Assembly: GCA_973895155.1 (NCBI GenBank)
Contig: OZ316896.1
Span: 6,774,132-6,838,131, forward strand
Direction: 5' to 3'
DNA from: Marsupella aquatica
Taxonomy: Eukaryota > Plantae > Marchantiophyta
Length of the DNA: 64,000 bases
Under the pieces are notes generated by a model. That model was given only the letters and a program-made list of their open reading frames with translations. It did not search any database and had not been told where the DNA came from. Shown in pieces: positions 1 to 64,000 of the stretch (positions are counted from its first letter, which is position 1; each line of letters starts with the position of its first letter). A program made the position numbers and the translations under genes.

Positions 1-180
1 CATAATGTGTTTGTGGTTTCATATGCTTGGCTTGTGGAATCAGTAGCAGCTGGGAAGCGTCAAAACCCAATGGACTATGATCTTTTTGAGGCCTGGCCAC
101 GGAAGGGTCAGGATCCTTACAGAGAGGACTATGAGACAACAAGTGAGGAATGGGTCATTAGCGATTCTGAATCAGAGTGA
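1..180 (+). CDS. 3' end of BRCT-domain cargo ORF (open in copy 1)
   Basis: Frame 1 reads HNVFVVSYAWLVESVAAGKRQNPMDYDLFEAW...SESE*; reverse complement of ~25901-26082; YAWLVES is the BRCT WxxxS helix. Confidence 0.8.
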   Translation, partial: HNVFVVSYAWLVESVAAGKRQNPMDYDLFEAWPRKGQDPYREDYETTSEEWVISDSESE

Positions 181-754
181 GGAGTAGTAGCATCAGTTTG
201 GACACAAGTTTTTTTGTATAAATCAGATCATTGAAATAAATGTGATCTTTGAACTAATGTACCTTGTTATGGTTGGTGGCAGTTGGGCTTATTTTACTGT
301 TGGCGGATTGTTGTTTCCTGCTGCCTGGGGGTGTCACTGTAAACGTACATGCAGAGGCGGTACATTTGAGGACAGCGGAGGAGGTGGTGACACCCTCCAA
401 CATTTAGAAATTTTGTGTCATTCACTTGACAATAGGTACACTACTTGCGAACCTGTTTTTTTCTTTTGGGGTGGTTTAGGGTTTGTGAGAATTTAGTACA
501 CGTTATGTTAACTCTTTTGGCAGATACAGTCAGGGATATATGGAACACAAATACCACCATTAGGCATCCTTGTTCACTGCTGTCCATGACTGCAGAGCTC
601 CCAGCCTGTTACAATGCACCCTGGTCACCACCCTCCCCAGACCCAGCCCAGGGCACAGGCACTGCCTTTGCATCATCCCACAAGGATATCACGCCATGAT
701 AATAAGCTTTGGCAGCGTGAAAGGTTACGAACCAGACTTTCAGGAGCCAGTAGG

Positions 755-3700
755 ATGAGATGTCCTTGTGCAATCTGCCAAGGATCCCGTACCAGGGGTC
801 TGAATGAGGTTTGGCGGCATATCGCGGTTCATGGAAGAGATCCACGACATCGAGTTTGGAATGATCCTGCAGAGGAAGATTCTTCCGACGAGGAGTGGAG
901 GTTAGAATTTGATGCTGCCAATGCTGCAAGACGGGCAAGTGAGGTTCTGCCTGGTGCATTTGAAAATGTTGTAGCTGGTCTCTGTGGGTTGTCAGCTCTC
1001 CAACGGGATGGTGCTCAGGCAGCACCACGTGACGAAGGAATTCATGTGGAAGAGATGGTGAGAGACATCTTCCAAGACTTGGATGCATTTCATGATGGGC
1101 TGGACAATGAAGAGGATACGGCTGCAGATGCAAGTGTGCCCCCTGTCGAAGAGCCTCTTGATGAGTTTGAGATAGGGCAGGAAACCCCTGGGCATGATGG
1201 GATGTTTGGCTCTCCCCTGCAAATACAGGAAGGCAGGAAGTCTTTGTACCCCGGTAGCAAATGTTCTAAACTGGGATTTGTCATCATGTTCCTGAACATT
1301 TGCGGCAACCACAATGTCCCCAACGTTTTGGTTTCTGAGTTGTTGGCATTCTTGCGAACAACTGTGCTACCAGATGGTAATATTTTGCCCAAGAACATGT
1401 ACGAGGCAAAAAGATGCATATCTAATCTTGGATTGAACTATGATTCGATCCATGCCTGTCCTGATGGGCATGTTCTTTTCAGAAAGGAGTATAAAGAATC
1501 GTTGACATGCCCTAAGTGTGGGAAGCACAGGTATCGGAACTCAGGAAAGTCTATGGTTCCCGCCAAGGTACTTCGTCATTTTCCACTCATTCCCAGACTT
1601 CAGCGGATGTTCAGAAGCCGTGCCATCTCGGAGATGATGACTTGGGCAACTGACAAGAAAAGTGATGATGGGCTACAACGACATGCTGCAGATTCAAGGC
1701 AATGGAAACTCATAGATGAGATGTATCCCGAATTTGCTGCTGAGCCGAGGAATGTCAGACTTGGGCTGTCATTGGATGGGGTAAACCCATTTGGAGACAA
1801 GAACAACAAATTTTCATGCTGGCCTGTAACTATTTTGAATTATAACCTTCCTCCTTGGATGACTACAAAGCGATTTTTTGTTCTGATGGTCCTACTGATA
1901 CCAGGGCCAGACAGTGCTGTATCTGCCAACATAGATGTGTTTCTGGCTCCCCTAGTGGAGGAATTGAGAAAGCTTTGGGAGGAAGGAGTTCTCACATATG
2001 ATGTCCTACAGAGGCTTGGGAGGTTAAACCCATTCATCCTTAGAGCCATTGTCATTCTGACTATAGCTGACTACCCAGCCCATGGGATGATATCAGGCCA
2101 AACAACAAAAGGATATTGTGCTTGTACTATCTGTGGGCGCAATGTCACCAGTGAGTACTCCAGAGCCCTGCAGAAAGTGATATACATGGGCCATCGTCGT
2201 TTTCTGAAGACAGATCACCCTTACAGAGAAAGACAGGCACTGATTGCACACTTTGGCAATGAGATTGAGCAACGTGGACCCCCGGCACGAGTGACCAAAG
2301 AGGAGATCAGGCAGTGGGGAGCACTGAGGGATGACTATATCAAACGAGGGGGCAGGGAAGATGGAGTGAGTGATCCAATAAAGCGATATGGTGTAAAAAG
2401 ACTGAGCATATTGGACTTGGAGCTCAAGTACTGGAGGGTAAGCCTCTTGGAGTTGATGCTAATTGGGATACATGTTTTGGTTCAGAGCATGTGCATTCAT
2501 TTCGAAGAGAGAGACTAAACTTGAGGCATTTCCTGACGCTTTTGCATTGCAACGATGCAGGAGTTTGAGCCAAGCAAACATAACATTGATGTTATGCACA
2601 TTGAAAAGAATATTTGTGAGAGTCTACTCAGATTCTTGTGTGGAGAGAAAGACACTGGTTCAGTGAGATTGGATCTTGAACAGAGGGGAATGAAACCCCA
2701 TCTTTGGTTGAGGCCACATGCCCACAGAGCTGATGTGCTCTTGAAGTACCAAGCGCCCTATGTTCTGACAGACACAGAGTGGGAACTATTTGTGCAGAGG
2801 TTGAGTTCTTTGAAGGTTCCTTCAAACTATGGCAGTGCTTTCAAGAAGCATATCATGACTAGAAAGCTTGGTAGTATGAAAAGCCATGACTACCATATGT
2901 TGATGCAACAGGTGTTGCCTTTATGCCTGAGGGGCCTGTTGCAGAAGCCTGTTCGTACTGTGATCATGCGACTCAGTGATGTGTTTCGTCGTATTTGTGT
3001 GAAGGTTTGGGATGAAACACACTTCCCACAACTGACAGAAGATGTCGCTCAGGTGCTGTGTGACCTGGAGATTTATTTTCCTCCCGCATTTTTTGATGTC
3101 ATGACCCACCTACTTGTCCATGTTGTGGAAGAGCTACACCAATTTGGGCCTGTGAGTGCTCGTTGGTTGTACCCTTTGGAACGGTACATGAAGCTACTCA
3201 AAGGTCACGTGAGAACATATTACAAACCTGAAGCAAGCATGGCTAAAGGTTACATCAAGGATGAGACTCTGGGATTTCTGACCGAATACATAGCACAATA
3301 TGAGCATGTGAAGACCAGGGTGTGGAATTCTGATGAGGAGGAAGGGGTGGTAGGTGAAGTACTGGAAGGGGCTGCAACCACAAAGAACCTGACCATATCT
3401 ATGAGAGACTTGGCACATGACTTTGTATTGCACAACACTGTGGTGATGGAACCCTGGATACAGTGAGTGCATACATGTGCTATAATCCAGTTCATGAGCT
3501 TAAATGTTGTGTTCGTGTGGTTTTCTCCTTCAGCCTGTTCATGTTTACCCAAGCTAATGCTGTGTGGTTGTTCGTTCAGGGAGTATGAGTCATTGAAGGC
3601 GGCCCATCCCACTGCAGGAACAACTTTTCCAGGTTTCATGGAGTGGATCAGAGTGGCAATTAGAGAGCATCACGAGACCCACCCAGACATGGATGCAGAT

Positions 3701-4345
3701 GTTTACCTACTGTCTAATGCCCCTAGCCTGAAAGTGAAGACTTACAAACGGATGAGAGCATATGGGAATCACTTCCGAGTGAAGGATGGTGACAGTGCCT
3801 ACAGGGTGACGAATGACTGCGGGCTCATCACTGTATTTGAGCAACAGAGCCACAATCACGACAGGGCCTGGATGGAGATGGGATATGTGGGAGAATTAGT
3901 TGACATATGGGCTCTGGACTATGGGGCGGTGTCCAGTCCTGTGATTCTTATGAAAGGTTCATGGGTGCGGCAGGATTGGCTTGGTAACAGGGCTACCATG
4001 AAGAGAGACAACGACGGTTTCTTGCTGGCCAATTTCAGAGGGAAATTGCCCGAATGGTCTGAGCCATTTGTGTTTCCTAGTCAGGTGGAGCAAGCTTTCT
4101 TCCTGGATGTGGAAGACTCCCCAGGTTGGTGTGTAGTGTGTCATAAACAGGCCAGGCAACGCCGGATGGAAGGATCAAACCTTGAGTTTCATTTACACTC
4201 TCATAGTGCCTTTGATCGTCGGCGTTCAGACCAAGTGCCTGTAGTTCATGATAGCGGGGACTTCATTCCTGTGACAAGGGTAGATGCATTTGCTGAAGGA
4301 GGCGAATTCAGAGATGCAGATGCCAACAGTGTGCCTGTGCCATGA
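755..4345 (+). CDS. CACTA transposase (TnpD/Tnp2: Transposase_21, DUF4218, DUF4216), join(755..2437,2561..3462,3580..4345), 1116 aa
   Basis: Motifs MRCPCAIC, IHACPDGH, LRHFPLIPRLQRMF, EPRNVRLGLSLDGVNPF, HNIDVMHIEKN, MKSHDYH, FPPAFFDVMTHL, WLYPLERYM, EPFVFPSQVEQ; GT-AG introns 2438-2560 and 3463-3579 restore one uninterrupted frame. Confidence 0.93.
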
Positions 4346-4501
4346 GTAATGTGAATTGTTTGCATAGACATTAGTGAGGGGAAGGATGTGTAATAAAGTA
4401 ATTCTGAAGCAACACAGATGTATGGATGGATGCCTGGTGATTGTGGTTGCATTGTGTTATACGGGGTGACCATAGATGACATGTTTTTGTGGTCCAGTAG
4501 G

Positions 4502-7500
4502 ATGGAACAGAGTGACACAGAGATGTGTGAGTATGAAAGGAAAGCTATGGAACAACGAGCATACGTGAAAGCCAAAATCGCAGAACTGGATCTGGAAAAG
4601 GATGTGGCTGAATTGTAAGGGAACGATTCTCAACTACACCCCTCCGCTGAGTTTGTGTGACATGAATAGTTCAATGTGGCACTGAAATTGTGACTGTATT
4701 CTCATATTGGAATGTCGCAGAGCCACAGCATTTTCAAAGAAACAAAAGGAGTACGCAAGAAGGGTGACCAGCACTATCTCTGGGCCTGTGCGTCGGAGTG
4801 ACAGGTTGAGCAAGAAGGTCGTACCTACAATGGCAGAATGTGGAGATGACATTGATGCTGCACAGGTGGGTGCAGACACTAGACAAGAAGATGCAGATGA
4901 TGAGTATTTTCCAGAGGAAATGGATGAGGATGGGGGTTATGAAGATGAATACATTGCAGAGCAGCCCCAAAAGAAACATGTAAGTAGTTTTCCCAACAAG
5001 GTTTTGAGTTAAAAACTCTTGTTTAGAGGTTTCATATGTTCAGTACTACACATATGTACCTTGCTTAGTTCCTGACATTGTAGTTGGTGATGTGATGCAG
5101 CGTCCTGCCAGTTCTGTTTTGCCTTCGAAGCCTGTGCATGCACCATACCAGCAGGGGGGGCTGACCTCTGATCAAGGTTGGCGAGGTGGTAGTAGTGGTA
5201 GATCCCAGGCTGGTGCCCAATACTATGGCAGGGGGCAAGCTCTAGGTTATGCCCGTGGTAGAGGCAGAGCAGGTCCAAACCCACAATCTCGTGGGTATGG
5301 ACGTCCACCTCAACCGTGGGGATGTGAGTATATATCTATATGCCAGTTCTTTGTGAAGGCATGGCACTCCTGAATTTCAGACTGCATATCAATTTTTGAC
5401 ATTGTTTGGGATGTATTGGATTCAGACAACATGAAATTCTGTCCACCTGCCATTGCATGCAGATTCTGCCCAACCTGATTGGGCAAATGCTAGTAATGAT
5501 CAGTTCCAATGTCCACAAGGACAGACATGGGTTGAACCAGGTTGGGAGGATGGTGGTGGGTCGTGGAATGAACAAGGTTGGGAAGGTGGTGAAGGTAATT
5601 GGCAGGGATATCAAAATTCAGTACCTACAAACGCTGGAAGAGGAGCAGGTAATGTCTGATCTTGTCAGCAATGGAAGAACTCATTATATGTGGAGTCCAT
5701 TCACGTGGGGGGGACTCTGCACATGTATAATGATAGAAAATGTATGTGTGCAGGTTGGACAGTCGAACCATCGACTCAAGTATTCACTAATGCCCCTATG
5801 CAGATGCAGCACGGAAGGGGGACAGGTATGTCGGTGAATGTTCAGTTGTTTTCCTACAGTTTGTACTTAGTTTTCAGTACATATGTTTGCACACACATAC
5901 CTAGAAAGTGACATCATCCGGCCCCTGTACTAGGCTGGACAGGTGGTCCAGGGTCGCAACAATTTCAGAGTGCAGTCCCTGCACAGGCATCTACAGGCAG
6001 AGCTACAGGTATGTATGTTTGAAGAATTTTTCTTGAAGTGAAGCATTGAATGTTGCCGTCATCCATTCTGCTATATGTAGTTCTCAAGCATGAATGGCAT
6101 TGTATTTTCCCAGGTGGCTTCAGAACCCCAGGTAGGGTGAATGAAGGGGTGGCCAATACAACGCCCAGTACTACCGAGAGCAGTGCACGAGGGGAGGTGA
6201 CAAAGAAAGGGAACGTAAAGTTGAATGAGAGACAATGGGTGGATGCTGAGTGTCCTCGCAAGAACCGATGGCATGCTGATTTGAAAGCTGAAGTATTGCG
6301 TTGGTTAGATGTGAGTGTTATTAATTTTAAAAAACAGCATCCAAAAGATTGGAAGACTGTATGTGAAAATGTTGCTGCCAAATGGAATTATGTGGGCAGT
6401 GATGATGGCGTGGACATAGGTTGCCTAGAGAGTACAGCAGGTAAAATTATCAAGCAAGAGAGGTGGAGAATGCATAAGGCTTGGAAGGAAGGTGGGGAGA
6501 AGCCAGATATGCCTCCACCAGCCAGTTGTGATGATAAAGTGTGGGCAAGGTTAGTAGCTTATTTTGTAACAGATGCTTCAAAAAAGAAGAGTTCACAGAT
6601 GACCGAGGCCAGGTTGAGTGTTCAGAACCCTAATCTGACAGGAAGGACCGGCACTGCACCGACAGCTAAACGTTTGGTAAGAATGAATGGCCTAGCTATG
6701 TAATTTATGCTACACTATGTACTATTTTTTAGTGTACTGTCCCTACATGTAAACTTTGTTTTTTAGTGTACGTTCCCTGAATATTGATCGATAACTTGTG
6801 TTTGCCATGCATGTGCAGAAAGCCCAATTGGGGCAAAGCCCTTCAAAAGAAGAGTTGAGGGCTGAAATTGTGAACACCCGGGCTCAAGAGGGTGCATCTG
6901 AATCCTCCAAGCATGTAAGTTATATGAGTTCTGATTGGTAATTGAATGACCTGCGTTGAATTTCAGGTGTACACTGTATATAACATTGATTGTGCATATA
7001 TTGCCCAACATTTCATATGGAGTGATTGAACCTATACCCCTGTGTCATGTAGGGAGGTGGATCTTCACTTACAGAGATAAGTGGTCGTTTGAAGGCTGTC
7101 GAAACATGTCTTCCAGAGATCAATGAACGTTTGAATTCATTGACTGACTTGTTCCATGTGAACTTCAAGACATTAATGGAAGCTGTTGTGTCGGTGAGAG
7201 ATAAAATTGATTCCAATTCTGCAGGAGTTCCACCATCACCACTTGAGGTGGCAAAGTCGATGCACTCTTCTGGCATGCCAACGACATGTAGGCTTGAAGG
7301 TAAGGCCTTTACAACTGTGTGGGATATGATTATTAAATGTATAGTTTGAATTGACATTGTTTGTTGAATGTGTTATTTTCAGTAACATATATTGTGGTTG
7401 TTGTGTCCATAGAGAATAAGACAGGTGCTACAGAGAAGAAGTATGAGAACCTGGCAAATACTCGCTGTAATTTAGAGGCAACAAAGTTGCAGTCTGTACA

Positions 7501-8209
7501 AGCAACTTGTTTGACAGAGGGCAGTCAACCATGTTTGGATGAGGATGACATTGGCAAGGGAGTGGATGATATCAATGTTGGGGCAAATGAGGATATCAGC
7601 AAGCATGACAATGATACCATTGAGCCAGATTCATGCTATGTAGATCTTGACTCCATTGCAGAGATAAATGATTTGCAGAATGTATCATTCTCAATGACAG
7701 GTGTGCCTCTTGTTGAGATAAATCCAACCAAAGAGTTAGTTGGTATGACACTCCCAGGTGATGAACCTGCTACTGTGACAGTCCTAACAGAGGAACCTAC
7801 TGAGCCTAGCTTCACTACTGTGAAGAGAGGAAGCATGCGCACACGAAGCAAGTCTGCTGGTGGGAGCAGAGCCACGTCAAAGGTTTCATACAAACCTCCA
7901 AGAACAGTGCTGGCAGAAAGATCTAAGGTGGAAGTGGGGAAAGCACCTAATGCTGAGGGACAAAGTGGCTTGTTAGCTGTTGATGAGAGTGGAACACGAG
8001 TAGGATTTGCCAGAGTGCAGGTTGGTTCCACAACGTTCCATGGCAAGAGGATTCCCCCAGGTTATTCAGTAGTGTTAGTCACATTACTAGTGAAACCTAA
8101 AGCTGTCCTTCCCATTCCAAACACAAATGATGATCCTCCTCAAAAGACACTTGGAGATGCTGCAGGTTCTTTGGTATTATGGCCAAGCAAGTTCATAGAG
8201 GATCCATAA
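4502..8209 (+). CDS. Multi-exon TnpA/Ptta-like second CACTA gene (exon limits approximate)
   Basis: Exon-like ORFs 4502-4615, 4716-4979, 5100-5325, 5460-5648, 6114-6676 (DDKVWARLVAYF...ARLSVQNPNLTGRTG, Transposase_24-like) and 7361-8209 ending HGKRIPPGYSVVLV...LPIP...TLGDAAGSLVLWP, the typical TnpA C-terminus. Confidence 0.75.
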
Positions 8210-8699
8210 CAATGTCATGCCATTATTTGTTTGTAGTGTGAGTCATGTTATGTAGATTTTAGATGTCAAGAAACAGTACAAGAATCATGTCCTCTTGGAG
8301 ATTCATAGTATCATGCATGTGCTTTCAGTTATCTCATCCTACAGTCATCAATTATGAGTTCCTGTTTTGTCTAAATTACATTGATCACATTGTAAACTAT
8401 TCCATTGGAATTCAAATGATCTTCATTTTTTAGCAAGATTGTGATTGTGTTTAATTCTTATGAATGTTTTATGTAGGATCTGCTTATATGATGCTTTGTT
8501 TCATGTGGATGTCATTCATGCTATGTTCATTTCTTGTATTCAATGTGTTATATTTCTAAAGTTAGAACATCAGGTTTCTATGTATTGTAATGTCGAGTGC
8601 TCTCTCTTCTTATGAACTGTCCCTCTGTGTTCATTAGTCATGGTTATAACTTGCATGTGATCCTTATTAGTTATAAACATGAGTATATAGAGTCCCAAA

Positions 8700-9064
8700 T
8701 GGTTCTGTTGTGTGACGCGGGCCAGGGTCTCCATTGGTCTCTCCTGTGACACTAAATAGTCACACGCTAGTCGTTGTTGAATGCGGGTAAGTCATGTATG
8801 TGATTTACGATGTGACTCGCTGAAGTCATATTGCAGTCACGTCGAAACAAGGCTAGACTCCACAATAAAGTCACAGATCAGTCACAAATGGGTATCAAGC
8901 AAGTTGCAAAGCCCAGTATCAATAGTGACTTCCATTTTTTGGTCTCAACTTTTGCAACTCCAAGGGTCACAGCGTGGGTCAAGTCACGTTGAGTCACAAT
9001 GAAGTCACATGAGCCAAAATGAGTCATATATTGCGGTCTCAGTTCACCTCGGATTCTTCTAGTG
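8700..9064 (+). repeat. CACTA 3' subterminal repeats and TIR (9054-9064)
   Basis: Dense GTCAC/GAGTCA/TGAC motifs in both orientations; terminal 11 bp ttcttctagtg identical to terminus at 33846-33856. Confidence 0.8.
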
Positions 9065-9979
9065 CAGGGTATGGAGAAGATGTTCAAAGTTGGCTTTGAA
9101 GATGACTTCTCTATCAGGGTCTAGAAACAGAGGTTTGGGTACTGGATTTCTATGCACTTTGTTTGGGATTGTGGTCAGGTCAAGATGGAACAACAAAGGC
9201 AAGTGTGAAGACTTTGGTTGTTGATCAAGTATTTGAAAGTCAACCACTCTAGTGGCAGAGGTAGGTGTGGCAAGAAGGTAATCAATGGTACTACATCCTT
9301 GTTTAGATCTAAAAGTGTAACCAGATGATTGGGGAAATCTCTCAAGCCTATTCAATATTCTTAGATTACAAGAAGCTCCCAAATGCAAAAAGTGACGTGT
9401 CATGTCATTTGTTCTGGTGTCAAGAGCCTCTCTCACCCAAGGTAGCTCTTCACTACATGATGACCAAGGTAAAGTTCCTAAGTCCTCACTTTCAGTAAAT
9501 TGTTCATTAGATACCCTGGCATTAAAGTCCCCCACTATCCATGTCTCCCCTAGTGGTGATATATCATGAATGACTTGGATTAACCTATGAAATGGATAAT
9601 GTGCATCAGCAATTCCCATCTTATAGACATTCATATTAAGGGGAGCAAAGTAGGTGACAATCAGAAATGATGGAGTACCTCTGGTATGAAGTCTCACCAC
9701 CATGAACTGCTTGCTGGGATCTTCATGCTCAATAGAGGTGATGTGTTGAAGTTGATTCTTGGTGTAGACAGCAATGCCTCCAAACCCTCTTCCCCGTGTG
9801 GTCTTCTTCTCATTGAAGATGGATTGTATGCAAGTAAAGCCTTTAATGCTAGGTAGAGCATTTCCCTCATATTCCCAAGTCTCCGTGAAAAGCAAGATGT
9901 CAAAATTCTCAAACAAAGGTTCCCCTCCAATTGCTGTTTCTATGGAAAGTCCTGAAACATTCCATGCCATGACTCTCAA
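9065..9979 (-). CDS. LINE ORF2 apurinic-like endonuclease domain (truncated)
   Basis: MRVMAWNVSGL, DILLFTETW, GGIAVY, IVGDFNAR, STIDYLL, SSHLPL motifs. Confidence 0.93.
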
Positions 9980-9991
9980 GGTCCCGATCCA

Positions 9992-10762
9992 TCATTTAGA
10001 AACAACTCTCTTCTTATTGGTAACAACAGCTTGTCCATTGCGCAAGTAGGCTACCAATCCTTGGTCTTTGGCTACCCTCACCTTCTCAAGCTCAATTTTC
10101 CTTGCTTGGACTTGTGTGGGAGTCAGATCATCATCCAACCAAATCCTTAGCCCTTTAAGCATGCTCCTGTTAGTCATCACTCTAGCTTTCTCGGATTCAG
10201 CTGCAAACTTCACCAAGATTGGACGTGGAAGGTCCCCCTTCTTTTGCCCAATCCTATATGCTTGCAAAATGATAGGGTCATGCACTTTCATCTGAGATTG
10301 GAAGAATGAAATTGCTACCTTCTTGGTGTCTTCCTTCTCCTCCTCAACAAGGCCTGATATTTTGCAGTTGCTGACTCTTGCATGCTGGTTCTTGTGTTCT
10401 TCCTCTGGTGCTCTCCTCTCCTCCTCCTTGGCTTGGACAAATTCCATATGTGATTGTTTTGCAGCCTGTGCAAAGGTTTTGAGCTTTTCCTCAATCTCCC
10501 CTACAGCCTCATGTATCACTGATTTCTCTGGGCACATACTCTTCTCCATGTCTCCAAAACACGATGCAAGCAATGAGAGTTGCTTACCATTCTCCTGAGT
10601 TTGAGATCGAAGATCACTAATCAACCTCTTTTGCTTGACATTCTCATTCTTTAGCTCCGTCACCTCCTTGCTGAGTGTGGTAATCTCAATTGCGGAGTTT
10701 TCAACCACAACTAAGATTTTCTCAAGCAAAGCCTTGAGATGGGCAATCTCCTCCGTTGCCAT
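9992..10762 (-). CDS. LINE ORF1 (coiled coil + RRM-like)
   Basis: Heptad-rich N-terminus; NCKISGLVEE, YRIG...PRPILVKF, IWLDDDLT motifs typical of LINE ORF1 proteins. Confidence 0.85.
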   Translation of the reverse strand: MATEEIAHLKALLEKILVVVENSAIEITTLSKEVTELKNENVKQKRLISDLRSQTQENGKQLSLLASCFGDMEKSMCPEKSVIHEAVGEIEEKLKTFAQAAKQSHMEFVQAKEEERRAPEEEHKNQHARVSNCKISGLVEEEKEDTKKVAISFFQSQMKVHDPIILQAYRIGQKKGDLPRPILVKFAAESEKARVMTNRSMLKGLRIWLDDDLTPTQVQARKIELEKVRVAKDQGLVAYLRNGQAVVTNKKRVVSK

Positions 10763-10824
10763 CACAAAGCTGAAACTGTTGTTAGAATGTACTCTTATAC
10801 GACAAATAGAAATTGGGAGCAGTA

Positions 10825-11430
10825 GAGGATGTCAATTGCAACTCTACCTTTGCCAGTGATACACTCTCGCTGTTTGCAACACTCTGGCAAAGTCTGAGCT
10901 CAAACCGCAGCCGATTTCCCTTCCAACTCGAAGTGAAATTTTGCCCCAAGCTCAGAATCCCAAAACTGGACACGTAGCAGATCGTGCATGCTAAAGTGCA
11001 TACCAAACGATGTCGGTTGCAGCTCTAACTTTGCCAGTGATACATTCTCGCTGTTTCCAATGCTCTGGCAAAGTCTGAGCTTAAACCGCAGCCGATTTCC
11101 CTTCCAACTCGAAGTGAAATTTCGCCCCAAGCTCAGAATTGCGAAACTGGAGACGTAACAGATTGTGCATGCTAAAGTGCATATCAAACGATGTCGGTTA
11201 CAGCTCTAACTTTGCCAGTGATACATTCTTGCTGTTTCCAATGCTCTGGCAAAATCTGAGCTCAAACCGCAACCGATTGCCCTTCCAACTCGAAGTGAAA
11301 TTTTGCCCCAAGCTCAGAATCGCGAAACTGGAGACGTAGCAGATCGCGCATGCTAAAGAGCATACCAAACGATGTCAGTTGCAGCTCTAACTTTGCCAGT
11401 GATACATTCTTGCTGTTTCCAATGCTCTGT
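10825..11430 (-). repeat. About 3.3 tandem 181-bp monomers in the LINE 5' UTR
   Basis: tgccagtgataca recurs at 10851, 11032, 11213, 11394. Confidence 0.92.
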
Positions 11431-11472
11431 TTCCAATGCTCTGGCAACTTGAGTCGATGGTTTCCAATGCTC

Positions 11473-12760
11473 TGAATACTTGAGTCGATGGTTCGACTGT
11501 CCAACCTGCACACATACATTTTCTACCATTATACATGTGTAGAATCCCCCCACATGAATGGACTCCAGATATAATGAGTTCTTCCATTGCTGACAAGATC
11601 AGACATTACCTGCCCCTCTTCCAGCGTTCGTAGGTACTCTATTTTGAAATCCCTGCCCATTACCTTCACCACCTTCCCAACCTTGTTCATTCCACGACCC
11701 ACCATCATCCTCCCAACCTGGTTCAACCCATGTCTGTCCTTGTGAACATTGAAACTGATCATTACCAGCATTTGCCCAATCAGGTTGGGCAGAATCTGCA
11801 TGCAATGGCAGGTGGACAGAATTTCATGTTGTATGAATCCAATACATCCAAAACAATGTCAAAAATTGATATGCAGTCTGAAATTCTTAAGTGCCATGCC
11901 TTGACAAAAACTGGCATATAGATATATACTCACATCCCCATGGTTGAGGTGGACGTCCATACCCACGAGACTGTGGGTTTGGACCTGCACTGTCTCTACC
12001 ACAGGCATAACCTTGACCTTGCCCTCTGCCATAGTATTGGGCACCAACCTGGGATCTACCACTACTACCACCTTGCCAACTTTGATTAGAGGTCAGCCCC
12101 CCTGCTGGTATGGTGCATGCACAAGCATTGCAGGCAAAACAAACTGACAGGACGCTACATCACATCACCAACTACAATGTCACAAACTAAGCAAGGTACA
12201 TATGTGTAGTACTAAACATATCAAACCTCTAAACAAGAGAGTTTAACTCATAACCTTGTCGGGAAAACTACTTACGTGTTTCTTTTGGGGCTGCTCTGCA
12301 ATGTATTCATCTTCATAATCCCCATCCTCATCCATTTTCTCTGGAAAATACTCATCATCTGCATCTTCTTGTCTAGTGTCTGCACCCACCTGTACAGCAT
12401 CCATGTCATCTCCACATTTTTCCATTGTAGGTACGACCTTCTTGCTTAACCTTTCACTCCAATGCACAGGCCCAGAGATAGTGCTAGTCACCCTCCTTGC
12501 ATACTCTTTTTGTTTCTTTGAAAGTTTTGTGGCTCTGCGACATTCCAATATGAAAATACAGTCATAATTTCAGTGCCACATTGAACTATTCATGTCACAC
12601 AAACTCAGCGGAGGATTGTGGTTGAGAATTGTTCCCTTACAATTCAGCCACATCCTTTTTCAGTCCCAGTTTTGCGATTTTGGCTTTCACGTATGCTCGA
12701 TGTTCCATAGCTTTCCTTTCATACTCACACATCTCTGTGTCACTCTCTTCCATCTAACTG
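11473..12760 (-). pseudogene. 5' exons of TnpA-like gene, copy 2
   Basis: Reverse-complement match to 4495-5786 (e.g. ORF 12243-12548 vs 4707-5012). Confidence 0.85.
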
Positions 12761-12798
12761 GACCACAAAAACATGTCATCTATGGTCACCCTGTATAA

Positions 12799-13415
12799 GT
12801 CAAAGTCAAAGTCAAATTCTAAGCTCCACGACGACCCAATGAGTCAAGGGAGCTGTGGCAAAAAAGCCAAATACAAAGCAAAGAAATGAGTCAAATGCTC
12901 ATGTGAGGATCTCTACATCCTCACTAATAACAAACTAAGGACCTTAAGAGTCACTAATGTGTAATGCTATCACATCATTTCCTATCCACTGCCATGATAT
13001 ACAATCCAAGTTGCTTTGGTGGCAACCTAAATAGATCATGCAGATCAGAAACAAGGATTTGATGTGCTATTTGAACCTCCTCATACCGTCTACATGCTAT
13101 GAATACATGATATTCATTCTCAATGCTGCCACTATCACAAAGTCTACACACCCTATCCTGCCTCCTAATTCCCTTCCATCTACCCTCCTCTACCTCCAAG
13201 TGATGTGAGTTGAGTCTATATCTAGCAATCACTTGTCTCAACCTCATAGAAATGGGAGCTCTAAGATACTCTTGTTCTTCATACAACATCATGGGGTTTA
13301 CATCCCTCATAAAATACTGTAATCTAGGGCTAGGATCACTCCAAAGTTTTCTAATAGCTTTATCACGCAAGAGTGACCAAAGCTATTAGAAAACTTTAGG
13401 GTTTAGGGTTTAGGG
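12799..13415 (-). mobile_element. 5'-truncated LINE (family B, (TTTGAC)n tail, RTEX-like) with telomeric 5' cap
   Basis: Tail (gtcaaa)3 at 12799-12816; ORF2 C-terminus YRLNSHHLEVEEGRW...CRLC...ENEYHVFIAC; TSD (g)tataa; empty site visible in copy 1 at ~4455. Confidence 0.92.
13395..13415 (+). repeat. Interstitial telomeric repeat (TTTAGGG)3
   Basis: Three perfect Arabidopsis-type repeats. Confidence 0.95.
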
Positions 13416-13531
13416 TATAACACAATGCAACCACAATCACCAGGCATCCATCCATATATCTCTGTTGCTTCAGAATTACTTTATTACACATCCTTCCCCT
13501 CACTAATGTCCATGCAAACAATTCACATTAC

Positions 13532-15172
13532 TCATATAACAGGCACATTGTTGGCATTTGCATCTTTGAATTCACCTCCTTCAGCAAATGTCTCTACCCT
13601 TGTCATAGGAATGAAGCCCCTGCTATCATGAACTACAGGCACTCGGTCTGAACACCGATGATCAAAGGCACTATGTGAGTGTAAATGAAACTCAAGGTTT
13701 GATCCTTCCATCCGACATTGCCTGGCCTGTTTATGACACATTACACGCCAACCTGGGGAGTCTTCCACATCCAGGAAGAAAGCTTACTCCACCTGACTGG
13801 GAAACACAAATGGCTCAGACCATTCGGGCAATTTCCCTCTGAAATTGGCCAGCAAGAAACCGTCGTTGTCTCTCTTCATGGTAGCCCTGTTACCAAGCCA
13901 ATCCTGCCGCACCCATGAACCTTTCATAAGAATCACAGGACTGGACACTACCCCATAGTCCAGAGCCCATATGTCAACTAATTCTCCCACATATCCCATC
14001 TCCATCCAGGCCCTGTCGTGATTGTGGCTTTGTTGCTCAAATACAGTGATGAGCTCACAGTCATTTGTCACCCTGTAGGCACTATCACCATCCTTCACTC
14101 AAAAGTGATTTCCATATGTTCTCATCCGTTTGTAAGTCTTCACTTTCAGGCTAGGGGCATTAGACAGTAGGTAAACGTCTGCATCCATGTTTGGGTGGGT
14201 CTCGTGATGCTCTCTAATTTCCACTCTGATCCACTCCATGAAACCTGGAAAGTTGTTCCTGTAGTGGGATGGGCCGCCTTCAATGACTCATACCCCTTGA
14301 ACAAACAACCACACAGCATTAGCTTGGCTAAAATGAACAGGCTGAAGGAGAAAATCACACTGTCACGCACACAACATTTAAGCTCATGAACTGGATTATA
14401 GCACATGTATGCACTCACTGTATCCATTGTTCCATCACCACAGTGTTGTGCAATACAAAGTCATGTGCCAAGTCTCTCATAGTAGATATGGTCAAAATCT
14501 TTGTGGTTGCAGCCCCTTCCAGTACTTCACCTATCACCCTTTCCTCCTCATCAGAATTTCACACCCTGGTCTTCACATGCTCATATTGTGCTATGTATTC
14601 GGTCAGAAATCCCAGAGTCTCGTCTTTGATGTAACCTTTAGCCATGCTTGCTTCAGGTTTGTAATATGTTCTCACGTGACCTTTGAGTAGCTTCATGTAC
14701 CGTTCCAAAGGGTACAACCAACGAGCACTCATAGGCCCAAATTGGTGTAGCTCTTCCACAACATGGACAAGTAGGTGAGTCAAGACATCAAAAAATGCTG
14801 GAGGAAAATAAATCTCCAGGTCACACAACACCTGAGCGACATCTTCTGTCAGTTGTGGGAAGTGGGTTTCATCCCAAACCTTCACACAAATACGACGAAA
14901 CACATCACTAAGTCGCATGATCACATTATGAACGGGCTTCTGCAACAGGCCCCACAGGCATAAAGGCAACACCTGTTGCATCAACATATGGTAGTCATGG
15001 CTTTTCATACTACCAAGCTTTCTAGTCATGATATGTTTCTTGAAAGCATTGCCATAGTTTGAAGGAACCTTCAAAGAACTCAACCTCTGCACAAATAGTT
15101 GCCACTCTGTGTTTATTAGAACATAGGGCGCTTGGTACTTCAAGAGCACATTAGCTTTGTGGGCATGTGGCC
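13532..15172 (-). pseudogene. CACTA transposase copy 2, 3' part
   Basis: ORF pieces 14559-15149, 13784-14098, 13532-13768 match 2712-4345, with stops and frameshifts. Confidence 0.93.
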
Positions 15173-15564
15173 AAAAGCAAGCTAGAGGGGGTATTATTTG
15201 ATGTCACAAATGTCACATTTCAAATACCATAGAGGATGGTACTTGAAATGTACAAGGACCAAAAAGGACCATGGAAGGGCTTAGATGTATCTGAATGGGT
15301 GGCCAAGATTAGACAAGCATTACTGTGTAGCCCAAGAAGTAAAGGTGATGATTTCCTTGGTGTTGCCCTTCACTACCCACAGCCGACATTGTCACTTAAG
15401 GTACTAAGCTTAAGTAGTACTTTCTTGGAATTCAAATACCTCGTAACTCGTGTTGACCCTATGGTTTGAACTCTATGCAAGTTCCCAAGTCCATTGTACA
15501 TGGCGCGTTAGGTCGTGAGTCCTTCTACAAACATCGTTACGTGTCATATACTCGTGGACGCACT

Positions 15565-15825
15565 ACACCTGTAAGTTTTTCTTAATCTTGAGTAAGTTTT
15601 TCTTGAGGGAAACAAGCTGCCCCGACATTGCGATGCAGAAATTTGGTGGTACTCACGGATGCACTATACCAAGTAAGTTTTTCTTGCGAGAAACAAGCCC
15701 AAACATTGCGTATGTTGCAGAAATTTAGTGGTACTCACACACGCACTATACTTGTAAGTTTTTCTTGCAAGAAACAAGCCCAGACATTGAGAGAAACAAG
15801 CGCGGACATCGCGTTGCAGAACTTT
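15565..15825. repeat. Degenerate ~80-90 bp tandem repeat (about 3 copies)
   Basis: gtaagtttttcttg..agaaacaagc...acattg and gcagaaattt.gtggtactcac recur. Confidence 0.75.
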
Positions 15826-16188
15826 TGTGTTACCTTGTCCTTTTCGTGTTCGACATTCACCTTCTTTTGCTCCTGTTTGGAGCTTCAATGTTGCGTTTTG
15901 CGTCGCATTGCCATGCATTGTGGTCTAAGGGATATTAAGGACTGTAAACATCTGACCTCGTAGCGAATGTTCCTTACTCTGCGACAGGAAGCTGCGGCAT
16001 TACTCTACGTTTAGACCTTCATTACTCTGTGGCATTACTCTATGTTTAGGAGAACAAACATTGTAGCTCAAGGGCGGTTGAAGTAGGGTGAATCTCTACC
16101 CTCACACATGATCTCATGGTGTTAACCCAACATCATGAGTAGTGTTTGGGATGAAGCAGCGAAAGCCAAAAGAGACCGACGAAATTTT

Positions 16189-18081
16189 GGTAATGGTAAT
16201 GGTAATGTATTATAAGCTCCGGGACCATGAAAGTCAAAGGAGCTGCCACAAAAAGTAAAGTACAATGCAATCAAAGAAAAGAGCAACCAAAAGAGATTGC
16301 TCAGAAGAGGACAACTATGTCCTCAAAGAAACTATGGACCTAGAGAGCCCTGAAAGATTTTCCAAACCTATTCTCCTTTCCCTATCCACCGCAAAGATAT
16401 ATCTTCCAAGTTGCTGAGGGGGCAGACCAAACAATGCATACAAATCTTTCACCAAGATTTGAGATGCCATCCTAACCCCCTCATAAAACTTGCAAGCAAT
16501 GAATACATGATATTCATTCTCTATACTAGAGCTATCACATAACTGACAAACCCTCTTTTTCCTGTCAATATCCTTCCATCTCCCTTGTTCTACTTCAAGG
16601 TGGTGTGAGCTTAGTCTATACTGAGCAATAAGTTGTCTAAGTTGTACTGAGATAGTGCTAGATAAGTATTCTTGTTCTCGATATTTCTTCATGGGGTTCA
16701 CATCTCTCATGTAGTATTGCTGCCGTGGGCTAGGTTCATGCCAAAGTTTGTGCAAAGCCTTTTGCTCAAGTTTTGCTCTTAGCTTGGTTGGGTGTGTTGG
16801 CCATTCATGTTCAGGAAAATCCCAAGCATGGGCCCACCTGCACACATCTGCATACCACCCTTTAGCTGAAGATGAGCGCAAGGCATGAAAAGGAAATCTG
16901 TTTTCCTCCAACTCTCTTACACGCATGATGTATTTGAGTGTGTGGAAGAGGGCCTCCACCTCCAAAGGAAACAAGCCTGCCTCTGCAAGTGTAAGTGCAT
17001 ATGGGGTTTGTGACTTGATCCCAAGCTCCATCTCAAGAAATAGCTTTTGCAGCCCCTCAATCTGTTGCCACCCAGATTTAGACACACCTGCTCCCCAAAT
17101 TGGTGCTCCATAAAGAATGACTGGTTTCACCAAAGCTCCAAAGAGATGTTTCCTTAACCTCCAAGTGTGTAGACCAGCTTTTTTGCATTTGTTCATGAAT
17201 GCATAAAAAGCTCTGTACCCATTGGCAGCCCTAGATTTTACACATGAGGCCCAACTCAAGTTTTGAGAGAACTCCACCCCAAGGTATTTGTAGGTCCTCA
17301 CAAATTCCACCAGATTCCCTTGGAAGTAGAGCTCTGGATTTTGTGGTGTGCCAATGCCCAAACACTTGGTCTTCTTGAGGTTGACTACCATCCCTGTTGC
17401 TTGACAAAACTCCTCCAAGGCATTGAGATGTCTTTGCAAAGCTTCTTGAGCATGAGCAAGTAGGACCACATCATCTGCAAATATAAGAAGTTGGAGGACA
17501 AACCTACCCAATTGAGTGCCAACTCCACCATGCTCCTCCAAAATGTTGTGTAGCTGATCAATGAAGATGCCAAATAGAGTTGGTGAGAGAGGACAACCTT
17601 GGATCACCCCAAGAGTGCTCCAGATTTCTTCAGAGGTTTCCTTTGAAAGTTTGATGCGCACTTCTTGGTACAATTTAGAAACAGCCAACCTGAGCTCTTC
17701 AGGCACTTCCAACTCCACCATCCTATCCCAAAGCTTGGATCGGGAAACTTTGTCAAAGGCCTTGGAGAAGTCCACAAACAAGCAAAATAATGGTTTATGT
17801 GGAGATTTGGCCTTTTCACACAACACCCTCAAGCAGAGAATGTGATCCATAGTGCTGAATTCTCTCCTAAAACCTGCTTGTGAAGGTGCCCTTTTCATCT
17901 CACTCTCCAACCAAGAGCTTAATCTGGCTTCAAGTAGTCCTCCCAAAACTTTAGCAAAAGTATTGCCTACCATGATGGTTCTGTAGTTGTGCACATCATC
18001 CTTGTTGCCTGCCTTGAAGATAGGCACCACTCTTCTGGTCATCCAAGCTTTAGCTTAGGGTTTAGGGTTTAGGGTTTAGGG
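16189..18081 (-). mobile_element. 5'-truncated LINE (family A, (ATTACC)n tail, RTEX-like) with telomeric 5' cap
   Basis: (ggtaat)3 at 16189-16206, RT ORF, TTTAGGG array at 18055-18081; no TSD seen. Confidence 0.92.
16315..18042 (-). CDS. LINE ORF2 reverse transcriptase and C-terminal CCHC region (5'-truncated)
   Basis: PIFKAG..NYRTI, QAGFR, FVDFSKAFDKV, GVIQGCPLSPTLF, FADD, YKYLG, C-x2-C...EYH...C. Confidence 0.95.
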   Translation of the reverse strand: MTRRVVPIFKAGNKDDVHNYRTIMVGNTFAKVLGGLLEARLSSWLESEMKRAPSQAGFRREFSTMDHILCLRVLCEKAKSPHKPLFCLFVDFSKAFDKVSRSKLWDRMVELEVPEELRLAVSKLYQEVRIKLSKETSEEIWSTLGVIQGCPLSPTLFGIFIDQLHNILEEHGGVGTQLGRFVLQLLIFADDVVLLAHAQEALQRHLNALEEFCQATGMVVNLKKTKCLGIGTPQNPELYFQGNLVEFVRTYKYLGVEFSQNLSWASCVKSRAANGYRAFYAFMNKCKKAGLHTWRLRKHLFGALVKPVILYGAPIWGAGVSKSGWQQIEGLQKLFLEMELGIKSQTPYALTLAEAGLFPLEVEALFHTLKYIMRVRELEENRFPFHALRSSSAKGWYADVCRWAHAWDFPEHEWPTHPTKLRAKLEQKALHKLWHEPSPRQQYYMRDVNPMKKYREQEYLSSTISVQLRQLIAQYRLSSHHLEVEQGRWKDIDRKKRVCQLCDSSSIENEYHVFIACKFYEGVRMASQILVKDLYALFGLPPQQLGRYIFAVDRERRIGLENLSGLSRSIVSLRT

Positions 18082-18091
18082 TAAACCTAAA
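18055..18091 (+). repeat. Interstitial telomeric repeat TTAGGG(TTTAGGG)3 followed by inverted taaacctaaa
   Basis: Seen directly. Confidence 0.92.
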
Positions 18092-18094
18092 GCC

Positions 18095-18393
18095 ATTGCT
18101 TGATTCAGCTCATGCACCAAGTTTGTTAGTAAAGAGGGTCCTCCCCACAAAAGAAGCTCCAAGTTCAGGCCCAACAGATCTTTAGCTTTCCCATGTTGCT
18201 ATCAATACAATCAGACATGGGAAATGCCACAAATGCCTCCATGTCCTAGCCGATGTGAGCATGCTTTATAAATAAAGCGCCGAGGATGGGGGAAGGTTGA
18301 ATGAAAGTTCACAATATGAACCACGACATCTCGAAATGAAGCAGACTGCCCTGCTTCCATGACCTGCTCAACTTCTGTTACAGGAGTCCCCAT
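18095..18393 (-). pseudogene. RPA1 C-terminal (Zn OB-fold)-like remnant
   Basis: VVVHIVNF...RFIYKACSHRLGHGGICG, then after stops AKDLLGLNLELL; resembles the YxAC...C and AExLLG motifs of Rep_fac-A_C. Confidence 0.4.
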
Positions 18394-18429
18394 TCTTCTG
18401 CGTCAACAAGATCCTGCAAAACTACAAGT

Positions 18430-18935
18430 CCAATACTCAAATCAATACTCAAGGATTCCCGATGGATATTCAATGACAAAACCTTGCTTGCACTACCACA
18501 ACATGACACACAATCCTCAAGGGATTACACTACTACTCAAAGGTATTGAACTAATACTCGCAGGAATTTGAAACAATACTCAAACGCGTAACTTACATAA
18601 TACTCAAAGGTATTTACATAATACTACAAGGTATTTACATAATACTACACGGTATTGTGACAATACTACAAGGTATTGTGACAATACTACAAGGTATTAT
18701 GATAATAATACACGTTATTGTGATAATACTCAATGGTATTATGATAATACTCAATGGTATTGAGATAAAACTCAACGGTATTGAGATAATAGTACTTGAG
18801 GTATTATGAAAATACCAGGAATTGACTAACACCTGAAACTCTTACAGTAATACCTTATTGTATTAGACTAATACCCGAAGGTACTAAACTAATACTTAGT
18901 ATTAGAGTAACAATCACAGGTACCAGGTAAATACT
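18430..18935. repeat. Degenerate ~21-22 bp minisatellite (AATACT(A)CAAGGTATT core)
   Basis: About 20 units such as aatactacaaggtattgtgac; core aatac...gtatt is self-complementary. Confidence 0.88.
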
Positions 18936-19228
18936 CTGTGACATGAAAGCACAGCCAGAGAAATTACCTGAGTCTGGTAGTGCATGTAAAGTGAGTATTC
19001 AAATCTACATAATATGCATGTATGAAGTGAGTGAACCCTAAACCAAATAAACCTGTGACAATACATAGAAATTGACTGGTACAAAGGATGAGCAATAGGA
19101 GAGTAAGAAAATTTACCATCAATGCATCCACATTGGGTATCTAGACAGACATCTAGGGTTCATGAATGCTCAGAGGCAGACGACAATGTCAACATAGTAG
19201 TCCTATTTAAATTACCCAGCCTCACCTA

Positions 19229-21900
19229 TTACAATTTCCTAGCTGATCCACGACCTCTTCCTCGTCCTTTGACAGGTGGTTTAACCTTTTCAACTGACTT
19301 TAAGGCAACATTACCACCCTTGTCATGAGCAGGATCCAATCCTAGACTGATAGCAGCACCCCTTAACTTCCCCTTAGCTTGAGAGGAGCTTGTGCCATTC
19401 TTCTCCTCGGCCTTTCACTTTTTGCTACTCCCCTTACAAGACTCAGAGCCAGGCTCAGAGTCATTAGAGACATTCTCCACCTGAGTGACCGAACCAGGTT
19501 CTGGAGCAGCACCCTTTTCGACCTTCACAATTGAGAGATTCACCTCACCCTTGGACTCCGGGGCTGAAGTCTGCATTTGAACTAGAGTAGGAACTGACTT
19601 GATGTCAACTTTTGAGACCCTCAACAACTCATGGTGTACATGTGCAGCTTTACCAACAGCCTCATGATATTCGATAGACTTCTTCACACTTTCCTGCAGC
19701 GCAAAACAATATCCCACAATTAGCAATTGACCAATATCCCCGCTAATACCAATGGTACGACAAAGCCAGATCATACTATGCCAACAACTCGAGTGACCAG
19801 GTTTAGTGATATACCTTTGAATATAACTTGGTCACTTTCTTATGCTTCAAGGCTTGATTCTCCCTCCTTCCCTTTAAATTCAAGGCATTCTTGCAATACA
19901 GATCACTAAGGCTCTTTTGAAAAGAGATAGATTGTTCTTCCAAACCCCAATCATCTGCTAGCTTCACTACATCTGGATGGTCCACTCGGGATGAACCCCA
20001 GCACTTCAGCCAGGCTGGATGAAACACTTCAGCACAGGCTAAACACTTAGGAGGTTTACTGTCACCGTTTCGAAGCAACGGGAACAAACAACTTGGATGA
20101 TAGCAATGTCCACATGATGTGGGAATCCAATTGTTACAAAAGAAGCCAAGAGAGCAAACAGGGCATTCGCTTATGGGAAAATAAGCCTCCTCTGTCTGCG
20201 CAGGACAAATGATACTAATAGGGCATACATAAATTGCATGAGAGGTATTCAAGTGCTCCTTTAGTCTTGCGCACTCTAGATTGAGAGCATCATAGGACTT
20301 TGTCAATTTGTATGCTGTATGATCTAGCTTGTGCAAGGTCTGTTTCCCATACTCCTGTTCCTCATCCAACTTATTCAACTCTTTCATAAGAACTTGAGCA
20401 TCTGCGACTACATCAATGCGCTTCTGCTTTGAAGCAGCCAAGTTTGCTTGCAGTATATTTGTTTCATTGCAACACGAGACATATTTTTCTCGCAACCCTT
20501 TGCAAAGTGCCTGCACAAGTCCCGGCCAACACAACAGGATTGTTATAAGCAACTGAAAATCACATTCAACAAAGATAATATGAAAACAAATGTAGCTTTA
20601 AACAAAATGAGATCATTTACCTCGTCTTCAGAATGCTCTTCGTCAGGATCTTGCAGCAGTTCAAGATCCTCAGATACTTGAGCTTGCTCTTTGACCTGAG
20701 CATGGATGCGTCGCTGTACGTCGTGGATGATATTAGTGAGTTCATTCTTTTGCACTTTCAACCTTGACAATGTCGTTTGAATTGAGTTGATTCGATCAGT
20801 AGCCTCATTCTGAGCTGCTGTGAATTGAATGGCATCTTGTGTAGACTTCTGCATTTCAGGGCCAAGCTCTGCAAGACTAGCCTCCACTACCTCCAACATT
20901 GTTTCAAGAAGTGTATTCTTCTGGTGTGGAACTGGCGTGCCAGTAGTGACTCCAGTGCAAAGTTTTTTGGTTTGAGCTTCTGGAAAACCTATGAAACTAT
21001 TTTCTGGTGACATTTCATGATTCGGACCACCTACCTGAGAAAGGGACTCACCTTGCTCTTGCTCATTTGCCTCTAGTCCTAACACCGTACCTGGAGATAT
21101 TGTATCTTGCTGCAATTGGTTCATGTTTTGCGGGAAGTTTTGACTACTCGAATGAGGACCCGAGGCTTCGGGTGACTTGAGCTCTAGGTTTGCCGGTTTC
21201 TCCTCCCCAGGTGATTCACAATGTGCTCCACTCGCAACGGACTGTATTCTATTGAAGAGGTCTAGAGGAGGGATATACTTTGTCTCAATCCTCTTCCACG
21301 GTGGCGAGTTTCTATCGATTGGAGACTTCCTTACAAACCTCAACCGAAGCTGCCCTCTATGCTTGTCTGCACCACAAGCTGCCCAATTCACAGGTTTTTT
21401 TAAGATCCGCTCATAGTACAAACCTTTGGCAACCTCCACAGTGTATGGTTGAAACTTTCCGATTCCGTCCAGCGCACAGGTAAGCATGGCGATGTCGTCG
21501 GCAGGAATCCCCTTAACGCCATCCTTCTTGTAGCCGTTCTTCCCAGACTTGTTCCCAAAATACTCCTCCAACACCTCAGCGGACACGTCTTCACTTGTGA
21601 GCTACTTCGGAATGCTTCCCACATTGGGCATTGTGGAAATGATCGATGTCCTTCACAAACTCATCAACTGTCCACTCTTCTGATGAGGGGACCTTTACAA
21701 GACTCTCACCGTGTGATTTCGGTGGTAGCTTGTGACTCGTGGACTTTCCAGGCATTTCAGAAGACATACCTGTTGTGTAGCTTGAGTTCTCCCAGCTGCT
21801 CGCTCCAAGCGTTGGCAACAAACTATTTGGGCGCAAACCTGCGCTATGCGACTCCGCCCGAGTCCCTTGAAAGCACGTTACTCCAGAGTCTGACTCGTCC
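19229..21900 (-). CDS. Multi-exon, probably decayed gene: TE-type N-terminal domain, coiled coil, RING-H2 finger, basic tail
   Basis: CPVC-x13-CGHCYHPSC-x14-CLAC in ORF 19803-20552; coiled coil in 20543-21586; donor gtaaat at ~20601. Confidence 0.65.
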
Positions 21901-22679
21901 CTTCCAGTGCCTTGCGCCTGAATTACAACACAAGAATGTGAGTTCAATGTCATCTTATTTGAAAAGATTGAATGTGTGCCTAATGCGTGGCCTAGATCAT
22001 AGAAGACATTCAATATTAAACAAGTGGGGAAGAAAACAATCAGAGCAACTTTCCGAATGTCCTCAACTTTCAAAATTGTAGCTCAGGTCCTGTAACTCTT
22101 CAATCTCCACAACGCAAACGAGAATGCAAAAAGTTCCAGAGATTCAAATGCTTGCAGCCCTCGACTAAAAGCAACTTCCTGCGCCAAAATGCAATGTCAT
22201 TCCCTCCCGCATTCCCTCCCCTGCTACCTAATCAAGGATCACAATGTTGCGGTCTTCTCCAACTGGCACATTGCGCAACATTCAAACTGGAGTACGCATC
22301 GTGAAAGTTGATTCAACGCGACAAAAAGGAAATAGAAAGGAAGTGCGCACTTTGCGCCCAGGTCTCCCTTGATTGCAGGCAATCCTACGGTTTGGATCAT
22401 CCTTCTAGCAGGAAGGGTCAAGATCCAACAATGCTACTCCCTCAACCACCACCATTGATCTTCATTGCCACCACGGCACGGTCCGGATTTGCTGACCTTT
22501 CTAATTTTGAAATGATAGGAGGTTACGGTAGTAATGTCTTTTCGGCCCTTCCTCCCTCCAACGTGATTGTACTTGCAACAACCTCCTCCCTCATCATTAC
22601 ATGACTTGTAGTACTAACTATACTATGAGCTTTGTTGTAGGGGTGGTATTAGGAGGGGTATTATTTTGCTCAAATTAGA

Positions 22680-24615
22680 CCCCTCTGTTCAAGATCCAAT
22701 CTCACAGAACCAGTGTCTTTCTCTCCACACAAGAATTTGAGTAGACTCTCACAAATATTCTTCTCAATGTGCATTACATCAATGTTATGTTTGCTTGGCT
22801 CAAACTCCTGCACAGTTGCAATGCAAGAGCATCAGTAAATGCCTCTAGTTTAGTCTCTCTCTTCAAAATGAATGCACATGCTCTGAACCAAAACATGTAT
22901 CCCAATTAGCATCAACTCCAAGAGGCTTACCCTCCAATACTTGAGCTCCAAGTCAAATATGCTCTGTCTTTTTACAGCATATCGCTTTATTGGATCACTC
23001 ACTCCATCTTCCCTGCCCCCTCATTTGATATAGTCATCCCTCAGTGCTCCCCACTACCTGATCTCCTCTTTGGTCACTCGTGCCGAGGGTCCACGTTGCT
23101 CAATTTCATTGCCAAAGTGTGCAATCAGTGCCTGTCTTTCTTTGTAAGGGTGATCTGCCTTCAGAAAACGACGATGGCCCATGTATATGACTTTCTGTAG
23201 GGCTCTGGAGTACTCACTGGTGACATTGCGCCCACAGATAGTACAAGCACAATATCATTTTGTTGTTTGGCCTGATATCATCCCATGGGCTGGGTAGTCA
23301 GCTATAGTCAGAATGACGATGGCTCTAAGGATGAATGGGTTTAACTTCCCAAGCCTCTGTAAGACATCATATGTGAGAACTCCTTCCTCCCAAAGTTTTC
23401 TCAATTCCTCCACTAGGGGAGCCAGAAACACATCTATGTTGGCAGATACAGCACTATTTGGCCCTTGTATTAATAGGACCATCAAAACAAAAAATCATTT
23501 TGTAGTCATCCAAGGAGGGAGGTTATATAATTCAAAATCGTTACAGGCCAGCACAAAAATTTGTTGTTCTTGTCTCCAAATGGGTTTACCCCATCCAATG
23601 ACAGCCCAAGTCTGACATTCCTTGGCTCAGCAGCAAATTCGGGATACATCTCATCTATGAGTTTCCACTGCCTTGAATCTGCAGAATGTTGTTGTAGCCC
23701 ATCAACACTTTTCTTGTCAGTTGCCCAAGTCATCATCTCTGAGATGACACGGCTTTTGAACATCCGCTGAAGTCTGGGAATGAGTGGAAAATGACAAAGT
23801 ACCTTGGCGGGAACCATAGACTTTCCTGAGTTCCGATACCTGTGCTTCCCACACTTAGGGCATGTCAACGATTCTGCATACTCCTTTCTAAAAAGAACAT
23901 GCCCATCAGGACAGGCATGGATGGAATAAAGTTCAATCCAAGATTAGATATGCATCTTTTTTCCTCGTACATGTTCTTGGGAAAAATATTACCATCTGGT
24001 AGCACAGTTGTTCGCAAGAATGCCAACAACTCAAAAACTAAAACGTTGGGGACATTGTGGTTGTCGCAAATGTTCAGGAACATGATGACAAATTCCAGTT
24101 TAGAACATTTGCTACCGGGATACAAAGACTTCCTGCCTTCCTGTATTTGCAGGGGAGAGCCAAACATCCCATCATGCCTAGGGGTTTCCTGCCCTATTTC
24201 AAACTCATCAAGAGGCTCTTTGACTGGGGGCACACTTGCATCTGCAACCGGTATCCTCTTCGTTGTCCAGCCCATCGTGAAATGCATCCAAGTCTTGGAA
24301 GATGTCTCTCACTATGTCTTCCACATGAATTCCTTCGTCACGTGGTGTTGCCTGAGCACCATCCCGTTAGAAGGCTGACAACCCACAGAGACCAGCTACA
24401 ACATTTTCAAATGCACTAGACAGAACCTTACTTGCCCGTCTTGCAGCATTGGCAGCATCAAATTCTAACCTCCACTCCTCGTCGGAAGAATCTTCCTCTG
24501 TAGGATCATTCCAAACTCAATGTTGTGGATCTCTTCCATGAACTGCGATATGCCGCCAAACCTCATTCAGACCCCTGGTACGGGATCCTTGGCAGATTGC
24601 ACAAGGACATCTCAT
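22680..24615 (-). pseudogene. CACTA transposase copy 2, 5' part
   Basis: Reverse complement of 755-2684 with multiple stops and frameshifts. Confidence 0.93.
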
Positions 24616-25054
24616 CTTGCTGGCTCCTGAAAATCTGGTTCGTAACCTTTCATGCTGCCAAAGCTCATTATCATGGCATAAAATCCTTGTGGGATGATGC
24701 AAAGGCAGTGTCTGTGCCCTGGGCTGGGTTTGGGGAGGGTGGTGACCAGGGTGCATTGTAACAGGCCGAAAGCTCTGCAATCATGGACAACAGTGAACAA
24801 GGATGCCTACTGGTGGTATTTGTGTTCCATCCCTGACTGTATCTGCTAAAAGAGTTAACATAACATGTAATAAATGTACACAAACCCTAAACCACCCCAA
24901 AAGAAAAAAAACAGGTTCTTGAGTAGTGTACCTATTGTCAAGTGAATGACACAAAATTCCTAAATGTTGGAGGGTGTCACCACCTCCTCCGCTGTCCTCA
25001 AATGTACCGCCTCTGCATGTACACCCCATGACCATATCAGAGTCCAATCATGTA

Positions 25055-25162
25055 AAGTCAAAGTCAAAGTCAAATTCTAAACTCCACGACGACCCAATGA
25101 GTCAAGGGAGCTGTGGCAAAAAAGCCAAATACAAAGCAAAGAAATGAATCAAATGCTCATGC
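25055..25162 (-). mobile_element. 108-bp 3' fragment of LINE family B
   Basis: Near-identical to 12797-12903 including (gtcaaa)3; TSD tcatgta at 25048-25054 and 25163-25169. Confidence 0.9.
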
Positions 25163-25274
25163 TCATGTATAGTCATAGGCACAGGTGTGAGAGCCGTATC
25201 AGATATCTCACCTTATTACCAGGTGAGATATGGGTATCAACCCTATTCTCGATGCCACTCAGACCTCAGGTACT

Positions 25275-25555
25275 TACCATGGGGGTCTTGCATCCGTGCC
25301 TACAAGCAGTGGATGCAATGCCCTCCACTGGGGGCAAGTTGCTACCAAGTCCCTCCACCGGGTATTAATTTGTCTATATTTGCAGATATCTTGTGCGCAA
25401 GACACCACAAGAACCCTCGGCCAGACATGTGTAAAGAACTATATCATCTGCCAAATCAGGCAACAAGGAACCACCTACAACATCGTGCTTGTCTAACTCA
25501 TCTGTTGAAAAGTAGATGTCCTCTTCGGACTGTGCATCCTCATTCACCATAGATT
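25275..25555 (-). pseudogene. F-box cargo gene fragment (1-bp frameshift)
   Basis: SLLPDLADDIVL then, shifting frame, THVWPRVLVVSCAQDICKYRQINTRWRDLVATCPQW. Confidence 0.65.
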
Positions 25556-25900
25556 CAGCGTCTCTTGCATCCTCGGGCGGTGCCAAGAAATGTTTTAGCA
25601 CCAACCCATGCAGGAGAGTCCAAATTGTGGCCAGCCATATGACAACCCGGAGGAGGAGCCGTAATAGCGCCTATTGATCTAGGAAAGGCAACATACCCAC
25701 CAAAGTCTGCCGCCAAGATTTGACCCCACCCAGTACGTTTACAATGACACCCCCAGGCAGCACGAAACAACAATCCGCCAACAGTCAAATAAGTCCAACT
25801 GCCACCAACCATAACAAGGTACATTAGTTCAAAGATCACATTTATTTCAATGATGTGATTTATACAAAAAAACTTGTGTCCAAACTGATGCTACTACTCC

Positions 25901-26781
25901 TCACTCTGATTCAAAATTGCTAATGACCCATTCCTGACTTGTTGTCTCATAGTCCTCTCTGTAAGGATCCTGACCCTTCCGTGGCCAGGCCTCAAAAAGA
26001 TCATCTAGTCCATTGGGTTTTGACGCTTCCCAACTGCTACTGATTCCACAAGCCAAGCATATGAAACCACAAACACATTATGGGACATGACATAAAAGCG
26101 AATGTCTCCCTTCCCAAATTTGCGGCAGGCTTTGGGATATGACTTAGTAATGACATGAGTGGTGTCCTCTATTATATTCTCCTCCACTGTCCCACCTAGG
26201 TCAAGCACTGTGGACTTGTACACTTTGCACTTAACCTCTCCAATTCCCGCCTCCACAAATACCATGCTCAGCCCTTTCAAAATGGGGGTTGGTTGCTTTG
26301 TCTCCTCAGCCAACATACTCTTCAGCCTTCTTGAGCTCTGTCCTTTGTTGAGTACAGGTCCATATTGGACATCAGCAAGCCGTGCCTTTGCTTCCCAGAC
26401 TTCTTGTTCAGCCCAAGCTGATGCAGTAGCTTCTTCATCCTCCCACAGTTTGTATTGCTCAATATCTTGTACAATCTGATGTGCTATGGAATCTGTGATC
26501 CAAGAGGGCTCAACTACTTTTAGGCCTTGCTCAATAATTGTAGAATTCATGTAGGACCATGACCACTTCTTTATCACTGATAGCCATGTCCCTGCAACAA
26601 CATGTGTAGTCTCTGGAGTGATGTCCTGAACTACAGTGCCATGGAGCTCAAAGAATTGTTTCTGTACAGTTGGCCAATGCACTTTGGTCAACCCATGCTG
26701 GCCATGGACCAAAATGACTCTGACCCCTGTAAACACTGCTGGGTGGTCACACTTTCTACGTTTCCCAGGTTCCATGTACAC
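25901..26781 (-). pseudogene. Tandem BRCT-domain cargo gene (premature stop from 2-bp insertion at ~26005)
   Basis: Two repeats: VFTGVRVILV...LHGTVVQDITPETTHVVA...VVEPSWITDSI and ILKGLSMVFV...LGGTVEENIIEDTTHVIT...VVSYAWLVESV. Confidence 0.88.
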
Positions 26782-27367
26782 ACACCCTACGTGATCAGAG
26801 AAAATTTTGGAAGAATGGGTTCACCTGACAATATAAGGACAACAAAATTCTTGCTTTTTGAGTTGATCCGGTACATTGGTGCTCAGGTCCGAGTTTGATA
26901 GGTACAGGGGATATGTGAACAAGACGTACTAGGCACCTACACGGATGCAGGACATTGTTTGAATATATACTAGAAAATCCATATCGAAGGTGAAATGAAG
27001 TGCAACCAACTTGTCATGGCACATACATATTTTGTTGTAAAGGAGGATACATTCAATGACAAACTTATAGGGCAATTTGATTAATTGCATGCCTCATAAT
27101 TTATATGCTTACAATTTTGAAGTCCTGTTTTAATTTAGCAGCCTGATGAGAGTGTTTATGAAAATGACCACTCAGCCTAAATACTTCCAAGAAGGCTTGT
27201 AAGGATAAGTTTTTATGGGCATGTACCCAGCCACTAACGCTAGAGCACAGGATAAGTGCTGCCTGTATAAACTCGCCTACCCAACTCCTTTTCAAAATTG
27301 GAATCTCTGCAATCTCCAAAAATGGTACATCCACATTAGGTGCACTATGCATGTACAATGTTTAGCT

Positions 27368-28030
27368 TCACAGCCAAGATATGTGATCTCTCACAGGAGT
27401 GCGCAAGGTAGGATCAATGGTATGGCAATGACAATAAAATATCCATCGATCAACACCATGTGTAGAGTGATCATAGATTTCTCTGTCACAAGCATAACCC
27501 TCTGCTTGACGATCTTTCAAGCAATGATAGTGCCACATAGTGGGAAACCTAGCACAGTGGACTATGTCAGTCCAGTAGTCATCATCATGCTCACCACATG
27601 CCTTGCACTTATGAAGTGGGCAAGCTGTGGCATGATCAGGCAAACACTCAAAACAGAAAAATCTCACACAAAAATAGTTTGGACATTTCCTAACATTTGC
27701 TGCAGCATCAACAGAGCCCTCATAGGACCCCAACTTCTCACACTGTGCACACTTAGCCTGCTTCTCCAAACAATCAGTGCACGGATTCTCCTTGGTGTGT
27801 TGACGGGAGGCCCACCCCTGGACAGTTGTTTTCTACAGCAAGGTCAGACTTCAGGTTGAGGTGGAAATGCCTCATGCAAGGGCCTTCACAGATGACCAGG
27901 CCCCCACCATCATCACAAATGACACAACAATGAGCTGCCTTCTGGAAAATCTGACTTGCGGAGAAGTTAGTAACATCTGCCCCAAGTACACCAGTGTTTC
28001 TCACCTATGTCACGTTTTTTTGCTTGAATT
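27368..28030 (-). pseudogene. EDM2-like (NSD-type) PHD finger cluster cargo gene
   Basis: CVICDDGGGLVICEGPCMRHFH; CAQCEKLGS...CPLHKCKAC...CARFPTMWHYHCL...IFYCHCHTIDPTLRTPVRDHI; broken near 27775. Confidence 0.85.
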
Positions 28031-28741
28031 TTAGGGCGTGCCATGCCTGCACATGAGATAGACTCCACAATTTAGCAGACTGCACAGAAAGTAAAATTTA
28101 GCATGCAAGGTACAAAGGCTTTGCTACTGCAATGAATTGGAATGGTCACACAAGGATGGAGAGCAAATATACTTTTGGTATGTTGAGCCAACACACAAAA
28201 CTGATCCCCTAGTACAATTGCTCCACCAACACCTCAATTTTAATTGTGGCTACGATTCACCAAAGGAGATCTGCAATAACATTTCATGCATTTGAATCAC
28301 ATACAATAGTCGTGACATGTAAAATAGGCATTCTTCGAAGAGGATTGGTATGAAGCAGTGTCATAAGGGTTGAAATTTATACATCCTATTTAAATAGGCT
28401 ATGATAGTGGCTGAGACAAATAAGTCAGGCATAAATCACATTTTTCAGGTTGTCACATGACCCATTAATTCATTGAACGTTGCAATGTTCACCAGGTTAA
28501 AGCAATCATGAAAACAATCTTTCAATAAAGACTTTTAAGTGAGTTTGCTAGTCTCTTAAATTAGGATATTTTGCTTAATGCAGGCATAATAGGATAAGTT
28601 ATGTACTGTTGACCCTAAACCCTGGACCCAAAATTGCTCATACATCAAAATTTTAAGTAAATATCCTCTGTGTTGAAGTCATAGTGTTAAGCTATAGGTC
28701 AATGGTCTCTGGTCTGTGCACGTGGTGTGACAAGTGGTCCT

Positions 28742-29191
28742 CTAGAGCATGTGATCCAAACATGTGTAGACACCAAAGTCACCAGTGGTGAGGTCTGGGA
28801 GGGCAGGACAAGTGACATCACCAGGCACCCTATAGGATGGCGAGTGGTTCCAGATGATACATTGTGCTCTGTGAAAATATCGACATCCAAGAGAATGGTC
28901 ATCCAACTCTGGGCCAGAAGCTCTACAGGCTTGACAGTCATATTGGCAATTGTGCACACACCCTTGGCACCTAATTTGTGGCAAGTCATGTACAAGAGAC
29001 ACAAATACCAAGGATGTGGGGAAGGGTATTGAAGCAAGTAGAGGTTGACTGTAGTTGTTCCTGGCAACAACAGGGTACTCAATGTACCATGCAAACTAGG
29101 CTGGAAGGATCCCAAGTCTGACATACTCAAGGCGCAACATCTTTGCCTTGTGTGCAAGTCGTACATGTTCAGCGTTGCGGGTCCTCACCAT
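28742..29191 (-). pseudogene. Small Cys/His-rich cargo ORF (one internal TAG)
   Basis: Manual translation MVRTRNAEHVR...PA*FAWY...RCQGCVHNCQYDCQAC...HSLGC. Confidence 0.35.
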
Positions 29192-32100
29192 AATTGAAGC
29201 TTTTGTTGTGATGTCCTCTGTTCACGTCCTTTGACGAGCAAGGTGAGCAGGAGGTCAACTTGCCTGGCCAACAACAACCAACCTAAACTTATCAGTTCCC
29301 ACTGACTGTCTTGGTTCCAACTACAGGTCACAGTATACACAAAGCATGAAACGTGCATAGTACATATTTGATGGTGAGTTTATGAGTATCCTAAGACAAA
29401 GAGCTTGCTGAAGACGTGGTTCCTACATGCTTGGCGGGAAGTCTTACACTCATTTGCTATCTGGCCAGTGTTTAATTATCATTGTTACAGCATCACTCAA
29501 TTGTTCTCCTTCACTTAAACTACGAGTGAGACAATACAAACTTTACCAAGTACCACTGGTGTAGGCAATATGGAGTCTGAGTCTACCATCATTGTTCAGA
29601 ATGATGGTGAGGAAGGAGACAACCAAAATTAGAAAGAACCCAATACCAAACTTAAGGTGGCCTTACATGTCATTCCTGTATTTATCTTCACAGCAAAGTG
29701 AGAACTTAGACAATGAATGAAGCACATGGGATCATGGTTATAAAAAACAAATATACTACGCCCCTGTCTGAACTTCCAGAATCAGATAAATAACATTCAA
29801 AATCTGTCCAGGTTTGTGCAAAGTGTATATATTCATTCTTCTGGAATGAACACGTAATGCATACATCACCTAGGCACAGTCATTATAGATCATTGGGCAA
29901 TTGGGGACCACTAAACAGGTGTGTTCCTATTTCGAGGCTACAGGAAAGGATAGAGTGACACCAAACTCAAGAGTAGACCAAAAGAAAAACAGCAAGAACC
30001 AAAGTCAATCACGTGTGGATAAACTACACATGGGAAGTTCCCCTGAAGAAGCATCAGTTGCTAACATTGTCACCCAAACCACACCCAGTTTATTACCTCA
30101 ATGTCTTCAGCCTCAATATCCAATCCTCAGCCCAAATTCTTCTGTGTTTGTTCTGAAAATTTCTGTGATGAAATGATTATTCAATAGCAAAGAGATCTCA
30201 ATCAAAGAAGAAAAATAGTTAGTGTGAATGCAAATTTCTCAACACTTAACAAAATTCAAACCACCAATTCAATTTGTAAGTTTCAGGAACTTGCCTTTAC
30301 ATGAAGAGAAACTAATTGGCCATGCATGTTACTAAAACAATAAACAAATAATTAGGTTCAACACACAGGCAAACTACTCTAAACATGCTGCTGAGAAGTA
30401 GCATTTTTTGAATCTCAAACTATGTGTAAGTGCCATGATCATGCTCCTACGTTTCACAAGGAGGGCTGGCCCGAAAGGGAGAAGCAACAATGTGGAGACA
30501 TACACGTAGCACAAATCCCAGTTTAGAAGTGGATGAAGTTCAAACAAGAGTTCAGAATTGCCATTTGAGATTGCCAATCTGAACTTCAGATTCAGACAGG
30601 ACTTCATCCAATTTAGGAGTTCAAACAGGAGTTCAAACAATCTGAAGAGGACTTTGGACTTGAATGAGGGACAGCGTGGCCATATAGTTATCCTTGTGAC
30701 CTTCAGCTGCGTGTCTCAGGCTGAATTTCACTTTCCAGTTTTGAGAGTTGTGAAGGTCTAGTTTTAGTAACTTCCCTCTGACTTGACTTGGGAGCATTTG
30801 ACCTATTTGCTAGCTTGTAGTTAGCTTTGACTCCTGTCAGCTTTGTTGACGACCCTCTTGAGATATAAACAATTAGAACAAACACAAGTTGTCAAGACAG
30901 ATTCCACCGGAGCAAAAAGTCCAAAATCAGGTGAATGAAAACCTAAGGAGAGAAAATAAGAACGAAAGTAGGAAGGCAAGCACACGGGCCACCGAGAAAA
31001 GTAAAGGATGCATGTGATTAGTGGGGAGGGATCTTAGCAAAAACAGGGGAAAGCAAGGGAACTAGCGGTTAAAATCAGCTGAAAGATGCACGGTTCCTAT
31101 AAATTTCAACGGTCTTGAGGTTGTCTGTTCACCCCCCACCCCACCGCCGGAGCACGGGGCACAAGGCATGTTTTGATACAAGGAGGAGCAAAATAGTCAT
31201 GTCAAGCAAGAAGTGTGGAGAGACCAATCAGTAAGCAAAAATAGGGGAGAACAAACATACATCAGCAGTAGCAGGAAACAAGAAAGATGATTTGGGAAAG
31301 CATCTTAGGGTCGGGGACACAACTGCAACACCGGGACTTAGGATACGGCTTGTTCTTAATCTGCTGATAGCATCCGACAGGCCGGCGACCCATGGCAAAA
31401 AGGCAAAGCAGCAATCTGCCATGTAGCAATAGACGAGAGCAGGGATGACGACGACAAAAGATGGTCGATCCAAAAAACTACTGAGTCTCACCTGTGCGCT
31501 ACTGACTGTCACCTTTGTCCAAGGTAGCGAGTAATAGCAAGTTGAAGTCCCGCTCCAAGTTGTCGGCTTCCACTCCAAGCTCCCTAAAAGATTGATGCCT
31601 CAGGTCCAAGTTGTCAGCTCCCACGCGCAACTCCCTAAACCTACACACAGCGGCTGCTTAGCTCACCAACAGCTTGCAGAAACAATGACCTCCCCTCTGA
31701 AACTGATAAAAACACCTGAATACAAATAGTGAAGCACGAGGACAGAATAGGGAGAAGAGTTTTGCAGTTTGGGACGACAATGCTAGGAGTGTATACACTT
31801 CGGGCAACAGGAAGGTCCAATAACAGTCTGAATCAATAGGATGAAGCAAAACCCCTAAAGTTGCAGCTTGGCCATACTCTCCTTCCTCACCTGATAGCGC
31901 TAGGCATTCAACCTCCCTCTTCGATGAACCTCACAGCAGCTTGAAGGTGGTAGATTTTACCTCGTCTCCTGAGCAAAAACGTCTGCATCAGCTGAACAGA
32001 GCTATCGCATTTAGCCTCCCGACTCCAAAATTGAGCGCAACACAACCTCCAACTCCCAACGGCAGCTCAGTAGGTTGATCAGCTCGGTAAATGCAGGTCA

Positions 32101-33599
32101 ATCAACCTCAATAGCCACACTAGAAGCTCACCGCAAGTCACTCAAAGGCCAAACTAGAGAACTAGCGTAGCAAAAAATGATGAGACCAATAGCAATTACC
32201 ACAAAGCTTCAAAATGGCAGGTGTGTTGTTTGATCCCCAACAGATTAGCATAGAAATCCAGACAACATTGTACCGCAACACACTCTCCTGCAGAACTTTT
32301 GATCGATTAGCATTCGCAAACGCAAACGCAAAAATCCCTTGCGCTTCTACCTTGCTCCTCGATCCCTTGCGCTTCTACCTCCCTCCTCGTTCTACCTTGG
32401 GCTTGAACGAAACTTCAACAAGGAATAGGGTTGTGGTATGCATTGGACAAGAAGTCAGTGAGTGAGGTAGTCAAGTGACACGAGAAAAACCGAGAGTAGA
32501 ACTAATCGCACCAGTAGTGGCAGCAAAAGACAAATCAGATGAGATGAAGACCCCGACAACAATGACATATCCAGAATGACGAGCAGCGACTTATGCAATA
32601 ATGTCAAACCTTGATCAAGCGCTGCTGCTGCGCTTGCACGCCATCGCCATCTCTAGAGCTCTCTTCTCACCTGACAAAATCAATCACGGATTGATCTACA
32701 AGCTGGATATTGGAGTCTGCATCTCTCGCCCGAGGCTTCCGATCATCTGCTCTGGTCCAAAGCTCCCAAAAGTATAGAGGGCAGATGTACACTCAAGCAC
32801 GACAAGCGGGAGTGAAGTCTGTAAAGCTCCTTGCACAAAACCCTTCACAAAACCTTCAGGCACGACGGTTGTTGGTAAGCACAATGGACATCCAAGTTTT
32901 TCCTTGACAAAAACCTCCGAGTTCCCGCGCACCTTCAACTCCCATTTGCACTTTGCTGGCGTGTTTCCTATTGAAAAACCCGTGCACCCTAAACTCATGT
33001 CCAAAGGCACACTCACGCATAATGCATACCTTAACACTTAGTGAGAGAACTGAACCCAATGACACTTGACCACTTTGCGTTGACATGAGCCGTTGAGACG
33101 CATGTTAGTACCCTAAAGCAAATTTGACACAACACTTTGTGAGCAAACGCACAGGGCTAGGATTAACCTAACAATAGCCTTGTTGCATATTCATTAATTA
33201 AGAGCATAAATGATGAGCCTAAAAGAAAATACTATCTAAGATCAAGCCTTCTTCATATGCATATGTACATGCATGCAAAAATACAGATAGCCTATAGCAT
33301 GCAAAAATATAGTAGGGGGTGGACATCCAATGTTCTATGGCTGATATAGAGGGTAGGACAAGTGGTTTAGATGGGAAAAATTAGAGATTGACTACAAAAA
33401 GCATTAAGTTAGGTTAATAGCAAGGTTTGACAAAGCCTTTTTTTGTTTGAATGGGGCTGGGGCTTCATTGTGTCTATTGGGGTCAGGAGTAATTATGGTT
33501 TTAAATGGTATGACTAAACTATTATTAAATTGATGTGGAATGACTTATGGTGTATCCAAAATCATATTTATTTGGTCGCGGATCCCATACTTTAAGGTT

Positions 33600-33856
33600 T
33601 AAGGGTTCAAATGTAGTGGTGTCATAAGTTGTACTCTAATGTAGAGTCACTTGTATAACTTCACGCTAATTGCCTTAACTGAGTTATAGTTGCAACTTAC
33701 CTAAAAGTTGTAAACATGACTCGGCAAAACTTCACCAAAACTCAGTCAAGAAGGTGTGACTAACATGACACCAACAACCTTGGAGTCGCTATTTCATGAA
33801 GGTCTTGGACAAGTCATTTATGGGAGGGTCTCAAAATGGGTGGATTTCTTCTAGTG
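33600..33856 (-). repeat. CACTA 5' subterminal region and TIR of copy 2
   Basis: tggatttcttctagtg at 33841-33856; AGTCA/TGAC motifs upstream. Confidence 0.8.
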
Positions 33857-34719
33857 TACAGATGCCTCCACAATATTCAAACGATCACCCAATTTACTTT
33901 TCACTCGAGGGAGTCCACACTCTAATGACTTCAACTGTTCACACATCTCTGTCAGAGTTGTAACAGTTCCCTATCATAACACACCTTACATATCTCAGAT
34001 AACTGTCCCCAAGAATTGGTTGCTTTCTTCCTACTACATTTACTTCTAATGCTGAAGGCCAAATAGTCTACGAACATATAGAATTACAACATAATCACCT
34101 GTTTGGAAGTCACACTTGTCACCTCACTCCTTTATTTCATGAACTCCTCTCTCACTTCTTGTGCTAATGGTTCTTCATCTGTCAATTTCTTCTGCATGCC
34201 ACATCAACATACATATGAATGAAACCAAGTGTTGATCGTCAATGAAAATGTAATAATGGTAGCAAGATGATAAGTTTGAGGCTTACTATTAGACATGTCA
34301 GTGCCTTACCAATTGTTCTTTTACTGGAGCATAACTTCCTCTCCTAGCTTGTGAAAGGTGTTTCACTTTGCCTTGAGCATTTGACATCAGTTCACTCTTG
34401 CTTTGCCCAGCCTCCGACATGAACCCTTTGATTAATCGTGTCCATTGTGGCAAACAGCGGACTAGGTGATCTCCTTTCCACATGTAACGCTTAGACTGTT
34501 GTTGTATCCGATCCCTTTGAGTAGTGGAGCCTGGTGGGTACTGCTTGTGCTGCAAGAAATTCAGAGTGTCCAAATCCTCCCAGATGTCCACAATTGATTG
34601 GTCAACAATGTTGCAACTAAGCAAGGCAAGATAGGCAGAGGCCTCAAGTGTAGAGCTAGGACTAGCATGATCAAAATCTTGCCGTGCATCTGAAAAATCT
34701 GTTGAAGTGATCAAAGGAG

Positions 34720-35225
34720 TGCGAGACATGGTGTCAGCATTCTGGTGAGTAATTCCAGGTCTATGAATAACTTCAAACTCATATTCTTGCAAAATGAGGG
34801 CCCAACGAGCTAGCTTGCCGGTAAGCTTATCATTGGTCATCAACCACTTTAGTGGCTGGTGATCGATAAAGAGCATGAACTTAGTGCCATACAGGTAGGG
34901 TCTGAAATGTATGATAGCCCACACAACAGCCAAGCATTCACCTTCATAAGAGGAGTAGTTGCTCGCAGCCTTGTTATTGCTCCTAGACGCATAAGCAATG
35001 ACATACTCCCTCCCGTCCTCATCAGATTGACCCAGAATGGCACCAATACCTAGAGCACTCCAATCTGTATGCAAAATGAATGTTTTGCTGAAATGAGGCC
35101 TTCTGAGAACAGGGTAACTTGATAACTTTCCCTTCAAAGTTTCAAATGCCACCTGAGCGTCTTCAGTCCATTTCCAGGTAACATCTTTCTTAAGCAACAT
35201 GTACAATGGGTGAGCAATGATGCTA
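34720..35225 (-). pseudogene. Ty3/gypsy RNase H
   Basis: FILHTDWSALGIGAILGQ, IAYASR, NYSSYEGECLAVVWAI, DHQPL, ARWALILQEY, NADTMSR. Confidence 0.95.
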
Positions 35226-36120
35226 AAGTATGTAAATTCTGTAGTAATTACATAGACCAATGAAGCTTTGCAAAGTGTGAGTATCAGTAGGCTTGGGCTT
35301 CTCAAGAATAGACACCACTTTAGCCCAATGAGCCATAGTGCCATTTGGAATGATTCGATGCCCAAGGTAAACCACTGAGGTAACAGCAAACTCACACTTC
35401 TTGGGATGGATCTTCATATTAACATTTCTTAGCCTCCTGAACAACTCTTCAAGATGTAATAAGTGTTGCTCAAAACCCTTGCTATGAACTAACACATCAT
35501 CAATATAGCATTTTAGGAAATTAGCACCTTCTAGTACTTGATCCATCACCCGTTGAAAAAAGACGGGTGCATTCTTCAGTCCAAATGGCATCACCAGCCA
35601 TTCCCACAATTGATTGCTCCAATGAAAAGTTGTCTTCTTACGGTCCTCAGCCAGAATAATGATCTGGTTGAAGCCTTGCCTCAAGTCTACGAGGGTAAAG
35701 ATATCAGAATCTCCAATGGAGTCAAAGAGCTCTTCAGCGATAGGCATGGGTACTTGTCTTGAGTTGTGACCAGATTGAGTGGCCTGTAGTCCCCACACAT
35801 CCTCTTCTCTGTCCATAGCCCACTAGAATCTTTCTTTGTTGGCATCACTGTAGCCGCTGCAAAGTCAGAGTTTGAGGGCTGGATCAGACCTGCTTCGTAA
35901 AGCTCTTTGCATCTCTCATCCACCAGCTGCCACTCATGCTTGCTCAACCGGTGTCTCCGCCGATAAATAGGTCTCTCATCGGTCAGCTCAATGGAGAATT
36001 GCATCACCTTGCACTTGCCCAAGTCTCTCATTGAGAAAGCAAACACATCTTCATAGCTCAACAGCAAATTCAGTACCTGATCCCGTTGCTTCTTACTCAA
36101 CTGATTACCCATCACAAACT
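35225..36120 (-). pseudogene. Ty3/gypsy reverse transcriptase
   Basis: GLIQPSNS, RMCGDYRPLN...DKYP, DLRQGFNQI, MPFGLKNAP, YIDD, KKCEF...YLGH, SFIGLCNYYR. Confidence 0.95.
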
Positions 36121-36329
36121 GGAAATTTGCAACGCATAGCGTAGAGCTAGTGGGTGTACTAGAAGAACTTGATGTGCTTTCCTCTTTGCCTGGTGTGATC
36201 TGGTCCATGCCATGCTCTGATTTTGAAATTTCAGTCACATTACAAGGTACCTCTCCCCCCCAACACTAGGAGTGAAATGTAGAGTGGAGAGGATGGGTAA
36301 ATGTACTTCATCAGGGTGCCAGGTAAGAA

Positions 36330-37335
36330 GTTCATTAAGGCGAGAGGTTTGGTCACCCATAGTAGGAACAGTATGCATCTGGAAAAGAATACAAGTAACC
36401 AAAAGCCATGTTAAAGCATTAAGATCCATGACTCTGCCAAGAAGAGAATTCCGCTCTAGCCTAGTCACTTTAACATGACCAGTAGTGCCAGTTTGGAAAC
36501 CCATAGCTTGCTCTCGCTCCTCCAGGCTTGGCTCATCCCATGTATCCAAAGCGTGACGGTAGACCAGCCCTGGTCTATCCCCTTGGAAGGCATGGGCGCC
36601 AGGAAACAAAACAAAGGTAGGCCAAGCACCTCTTGGCTCCCCAATGGTGTTAGCAGGGTACCAAGGTGCTCTCTCTTGCCGAGTGACGGGCTGACAAGAG
36701 CTATTAGCATCCAAAATCTGGTGCAACTGTAATGTAGGGTCCCTGACCGTATGTTTTAGAGCCAATTGTAGTAAGCAAACCGGTGCAATATTGGTCCAGA
36801 AATTATGCAAACAATGCGCATAAGACCCACATTGGGCTGCATCAATTAAGAACGGTGGACCAAGATAGTGTTGGACTAGAATCTGAAAATCCTCTTGGAT
36901 GTTCTTCCGCTGGTCAAATTGAGAGGGTGTGTTCTCAATGACATAACCAACAGCAGGGTAAAGAGCCTGGGCCCAATTGAGTATTTGTACCAGGTCCATG
37001 AAGAGCCTTGATCGGGGATCACTCAAACAAGCTGCAGAACCTGCAACAGAGAAACCTTGGCATGCCCAGCCAGCAATGATGAGGTCCAAGGAACCAAGTA
37101 GCTCAATGTGTTTCTGTTGTAGCAACTGAACATCAGGAGGAAAGAGAGTGAAGCTTGCCTTCCATGCACTAGGTGGAAATTGTTGTGGGAATTCCAACAT
37201 CCGTGATTGAGCCACCTTCCTTGCATATGGGTCAGTGTCCACATAGATGTACCTCTTCGCCATCATGCCAGACTACAAGACCCCCTCTAGGCCTGTAGAA
37301 ATGCCACCAAAAAGCTCCAGCAAGGTAATGCCATC
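36330..37335 (-). pseudogene. C5 cytosine DNA methyltransferase domain (DNMT3-like, linear motif order)
   Basis: Motif I LLELFGGISTG, II YVDTD, III PDV, IV DLIIAGWACQGFS, V RSRLF, VI VIENT, VIII IDAAQCGSYAHCLHNFWTNI, IX EREQAMGF, X LLGRVMD. Confidence 0.9.
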
Positions 37336-37606
37336 TTGAGGAGGTGTCCAAGTGATTAGTGTGCTCAAGATTGGGAAGATGGGCTGGCCATGGCTTTGTA
37401 GGCCCTCACATTGCTGTAGAGCAATAGTCAATGGTCCATGGGCAGCTCTTAGCCGTTGGACAACCTCAGGTTGAGGGGCTAACTCAGTAGGTGCAACCAG
37501 TAAGCTCTCATTGGCTTGTGTGGTAGCCAACTCCTCTTCATCTTCTTCAATCCAATTGTGCAATGAATGGTTGACATAGGAGACTGTATGCACCTCTTGC
37601 AACACA

Positions 37607-38476
37607 CAGTAGTGAGCACTAGGGATATGCTCTTAAACGCCTACTTCGACCTTGCGATTAATGGCCATTTAACTACCTTCTCCTCAGTAATCTCATTTAA
37701 ACGATTAACCGACCTTCGAGAGGCGGCACTCCGTCTATCTCGACACAGTCCCCGTAAGTGAATCCGACCAAGTGCTCTTGAATGTCGAGTTCCATCTTCC
37801 ACTTCTTAGGCACTTCAGCCTCGGCCAACACTAACCCCTCTCTATACACAATCTCAATGAACCCACACCACTCGCGGTAAGTCATCAAGCAAATCGGAAT
37901 GTTCTCGTATAGTAACTGACGGGAAATAAGATGGGTGCTGATAGAACAGATCCACAGTTCCAGTGATCTTAAGGTAATCAAGGAGCAAGACTTGTCGTCA
38001 CTGCTGTCTGCGTTCATGGTTTTTAGTAGCCGTGACCTGATTAAGTCCGACTGTCCTTTGAATCAGCCTGCCTGGCAATTGATTTCCGGATTGTGTGGGT
38101 GACTATGACAGGGTTACCCTAAGCAAGTACCCCAGTATCACGTTTACCCTTGTATGATGGAGGTGTATGACGACCAGTGTATCACCTTCAAAACACACTA
38201 TCTCCAACCAGACACCGCTTCTCACTAGCTGTCTGTTCAACCTATACCTTGAGGCGCTGGCCCGTAAGGTTCTGGTTTGCAATGAGACATATTCATTCAT
38301 CGTTGCGATTAACGAGTAACGACTTGCTGCATAAGGCAAATTCCTTCTCTCTCTCTCTCTCTCTCTGATTTGACGGTCTCATTCACTGCTCAAGTGCGTA
38401 CTTCACTCTGTTGCATTCATTCCAAACTCTCTCTTTATACTCAAAGACTACTCAACTGAGTAGGGACACTATTACA
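37607..38476. repeat. Possible LTR (limits uncertain)
   Basis: Abruptly truncates the DNMT ORF; ends ...cactattaCA; contains a (CT)n run; no partner LTR, PPT or TSD found. Confidence 0.3.
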
Positions 38477-38764
38477 AAATTGCTGGCATTCCTAAGGTGA
38501 GCGGAGCTCTACCTTGCCCCAGACTTCTAGCAAAAAGTGACAGAGCGCCTATCGCTCCACAGCCTCTAAATACCTATTCCTCCTGTCCGTCTCTGCCCGA
38601 GGCCTCTACTACTTCTTGGGATGCGCTGATTACAGTTGGACGACTCGCGCCTCCTCTTTGATCTCCTTCGCTCGTTCATCAAGAACGCTAACTAATGCCT
38701 ACCAGAACGATGAGTGGAAGCCAAGATCTGCTGATTACTATGTCAAGAAGTTCTGTCTTCCTGG

Positions 38765-40733
38765 TTACTGAACTGTGCAACGGCCTCCTCGATTCCCTTC
38801 GGTTGCGCCTGATCCGGAAGCTTCCGGACTCCCGATTGTTAATCTTGCCATATGTGCCTTGACCTCCTGACTTCTGTCATCTTCCTTGGGGTTGCTCGGT
38901 TCGCCGGCCACGATTACTTGTTTGGCGGTGATTAATCGCCACGTAATCCGCTGATCGTGGCTGTTATCCCGTCTTAGCAGCAGATTCCATTTCTTCCGCA
39001 TGACCTTTCTACAGAGTTCTTCGATGGCCTCGCCGGTGGTGAATCGTTGGCGGAACTCTTCGCCCTTCATTCCGAACAATTGTTGCCCCGCCGCATCCCA
39101 TGCACGACAGCTTCCTTCTTTGATCCGAATAGTGAACATGAACATAGGCACTCCTTCTCCTAGCGACTTACGTAATGGTAATGGTAATGGTAATGTATTA
39201 TAAGCTCCGGGACCATGAAAGTCAAAGGAGCTGCCACAAAAAGTAAAGTACAATGCAATCAAAGAAAAGAGCAACCAAAAGAGATTGCTCAGAAGAGGAC
39301 AACTATGTCCTCAAAGAAACTATGGACCTAGAGAGCCCTGAAAGATTTTCCAAACCTATTCTCCTTTCCCTATCCATCGCAAAGATATATCTTCCAAGTT
39401 GCTGAGGGGGCAGACCAAACAATGCATACAAATCTTTCACCAAGATTTGAGATGCCATCCTAACCCCCTCATAAAACTTGCAAGCAATGAATACATGATA
39501 TTCATTCTCTATACTAGAGCTATCACATAACTGACAAACCCTCTTTTTCCTGTCAATATCCTTCCATCTCCCTTGTTCTACTTCAAGGTGGTGTGAGCTT
39601 AGTCTATACTGAGCAATAAGTTGTCTAAGTTGTACTGAGATAGTGCTAGATAAGTATTCTTGTTCTCGATATTTCTTCATGGGGTTCACATCTCTCATGT
39701 AGTATTGCTGCCGTGGGCTAGGTTCATGCCAAAGTTTGTGCAAAGCCTTTTGCTCAAGTTTTGCTCTTAGCTTGGTTGGGTGTGTTGGCCATTCATGTTC
39801 AGGAAAATCCCAAGCATGGGCCCACCTGCACACATCTGCATACCACCCTTTAGCTGAAGATGAGCGCAAGGCATGAAAAGGAAATCTGTTTTCCTCCAAC
39901 TCTCTTACACGCATGATGTATTTGAGTGTGTGGAAGAGGGCCTCCACCTCCAAAGGAAACAAGCCTGCCTCTGCAAGTGTAAGTGCATATGGGGTTTGTG
40001 ACTTGATCCCAAGCTCCATCTCAAGAAATAGCTTTTGCAGCCCCTCAATCTGTTGCCACCCAGATTTAGACACACCTGCTCCCCAAATTGGTGCTCCATA
40101 AAGAATGACTGGTTTCACCAAAGCTCCAAAGAGATGTTTCCTTAACCTCCAAGTGTGTAGACCAGCTCTTTTGCATTTGTTCATGAATGCATAAAAAGCT
40201 CTGTACCCATTGGCAGCCCTAGATTTTACACATGAGGCCCAACTCAAGTTTTGAGAGAACTCCACCCCAAGGTATTTGTAGGTCCTCACAAATTCCACCA
40301 GATTCCCTTGGAAGTAGAGCTCTGGATTTTGTCGTGTGCCAATGCCCAAACACTTGGTCTTCTTGAGGTTGACTACCATCCCTGTTGCTTGACAAAACTC
40401 CTCCAAGGCATTGAGATGTCTTTGCAAAGCTTCTTGAGCATGAGCAAGTAGGACCACATCATCTGCAAATATAAGAAGTTGGAGGACAAACCTACCCAAT
40501 TGAGTGCCAACTCCACCATGCTCCTCCAAACTTACACTCATGAGCTAACCGATTCCTGCTAACGGGGGTTCCTATATTCGCCCCCCTTGCCTTCTCTGTC
40601 GAGCTCTTGTGCCTAAGGCACATACTCTGCCATCTGCTAGTAGGCCATCGCAGCCTTCATAGCAGAACTCGACTCCTACACGACCGTTAATCGAGATGAT
40701 CGTCGCCTCTCCTACTTCCAGGCTTTCTGTCAT
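38765..40733 (-). pseudogene. RPA1 C-terminal OB-fold-like ORF split by a LINE
   Basis: Removing 39172-40535 gives MTESLEVGEATIISINGRVGVEFCYEGCDGLLADGRVC...(frameshift)...HECKSLGEGVPMFMFTIRIKEGSCRAWDAAGQQLFGMKGEEF...KKWNLLLR. Confidence 0.55.
39172..40530 (-). mobile_element. 5'-truncated LINE family A, second copy (ORF 39303-40530)
   Basis: Near-identical to 16189-17541; (gtaatg)n tail; TSD (a)cttac at 39166-39171 and 40530-40535; no telomeric cap. Confidence 0.95.
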
Positions 40734-40937
40734 CTCCACAAAATGAATAACCGCTGGTCCTTGCTTACTACTTGCTAAATACTCTTGGTTGACCTCTAGT
40801 TGACACTTCTAAACCTAAAGAAAAACTATAATATTGCCGGTGTAATTTTTATCGTTTACATTCTCCTTTGCTTACCTACGGATTCGTCCTCGATATCCGT
40901 TATGCTTGGTATACGTTGGGGACAAGTCGTCACCGGT

Positions 40938-43900
40938 CTACTTCACTCCCCTACCCTCGCTAACATTGGTCGTCCTGGTTGGAGTTATCGGAACTCTACT
41001 CTGTGCCTTCAGCTTCCTCACTTCGGATTTTAAATCCAAAATTGATCGTTCCTTATCTTCCAGTTCTTGCGAAAGCTGATCGTTCTCTGTCCTCAACTGC
41101 TCGAGTTCCTTGGTCTGTTCAGTGATACTCTCCTCTCCAGTGCCCTGTAGCTTCACAATGGCTTCTAACTCAACAATTTTCCGCTTATAGTCGTCTTCTG
41201 TGATTCTCCAACTCTCCGATACTTCATAGTGTTTTCGTCCGAGCTTCCCCAGTTGCTCCTCCAGTAGGGCTTGTTTGTTCAGATCCTACGTGGGGTCCCC
41301 TTTGACTGCAGTGGTTTGCTGGAGTTGGGTTTCCAGACCCTGGAGCTTTTTCTTCAATTCCTCCACCCTCTGGCGTTCCACTGCCCATTCACCGGCTATT
41401 CTGTGTTTGCTGCTTCATCCTTGAGTTGCGATTGCAATTCTTCTATTTCCTTGAGTTTCTCGTTATCCTCCCTTAGCTGTGAATTGATCTTTTGGCTATC
41501 TGCTTTGACTGTGGCTATGGCTGCTCCGATGGCCGTGACAACCTCCTGGTAATTTGTCGTTAGTCCCCCTGGACGTAACCCTTCTATTCCTAGGTAATCA
41601 GCCAATTCCTGCGTGGCTGCCTCCTCATGCCTCCAGCCTCTTCCTATGGTTGTCAGTCGATCCTTATCTGCTATTAGCTCTTTGTTACGATTTAGTAACT
41701 CCTTGATGGTCTCCTCGGCCTCCACTGCCCATTTATCTGCCTCCTCCTTCCCGGCTAAGTCCTCGGCGATTTCTTCTTCTCGCTTGTTCCACTCCAAGTG
41801 TACTAGCGAACTCGTTATTCCCTGATAAATGGCTAATTGACTGGCGATTTGTCCGATCATGACTATAAAGATGCTATCTTTTTGCACTGTGCTGATCTTC
41901 TCTTTCAATACTTCGATCCCCAGCTTCTCCCGTAATTGTTGTTCATCACCTTCTTTTACGGTTGAGAGGGCGTACTTGAGGTCGTCGTCATCAATGGGCG
42001 CTGTCCTATAAGCCTTGGTTTCTGCTCGCATTTTGTCTTCCTCCGCTGGTTCCTGACCCTGTGATTCTGACTCCTTCTTGGTTGGTGTTGGATTGGTTTC
42101 TTTCCTCCTGGTGGTGCGCACTGGTGATGCGTCCCCCTCTTGCTCTTTGTTGGCTGCTTCCTCTTCTGGCAGGGTGCCCTCCTGCTTCTTGGCTCCCTCA
42201 CTCCTCGTTGGTTGGTAAATGGTAGCTGCTGATTCCGTTTTTCCCCCGTCTTCCCCTGTAAGCTGACTCTTGATTAGCACTTGGAGATGCGACTCGATCT
42301 CTACTGGCAGGTTGCTTTTACTGCTGATTAATCGTTTAGCTCGCTTGATGGCTGCCTGGAACCCTTCGTGGAAAAAGGCGGACCAATCCTTTTGCTTCCC
42401 GTCTCCCTCCTCTACAATTTTAATCATAAATCGAGGATATTCTGATCTGGGCCTCTTCCAATGTAATGCATGGGTTACAAATTCGAGCCTTTCCTTGATT
42501 TTCTCATTCGTGCAATGCTTGGTTGGATAGCTCCTATTGTCGTCTACGTCCTTGTGTTGTGGAAATGTGGCAGGTTGCCAAGTTTTCCCCATCCGTTTCT
42601 TGATCTCCGCTCCTTGCTTTGGCAATTTGAAAAGCTCCTGAAGCTTCCGAGGATTCGTCTTAATGACTTGGCCCCTACATATTCCCTGATTTTCGGTGGG
42701 TTTCCACGTGGTGATGGACTCGCTGTAGTCCTCTGCTTGTAGCTTCGTGGTTTGATTCCACTTTAGTTTCACGAATTTCTCCAATCCTTGTGTCTGTAGA
42801 AATTTCCTGTGTGCTTGTCCGCGCATAGTTTGCAATATCTGTGGCCCCATTCTCTCAAATTTCAAAACATGACTTGTTTCCCCTGGACTCGCCTTTGCGG
42901 CGCGCGTCACCTTCCCGGTCCTACTTTTTGCTTCTTCTACTGGTTCTTCTTCTTCCTCACTGTCGGATTCTTCCGGTTCTTCCTCCTTGTATTCGACTAT
43001 TTTGCTCTTTCCCCTTACGGATCGCACCTCCCTCATCGTTGGCGGCTCAAGTTTAATCGTTTTGGCTGTCCCCTTGCGGTTCCTCTTGGTCCTAGAAGGA
43101 GTCGTTTCCTCAATTATTGATGTGGTGACCGCCGTGATCGCTTCCGTGGGATCCGGGTTGGCTAACAATTCTGCCATGGTCAGCTTCCGTCTCCCTTCTC
43201 GTTGAAGTTTGTTCAGCTGGTTTCCCTGTTGTGCTTCTGTCTGCTCGGCCGCTTGCTCACGCTTCCTCGGTTTATCGTCCTCAAACTCGTTTGATCGTTT
43301 CAGCTTCAAGGTCTTCATGCCCACCGGTAATGTGTAATGCCTATTACTGACCCTCGACCATTCGAATTTCACCTCACGCTGATAGCCACTCCACTCGGGG
43401 TTCTCTCGTAATCTCCTTGCCAGTCGGAAATAGGGTTTTTGGTTTAACAGTTCTTTTGCGGATGATGGTGTTCGCCCTTTGGATTCTAGTGTATCCTGAA
43501 CTTCTAGTATAACATGTAATTTTCCTGTGGAGTAGTCCTCAATACAGGGTATCGAGTTGGGTCCTATCAAAATCCGATCTGCAATCCATGTGGAAAAGGG
43601 TCCGTGTGTACATCCTACGATTACTACTCTATAAGGAAACCTTCTCCTCCTCTCTTCCTGGCCTTTGGGTAATTTGTGCTTCCAATCGTGGATCTGAAAG
43701 ATTTCAGATAGGTCCTCCTCCGCTAGAACCACTGACTTGATTTGACCTGATTCCGTTGGTTCGTTTGATGGAATGGTTCCGTTCACGTAATCCTCTAACG
43801 GGTACCCCTTGATCGTTAGTTCTCGTCCTTGTTCATTGGTGCTTTCTTCTCGTCGTAGTGTGTCACGTGTGGTGGTCGCGACTAGCTTCTTTGCGTGTGC

Positions 43901-44420
43901 TAAGGGTCGTTCCTTATTCTTGGCGGTGAGTGCCCCTCCGGTGGCTTCCGTAGATGCTTGATGGGGGGTCACGCCGATACAGGCTACCATTTTAATGGGT
44001 AGCTCGTACCCTTCTCCATCCACTTGATTCTCGTTAGGTGGTGCTGTCGGCAGTTGATAGCTGTCGTCGTCCTCGTTGAGCGCCGGTACCGTATCGGAGT
44101 CGTTGCCGACTTTGCTTTCCCCTGGGTAGTCGTTAACCGTATCCTCTACTTCTCGTAAGTACACGTCGTTCCTTACGTGGTACGACTTCATCTTATTCCC
44201 GTTCACCCGTTGTTGCTCGCTCCCATCCTGGCTGGTAATTTGGAAGGTTCCATTTCCCCACGCCTTGAGGACGGTAAAGGGTCCTTCCCATTTAAGTCTC
44301 AACTTTCCTTTTTTATTCGTGCCCGCTTTCGGCACCACAGTACTAATTCCCCTTCCGTGAACATGGTTACCTCCCATTGATCGTCTATTCGTCGCTTGCG
44401 TTGTCCTTGTACATACTCTA
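40938..44420 (-). CDS. Integrase C-terminal GPY/F-SH3 region running into ~1000 aa of extra sequence (Athila-ORF-like domain + coiled coil; continues past stops to ~40938)
   Basis: KLRLKWEGPFTV...RVNGNKMKSY, then GLEKFVKLKW...CRGQVIKTNPRKLQELFKLP...DWSAFF and heptad repeats. Confidence 0.7.
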
Positions 44421-44421
44421 A

Positions 44422-45423
44422 TCATTCTTCGGCCCTTCTCCGGGTTTGGGTAACCTCCAATAGTGCTTTTAACCATCTAGTTAAACACGGGTTCTGATTT
44501 ATGTCGTATCTCGCTGCGATTTGCAAACTAGGTAATTCGTAGTCTGTCGGCATACGGGCCTCAACTCCAAACATTAATTGAAAAGGGGTGTGGCCCGTGG
44601 TTACCTTATATGCCGTGCGGAATGCCCATACTGCCGCCGGCAGCTGAACGTCCCAATCGTTTTGCTGTTCGTTAACCACTTTCCGTAAAACGTTGAGTAA
44701 GACTTTGTTTGTTGACTCCGCTTGCCCGTTACACTGAGGGTAATAGGGAGTCGAAAACCGATGGCTTATATGGTAATAATCCGTCAATTCCTGGATAACC
44801 TTGTTCAGAAAATGTGAACCTTGATCGCTCACTAGCTCACCTGGTAATCCGTATCTCGTGATGATGTTCTGGTACAAGAACTTGGCTGTTACTCGGGCAG
44901 TGTTCTCCCGAGTTGCGACTGCTTCCACCCATTTTGTGGTATACTCTGTTGCTGCTAAAATATACTGGTTCTGACTATATCTGGAAGATGGAGTGATGGG
45001 TCCTGTGAAATCTAGTCCCCATTTCTGAAAAATATAAGGGGCAATTATGGGCCTGAACTCCATGTTTTCCTTTATAGGTCCTGTACGCTGACACAGGTCG
45101 CACGTTGTTACAAACTCCCGAGTGTCTTTATGGAGAGTTGCCCACCAACGTCCTTGCTGAAGAATCTTCCTCAGGGTGATCTCGGTGCCGAAATGTCCCC
45201 CTCCTAGTCCTTCATGTGCCGCGATTAAGGCTTCTGGCCGTTCTTCCTCCGGAACTACTCTACGTAGTATGTCATCGGGCCCCTGGTAATAAAGCACGTG
45301 GTTGATCAAGGTGTAGGGTCTTGCCTTATAGGCGTAGACCTTCCTTTCCTTACTGGACAACCCCTCGGGGAATACCGCCATGCGTAAATACCTTTCTAAT
45401 GCTGGTTCGTCATCCAAGGTCAC
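44422..45423 (-). CDS. Gypsy integrase (HHCC + catalytic core)
   Basis: AHEGLGGGHFG...CDLCQR, KWGLDFTGP, TKWVEA, LVSDQGSHF, YYPQCNGQAESTNK, TGHTPFQL. Confidence 0.95.
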   Translation of the reverse strand: MTLDDEPALERYLRMAVFPEGLSSKERKVYAYKARPYTLINHVLYYQGPDDILRRVVPEEERPEALIAAHEGLGGGHFGTEITLRKILQQGRWWATLHKDTREFVTTCDLCQRTGPIKENMEFRPIIAPYIFQKWGLDFTGPITPSSRYSQNQYILAATEYTTKWVEAVATRENTARVTAKFLYQNIITRYGLPGELVSDQGSHFLNKVIQELTDYYHISHRFSTPYYPQCNGQAESTNKVLLNVLRKVVNEQQNDWDVQLPAAVWAFRTAYKVTTGHTPFQLMFGVEARMPTDYELPSLQIAARYDINQNPCLTRWLKALLEVTQTRRRAEE

Positions 45424-45428
45424 TAGAT

Positions 45429-45739
45429 TTACAGGATGCCCTTGGCGTCTTGAAATAGCTCCATATCCGGTAATTGATCGTCTTCTTCCTTGCCTGTCTC
45501 TCCTGATTCGAGTCTACTCAAATAATCGGGTATGACATGGGTTTTCCCGGGTTTATAAATGATGGTGTAATCTAACTCAGCTAATAACAAAATCCATCTT
45601 GCAATTCGGCCCGACAGCTGTGGTTTGTTTACTAAGTTGACCAAGGCATTATGATCTACATAGAATATGAATCGATTCCCAAGTAAATAATGCCTAAATT
45701 TCTTTACTGCAAATATCATGGCTAATGCTTCCCTCTCAG
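45429..45739 (-). pseudogene. RNase H C-terminal half
   Basis: EREALAMIFAVKKFRHYLLG...DHNAL...GRIARWILLL...PDYLSR. Confidence 0.92.
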
Positions 45740-45924
45740 GAGCCAGATTGGAAGAGGGAGTTCCATCTACATACAGATGCTTCTCTGGTGGCGGTGGGAG
45801 CAGTGTTAGCACAGAAGGGAGAACAAGGTATCGATTTACCAGTATACTATGCCAGTAGACTGTTAAACGTGCATGAAAGGAACTACACCACGACTGAGAG
45901 GGAAGCATTAGCCATGATATTTGC
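45740..45924 (+). pseudogene. RNase H N-terminal half, inverted
   Basis: PDWKREFHLHTDASLVAVGAVLAQ...YYASRLLNVHERNYTTTEREALAMIFA on + strand. Confidence 0.9.
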
Positions 45925-47027
45925 GAGGAAGAAGAAGAACCAGTAGAAGAAGCAAAAAGTAGGACCGGGAAGGTGACGCGCGCCGCAAAGGCGAGTCCAG
46001 GGGAAACAAGTCATGTTTTGAAATTTGAGAGAATGGGGCCACAGATATTGCAAACTATGCGCGGACAAGCACACAGGAAATTTCTACAGACACAAGGATT
46101 GGAGAAATTCGTGAAACTAAAGTGGAATCAAACCACGAAGCTACAAGCAGAGGACTACAGCGAGTTCATCACCACGTGGAAACCCACCGAAAATCAGGGA
46201 ATATGTAGGGGCCAAGTCATTAAGATGAATCCTCGGAAGCTTCAGGAGCTTTTCAAATTGCCAAAGCAAGGAGCGGAGATCAAGAAACGGATGGGGAAAA
46301 CTTGGCAACCTGCCACATTTCCACAACACAAGGACGTAGACGACAACAGGGGCTATCCGACCAAGCATTGCACGAATGAGAAAATCAAGGAAAGGCTCGA
46401 ATTTGTAACCCATGCATTACATTGGAAGAGGCCCAGATCAGAATATCCTCGATTTATGATTAAAATTGTAGAGGAGGGAGACGGGAAGCAAAAGGATTGG
46501 TCCGCCTTTTTCCACGAAGGGTTCCAGGCAGCCATCAAGCGAGCTAAACGATTAATCAGCAATAAAAGCAACCTGCCAGCAGAGATCGAGTCGCATCTCC
46601 AAGTGCTAATCGAGAGTCAGCTTACAGGGGAAGACGGGGGAAAAACGGAATCAGCAGCTACCATTTACCAACCAACGAGGAGTGAGGGAGCCAAGAAGCA
46701 GGAGGGCACCCTGCCAGAAGAGGAAGCAGCCAACAAAGAGCAAGAGGGGGACGCATCACCAGTGCGCACCACCAGGAGGAAAGAAACCAATCCAACACCG
46801 ACCAAGAAGGAGTCAGAATCACAGGGTCAGGAACCAGCGGAGGAAGACAAAATGCGAGCAGAAACCAAGGCTTATAGGACAGCGCCCATTGATGACGACG
46901 ACCTCAAGTACGCCCTCTCAACCGTAAAAGAAGGTGATGAACAACAATTACGGGAGAAGCTGGGGATCGAAGTATTGAAAGAGAAGATCAGCACAGTGCA
47001 AAAAGATAGCATCTTTATAGTCATGAT
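45925..47027 (+). repeat. Inverted duplicate of 41856-42958
   Basis: ORF 45973-47064 matches the 1026-aa ORF with about six amino-acid differences. Confidence 0.95.
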
Positions 47028-48870
47028 TGTAGTTTGCCATAGAGAACCAAAAATCACATTTTAAAGTCTCCAAACTCGGTATTCGTTCCCTTTAAGAACA
47101 AGATGGGGTTGGTTTGATGTAATAAACTAAAAACAAAGCTTTAAGCTCTTGTGTCACACATAGTAATCAATCTTGACTACTTTAATCAGGTACTTTGAAG
47201 ATCGCTCCACAGCGGTGAGTAGTTTTTGATGATAACTCAACATCAGATAACCTTCAATTAAGCAAAAGATTGCAATTAACAAAACACAAGGAAAAATCTC
47301 TCAGAGTATGCTTAAGGGAGTCTGGAATAGACCAAGGTTACTCCTTAGACATAAGTAATAATGGAATGACTTTAAAGGAATCCAAATCCACACGGCTTTT
47401 CAGATCTAAACTGCATACTAGAGTATCCTTTTAAAATGCTGGCAACATGTCTTGACCTTTCTTCCTAAGTGATACTTAGTCAAGATCTAAAAGGATAAAT
47501 ACTTCAGCATTTAGATGGTACTAAGCAACATGAAGGTGAAAACATCATTTCCAATGCAACTTAAACTCAATGAGTTAACTCTAAGAACTTGTGAGATTAC
47601 AATGTGTCACCAAAGCGGAATCTGACATTATAATTCACGAGATTCATAACTGAGGTTTTACTTCAAGTATTTGGGTTCCAAAATACAAGAAGGAGGTAAG
47701 TCTCTCCAAATGTTAAACCTGATCTCGAACTCATAGATTCATGATCAACTAGTTTAACACAAGGGAGAGGCAAAACTGCAAAACTTAACCATCTCTCTAC
47801 ACTAGGGGAAGAGGTATAAATAGTGATGAACTACAGAATAAGAGGTCACAGGGTCGAAGAGACATGCCTCTTCATACCCCTCAAAATTTTAAAATGGCGA
47901 TTCAGTAAGTGAAAAGCCGGAAAAATGGCTAAGTATGAACTCTTAAACTCTTAAAAACTTAAACTCTTAAAAACGTAAAAACTTAAACTCTTAAACTCTT
48001 AATTTCGGTATACTAAAAATTGAGTAGATTCAACTATTTTTAACTTTCTACTCCTGGTTCGGAAAACTCTGAAATTTTTCCAGTAGGGTTTCCTAGGTAC
48101 AGACTACAGCCTAAAGAAGTATGACAGCTTCTAAAGCTCTACAACACATTTAGAAAAATTGGTAAAAGTACTATACTTTTCAATACTAGCTAAAAAGATA
48201 GTCTCCTTCAAGCTTGTTGTCGAATATCATCGGGTTCGAGCAGCTCCACGTAGGTGACAGTCCGATTCTGTGTTACCTCCATCAGCTCAGTCTGACGTGG
48301 TGATCCTCGAGAGTAGGGTAGGCACCTTAGTTGTCTCTCAGGATACATCAAAGGCATTCGCTTCATCAAATAACAGGAATCTATACGAAGAGCTTCTCTG
48401 TATATCCCTAGTACATCATAGTTGTTGCAGGTGGCAGCATACACTTGAGGATAGTGATGCAGAAACTCATCACTATTCATCATCCTGGAATAGAAGGGTC
48501 GAAGTCTCCATTTGACATCTCTGAAATACCGGTTGAAGCTGGGCAGAGTTTGAGAGGTAAGGTGGAAGAGAAGTCAGTAATGAGCGCCTATGTCTTGCAT
48601 TCCTTCCCTTTCAAGGTGAGCTCTTCATCCGTTGTGGAGTCCCGTTGAACTAGTTGTAAGATGTCACGATCACAGAGTCGCCAAATCTTAAGGTGTAACT
48701 CGTAAAGCAGTGAACTAGTAAACTCGTAAACTGAGTTTACTCGTAACTTAGGAACTTAGTAACTTTGAATGCTGTTTTAGTTACAGTTAGCAATAATTGC
48801 AGTCTAAACACCGTAAAAAATTTAAAAATTTTCAGTTTCTTCATGCTTTTGGAATTACCCACTACTTACA
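47028..48870 (-). repeat. LTR 1 (1843 bp, TGTA...TACA)
   Basis: Left edge cuts the inverted duplicate; right edge abuts PPT. Confidence 0.88.
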
Positions 48871-48873
48871 TAG

Positions 48874-48883
48874 CCCTCTCCTC
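48874..48883 (-). other. Polypurine tract GAGGAGAGGG (also 53941, 59008)
   Basis: 3 nt from the LTR start TGTAAG on the - strand. Confidence 0.8.
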
Positions 48884-48959
48884 AAGCGGCGCCGTGCCCT
48901 CACAAGCCTTTCTGAAGTCTTCCACCAGAACTAAATCGCCTTTGAAATGCACATTGGTT

Positions 48960-49814
48960 TCAATTGTGTATTAAGTTTGATACTTGACTGGACAATTTGT
49001 CAAGCAACTTGTATACTTGCTTAACTTTTGGTGAAATTGTGGAAATATCTGGTACTTGCTTCTTTTTCTTGGTTTTTGCTTTTTCAAATTCAGAGCTAGA
49101 GCTGGTTTCATCATTTGAAGAACTAGGTGTTGTCCTTTTAGTGTTCTCTTCACTGCTGTTGTCACTCCCCTCGTCTGACATGGATTCTGATTCAGAATTG
49201 AGTTTCTTTTTCTTTTTCTTCTTAATATATTTCTTGAGCTCTTTTTTCAATCTTTTCTTTCCAGACACTTCTGAATCAACATATTTCTGTGCTGCAGCTA
49301 AAGCTTCTCCATATGTGGTTCCACCTTCTCTTCTCACATATCTTGCAATTCTAGATGGCAGTCCATTTATGAACCAATCTCTGACTGTTGATTTTGATGT
49401 AGCCGGGTTGTATTTGTCAACTAACTCTTCCAGCTTATCTGCATATTTCCGAACAGATCCATACTTGTTCATTTTTAAATAAGAAATTTTTGTGAAGGCT
49501 CTTGCTGCTGCCCCATCTTCTTTGTATTTCTCTAAAAATGCAGCTTTTGTCTTTGTCCAGTCATTTTTATCTAAAAATCGATGATGCCACTTTTGTGCTC
49601 CTTTCTTCATAAGTCCTCCAAAAATGCTTGCCTTCTCAGCGTCTTGGCTATGTCCATTTGAAATTGCAGTAGCTTCAAACTCCTTTAAGTAGGTCTCTGC
49701 ATCCTCTTTAGATGTCCCTTTGAAGGTGTCATAGCGAATATTATTCCGGGCCATGTTGATCAAATGAGTAGGAAGAAATAAACTAGGCTGTGAAGGAGTG
49801 GCATTGAGATTCAA
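48960..49814 (-). CDS. gag: Retrotransposon Gag (capsid), unit 1; likely start MARNN at 49754
   Basis: FKGTSKEDAETYLKEFE, AQKW, DWTKTKAAFLEKY, SVRKYADKL, WFINGLP; K/S-rich tail, no zinc knuckle. Confidence 0.88.
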   Translation of the reverse strand: MNLNATPSQPSLFLPTHLINMARNNIRYDTFKGTSKEDAETYLKEFEATAISNGHSQDAEKASIFGGLMKKGAQKWHHRFLDKNDWTKTKAAFLEKYKEDGAAARAFTKISYLKMNKYGSVRKYADKLEELVDKYNPATSKSTVRDWFINGLPSRIARYVRREGGTTYGEALAAAQKYVDSEVSGKKRLKKELKKYIKKKKKKKLNSESESMSDEGSDNSSEENTKRTTPSSSNDETSSSSEFEKAKTKKKKQVPDISTISPKVKQVYKLLDKLSSQVSNLIHN

Positions 49815-50234
49815 TCAGGTGGAGGAATCTTTTAGGTGCAGATGAGGCTCCTTGTTTCTTCTTCCAAATTGGTTGACTATTCTCACTCAGATATCCCTTA
49901 TCTTGACTACCTGTGTCTTTTTTATAATTTGAATAGAGACCGCCTTAAGCTCTCCCATAATTTTTGTTTAACTCTCATCAGTCCAAATGAGGGAGAATTG
50001 GGGTGAGCTCTAAGTGTGGTGCTAGTGTCACGGAAAACACTAACATTGTCTCTCATTTCTTGATCTGGTGTAACATCTCTGATCAATCTTCCTGCAAGTC
50101 TAACTGGAAGTGCAAAAGCATTTCAATCGGATGGTGTTAGTTTATTCGTGGTAGCCATGGTCAAGGTTCACAGGATTGTTGACTCAAGGTAGCTCTCTCC
50201 TCATGAATTCAGGAAAATGGGACTTTGCAATTTG

Positions 50235-50475
50235 CTGAAGATTTGAATAGTCATATTGGTTAACTCTTTGGAGCTCTGAAGGGTCGTCATCTCGTAGCTT
50301 TCTTTGTCAGAGACTGAAGGAATGCGCTCTGCACATTTGTATCAGTCTGAAGATTTGAATAGTTATATTGGTTAACTCTTTGGAGCTCTGAAGGGTCGTC
50401 ATCTCGTAGCTTTCTTTGTCAGAGACTGAAGGAATGCGCTCTGCACATTTGTATCAGTCTGAAGATTTGAATAGT
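50235..50475. repeat. 112-bp direct duplication inside each unit (also +5067, +10134)
   Basis: ctgaagatttgaatagt at 50235, 50347, 50459. Confidence 0.92.
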
Positions 50476-52067
50476 TGCTGATTTTTCTTCGCGTCGTGAC
50501 TTCCAATTTCGCTTCCCTTTGTCAGTCATTCCTCATTCTGAAAGACATTTCTTTTGGAGGAGAGTTGGTGCGGGTGCATTCTTGGAGATCCTTGGTTTAC
50601 AAGAGGCAGCTTCAATGGTCGCACCGTTCCGTCATTTCTCAAATCCACGCCCTTTCAAGTTTGCTCGATCCATGGCTTGTATGCCCCTTTGTTGACACTT
50701 CTCTGCATATGGTGTCCGCAAGCGTTGTGTCGTTTCATCGAGTTCTCGGCGAGGTGCGTCTCTTCCGTGTGTCCCGTCAACTTGTAACCCTTCAACTAGT
50801 AAACACTTAACTTGTAAACTCGTAAAGTCATAATCGTCACGACGCTTACCCGTAACTCGTAAGGGTTAACCCGCAATGCCTTATCCCCTCGTATCTCGGC
50901 GAGTCCTTAGTAGCAAAGTACCCTTTCCACTTCAGATTTCTCACTGCTTTAGCTAACCTACTTTATCTGTGCCTCCGATTTTGTCTTTGCATCAATGTAC
51001 TAGCTAAGTCTTGTATAGAAATCACTATATATTCCTCTCTTGTAATTCTTCCATTTAGCCTTAATATAACCAAATGTAGATTTACTCGTTCCCACCAAGT
51101 AATAGATAGCCAATTATGAACTCCATACTACATCTCACACTTAACACCAAAGTTTGCGCATATCTATTGTGCAAGATGGCATAAGATATTCTAAAAAAAA
51201 TAAAATCTCCAACTATTTATCTATGGCTTTTGCCGCCTAATTTTCCTAACAGTCTATCAAATTGGTTGCACTTTTATCTAAGTCGACTTCTCATAATGTA
51301 AGAAGTTCATACTCTTCCTATACTATAGATTTAATTGACCAAAGTGAACTGTCTCTTAATTTCCTATCTTTCTTCTCTACAATTATGGTAAGTTAAAGTC
51401 TACCAGCTCTCTTGATTTAATTAAATCAGACTTAATCCCTCCTCTAAAAGTAGCTTCTTCCTACCACAACTTAGGAAGTCATGCTATAATTAAAGTCCTC
51501 CTAACAATCATATGGAGACTTTACTCAATCTCCTTTCTTAATTCCAAAGCATTGCTTTTTAAGCACTTTTAAGCCTCTTCTTCTTAGCCTTCATTTTTCT
51601 CCTTCCTCTCATAACAAGGAGAACTCCTTCTCGAATTACCTCTGCAAATGCAGCTGGTGCATCTGTGAAAGTGTAAGGTCGAGCTTCCAAAACTTGAATT
51701 GACCATTCTTCATATGTATCCATAAGGAATATTTCTTTCTGTAATTTCTCAATCAATTCAATTCTGAAATTTGACATCCACTGCCTGCATATCATATTAC
51801 CCCTTCTCCAAGAGATAAACAATGAAGTCTTGAGAAAGATGTCCTTTCTATAAGAGGAATGGCCTTCCCTCCTATATCCATTCATCTTTCTCCCTTGGTT
51901 ATAATAGAGTTAAAATCAGAGTAGAGATAACTTCCTCCTAAATGGAATTGGCCTAACTCCACTTACAATGGTTACTCTCTTTCTCCCTGGCCTGAAAATC
52001 TCTCTTAAAATCCAAGGCTTCTAATTTGGTCATTCACTGCCTAATGTCAAACCATTCCTGAATCTGT

Positions 52068-52085
52068 TCCCCGGCAGCGGCGCCA
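52068..52085 (-). other. Primer binding site, tRNA-Asp type (also 57135-57152, 62202-62219)
   Basis: TGGCGCCGCTGCCGGGGA, one mismatch from the Athila PBS TGGCGCCGTTGCCGGGGA, 9 nt after the LTR end. Confidence 0.88.
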
Positions 52086-52094
52086 AAAATCTCA

Positions 52095-53937
52095 TGTAGT
52101 TTGCCATAGAGAACCAAAAATCACATTTTAAAGTCTCCAAACTCGGTATTCGTTCCCTTTAAGAACAAGATGGGGTTGGTTTGATGTAATAAACTAAAAA
52201 CAAAGCTTTAAGCTCTTGTGTCACACATAGTAATCAATCTTGACTACTTTAATCAGGTACTTTGAAGATCGCTCCACAGCGGTGAATAGTTTTTGATGAT
52301 AACTCAACATCAGATAACCTTCAATTAAGCAAAAGATTGCAATTAACAAAACACAAGGAAAAATCTCTCAGAGTATGCTTAAGGGAGTCTGGAATAGACC
52401 AAGGTTACTCCTTAGACATAAGTAATAATGTAATGACTTTAAAGGAATCCAAATCCACACGGCTTTTCAGATCTAAACTGCATACTAGAGTATCCTTTTA
52501 AAATGCTGGCAACATGTCTTGACCTTTCTTCCTAAGTGATACTTAGTCAAGATCTAAAAGGATAAATACTTCAGCATTTAGATGGTACTAAGCAACATGA
52601 AGGTGAAAACATCATTTCCAATGCAACTTAAACTCAATGAGTTAACTCTAAGAACTTGTGAGATTACAATGTGTCACCAAAGCGGAATCTGACATTATAA
52701 TTCACGAGATTCATAACTGAGGTTTTACTTCAAGTATTTGGGTTCCAAAATACAAGAAGGAGGTAAGTCTCTCCAAATGTTAAACCTGATCTCGAACTCA
52801 TAGATTCATGATCAACTAGTTTAACACAAGGGAGAGGCAAAACTGCAAAACTTAACCATCTCTCTACACTAGGGGAAGAGGTATAAATAGTGATGAACTA
52901 CAGAATAAGAGGTCACAGGGTCGAAGAGACATGCCTCTTCATACCCCTCAAAATTTTAAAATGGCGATTCAGTAAGTGAAAAGCCGGAAAAATGGCTAAG
53001 TATGAACTCTTAAACTCTTAAAAACTTAAACTCTTAAAAACGTAAAAACTTAAACTCTTAAACTCTTAATTTCGGTATACTAAAAATTGAGTAGATTCAA
53101 CTATTTTTAACTTTCTACTCCTGGTTCGGAAAACTCTGAAATTTTTCCAGTAGGGTTTCCTAGGTACAGACTACAGCCTAAAGAAGTATGACAGCTTCTA
53201 AAGCTCTACAACACATTTAGAAAAATTGGTAAAAGTACTATACTTTTCAATACTAGCTAAAAAGATAGTCTCCTTCAAGCTTGTTGTCGAATATCATCGG
53301 GTTCGAGCAGCTCCACGTAGGTGACAGTCCGATTCTGTGTTACCTCCATCAGCTCAGTCTGACGTGGTGATCCTCGAGAGTAGGGTAGGCACCTTAGTTG
53401 TCTCTCAGGATACATCAAAGGCATTCGCTTCATCAAATAACAGGAATCTATACGAAGAGCTTCTCTGTATATCCCTAGTACATCATAGTTGTTGCAGGTG
53501 GCAGCATACACTTGAGGATAGTGATGCAGAAACTCATCACTATTCATCATCCTGGAATAGAAGGGTCGAAGTCTCCATTTGACATCTCTGAAATACCGGT
53601 TGAAGCTGGGCAGAGTTTGAGAGGTAAGGTGGAAGAGAAGTCAGTAATGAGCGCCTATGTCTTGCATTCCTTCCCTTTCAAGGTGAGCTCTTCATCCGTT
53701 GTGGAGTCCCGTTGAACTAGTTGTAAGATGTCACGATCACAGAGTCGCCAAATCTTAAGGTGTAACTCGTAAAGCAGTGAACTAGTAAACTCGTAAACTG
53801 AGTTTACTCGTAACTTAGGAACTTAGTAACTTTGAATGCTGTTTTAGTTACAGTTAGCAATAATTGCAGTCTAAACACCGTAAAAAATTTAAAAATTTTC
53901 AGTTTCTTCATGCTTTTGGAATTACCCACTACTTACA
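52095..53937 (-). repeat. LTR 2 (shared)
   Basis: Copy of 47028-48870 with PBS on one side and PPT on the other. Confidence 0.9.
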
Positions 53938-54026
53938 TAGCCCTCTCCTCAAGCGGCGCCGTGCCCTCACAAGCCTTTCTGAAGTCTTCCACCAGAACTA
54001 AATCGCCTTTGAAATGCACATTGGTT

Positions 54027-54881
54027 TCAATTGTGTATTAAGTTTGATACTTGACTGGACAATTTGTCAAGCAACTTGTATACTTGCTTAACTTTTGGTG
54101 AAATTGTGGAAATATCTGGTACTTGCTTCTTTTTCTTGGTTTTTGCTTTTTCAAATTCAGAGCTAGAGCTGGTTTCATCATTTGAAGAACTAGGTGTTGT
54201 CCTTTTAGTGTTCTCTTCACTGCTGTTGTCACTCCCCTCGTCTGACATGGATTCTGATTCAGAATTGAGTTTCTTTTTCTTTTTCTTCTTAATATATTTC
54301 TTGAGCTCTTTTTTCAATCTTTTCTTTCCAGACACTTCTGAATCAACATATTTCTGTGCTGCAGCTAAAGCTTCTCCATATGTGGTTCCACCTTCTCTTC
54401 TCACATATCTTGCAATTCTAGATGGCAGTCCATTTATGAACCAATCTCTGACTGTTGATTTTGATGTAGCCGGGTTGTATTTGTCAACTAACTCTTCCAG
54501 CTTATCTGCATATTTCCGAACAGATCCATACTTGTTCATTTTTAAATAAGAAATTTTTGTGAAGGCTCTTGCTGCTGCCCCATCTTCTTTGTATTTCTCT
54601 AAAAATGCAGCTTTTGTCTTTGTCCAGTCATTTTTATCTAAAAATCGATGATGCCACTTTTGTGCTCCTTTCTTCATAAGTCCTCCAAAAATGCTTGCCT
54701 TCTCAGCGTCTTGGCTATGTCCATTTGAAATTGCAGTAGCTTCAAACTCCTTTAAGTAGGTCTCTGCATCCTCTTTAGATGTCCCTTTGAAGGTGTCATA
54801 GCGAATATTATTCCGGGCCATGTTGATCAAATGAGTAGGAAGAAATAAACTAGGCTGTGAAGGAGTGGCATTGAGATTCAA
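54027..54881 (-). CDS. gag: Gag, unit 2
   Basis: Identical translation to unit 1. Confidence 0.88.
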   Translation of the reverse strand: MNLNATPSQPSLFLPTHLINMARNNIRYDTFKGTSKEDAETYLKEFEATAISNGHSQDAEKASIFGGLMKKGAQKWHHRFLDKNDWTKTKAAFLEKYKEDGAAARAFTKISYLKMNKYGSVRKYADKLEELVDKYNPATSKSTVRDWFINGLPSRIARYVRREGGTTYGEALAAAQKYVDSEVSGKKRLKKELKKYIKKKKKKKLNSESESMSDEGSDNSSEENTKRTTPSSSNDETSSSSEFEKAKTKKKKQVPDISTISPKVKQVYKLLDKLSSQVSNLIHN

Positions 54882-57161
54882 TCAGGTGGAGGAATCTTTT
54901 AGGTGCAGATGAGGCTCCTTGTTTCTTCTTCCAAATTGGTTGACTATTCTCACTCAGATATCCCTTATCTTGACTACCTGTGTCTTTTTTATAATTTGAA
55001 TAGAGACCGCCTTAAGCTCTCCCATAATTTTTGTTTAACTCTCATCAGTCCAAATGAGGGAGAATTGGGGTGAGCTCTAAGTGTGGTGCTAGTGTCACGG
55101 AAAACACTAACATTGTCTCTCATTTCTTGATCTGGTGTAACATCTCTGATCAATCTTCCTGCAAGTCTAACTGGAAGTGCAAAAGCATTTCAATCGGATG
55201 GTGTTAGTTTATTCGTGGTAGCCATGGTCAAGGTTCACAGGATTGTTGACTCAAGGTAGCTCTCTCCTCATGAATTCAGGAAAATGGGACTTTGCAATTT
55301 GCTGAAGATTTGAATAGTCATATTGGTTAACTCTTTGGAGCTCTGAAGGGTCGTCATCTCGTAGCTTTCTTTGTCAGAGACTGAAGGAATGCGCTCTGCA
55401 CATTTGTATCAGTCTGAAGATTTGAATAGTTATATTGGTTAACTCTTTGGAGCTCTGAAGGGTCGTCATCTCGTAGCTTTCTTTGTCAGAGACTGAAGGA
55501 ATGCGCTCTGCACATTTGTATCAGTCTGAAGATTTGAATAGTTGCTGATTTTTCTTCGCGTCGTGACTTCCAATTTCGCTTCCCTTTGTCAGTCATTCCT
55601 CATTCTGAAAGACATTTCTTTTGGAGGAGAGTTGGTGCGGGTGCATTCTTGGAGATCCTTGGTTTACAAGAGGCAGCTTCAATGGTCGCACCGTTCCGTC
55701 ATTTCTCAAATCCACGCCCTTTCAAGTTTGCTCGATCCATGGCTTGTATGCCCCTTTGTTGACACTTCTCTGCATATGGTGTCCGCAAGCGTTGTGTCGT
55801 TTCATCGAGTTCTCGGCGAGGTGCGTCTCTTCCGTGTGTCCCGTCAACTTGTAACCCTTCAACTAGTAAACACTTAACTTGTAAACTCGTAAAGTCATAA
55901 TCGTCACGACGCTTACCCGTAACTCGTAAGGGTTAACCCGCAATGCCTTATCCCCTCGTATCTCGGCGAGTCCTTAGTAGCAAAGTACCCTTTCCACTTC
56001 AGATTTCTCACTGCTTTAGCTAACCTACTTTATCTGTGCCTCCGATTTTGTCTTTGCATCAATGTACTAGCTAAGTCTTGTATAGAAATCACTATATATT
56101 CCTCTCTTGTAATTCTTCCATTTAGCCTTAATATAACCAAATGTAGATTTACTCGTTCCCACCAAGTAATAGATAGCCAATTATGAACTCCATACTACAT
56201 CTCACACTTAACACCAAAGTTTGCGCATATCTATTGTGCAAGATGGCATAAGATATTCTAAAAAAAATAAAATCTCCAACTATTTATCTATGGCTTTTGC
56301 CGCCTAATTTTCCTAACAGTCTATCAAATTGGTTGCACTTTTATCTAAGTCGACTTCTCATAATGTAAGAAGTTCATACTCTTCCTATACTATAGATTTA
56401 ATTGACCAAAGTGAACTGTCTCTTAATTTCCTATCTTTCTTCTCTACAATTATGGTAAGTTAAAGTCTACCAGCTCTCTTGATTTAATTAAATCAGACTT
56501 AATCCCTCCTCTAAAAGTAGCTTCTTCCTACCACAACTTAGGAAGTCATGCTATAATTAAAGTCCTCCTAACAATCATATGGAGACTTTACTCAATCTCC
56601 TTTCTTAATTCCAAAGCATTGCTTTTTAAGCACTTTTAAGCCTCTTCTTCTTAGCCTTCATTTTTCTCCTTCCTCTCATAACAAGGAGAACTCCTTCTCG
56701 AATTACCTCTGCAAATGCAGCTGGTGCATCTGTGAAAGTGTAAGGTCGAGCTTCCAAAACTTGAATTGACCATTCTTCATATGTATCCATAAGGAATATT
56801 TCTTTCTGTAATTTCTCAATCAATTCAATTCTGAAATTTGACATCCACTGCCTGCATATCATATTACCCCTTCTCCAAGAGATAAACAATGAAGTCTTGA
56901 GAAAGATGTCCTTTCTATAAGAGGAATGGCCTTCCCTCCTATATCCATTCATCTTTCTCCCTTGGTTATAATAGAGTTAAAATCAGAGTAGAGATAACTT
57001 CCTCCTAAATGGAATTGGCCTAACTCCACTTACAATGGTTACTCTCTTTCTCCCTGGCCTGAAAATCTCTCTTAAAATCCAAGGCTTCTAATTTGGTCAT
57101 TCACTGCCTAATGTCAAACCATTCCTGAATCTGTTCCCCGGCAGCGGCGCCAAAAATCTCA

Positions 57162-59004
57162 TGTAGTTTGCCATAGAGAACCAAAAATCACATTTTAAAG
57201 TCTCCAAACTCGGTATTCGTTCCCTTTAAGAACAAGATGGGGTTGGTTTGATGTAATAAACTAAAAACAAAGCTTTAAGCTCTTGTGTCACACATAGTAA
57301 TCAATCTTGACTACTTTAATCAGGTACTTTGAAGATCGCTCCACAGCGGTGAATAGTTTTTGATGATAACTCAACATCAGATAACCTTCAATTAAGCAAA
57401 AGATTGCAATTAACAAAACACAAGGAAAAATCTCTCAGAGTATGCTTAAGGGAGTCTGGAATAGACCAAGGTTACTCCTTAGACATAAGTAATAATGTAA
57501 TGACTTTAAAGGAATCCAAATCCACACGGCTTTTCAGATCTAAACTGCATACTAGAGTATCCTTTTAAAATGCTGGCAACATGTCTTGACCTTTCTTCCT
57601 AAGTGATACTTAGTCAAGATCTAAAAGGATAAATACTTCAGCATTTAGATGGTACTAAGCAACATGAAGGTGAAAACATCATTTCCAATGCAACTTAAAC
57701 TCAATGAGTTAACTCTAAGAACTTGTGAGATTACAATGTGTCACCAAAGCGGAATCTGACATTATAATTCACGAGATTCATAACTGAGGTTTTACTTCAA
57801 GTATTTGGGTTCCAAAATACAAGAAGGAGGTAAGTCTCTCCAAATGTTAAACCTGATCTCGAACTCATAGATTCATGATCAACTAGTTTAACACAAGGGA
57901 GAGGCAAAACTGCAAAACTTAACCATCTCTCTACACTAGGGGAAGAGGTATAAATAGTGATGAACTACAGAATAAGAGGTCACAGGGTCGAAGAGACATG
58001 CCTCTTCATACCCCTCAAAATTTTAAAATGGCGATTCAGTAAGTGAAAAGCCGGAAAAATGGCTAAGTATGAACTCTTAAACTCTTAAAAACTTAAACTC
58101 TTAAAAACGTAAAAACTTAAACTCTTAAACTCTTAATTTCGGTATACTAAAAATTGAGTAGATTCAACTATTTTTAACTTTCTACTCCTGGTTCGGAAAA
58201 CTCTGAAATTTTTCCAGTAGGGTTTCCTAGGTACAGACTACAGCCTAAAGAAGTATGACAGCTTCTAAAGCTCTACAACACATTTAGAAAAATTGGTAAA
58301 AGTACTATACTTTTCAATACTAGCTAAAAAGATAGTCTCCTTCAAGCTTGTTGTCGAATATCATCGGGTTCGAGCAGCTCCACGTAGGTGACAGTCCGAT
58401 TCTGTGTTACCTCCATCAGCTCAGTCTGACGTGGTGATCCTCGAGAGTAGGGTAGGCACCTTAGTTGTCTCTCAGGATACATCAAAGGCATTCGCTTCAT
58501 CAAATAACAGGAATCTATACGAAGAGCTTCTCTGTATATCCCTAGTACATCATAGTTGTTGCAGGTGGCAGCATACACTTGAGGATAGTGATGCAGAAAC
58601 TCATCACTATTCATCATCCTGGAATAGAAGGGTCGAAGTCTCCATTTGACATCTCTGAAATACCGGTTGAAGCTGGGCAGAGTTTGAGAGGTAAGGTGGA
58701 AGAGAAGTCAGTAATGAGCGCCTATGTCTTGCATTCCTTCCCTTTCAAGGTGAGCTCTTCATCCGTTGTGGAGTCCCGTTGAACTAGTTGTAAGATGTCA
58801 CGATCACAGAGTCGCCAAATCTTAAGGTGTAACTCGTAAAGCAGTGAACTAGTAAACTCGTAAACTGAGTTTACTCGTAACTTAGGAACTTAGTAACTTT
58901 GAATGCTGTTTTAGTTACAGTTAGCAATAATTGCAGTCTAAACACCGTAAAAAATTTAAAAATTTTCAGTTTCTTCATGCTTTTGGAATTACCCACTACT
59001 TACA
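57162..59004 (-). repeat. LTR 3 (shared)
   Basis: As LTR 2. Confidence 0.9.
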
Positions 59005-59093
59005 TAGCCCTCTCCTCAAGCGGCGCCGTGCCCTCACAAGCCTTTCTGAAGTCTTCCACCAGAACTAAATCGCCTTTGAAATGCACATTGGTT

Positions 59094-59948
59094 TCAATTG
59101 TGTATTAAGTTTGATACTTGACTGGACAATTTGTCAAGCAACTTGTATACTTGCTTAACTTTTGGTGAAATTGTGGAAATATCTGGTACTTGCTTCTTTT
59201 TCTTGGTTTTTGCTTTTTCAAATTCAGAGCTAGAGCTGGTTTCATCATTTGAAGAACTAGGTGTTGTCCTTTTAGTGTTCTCTTCACTGCTGTTGTCACT
59301 CCCCTCGTCTGACATGGATTCTGATTCAGAATTGAGTTTCTTTTTCTTTTTCTTCTTAATATATTTCTTGAGCTCTTTTTTCAATCTTTTCTTTCCAGAC
59401 ACTTCTGAATCAACATATTTCTGTGCTGCAGCTAAAGCTTCTCCATATGTGGTTCCACCTTCTCTTCTCACATATCTTGCAATTCTAGATGGCAGTCCAT
59501 TTATGAACCAATCTCTGACTGTTGATTTTGATGTAGCCGGGTTGTATTTGTCAACTAACTCTTCCAGCTTATCTGCATATTTCCGAACAGATCCATACTT
59601 GTTCATTTTTAAATAAGAAATTTTTGTGAAGGCTCTTGCTGCTGCCCCATCTTCTTTGTATTTCTCTAAAAATGCAGCTTTTGTCTTTGTCCAGTCATTT
59701 TTATCTAAAAATCGATGATGCCACTTTTGTGCTCCTTTCTTCATAAGTCCTCCAAAAATGCTTGCCTTCTCAGCGTCTTGGCTATGTCCATTTGAAATTG
59801 CAGTAGCTTCAAACTCCTTTAAGTAGGTCTCTGCATCCTCTTTAGATGTCCCTTTGAAGGTGTCATAGCGAATATTATTCCGGGCCATGTTGATCAAATG
59901 AGTAGGAAGAAATAAACTAGGCTGTGAAGGAGTGGCATTGAGATTCAA
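59094..59948 (-). CDS. gag: Gag, unit 3
   Basis: Identical translation to unit 1. Confidence 0.88.
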   Translation of the reverse strand: MNLNATPSQPSLFLPTHLINMARNNIRYDTFKGTSKEDAETYLKEFEATAISNGHSQDAEKASIFGGLMKKGAQKWHHRFLDKNDWTKTKAAFLEKYKEDGAAARAFTKISYLKMNKYGSVRKYADKLEELVDKYNPATSKSTVRDWFINGLPSRIARYVRREGGTTYGEALAAAQKYVDSEVSGKKRLKKELKKYIKKKKKKKLNSESESMSDEGSDNSSEENTKRTTPSSSNDETSSSSEFEKAKTKKKKQVPDISTISPKVKQVYKLLDKLSSQVSNLIHN

Positions 59949-62228
59949 TCAGGTGGAGGAATCTTTTAGGTGCAGATGAGGCTCCTTGTTTCTTCTTCCA
60001 AATTGGTTGACTATTCTCACTCAGATATCCCTTATCTTGACTACCTGTGTCTTTTTTATAATTTGAATAGAGACCGCCTTAAGCTCTCCCATAATTTTTG
60101 TTTAACTCTCATCAGTCCAAATGAGGGAGAATTGGGGTGAGCTCTAAGTGTGGTGCTAGTGTCACGGAAAACACTAACATTGTCTCTCATTTCTTGATCT
60201 GGTGTAACATCTCTGATCAATCTTCCTGCAAGTCTAACTGGAAGTGCAAAAGCATTTCAATCGGATGGTGTTAGTTTATTCGTGGTAGCCATGGTCAAGG
60301 TTCACAGGATTGTTGACTCAAGGTAGCTCTCTCCTCATGAATTCAGGAAAATGGGACTTTGCAATTTGCTGAAGATTTGAATAGTCATATTGGTTAACTC
60401 TTTGGAGCTCTGAAGGGTCGTCATCTCGTAGCTTTCTTTGTCAGAGACTGAAGGAATGCGCTCTGCACATTTGTATCAGTCTGAAGATTTGAATAGTTAT
60501 ATTGGTTAACTCTTTGGAGCTCTGAAGGGTCGTCATCTCGTAGCTTTCTTTGTCAGAGACTGAAGGAATGCGCTCTGCACATTTGTATCAGTCTGAAGAT
60601 TTGAATAGTTGCTGATTTTTCTTCGCGTCGTGACTTCCAATTTCGCTTCCCTTTGTCAGTCATTCCTCATTCTGAAAGACATTTCTTTTGGAGGAGAGTT
60701 GGTGCGGGTGCATTCTTGGAGATCCTTGGTTTACAAGAGGCAGCTTCAATGGTCGCACCGTTCCGTCATTTCTCAAATCCACGCCCTTTCAAGTTTGCTC
60801 GATCCATGGCTTGTATGCCCCTTTGTTGACACTTCTCTGCATATGGTGTCCGCAAGCGTTGTGTCGTTTCATCGAGTTCTCGGCGAGGTGCGTCTCTTCC
60901 GTGTGTCCCGTCAACTTGTAACCCTTCAACTAGTAAACACTTAACTTGTAAACTCGTAAAGTCATAATCGTCACGACGCTTACCCGTAACTCGTAAGGGT
61001 TAACCCGCAATGCCTTATCCCCTCGTATCTCGGCGAGTCCTTAGTAGCAAAGTACCCTTTCCACTTCAGATTTCTCACTGCTTTAGCTAACCTACTTTAT
61101 CTGTGCCTCCGATTTTGTCTTTGCATCAATGTACTAGCTAAGTCTTGTATAGAAATCACTATATATTCCTCTCTTGTAATTCTTCCATTTAGCCTTAATA
61201 TAACCAAATGTAGATTTACTCGTTCCCACCAAGTAATAGATAGCCAATTATGAACTCCATACTACATCTCACACTTAACACCAAAGTTTGCGCATATCTA
61301 TTGTGCAAGATGGCATAAGATATTCTAAAAAAAATAAAATCTCCAACTATTTATCTATGGCTTTTGCCGCCTAATTTTCCTAACAGTCTATCAAATTGGT
61401 TGCACTTTTATCTAAGTCGACTTCTCATAATGTAAGAAGTTCATACTCTTCCTATACTATAGATTTAATTGACCAAAGTGAACTGTCTCTTAATTTCCTA
61501 TCTTTCTTCTCTACAATTATGGTAAGTTAAAGTCTACCAGCTCTCTTGATTTAATTAAATCAGACTTAATCCCTCCTCTAAAAGTAGCTTCTTCCTACCA
61601 CAACTTAGGAAGTCATGCTATAATTAAAGTCCTCCTAACAATCATATGGAGACTTTACTCAATCTCCTTTCTTAATTCCAAAGCATTGCTTTTTAAGCAC
61701 TTTTAAGCCTCTTCTTCTTAGCCTTCATTTTTCTCCTTCCTCTCATAACAAGGAGAACTCCTTCTCGAATTACCTCTGCAAATGCAGCTGGTGCATCTGT
61801 GAAAGTGTAAGGTCGAGCTTCCAAAACTTGAATTGACCATTCTTCATATGTATCCATAAGGAATATTTCTTTCTGTAATTTCTCAATCAATTCAATTCTG
61901 AAATTTGACATCCACTGCCTGCATATCATATTACCCCTTCTCCAAGAGATAAACAATGAAGTCTTGAGAAAGATGTCCTTTCTATAAGAGGAATGGCCTT
62001 CCCTCCTATATCCATTCATCTTTCTCCCTTGGTTATAATAGAGTTAAAATCAGAGTAGAGATAACTTCCTCCTAAATGGAATTGGCCTAACTCCACTTAC
62101 AATGGTTACTCTCTTTCTCCCTGGCCTGAAAATCTCTCTTAAAATCCAAGGCTTCTAATTTGGTCATTCACTGCCTAATGTCAAACCATTCCTGAATCTG
62201 TTCCCCGGCAGCGGCGCCAAAAATCTCA

Positions 62229-64000
62229 TGTAGTTTGCCATAGAGAACCAAAAATCACATTTTAAAGTCTCCAAACTCGGTATTCGTTCCCTTTAAGAAC
62301 AAGATGGGGTTGGTTTGATGTAATAAACTAAAAACAAAGCTTTAAGCTCTTGTGTCACACATAGTAATCAATCTTGACTACTTTAATCAGGTACTTTGAA
62401 GATCGCTCCACAGCGGTGAGTAGTTTTTGATGATAACTCAACATCAGATAACCTTCAATTAAGCAAAAGATTGCAATTAACAAAACACAAGGAAAAATCT
62501 CTCAGAGTATGCTTAAGGGAGTCTGGAATAGACCAAGGTTACTCCTTAGACATAAGTAATAATGTAATGACTTTAAAGGAATCCAAATCCACACGGCTTT
62601 TCAGATCTAAACTGCATACTAGAGTATCCTTTTAAAATGCTGGCAACATGTCTTGACCTTTCTTCCTAAGTGATACTTAGTCAAGATCTAAAAGGATAAA
62701 TACTTCAGCATTTAGATGGTACTAAGCAACATGAAGGTGAAAACATCATTTCCAATGCAACTTAAACTCAATGAGTTAACTCTAAGAACTTGTGAGATTA
62801 CAATGTGTCACCAAAGCGGAATCTGACATTATAATTCACGAGATTCATAACTGAGGTTTTACTTCAAGTATTTGGGTTCCAAAATACAAGAAGGAGGTAA
62901 GTCTCTCCAAATGTTAAACCTGATCTCGAACTCATAGATTCATGATCAACTAGTTTAACACAAGGGAGAGGCAAAACTGCAAAACTTAACCATCTCTCTA
63001 CACTAGGGGAAGAGGTATAAATAGTGATGAACTACAGAATAAGAGGTCACAGGGTCGAAGAGACATGCCTCTTCATACCCCTCAAAATTTTAAAATGGCG
63101 ATTCAGTAAGTGAAAAGCCGGAAAAATGGCTAAGTATGAACTCTTAAACTCTTAAAAACTTAAACTCTTAAAAACGTAAAAACTTAAACTCTTAAACTCT
63201 TAATTTCGGTATACTAAAAATTGAGTAGATTCAACTATTTTTAACTTTCTACTCCTGGTTCGGAAAACTCTGAAATTTTTCCAGTAGGGTTTCCTAGGTA
63301 CAGACTACAGCCTAAAGAAGTATGACAGCTTCTAAAGCTCTACAACACATTTAGAAAAATTGGTAAAAGTACTATACTTTTCAATACTAGCTAAAAAGAT
63401 AGTCTCCTTCAAGCTTGTTGTCGAATATCATCGGGTTCGAGCAGCTCCACGTAGGTGACAGTCCGATTCTGTGTTACCTCCATCAGCTCAGTCTGACGTG
63501 GTGATCCTCGAGAGTAGGGTAGGCACCTTAGTTGTCTCTCAGGATACATCAAAGGCATTCGCTTCATCAAATAACAGGAATCTATACGAAGAGCTTCTCT
63601 GTATATCCCTAGTACATCATAGTTGTTGCAGGTGGCAGCATACACTTGAGGATAGTGATGCAGAAACTCATCACTATTCATCATCCTGGAATAGAAGGGT
63701 CGAAGTCTCCATTTGACATCTCTGAAATACCGGTTGAAGCTGGGCAGAGTTTGAGAGGTAAGGTGGAAGAGAAGTCAGTAATGAGCGCCTATGTCTTGCA
63801 TTCCTTCCCTTTCAAGGTGAGCTCTTCATCCGTTGTGGAGTCCCGTTGAACTAGTTGTAAGATGTCACGATCACAGAGTCGCCAAATCTTAAGGTGTAAC
63901 TCGTAAAGCAGTGAACTAGTAAACTCGTAAACTGAGTTTACTCGTAACTTAGGAACTTAGTAACTTTGAATGCTGTTTTAGTTACAGTTAGCAATAATTG
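62229..64000 (-). repeat. LTR 4 (runs off the window; predicted end 64071)
   Basis: Same sequence as the other LTRs. Confidence 0.88.

Follow-up and report, generated by a model that had tools for sequence, protein, structure and literature searches.

How did telomere repeats come to lie between the 5′ end of an interstitial LINE and its own target site duplication (TSD)? In the window analysed here, a 64,000-nucleotide stretch of Marsupella aquatica DNA, a truncated LINE interrupts a CACTA transposon, and a preliminary description proposed that its stalled cDNA primed on itself, was extended by telomerase and was then joined to the target. The parts of this junction, namely TSD, LINE tail, ORF2 end, fold-back and telomere repeats, were all found in the order that had been described (Table 1).

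The LINE insertion and its empty site

The two CACTA copies of the window are in inverted orientation, share 94–97% identity, and match Transposase_21 and related families in Pfam; a search with the transposase gave no named relative among the 120 matches listed. A 622-bp insertion is present in copy 2 and absent from copy 1, and GTATAA, which occurs once at the empty site, flanks the filled site as two copies (6-bp TSD). The claim that the empty site has no telomeric DNA was borne out by CACTA copy 1 and by four of four public sequencing runs of related material: contigs in these runs omit exactly 622 letters at the CACTA insertion, with a joint at which 5–6 letters match both flanks (depth at most 5010), and because they skip the exact 622 letters they represent empty sites without telomeric DNA. 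Three runs with small shares of the region's words, one of them labelled a biocrust metagenome, form no part of this evidence. The highest share of the region's words in any run is 0.58; the filled LINE-telomere-TSD junction is spanned by no run contig, and the filled allele is known from the window's assembly alone. Both CACTA copies have a 12-nt telo-box-like motif near the transposase start (473–484 and 24882–24893). An ORF with twin BRCT domains (26005–26820), its start common to window positions 1–348, adjoins the transposase region of copy 2 and is probably CACTA cargo.

To judge from ORF2 homology, the tandem tail and the TSD, the inserted element is a 5′-truncated APE-type LINE inserted by target-primed reverse transcription. 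Its ORF2 C-terminus (12975–13382) consists of the last 135 codons, carries a CCHC-type motif, and is 73% identical to a full-length ORF2 with APE and RT domains (PF03372 and PF00078); the C-terminal fragment alone has no Pfam match. Tails of identical type were found in two metagenome loci (L001 and L002) and at window positions 25054–25074. This first LINE is young: three differences in 501 bp (0.6%) separate it from family contigs of run X4. Hypothetical proteins of Riccia sorocarpa are the best named protein matches (48–49% identity), which together with the TTTAGGG repeat make a bryophyte host probable, and a homologue of the LINE protein falls in generic APE+RT clusters only (Atlas). From C-terminal motif and tail type, both this LINE and the second one described below are putative members of the RTEX (RTE-X) clade. 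Marchantia is reported to have TTTAGGG telomeres and RTE-X LINEs (10.1101/827881); the available text of PMC5753468 contains no definition of RTEX.

Table 1. Features of the two telomere tracts, their host LINEs and the empty CACTA site (window positions)
Feature	Position	Strand	Basis or remark
Empty site, CACTA copy 1	~4457–4462	-	One GTATAA, without telomeric DNA
TSD, left copy (GTATAA)	12793–12798	+	Final 2 nt also match LINE tail repeat
LINE 3′ tail, (AAGTCA)3.3	12797–12816	-	6-nt tandem repeat; repeat search
First LINE, 5′-truncated (3′ UTR and ORF2 C-terminus)	12799–13384	-	Family contigs, protein match
Fold-back arm 1, native LINE template	13343–13361	+	13356–13361 pairs with native cDNA end
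Final 6 native cDNA nt, microhomology priming snap-back	13379–13384	+	Loose ends in 3/4 runs, L001
Self-templated (snap-back) synthesis, 13 nt	13385–13397	+	Ends TTT, in telomere-repeat register
Perfect (TTTAGGG)3+1 run, 22 nt	13395–13416	+	G-rich on cDNA strand; exact
TSD, right copy	13415–13420	+	First 2 nt fit telomere register (joining microhomology)
Second LINE, 5′-truncated, related family	16188–18199	-	RT ORF 16315–18054, RVT_1 E 2.5e-31
Copy-specific telomeric insert, 27 nt	18054–18080	+	cDNA-strand polarity; native 6-nt telomere seed
Second LINE 5′ junction	18200–18224	+	15-nt filler, then 10-nt fold-back of 18187–18196

Fold-back and telomere repeats at the first 5′ junction

The 19-bp fold-back of the preliminary description stands as an exact inverted repeat, with 13343–13361 and 13379–13397 being perfect reverse complements (fold z −9.7, matched by 0 of 200 shuffles). 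Its composition has to be revised: as in a snap-back 5′ junction, 6 nt of native complementarity are followed by a non-native inverted copy, so that 6 bp are native microhomology and just 13 nt are self-templated. The chance of a 13-nt inverted copy at 13385–13397 is ~1e-6. Self-priming of the cDNA, as proposed earlier, gained further support, since the native end from which this exact 13-nt extension departs, at 13384, is predicted to fold over 6+4 bp (z −2.7, equalled by 3 of 200 shuffles); scored for a fold in which the 3′ end is paired, it comes fourth among the 541 possible end points.

The tract first described as (TTTAGGG)3 is an exact 22-nt run, of which the first 3 nt are common to the fold-back arm and the last 2 nt to the TSD; the part without a local source is accordingly refined to 17 nt (13398–13414). 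The repeats begin on a 3-nt in-register primer (13395–13397), and as zero letters of this tract are unexplained, it has no telomerase-RNA flank. The preliminary description had staked its claim in advance on the absence of repeats from this position in the LINE family, and none was found there in three of four runs or in L001. Past 13384 the family sequence is non-telomeric coding sequence (a loose end in those three runs; the fourth lacks coverage at this point), and the alignment with metagenome locus L001, which is 84% identical to the first LINE, stops exactly at 13384. The family contigs of both LINEs are without encoded telomere repeats. Across the window, two-repeat TTTAGGG matches number 5 against 0.01 expected, all within two tracts, and ~46 kb of non-redundant, non-LINE sequence contains no telomere tract of at least 14 nt.

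The second tract and the other LINE junctions

The window's sole other TTTAGGG tract (18055–18082) lies inside the second LINE, which shows 5 differences in 1461 bases (0.3%) from its family contigs and is also young. This copy has no clear TSD (best flank match, 5 nt) and is contained in a 7.5-kb insertion interrupting CACTA copy 2 (15199–22679), where 81-bp and 21-bp tandem repeats and two ORFs without a Pfam match (19803–20597 and 20543–21601) were also observed. The telomeric insert sits 118 nt before the 5′ truncation point. Family contigs omit the 27 letters after 18053 in three of four runs, the fourth run being too fragmented (depth omitting the letters: 1183/1220, 2115/2352 and 21/137), and a 9-residue gap is present at the insert position in 7 of 7 aligned homologues (of 191 found). 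In the manner of short interstitial telomeres (short ITS), the first tract is absent from the empty site, and both tracts are absent from the parent LINE sequence.

The second tract, too, starts on an in-register primer, its 6-nt native seed, but its first unit is a variant, and 1–2 odd letters (18053–18054) stand beside the repeats. The seed is one of three cDNA-strand 6-nt telomere seeds in 1985 native bases; the other strand has five. An 8-bp hairpin (18047–18053 with 18081–18093) holds the insert in its first arm; it is among the three longest perfect hairpins and in the top 1% of 30-nt RNA windows. At the 5′ junction of the second LINE, the 10-nt fold-back has a chance of ~0.002, and the source of the 15-nt filler (18200–18214) was not found within 15900–18500. 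A telomere-like loose end at 17753 proved to be coding sequence of a diverged family. Placement chance was calculated for a random tract against five LINE 5′ ends: it would land no more than 150 bp from such an end in the same polarity in ~0.7% of cases, for a distance picked after the data had been seen, and in LINE DNA in 6% with matching polarity or 12% in either. A link to retrotransposition is supported by this second, unselected tract, which lies near a different LINE 5′ end and has the same polarity as the first.

Telomere tracts occur in two of the four truncated LINE copies of the window. The truncated 5′ junctions of the others, at 25162 and 40530, are complete and without telomere repeats, as is one full-length LINE 5′ end (~11490). 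The first belongs to a 110-bp first-family fragment without telomeric DNA (25052–25162; 7-bp TSD at 25048–25054 and 25163–25169) within a ~710-bp insertion in CACTA copy 2 (25024–25733) that has a 4-bp duplication at its flanks. The second belongs to a truncated second-family copy (39172–40530), also without telomeric DNA, that has a 6-bp TSD and is 99.8% identical to 16188–17542. The full-length end is that of a related LINE represented by its 5′ half (9059–11490; ORF1 9992–10831, APE domain 9059–9991; 3′ half absent here), with a 5′ UTR in which a 181-bp unit is repeated 3.3 times in tandem, resembling a monomer promoter array.

A LINE-to-telomere junction in another copy was found neither among the 48 loose ends listed of 337 (24 of 103 for the first LINE, 24 of 234 for the second) nor among 13 joints (4 and 9) from five runs. 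The listed loose ends are mostly from diverged subfamilies, with about two resembling true 5′ junctions, and make a weak test; with short tracts falling below the joint threshold and contigs losing rare variants, these counts are evidence neither for nor against any frequency. A metagenome scan yielded the two loci L001 and L002 from 200 pattern matches, both ending before the 5′ junction; neither genome_contigs nor viral_contigs contained a match to the 25-nt LINE tail pattern, and the LINE protein aligned with 0 of 64 candidates in viral_contigs.

Retroelement remains (34298–46010) include RT-RNase H (34298–35413) and integrase (44422–45513) regions, a C5 DNA methylase-like ORF (36235–37272), and a 1026-aa ORF without a Pfam match (41396–44476). 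An inverted 1.1-kb repeat of 99% identity occupies 41856–42958 and 45925–47027, and 47000–64000 consists, as assembled, of 3.3 copies of near-identical 5067-bp tandem units, each with a gag-like ORF.

How the repeats may have been added

We hold with moderate confidence that the fold-back and the three telomere repeats were added during completion of the insertion, with telomerase, working at the free end of the cDNA, as the most likely agent. A nick and target-primed reverse transcription from the tail, which the TSD, the tail and knowledge of the family suggest, would have been followed by a halt at the observed end point 13384 and by the predicted self-pairing of the cDNA end. Snap-back copying, for which LINE RT and Pol theta are candidate enzymes, would account for the 13 inverted nucleotides present, and telomerase may then have extended the resulting TTT end in register with the G-rich repeats. 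Annealing of the cDNA to the second-nick overhang through the 2-nt microhomology at the right TSD would presumably come last and permit sealing with the TSD intact.

The action of telomerase accords with the absence of repeats at the empty sites of all four runs and in the family sequence, with a complete TSD outside the telomere tract, and with a perfect first tract containing zero variant units. A 3-nt in-register start is likewise described for short ITS linked to telomerase (PMC2246262). As the first LINE is young, an independent second break would have had only a short time in which to occur, and the other tract is also in a young LINE, on the same strand, at a seed, and in a copy ending in filler and fold-back. 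On the other side, a telomerase-RNA flank was not identified beside the repeats, two other truncated junctions of the window lack repeats, and the second tract, being internal, could have arisen only if synthesis returned to the LINE template afterwards or if a break came later. The telomerase-assisted completion route put forward in the preliminary description does not follow from these data: the two junctions without repeats were completed all the same, and occasional intrusion fits equally well. The first junction is best read as an occasional chromosome-healing intrusion on a retrotransposition intermediate that was slow to join, not as an obligatory step.

It is possible, though on balance we think it unlikely, that the timing was the same but the enzyme another, with LINE RT or Pol theta copying telomeric nucleic acid as junction filler. 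Either synthesis at the cDNA end would have switched to C-rich nucleic acid (telomerase RNA, the C-strand or a telo-box), or G-rich TERRA or a telomeric overhang would have served as template for the 3′ end of the target's second strand, which then joined the snap-back end by 3 nt. The latter route, absent from the preliminary description, predicts identical polarity and both microhomologies, and the tract has short microhomology at each end (3 nt and 2 nt), as is typical of templated fillers. Strand polarity and in-register start, both pointed out in the preliminary description, therefore do not identify telomerase, because an identical sequence would result if G-rich telomeric RNA or DNA were copied from the target's second-strand end. 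Some R2 junctions are fused to additional non-coding RNA (PMC11371274), yeast rad27 mutants insert telomeric fragments at breaks, where short fold-backs also form (PMC11724301), and TERRA has been proposed as a source of ITS (PMC7215372). The unrelated 15-nt filler at the second LINE junction and the 11–12-nt telomere-like motifs found elsewhere in the window, CACTA included, are also consistent with copied filler. Telomeric templates are, however, a tiny fraction of nucleic acid and yet would have been used in two of four truncated copies; each tract starts where the cDNA strand has an end compatible with telomere repeats; and three perfect tandem units could not be copied in one pass from local 12-nt motifs.

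A later double-strand break at the hairpin-forming junction or at the hairpin within the second LINE, independent of retrotransposition and patched with telomeric repeats, is an improbable origin for the tracts as a pair. Both adjoin potentially fragile inverted repeats (19 bp and 8 bp), and short ITS are known to form at breaks with in-register microhomology and can interrupt LINEs. At the first tract, though, such a break must have fallen exactly between the fold-back and the intact TSD without removing anything from either, and it is two young LINE copies that carry tracts while the ~46 kb of non-LINE sequence carries none. For the second, internal tract, a later break is the simpler reading, which we judge about evenly balanced there. 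It is highly improbable that the repeats are part of the element or target or were produced by the assembly, or that this copy descends from a telomere-resident element and was later internalised, and these readings are largely refuted: an artefact might be suspected at a filled junction that no run contig covers, but family contigs run natively past 13384 and omit the 27 nt at 18054, 9 codons missing from all seven aligned homologous proteins, a clean TSD in a CACTA element with known empty sites excludes a chromosome-end relic, and the 3′ ends of both LINEs do not adjoin telomere repeats.

Extension of cDNA by telomerase can also be put in a broader form, in which telomerase would regularly compete for cDNA 3′ ends at stalls and 5′ truncations, RT would sometimes resume on its RNA after the repeats, and active LINEs would be a main source of short ITS in this lineage and perhaps widely; we consider this generalization doubtful.

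Relation to known systems and significance

Short ITS and TERC-ITS are among the closest counterparts. As described in the available texts, they arise in one step at repaired breaks and involve in-register nucleotides (PMC2246262, PMC7215372, PMC8537989), and 3 of 27 TERC-ITS loci interrupt LINEs, so that inserts within older LINEs are known (PMC8537989). The present junction shares with them a few perfect repeats, gain in one step, absence at the empty site and an in-register start. It differs in that the primer would be new retrotransposon cDNA after snap-back, that the tract is inside a TSD, that the host is a plant (TTTAGGG), and that no telomerase-RNA flank was found here. In human cells, telomere repeats are captured at I-SceI breaks (PMC5110952).

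The cDNA end at 13384 resembles junctions of R2 and L1 elements. Repair at R2 junctions is reportedly the subject of a 2025 paper. R2 insertions whose cDNA snaps back before the 5′ end is joined form a described class, as do those with extra-template junctions (PMC11371274), and fold-back junctions of L1 are attributed to self-annealing of the cDNA (PMC11702581). In these systems, as appears to have happened here, the cDNA 3′ end primes on itself before target joining, and foreign templates can be added; in contrast, the extra template there is U6 RNA, with no telomeric repeats named in the available text, and the LINE clade differs.

Telomere-targeting retroelements such as TRAS and SART offer a further comparison; at the LINEs studied here, all four 3′ junctions in the window and both of those in L001 and L002 are without telomere repeats. 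Gladyshev and Arkhipova reportedly described, in 2007, truncated 5′ ends of Athena and Coprina capped by telomere. These endonuclease-deficient Penelope-like elements attach at chromosome ends to telomere overhangs via encoded reverse-complement repeats (PMC8557442). Here too retroelement cDNA meets telomere repeats, but the LINE is of the APE endonuclease ORF2 family, has no encoded telomere repeats and is interstitial. In Magnaporthe oryzae, two internal MoTeR relics with tracts at the 5′ boundary derive from chromosome ends (PMC7367193). MoTeR copies are likewise 5′-truncated non-LTR elements bounded by telomere repeats, which in their case are added de novo on 1–4-nt seeds; unlike the first LINE, with its target in transposon DNA, its TSD and its own 6-nt tail, MoTeR is described as telomere-targeting and as healed into chromosome ends after insertion. 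In the open-access literature, to which our search was confined (subscription journals were outside its scope), we found no published case in which an interstitial LINE has telomere repeats at its 5′ junction, inside the TSD.

What the window contains is a familiar kind of repair scar on a new substrate, with one case at a junction and another close to one, which falls short of a general pathway. The finding touches two open questions, how LINE 5′ ends are joined and where short interstitial telomeres originate, which would be linked if repeats join retrotransposon cDNA at a measurable rate. The claim is directly testable by counting junctions in the genome assembly of a bryophyte and in the telomerase mutants available in Physcomitrium (PMC8287931). 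If such additions are rare, this is a well-documented repair scar; if they occur at a measurable rate, telomerase would be shown to work on a novel class of substrate, and failed joining would risk truncating the chromosome.

Follow-up and report, generated by a model that had tools for sequence, protein, structure and literature searches.

A CACTA (En/Spm) transposon of the liverwort Marsupella aquatica carries a stand-alone gene for a triple-PHD module of EDM2 type, and sequence comparison indicates that this cargo is an old, selected capture and not recent Pack-CACTA debris. The window, as the whole analysed stretch of 64,000 nucleotides on contig OZ316896.1 is called here, contains a decayed copy of the gene. 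The host element is a CACTA transposon, as identified by its terminal inverted repeats (TIRs), TnpD transposase gene, TnpA-like gene and subterminal repeats (table 1).

Table 1. Features of the two CACTA copies and of the cassette upstream of TnpD
Feature	Position in window	Strand	Description
CACTA copy 1	1-9064	+	left edge falls within BRCT ORF
TnpD transposase, copy 1	590..4345	+	Transpos_assoc, Transposase_21, DUF4218, DUF4216 (Pfam)
TnpA-like exons, copy 1	6050..8209	+	Transposase_24 match on 6050-6700
3′ TIR, copy 1	9054..9064	+	CACTAGAAGAA
TnpD and downstream part, copy 2	11473..25022	-	94-95% identical to copy 1 345-5786
F-box-like remnant	25374..25670	-	motif LLPDLADDIVL
ORF-B, twin-BRCT gene	25901..26775	-	~290 codons; Pfam BRCT E 5.8e-14, two stretches
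ORF-A, EDM2-type triple-PHD gene	27368..28044	-	~226 codons, stand-alone, intronless, broken here
ORF-0	28742..29191	-	~150 codons, Cys-rich, internal stop 29098-29096
5′ TIR, copy 2	33846..33856	-	CACTAGAAGAA

The CACTA element and its cassette

Two copies of one CACTA family are located in the window in opposite orientation, and their overlap is 94-97% identical. Each copy has only one terminus in the window, and the CACTA-type TIRs are therefore described using one end per copy: the 5′ TIR of copy 2 and the 3′ TIR of copy 1 match in 11 of 11 positions and share a 7-mer at equal offset. The exact 11-mer occurs at only these two places in the window, and since six matches are found at one mismatch against 2.0 expected, only the exact pair is counted. 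The 465 bp just before the 3′ TIR of copy 1 contain 12 GTCAC/GTGAC subterminal repeats, and weak GTCA/TGAC repeats are present inside copy 2, starting at approximately 33500. In TnpD of copy 1, Transposase_21 is matched with an E of 2e-70 and the remaining Pfam domains with 5e-28, 2e-4 and 1e-4; the Transposase_24 (Ptta/En/Spm) match in the TnpA-like exons has an E of 1.5e-4, which is under its cut-off. TnpD of copy 2 is broken by insertions at 15199-22679 and 12799-13414, and the element is truncated at 11473.

Read from its 5′ TIR, copy 2 consists of approximately 4.6 kb without long ORFs, followed by ORF-0, the PHD gene, the twin-BRCT gene, the F-box-like remnant and TnpD, the four ORFs upstream of TnpD forming a cassette. 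An earlier note on this DNA, made from the letters alone, had placed the PHD ORF between the 5′ TIR and the transposase on the same strand, which agrees with the TIR ending at 33856 and with the strand shared with TnpD. The element resembles plant CACTA/En-Spm transposons (TnpD plus TnpA) in its CACTA TIRs, subterminal repeats, TnpD domains and TnpA-like exons, but differs from them in the additional four-ORF cassette.

The PHD gene of copy 2 is a pseudogene with two frameshifts, a stop and a lost Cys, the lesions being 2-nt losses near 28010 and 27783, a stop at 28007-28005 and a Cys to Phe change at 27546. The frame at 27832-27368 (minus strand) terminates in YCHCHTIDPTLRTPVRDHISWL and a stop codon, and the first finger sits in a different frame, at 28004-27789. 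Pfam recognizes PHD-1st_NSD (E 3.2e-6, passing its cut-off), after which PHD_NSD and PHDvar_NSD match weakly, yet in the correct order. Arabidopsis EDM2 (P0070) aligns by tblastn to 27926-27849 and 27781-27374 (E 2e-16), and the intact relative P0050 (226 aa) maps to 28004-27789 and 27781-27371, being 82% and 72% identical to the two pieces. As only 7 nt are left for three codons between the P0050 matches, there is a 2-nt deletion and no intron at this place, which bears out the earlier description of the gene as apparently intronless; the Cys/His pattern and the EDM2-like terminal motif are also present, as judged by the frames, Pfam and tblastn. A gene does lie at 27368..28030, where the note had an ORF, but its start is the ATG at 28044 and not 28030. 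The PHD cargo is likewise real, but this copy of it is broken, and the note was silent on the twin-BRCT ORF and on two more ORFs of the cassette.

Contigs from five public runs (coded as four organisms) were placed on the PHD and cassette region. The numbers placed on 2.7 kb (965, 2366, 155 and 36) and their divergence, most being 90-99% alike, show that many divergent copies of the PHD region exist; summed contig depth was used neither for copy number nor for ranking of genes. The base of the stop at 28007 differs from the window in 362/362 of the depth in run X1, 12529/12709 in X2 and 94/117 in X5, and is outside the cover in X7, and the whole depth in X1, X2 and X5 has the Cys at 27546. Two-nucleotide insertions at 27782/27784 and 28010 are present in other contigs. 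Most or all of the covering contigs in X1 and X5 are free of the stop, the Cys loss and the 2-nt losses; in X2 the stop and the Cys are restored, and the two indels are seen in part of the depth only. The lesions are thus private to the window copy, and other copies lack them. Thirteen in-frame differences (40 of 264 rows), comprising nine missense, one stop and three silent changes, suggest a profile expected of a decaying copy.

The neighbours of the PHD gene are less easily classified. ORF-0, which has the pattern C-x2-C-x3-C-x3-C-x2-C and is under many contigs in 4/4 runs, gave no Pfam match at E<=5 and no PDB match under E 0.16. ORF-B contains two extra bases at 26004 in copy 2, and the frame is uninterrupted in copy 1, where its 3′ end recurs at 1-348 (BRCT ORF 1-237, plus strand). 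Its repeats resemble an internal duplication with a linker of approximately 50 residues. In phosphopeptide-binding tandem BRCTs of the BRCA1/MDC1 class, Ser-Gly and Lys of repeat 1 form the phosphate pocket; the match of ORF-B to the BRCA1 BRCT has an E of 0.003, and the pairwise alignment, which is weak and uses a single decayed copy, has His and Ser at the places of this Ser and Lys. K1702 is described as the pocket Lys of BRCA1 (PMC3156602). The single-sequence fold prediction of ORF-B reached a pLDDT of 39. That PHD and BRCT are exons of one protein is considered improbable, because the relatives share the stop of the PHD gene and ORF-B has its own ATG. The fourth ORF has no Pfam match at E<=5, and its motif is one that we take to be F-box-like. 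Copy 1 and many other copies lack a 714-bp segment containing it; the corresponding joint 25018-25733 is found in 3/4 runs, has short microhomology and is accompanied by further overlapping deletions in X2, X5 and X6.

The contigs also bear on the question of whether the PHD gene, with or without ORF-0, is placed here incidentally, as a separate mobile cassette or nested element, or whether the whole relatives are host genes. Contig cover is far thinner over 29365-33667, from the cassette to the 5′ TIR, than over the cassette, and no single run contig links PHD to TnpD or to a TIR, the link consisting elsewhere of overlapping contigs from different runs. Among the distant relatives (approximately 40% identity), the metagenomic member L001 is frameshifted and has no neighbouring TE gene, its contig of 1495 bp being too short to show a transposon context; the only other metagenomic match, L002, was rejected as a member, since it is a protein of 2925 aa from a different eukaryote in which the finger matches are scattered. 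In red algae, accessory cassettes are reported to move between TE families (10.1101/2025.02.11.637652). Against incidental placement, contigs bridge the spacer and the PHD end (X1, 27304-27450), BRCT and the spacer (X5, 26766-27314), and BRCT and the TnpD 5′ region (X6, 1381 nt, the F-box-like segment being skipped much as in copy 1), and BRCT is joined to TnpD in copy 1 as well. Of 18 clusters of short relatives that were checked, none corresponds to an annotated gene in a named organism, an absence from annotated proteomes that probably reflects repeat masking, and in a weak check of the 25 longest inverted repeats no second terminal repeat around the cassette was noticed. Incidental placement is therefore considered improbable. 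The flank beyond 33856 is also under many contigs, so contig cover cannot mark the end of the element.

Several other elements are located in the window. The 5′ part of a LINE (9065-11472, minus strand), with 181-bp tandem UTR repeats, ORF1 and endonuclease, breaks off precisely at the 3′ TIR of copy 1; copy 1 is therefore inserted in this LINE, which in turn abuts copy 2. The insertion of copy 2 at 12799-13414 contains a LINE-like fragment ending in TTTAGGG telomere-type repeats, and its 7.5-kb insertion contains, at 19415-22082 (minus strand), ORFs with a RING-like Cys pattern and coiled coils and without a clear Pfam match. In a retroelement at 34298-37272 (minus strand), the RT and RNase H ORFs are immediately preceded by an ORF for a C5 cytosine DNA methylase (36235-37272; Pfam DNA_methylase E 6e-8), and the element resembles the methyltransferase-bearing retrotransposons that occur in charophyte algae and dinoflagellates. 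A 1.08-kb inverted duplication (41883-42958 and 45925-47000, 99% identical) repeats part of a long ORF downstream of an integrase. The tandem array at 47028-64000, with a 5067-bp unit that is 99.97% identical and a gag ORF per unit, reflects either very recent tandem amplification or an artefact of assembly.

Relationship to EDM2

The module is of the EDM2 type, since the family profile scores 99-155 bits with 31 EDM2-like proteins and 48-52 bits with NSD2/3; the EDM2 affinity proposed from the motif alone thus stands up in direct comparison with both groups. Aligned to EDM2 216-437, the profile has an HHalign probability of 99.7, and P0050 is 30% identical to Arabidopsis EDM2 225-432 (E 8e-27). 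The three atypical PHD fingers have EDM2 spacing and all zinc ligands align, with one His to Cys swap, and the C-terminal YCxxH...TPxRDH motif is present. NSD2 and NSD3 share the same three Pfam finger models and are the best PDB sequence matches of the profiles (E 6e-13), whereas phmmer of the broken PHD piece against PDB found no match; the NSD alignments end ahead of the EDM2-type tail, and the NSD module is embedded in a large SET methyltransferase. No solved plant structure of the EDM2 module was found in the PDB search. The protein is not a full EDM2 orthologue: it has 226 aa as compared with 1297 aa in EDM2, lacks the RFD and the C-terminal methyltransferase-like region, is encoded by a transposon and belongs to its own clade. 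It also differs from EDM2 in the loss of the acidic run ahead of finger 1 and in His316 being replaced by Cys.

Two trees were used to place the family. In a mixture-model tree of 52 rows (quick search; broken, partial and duplicate rows left out), one long branch splits the 20 stand-alone members from 32 host proteins with SH-aLRT 100, and the attachment is not resolved. An LG+G4 tree, run to completion on 30 rows selected out of 67 and rooted on green algae, unites the stand-alone members in one clade (100/100), which is sister to five liverwort EDM2-like proteins at 94/88, short of the star threshold, and together with them falls in a bryophyte group (86/70). The stand-alone clade is therefore tentatively regarded as sister to the liverwort EDM2-like proteins, with long-branch attraction as a possible cause of this position.

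The liverwort proteins also give the highest host scores on the family profile (Calypogeia CAM6087769, 155 bits; Riccia KAL3685775, 149 bits; Marchantia PTQ48678, 135 bits). Like the transposon protein, EDM2-like proteins of liverworts and mosses, Marchantia PTQ28154 and Sphagnum KAH9531908 included, end at the PHD module, but they are annotated as host genes (280-768 aa) and have long N-terminal parts and, ahead of finger 1, an acidic stretch. Five of six bryophyte proteins end 7-50 residues past the last motif, and P0027, which was missed by the pattern, likewise ends there. The host proteins ending at the module are P0021 (Marchantia PTQ28154), P0009, P0020, P0027, P0037 and P0084, one of which has 280 aa. 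As such proteins already end at the PHD module, capture would need only the loss of an N-terminal part, and we infer a single capture from a bryophyte-type EDM2 paralogue of this shape.

Selection on the stand-alone family

A full HMMER search with the 154-aa PHD piece gave 45 matches at E<=0.001. Short ORFs without names make up nine of the ten best matches; the other 36 of the 45 are EDM2-like. The RFD domain is present in 14 of these 36 host matches and in P0070, and the 12 of the 36 that were traced by name are the Arabidopsis EDM2 cluster, a fern, Mesotaenium, Sphagnum, five liverwort proteins and three green algae. Further short members, including the whole P0050, came from the profile search. 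No relative was found in the virus and prokaryote collections, and a word-index search, which is weak evidence, found no longer (fused) form of the PHD piece or of the BRCT ORF.

The 32 short relatives comprise 23 whole proteins (187-304 aa) and nine broken or partial ones, the latter being what TE copies would lead one to expect. The ORF is therefore neither confined to this copy nor disrupted in all copies; the earlier note had named absence from other copies, or disruption in all of them together with dN/dS near 1, as grounds for abandoning its reading. An alignment of 20 whole members, whose median identity is 40%, retains 25 Cys/His columns in 19-20 of the sequences. The stand-alone members come from protein databases, which favour open frames; the invariant zinc ligands are not explained by this bias. 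The relatives begin at MARP-like ends and stop within a few residues of the last motif, the ORF from MARP ending three residues past it.

A neutral passenger, that is, an EDM2 fragment captured as in Pack-CACTA elements and amplified without function, would agree with the decay of the window copy, in which the changes listed above accumulate neutrally. However, the zinc ligands are invariant, and the MARP start and the position of the stop are conserved at 40% identity, which goes beyond drift, and the family sits on a long stem branch apart from all 32 host sequences. The 30% identity to EDM2 and the deep clade of its own also set the cargo apart from Pack-CACTA captures, and we regard a neutral passenger as extremely improbable.

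The conserved residues allow some prediction of the ligand. In AIRE-PHD1, a reader of the H3K4me0 type, the reported H3 contacts are the backbone at G306 and L308, D312 for R2 and D297 for K4 (PMC2261226). In an alignment to AIRE-PHD1, the equivalents of G306 and L308 are kept in 20/20 family members and that of D312 in 19/20. The D297 position is His in 15/20 and Ser in EDM2, and thus this position alone does not decide. In the numbering of the family, conservation at the finger 1 contact positions (G47/G48, L50, D54 and W88) equals that in host EDM2. Three kinds of change stand beside this conservation. First, acidic residues before finger 1 amount to 0.9 per 10 in the family and 4.3 per 10 in host EDM2s (20 host proteins matched, 10/30 missing the pattern), and an invariant Gln (20/20) and a His (15/20) stand where the acidic run was lost; second, finger 2 has His316 replaced by Cys (19/20) and a shorter loop; third, Gln35, His39, His194 and Trp172 are newly conserved, and the N-terminus is basic. 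The AlphaFold model of P0050 is of middling quality (pLDDT 67, pTM 0.62), and its Foldseek and VIA comparisons gave generic PHD matches (best E 3e-4, best Z 3.3) that are uninformative on the ligand. Finger 1 is predicted still to bind the H3 N-terminal tail, with a preference that has probably changed; H3-tail binding is plausible in this family, and recognition of the same mark as in EDM2 is not assured.

The same changes would suit a protein whose job is not on histones at all, either in binding protein, DNA or RNA or, jointly with the BRCT and F-box-like genes, in a ubiquitin/repair cassette that manipulates the host. The basic N-terminus, the lost acidic run, the His316 to Cys change, the short finger-2 loop and the newly conserved residues could all be read in this way, and cross-brace fingers of a transposase, that of piggyBac, can reportedly bind DNA. 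As finger 1 keeps its H3-contact positions to the same degree as host EDM2, and the F-box-like ORF is without Pfam support and often deleted, a non-histone job is thought quite unlikely.

Possible roles and wider context

EDM2 is reported to bind AIPP1, and together with ASI1/AIPP1 it acts on poly(A) site choice. It is reported to bind H3K9me2 and to promote full-length transcripts at heterochromatic introns (PMC7529245), and to repress the DNA transposon Mu1 while favouring COPIA4 (PMC3632883). TnpA is reported to activate Arabidopsis Spm elements while H3K9me persists (bioRxiv 10.64898/2026.08.24.746577), and a reader-only EDM2 module would fit such activation with retained H3K9me. With these parallels in mind, the PHD protein may be a non-catalytic chromatin adaptor or decoy that aids CACTA transcription under host silencing, a role to which we would give somewhat less than an even chance. 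Having neither a DNA-binding nor a catalytic domain, it would act via other proteins or nucleosomes. On the one hand, it could compete with host EDM2-like proteins for marked nucleosomes or partners; on the other hand, TnpA could bring it to the element as an adaptor. Against this role, EDM2 also promotes some TEs (COPIA4), and a decoy could thus harm the element. Reading the same mark or recruiting ASI1/AIPP1 cannot simply be assumed for a protein in which the RFD, the methyltransferase-like part and the acidic run are missing, and the recruitment in particular is made doubtful by the absence of the first two. A broader proposal, which we put forward only as a doubtful one, is that an ancient CACTA lineage of non-seed plants turned the captured EDM2 module into a reader-only anti-silencing protein, set in a four-gene cassette with BRCT and F-box-like partners, for transcription through, or aiming at, H3K9-methylated chromatin.

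Instead of aiding transcription, the PHD protein, together with the BRCT protein, could tether the TnpA/TnpD transpososome to nucleosomes in one chromatin state and steer insertions to repeat-rich chromatin. Chromodomains do such tethering for some Gypsy integrases. Both copies lie within a LINE/LTR nest, copy 1 interrupting LINE ORF2, finger 1 retains the positions that contact the H3 backbone and R2, and the BRCT pair of the cassette would suit a function at DNA breaks. A target bias is, however, beyond the reach of one window, and repeats are in any case where old insertions persist; the reader has an ORF of its own and is not fused to the transposase, and the BRCT pair departs from BRCA1 at the phosphopeptide-binding Ser and Lys. 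Such targeting is accordingly considered unlikely, and aid to transcription as an adaptor or decoy is the reading that we prefer.

Chromatin-directed accessory genes on DNA transposons are known already, from VANC and from Plavaka PAG2/3, and what appears to be new is an EDM2-like PHD cargo on a CACTA element. VANC of VANDAL elements is a sequence-specific anti-silencing factor, and fungal transposons carry TET/JBP. For the CACTA-related Plavaka elements of red algae, PAG1-3 are described as SET, adenine methylase and 2OG oxygenase (10.1101/2025.02.11.637652). Like these DNA transposons, the present element keeps a chromatin-directed accessory gene, but VANC, PAG1-3 and TET/JBP are DNA binders or enzymes (writers and erasers), whereas the PHD cargo is a predicted reader-only module from a host heterochromatin pathway. 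The earlier note knew of no such description for CACTAs, and the literature search likewise found no CACTA with PHD or EDM2-like cargo, although figures, bioRxiv supplements or Repbase may list such a domain. A survey of 962 Spm-encoded proteins uses none of the words 'PHD', 'BRCT' and 'zinc' in its main text; 'PHD' is absent from the main text of PMC13547354, PMC13317346, PMC10714607 and the Spm and Bostrychia preprints, and occurs in PMC10241880 only in a reference.

If true, a selected reader-only copy of the EDM2 PHD module would mean that a host heterochromatin reader has been turned against the host, by a route other than those of VANC, TnpA, SET and TET/JBP. It would bear on the question of how TnpA-activated Spm elements get transcribed while H3K9me stays in place. 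The 226-aa protein would also be a natural minimal version of the EDM2 module, suited to peptide arrays and crystallography.
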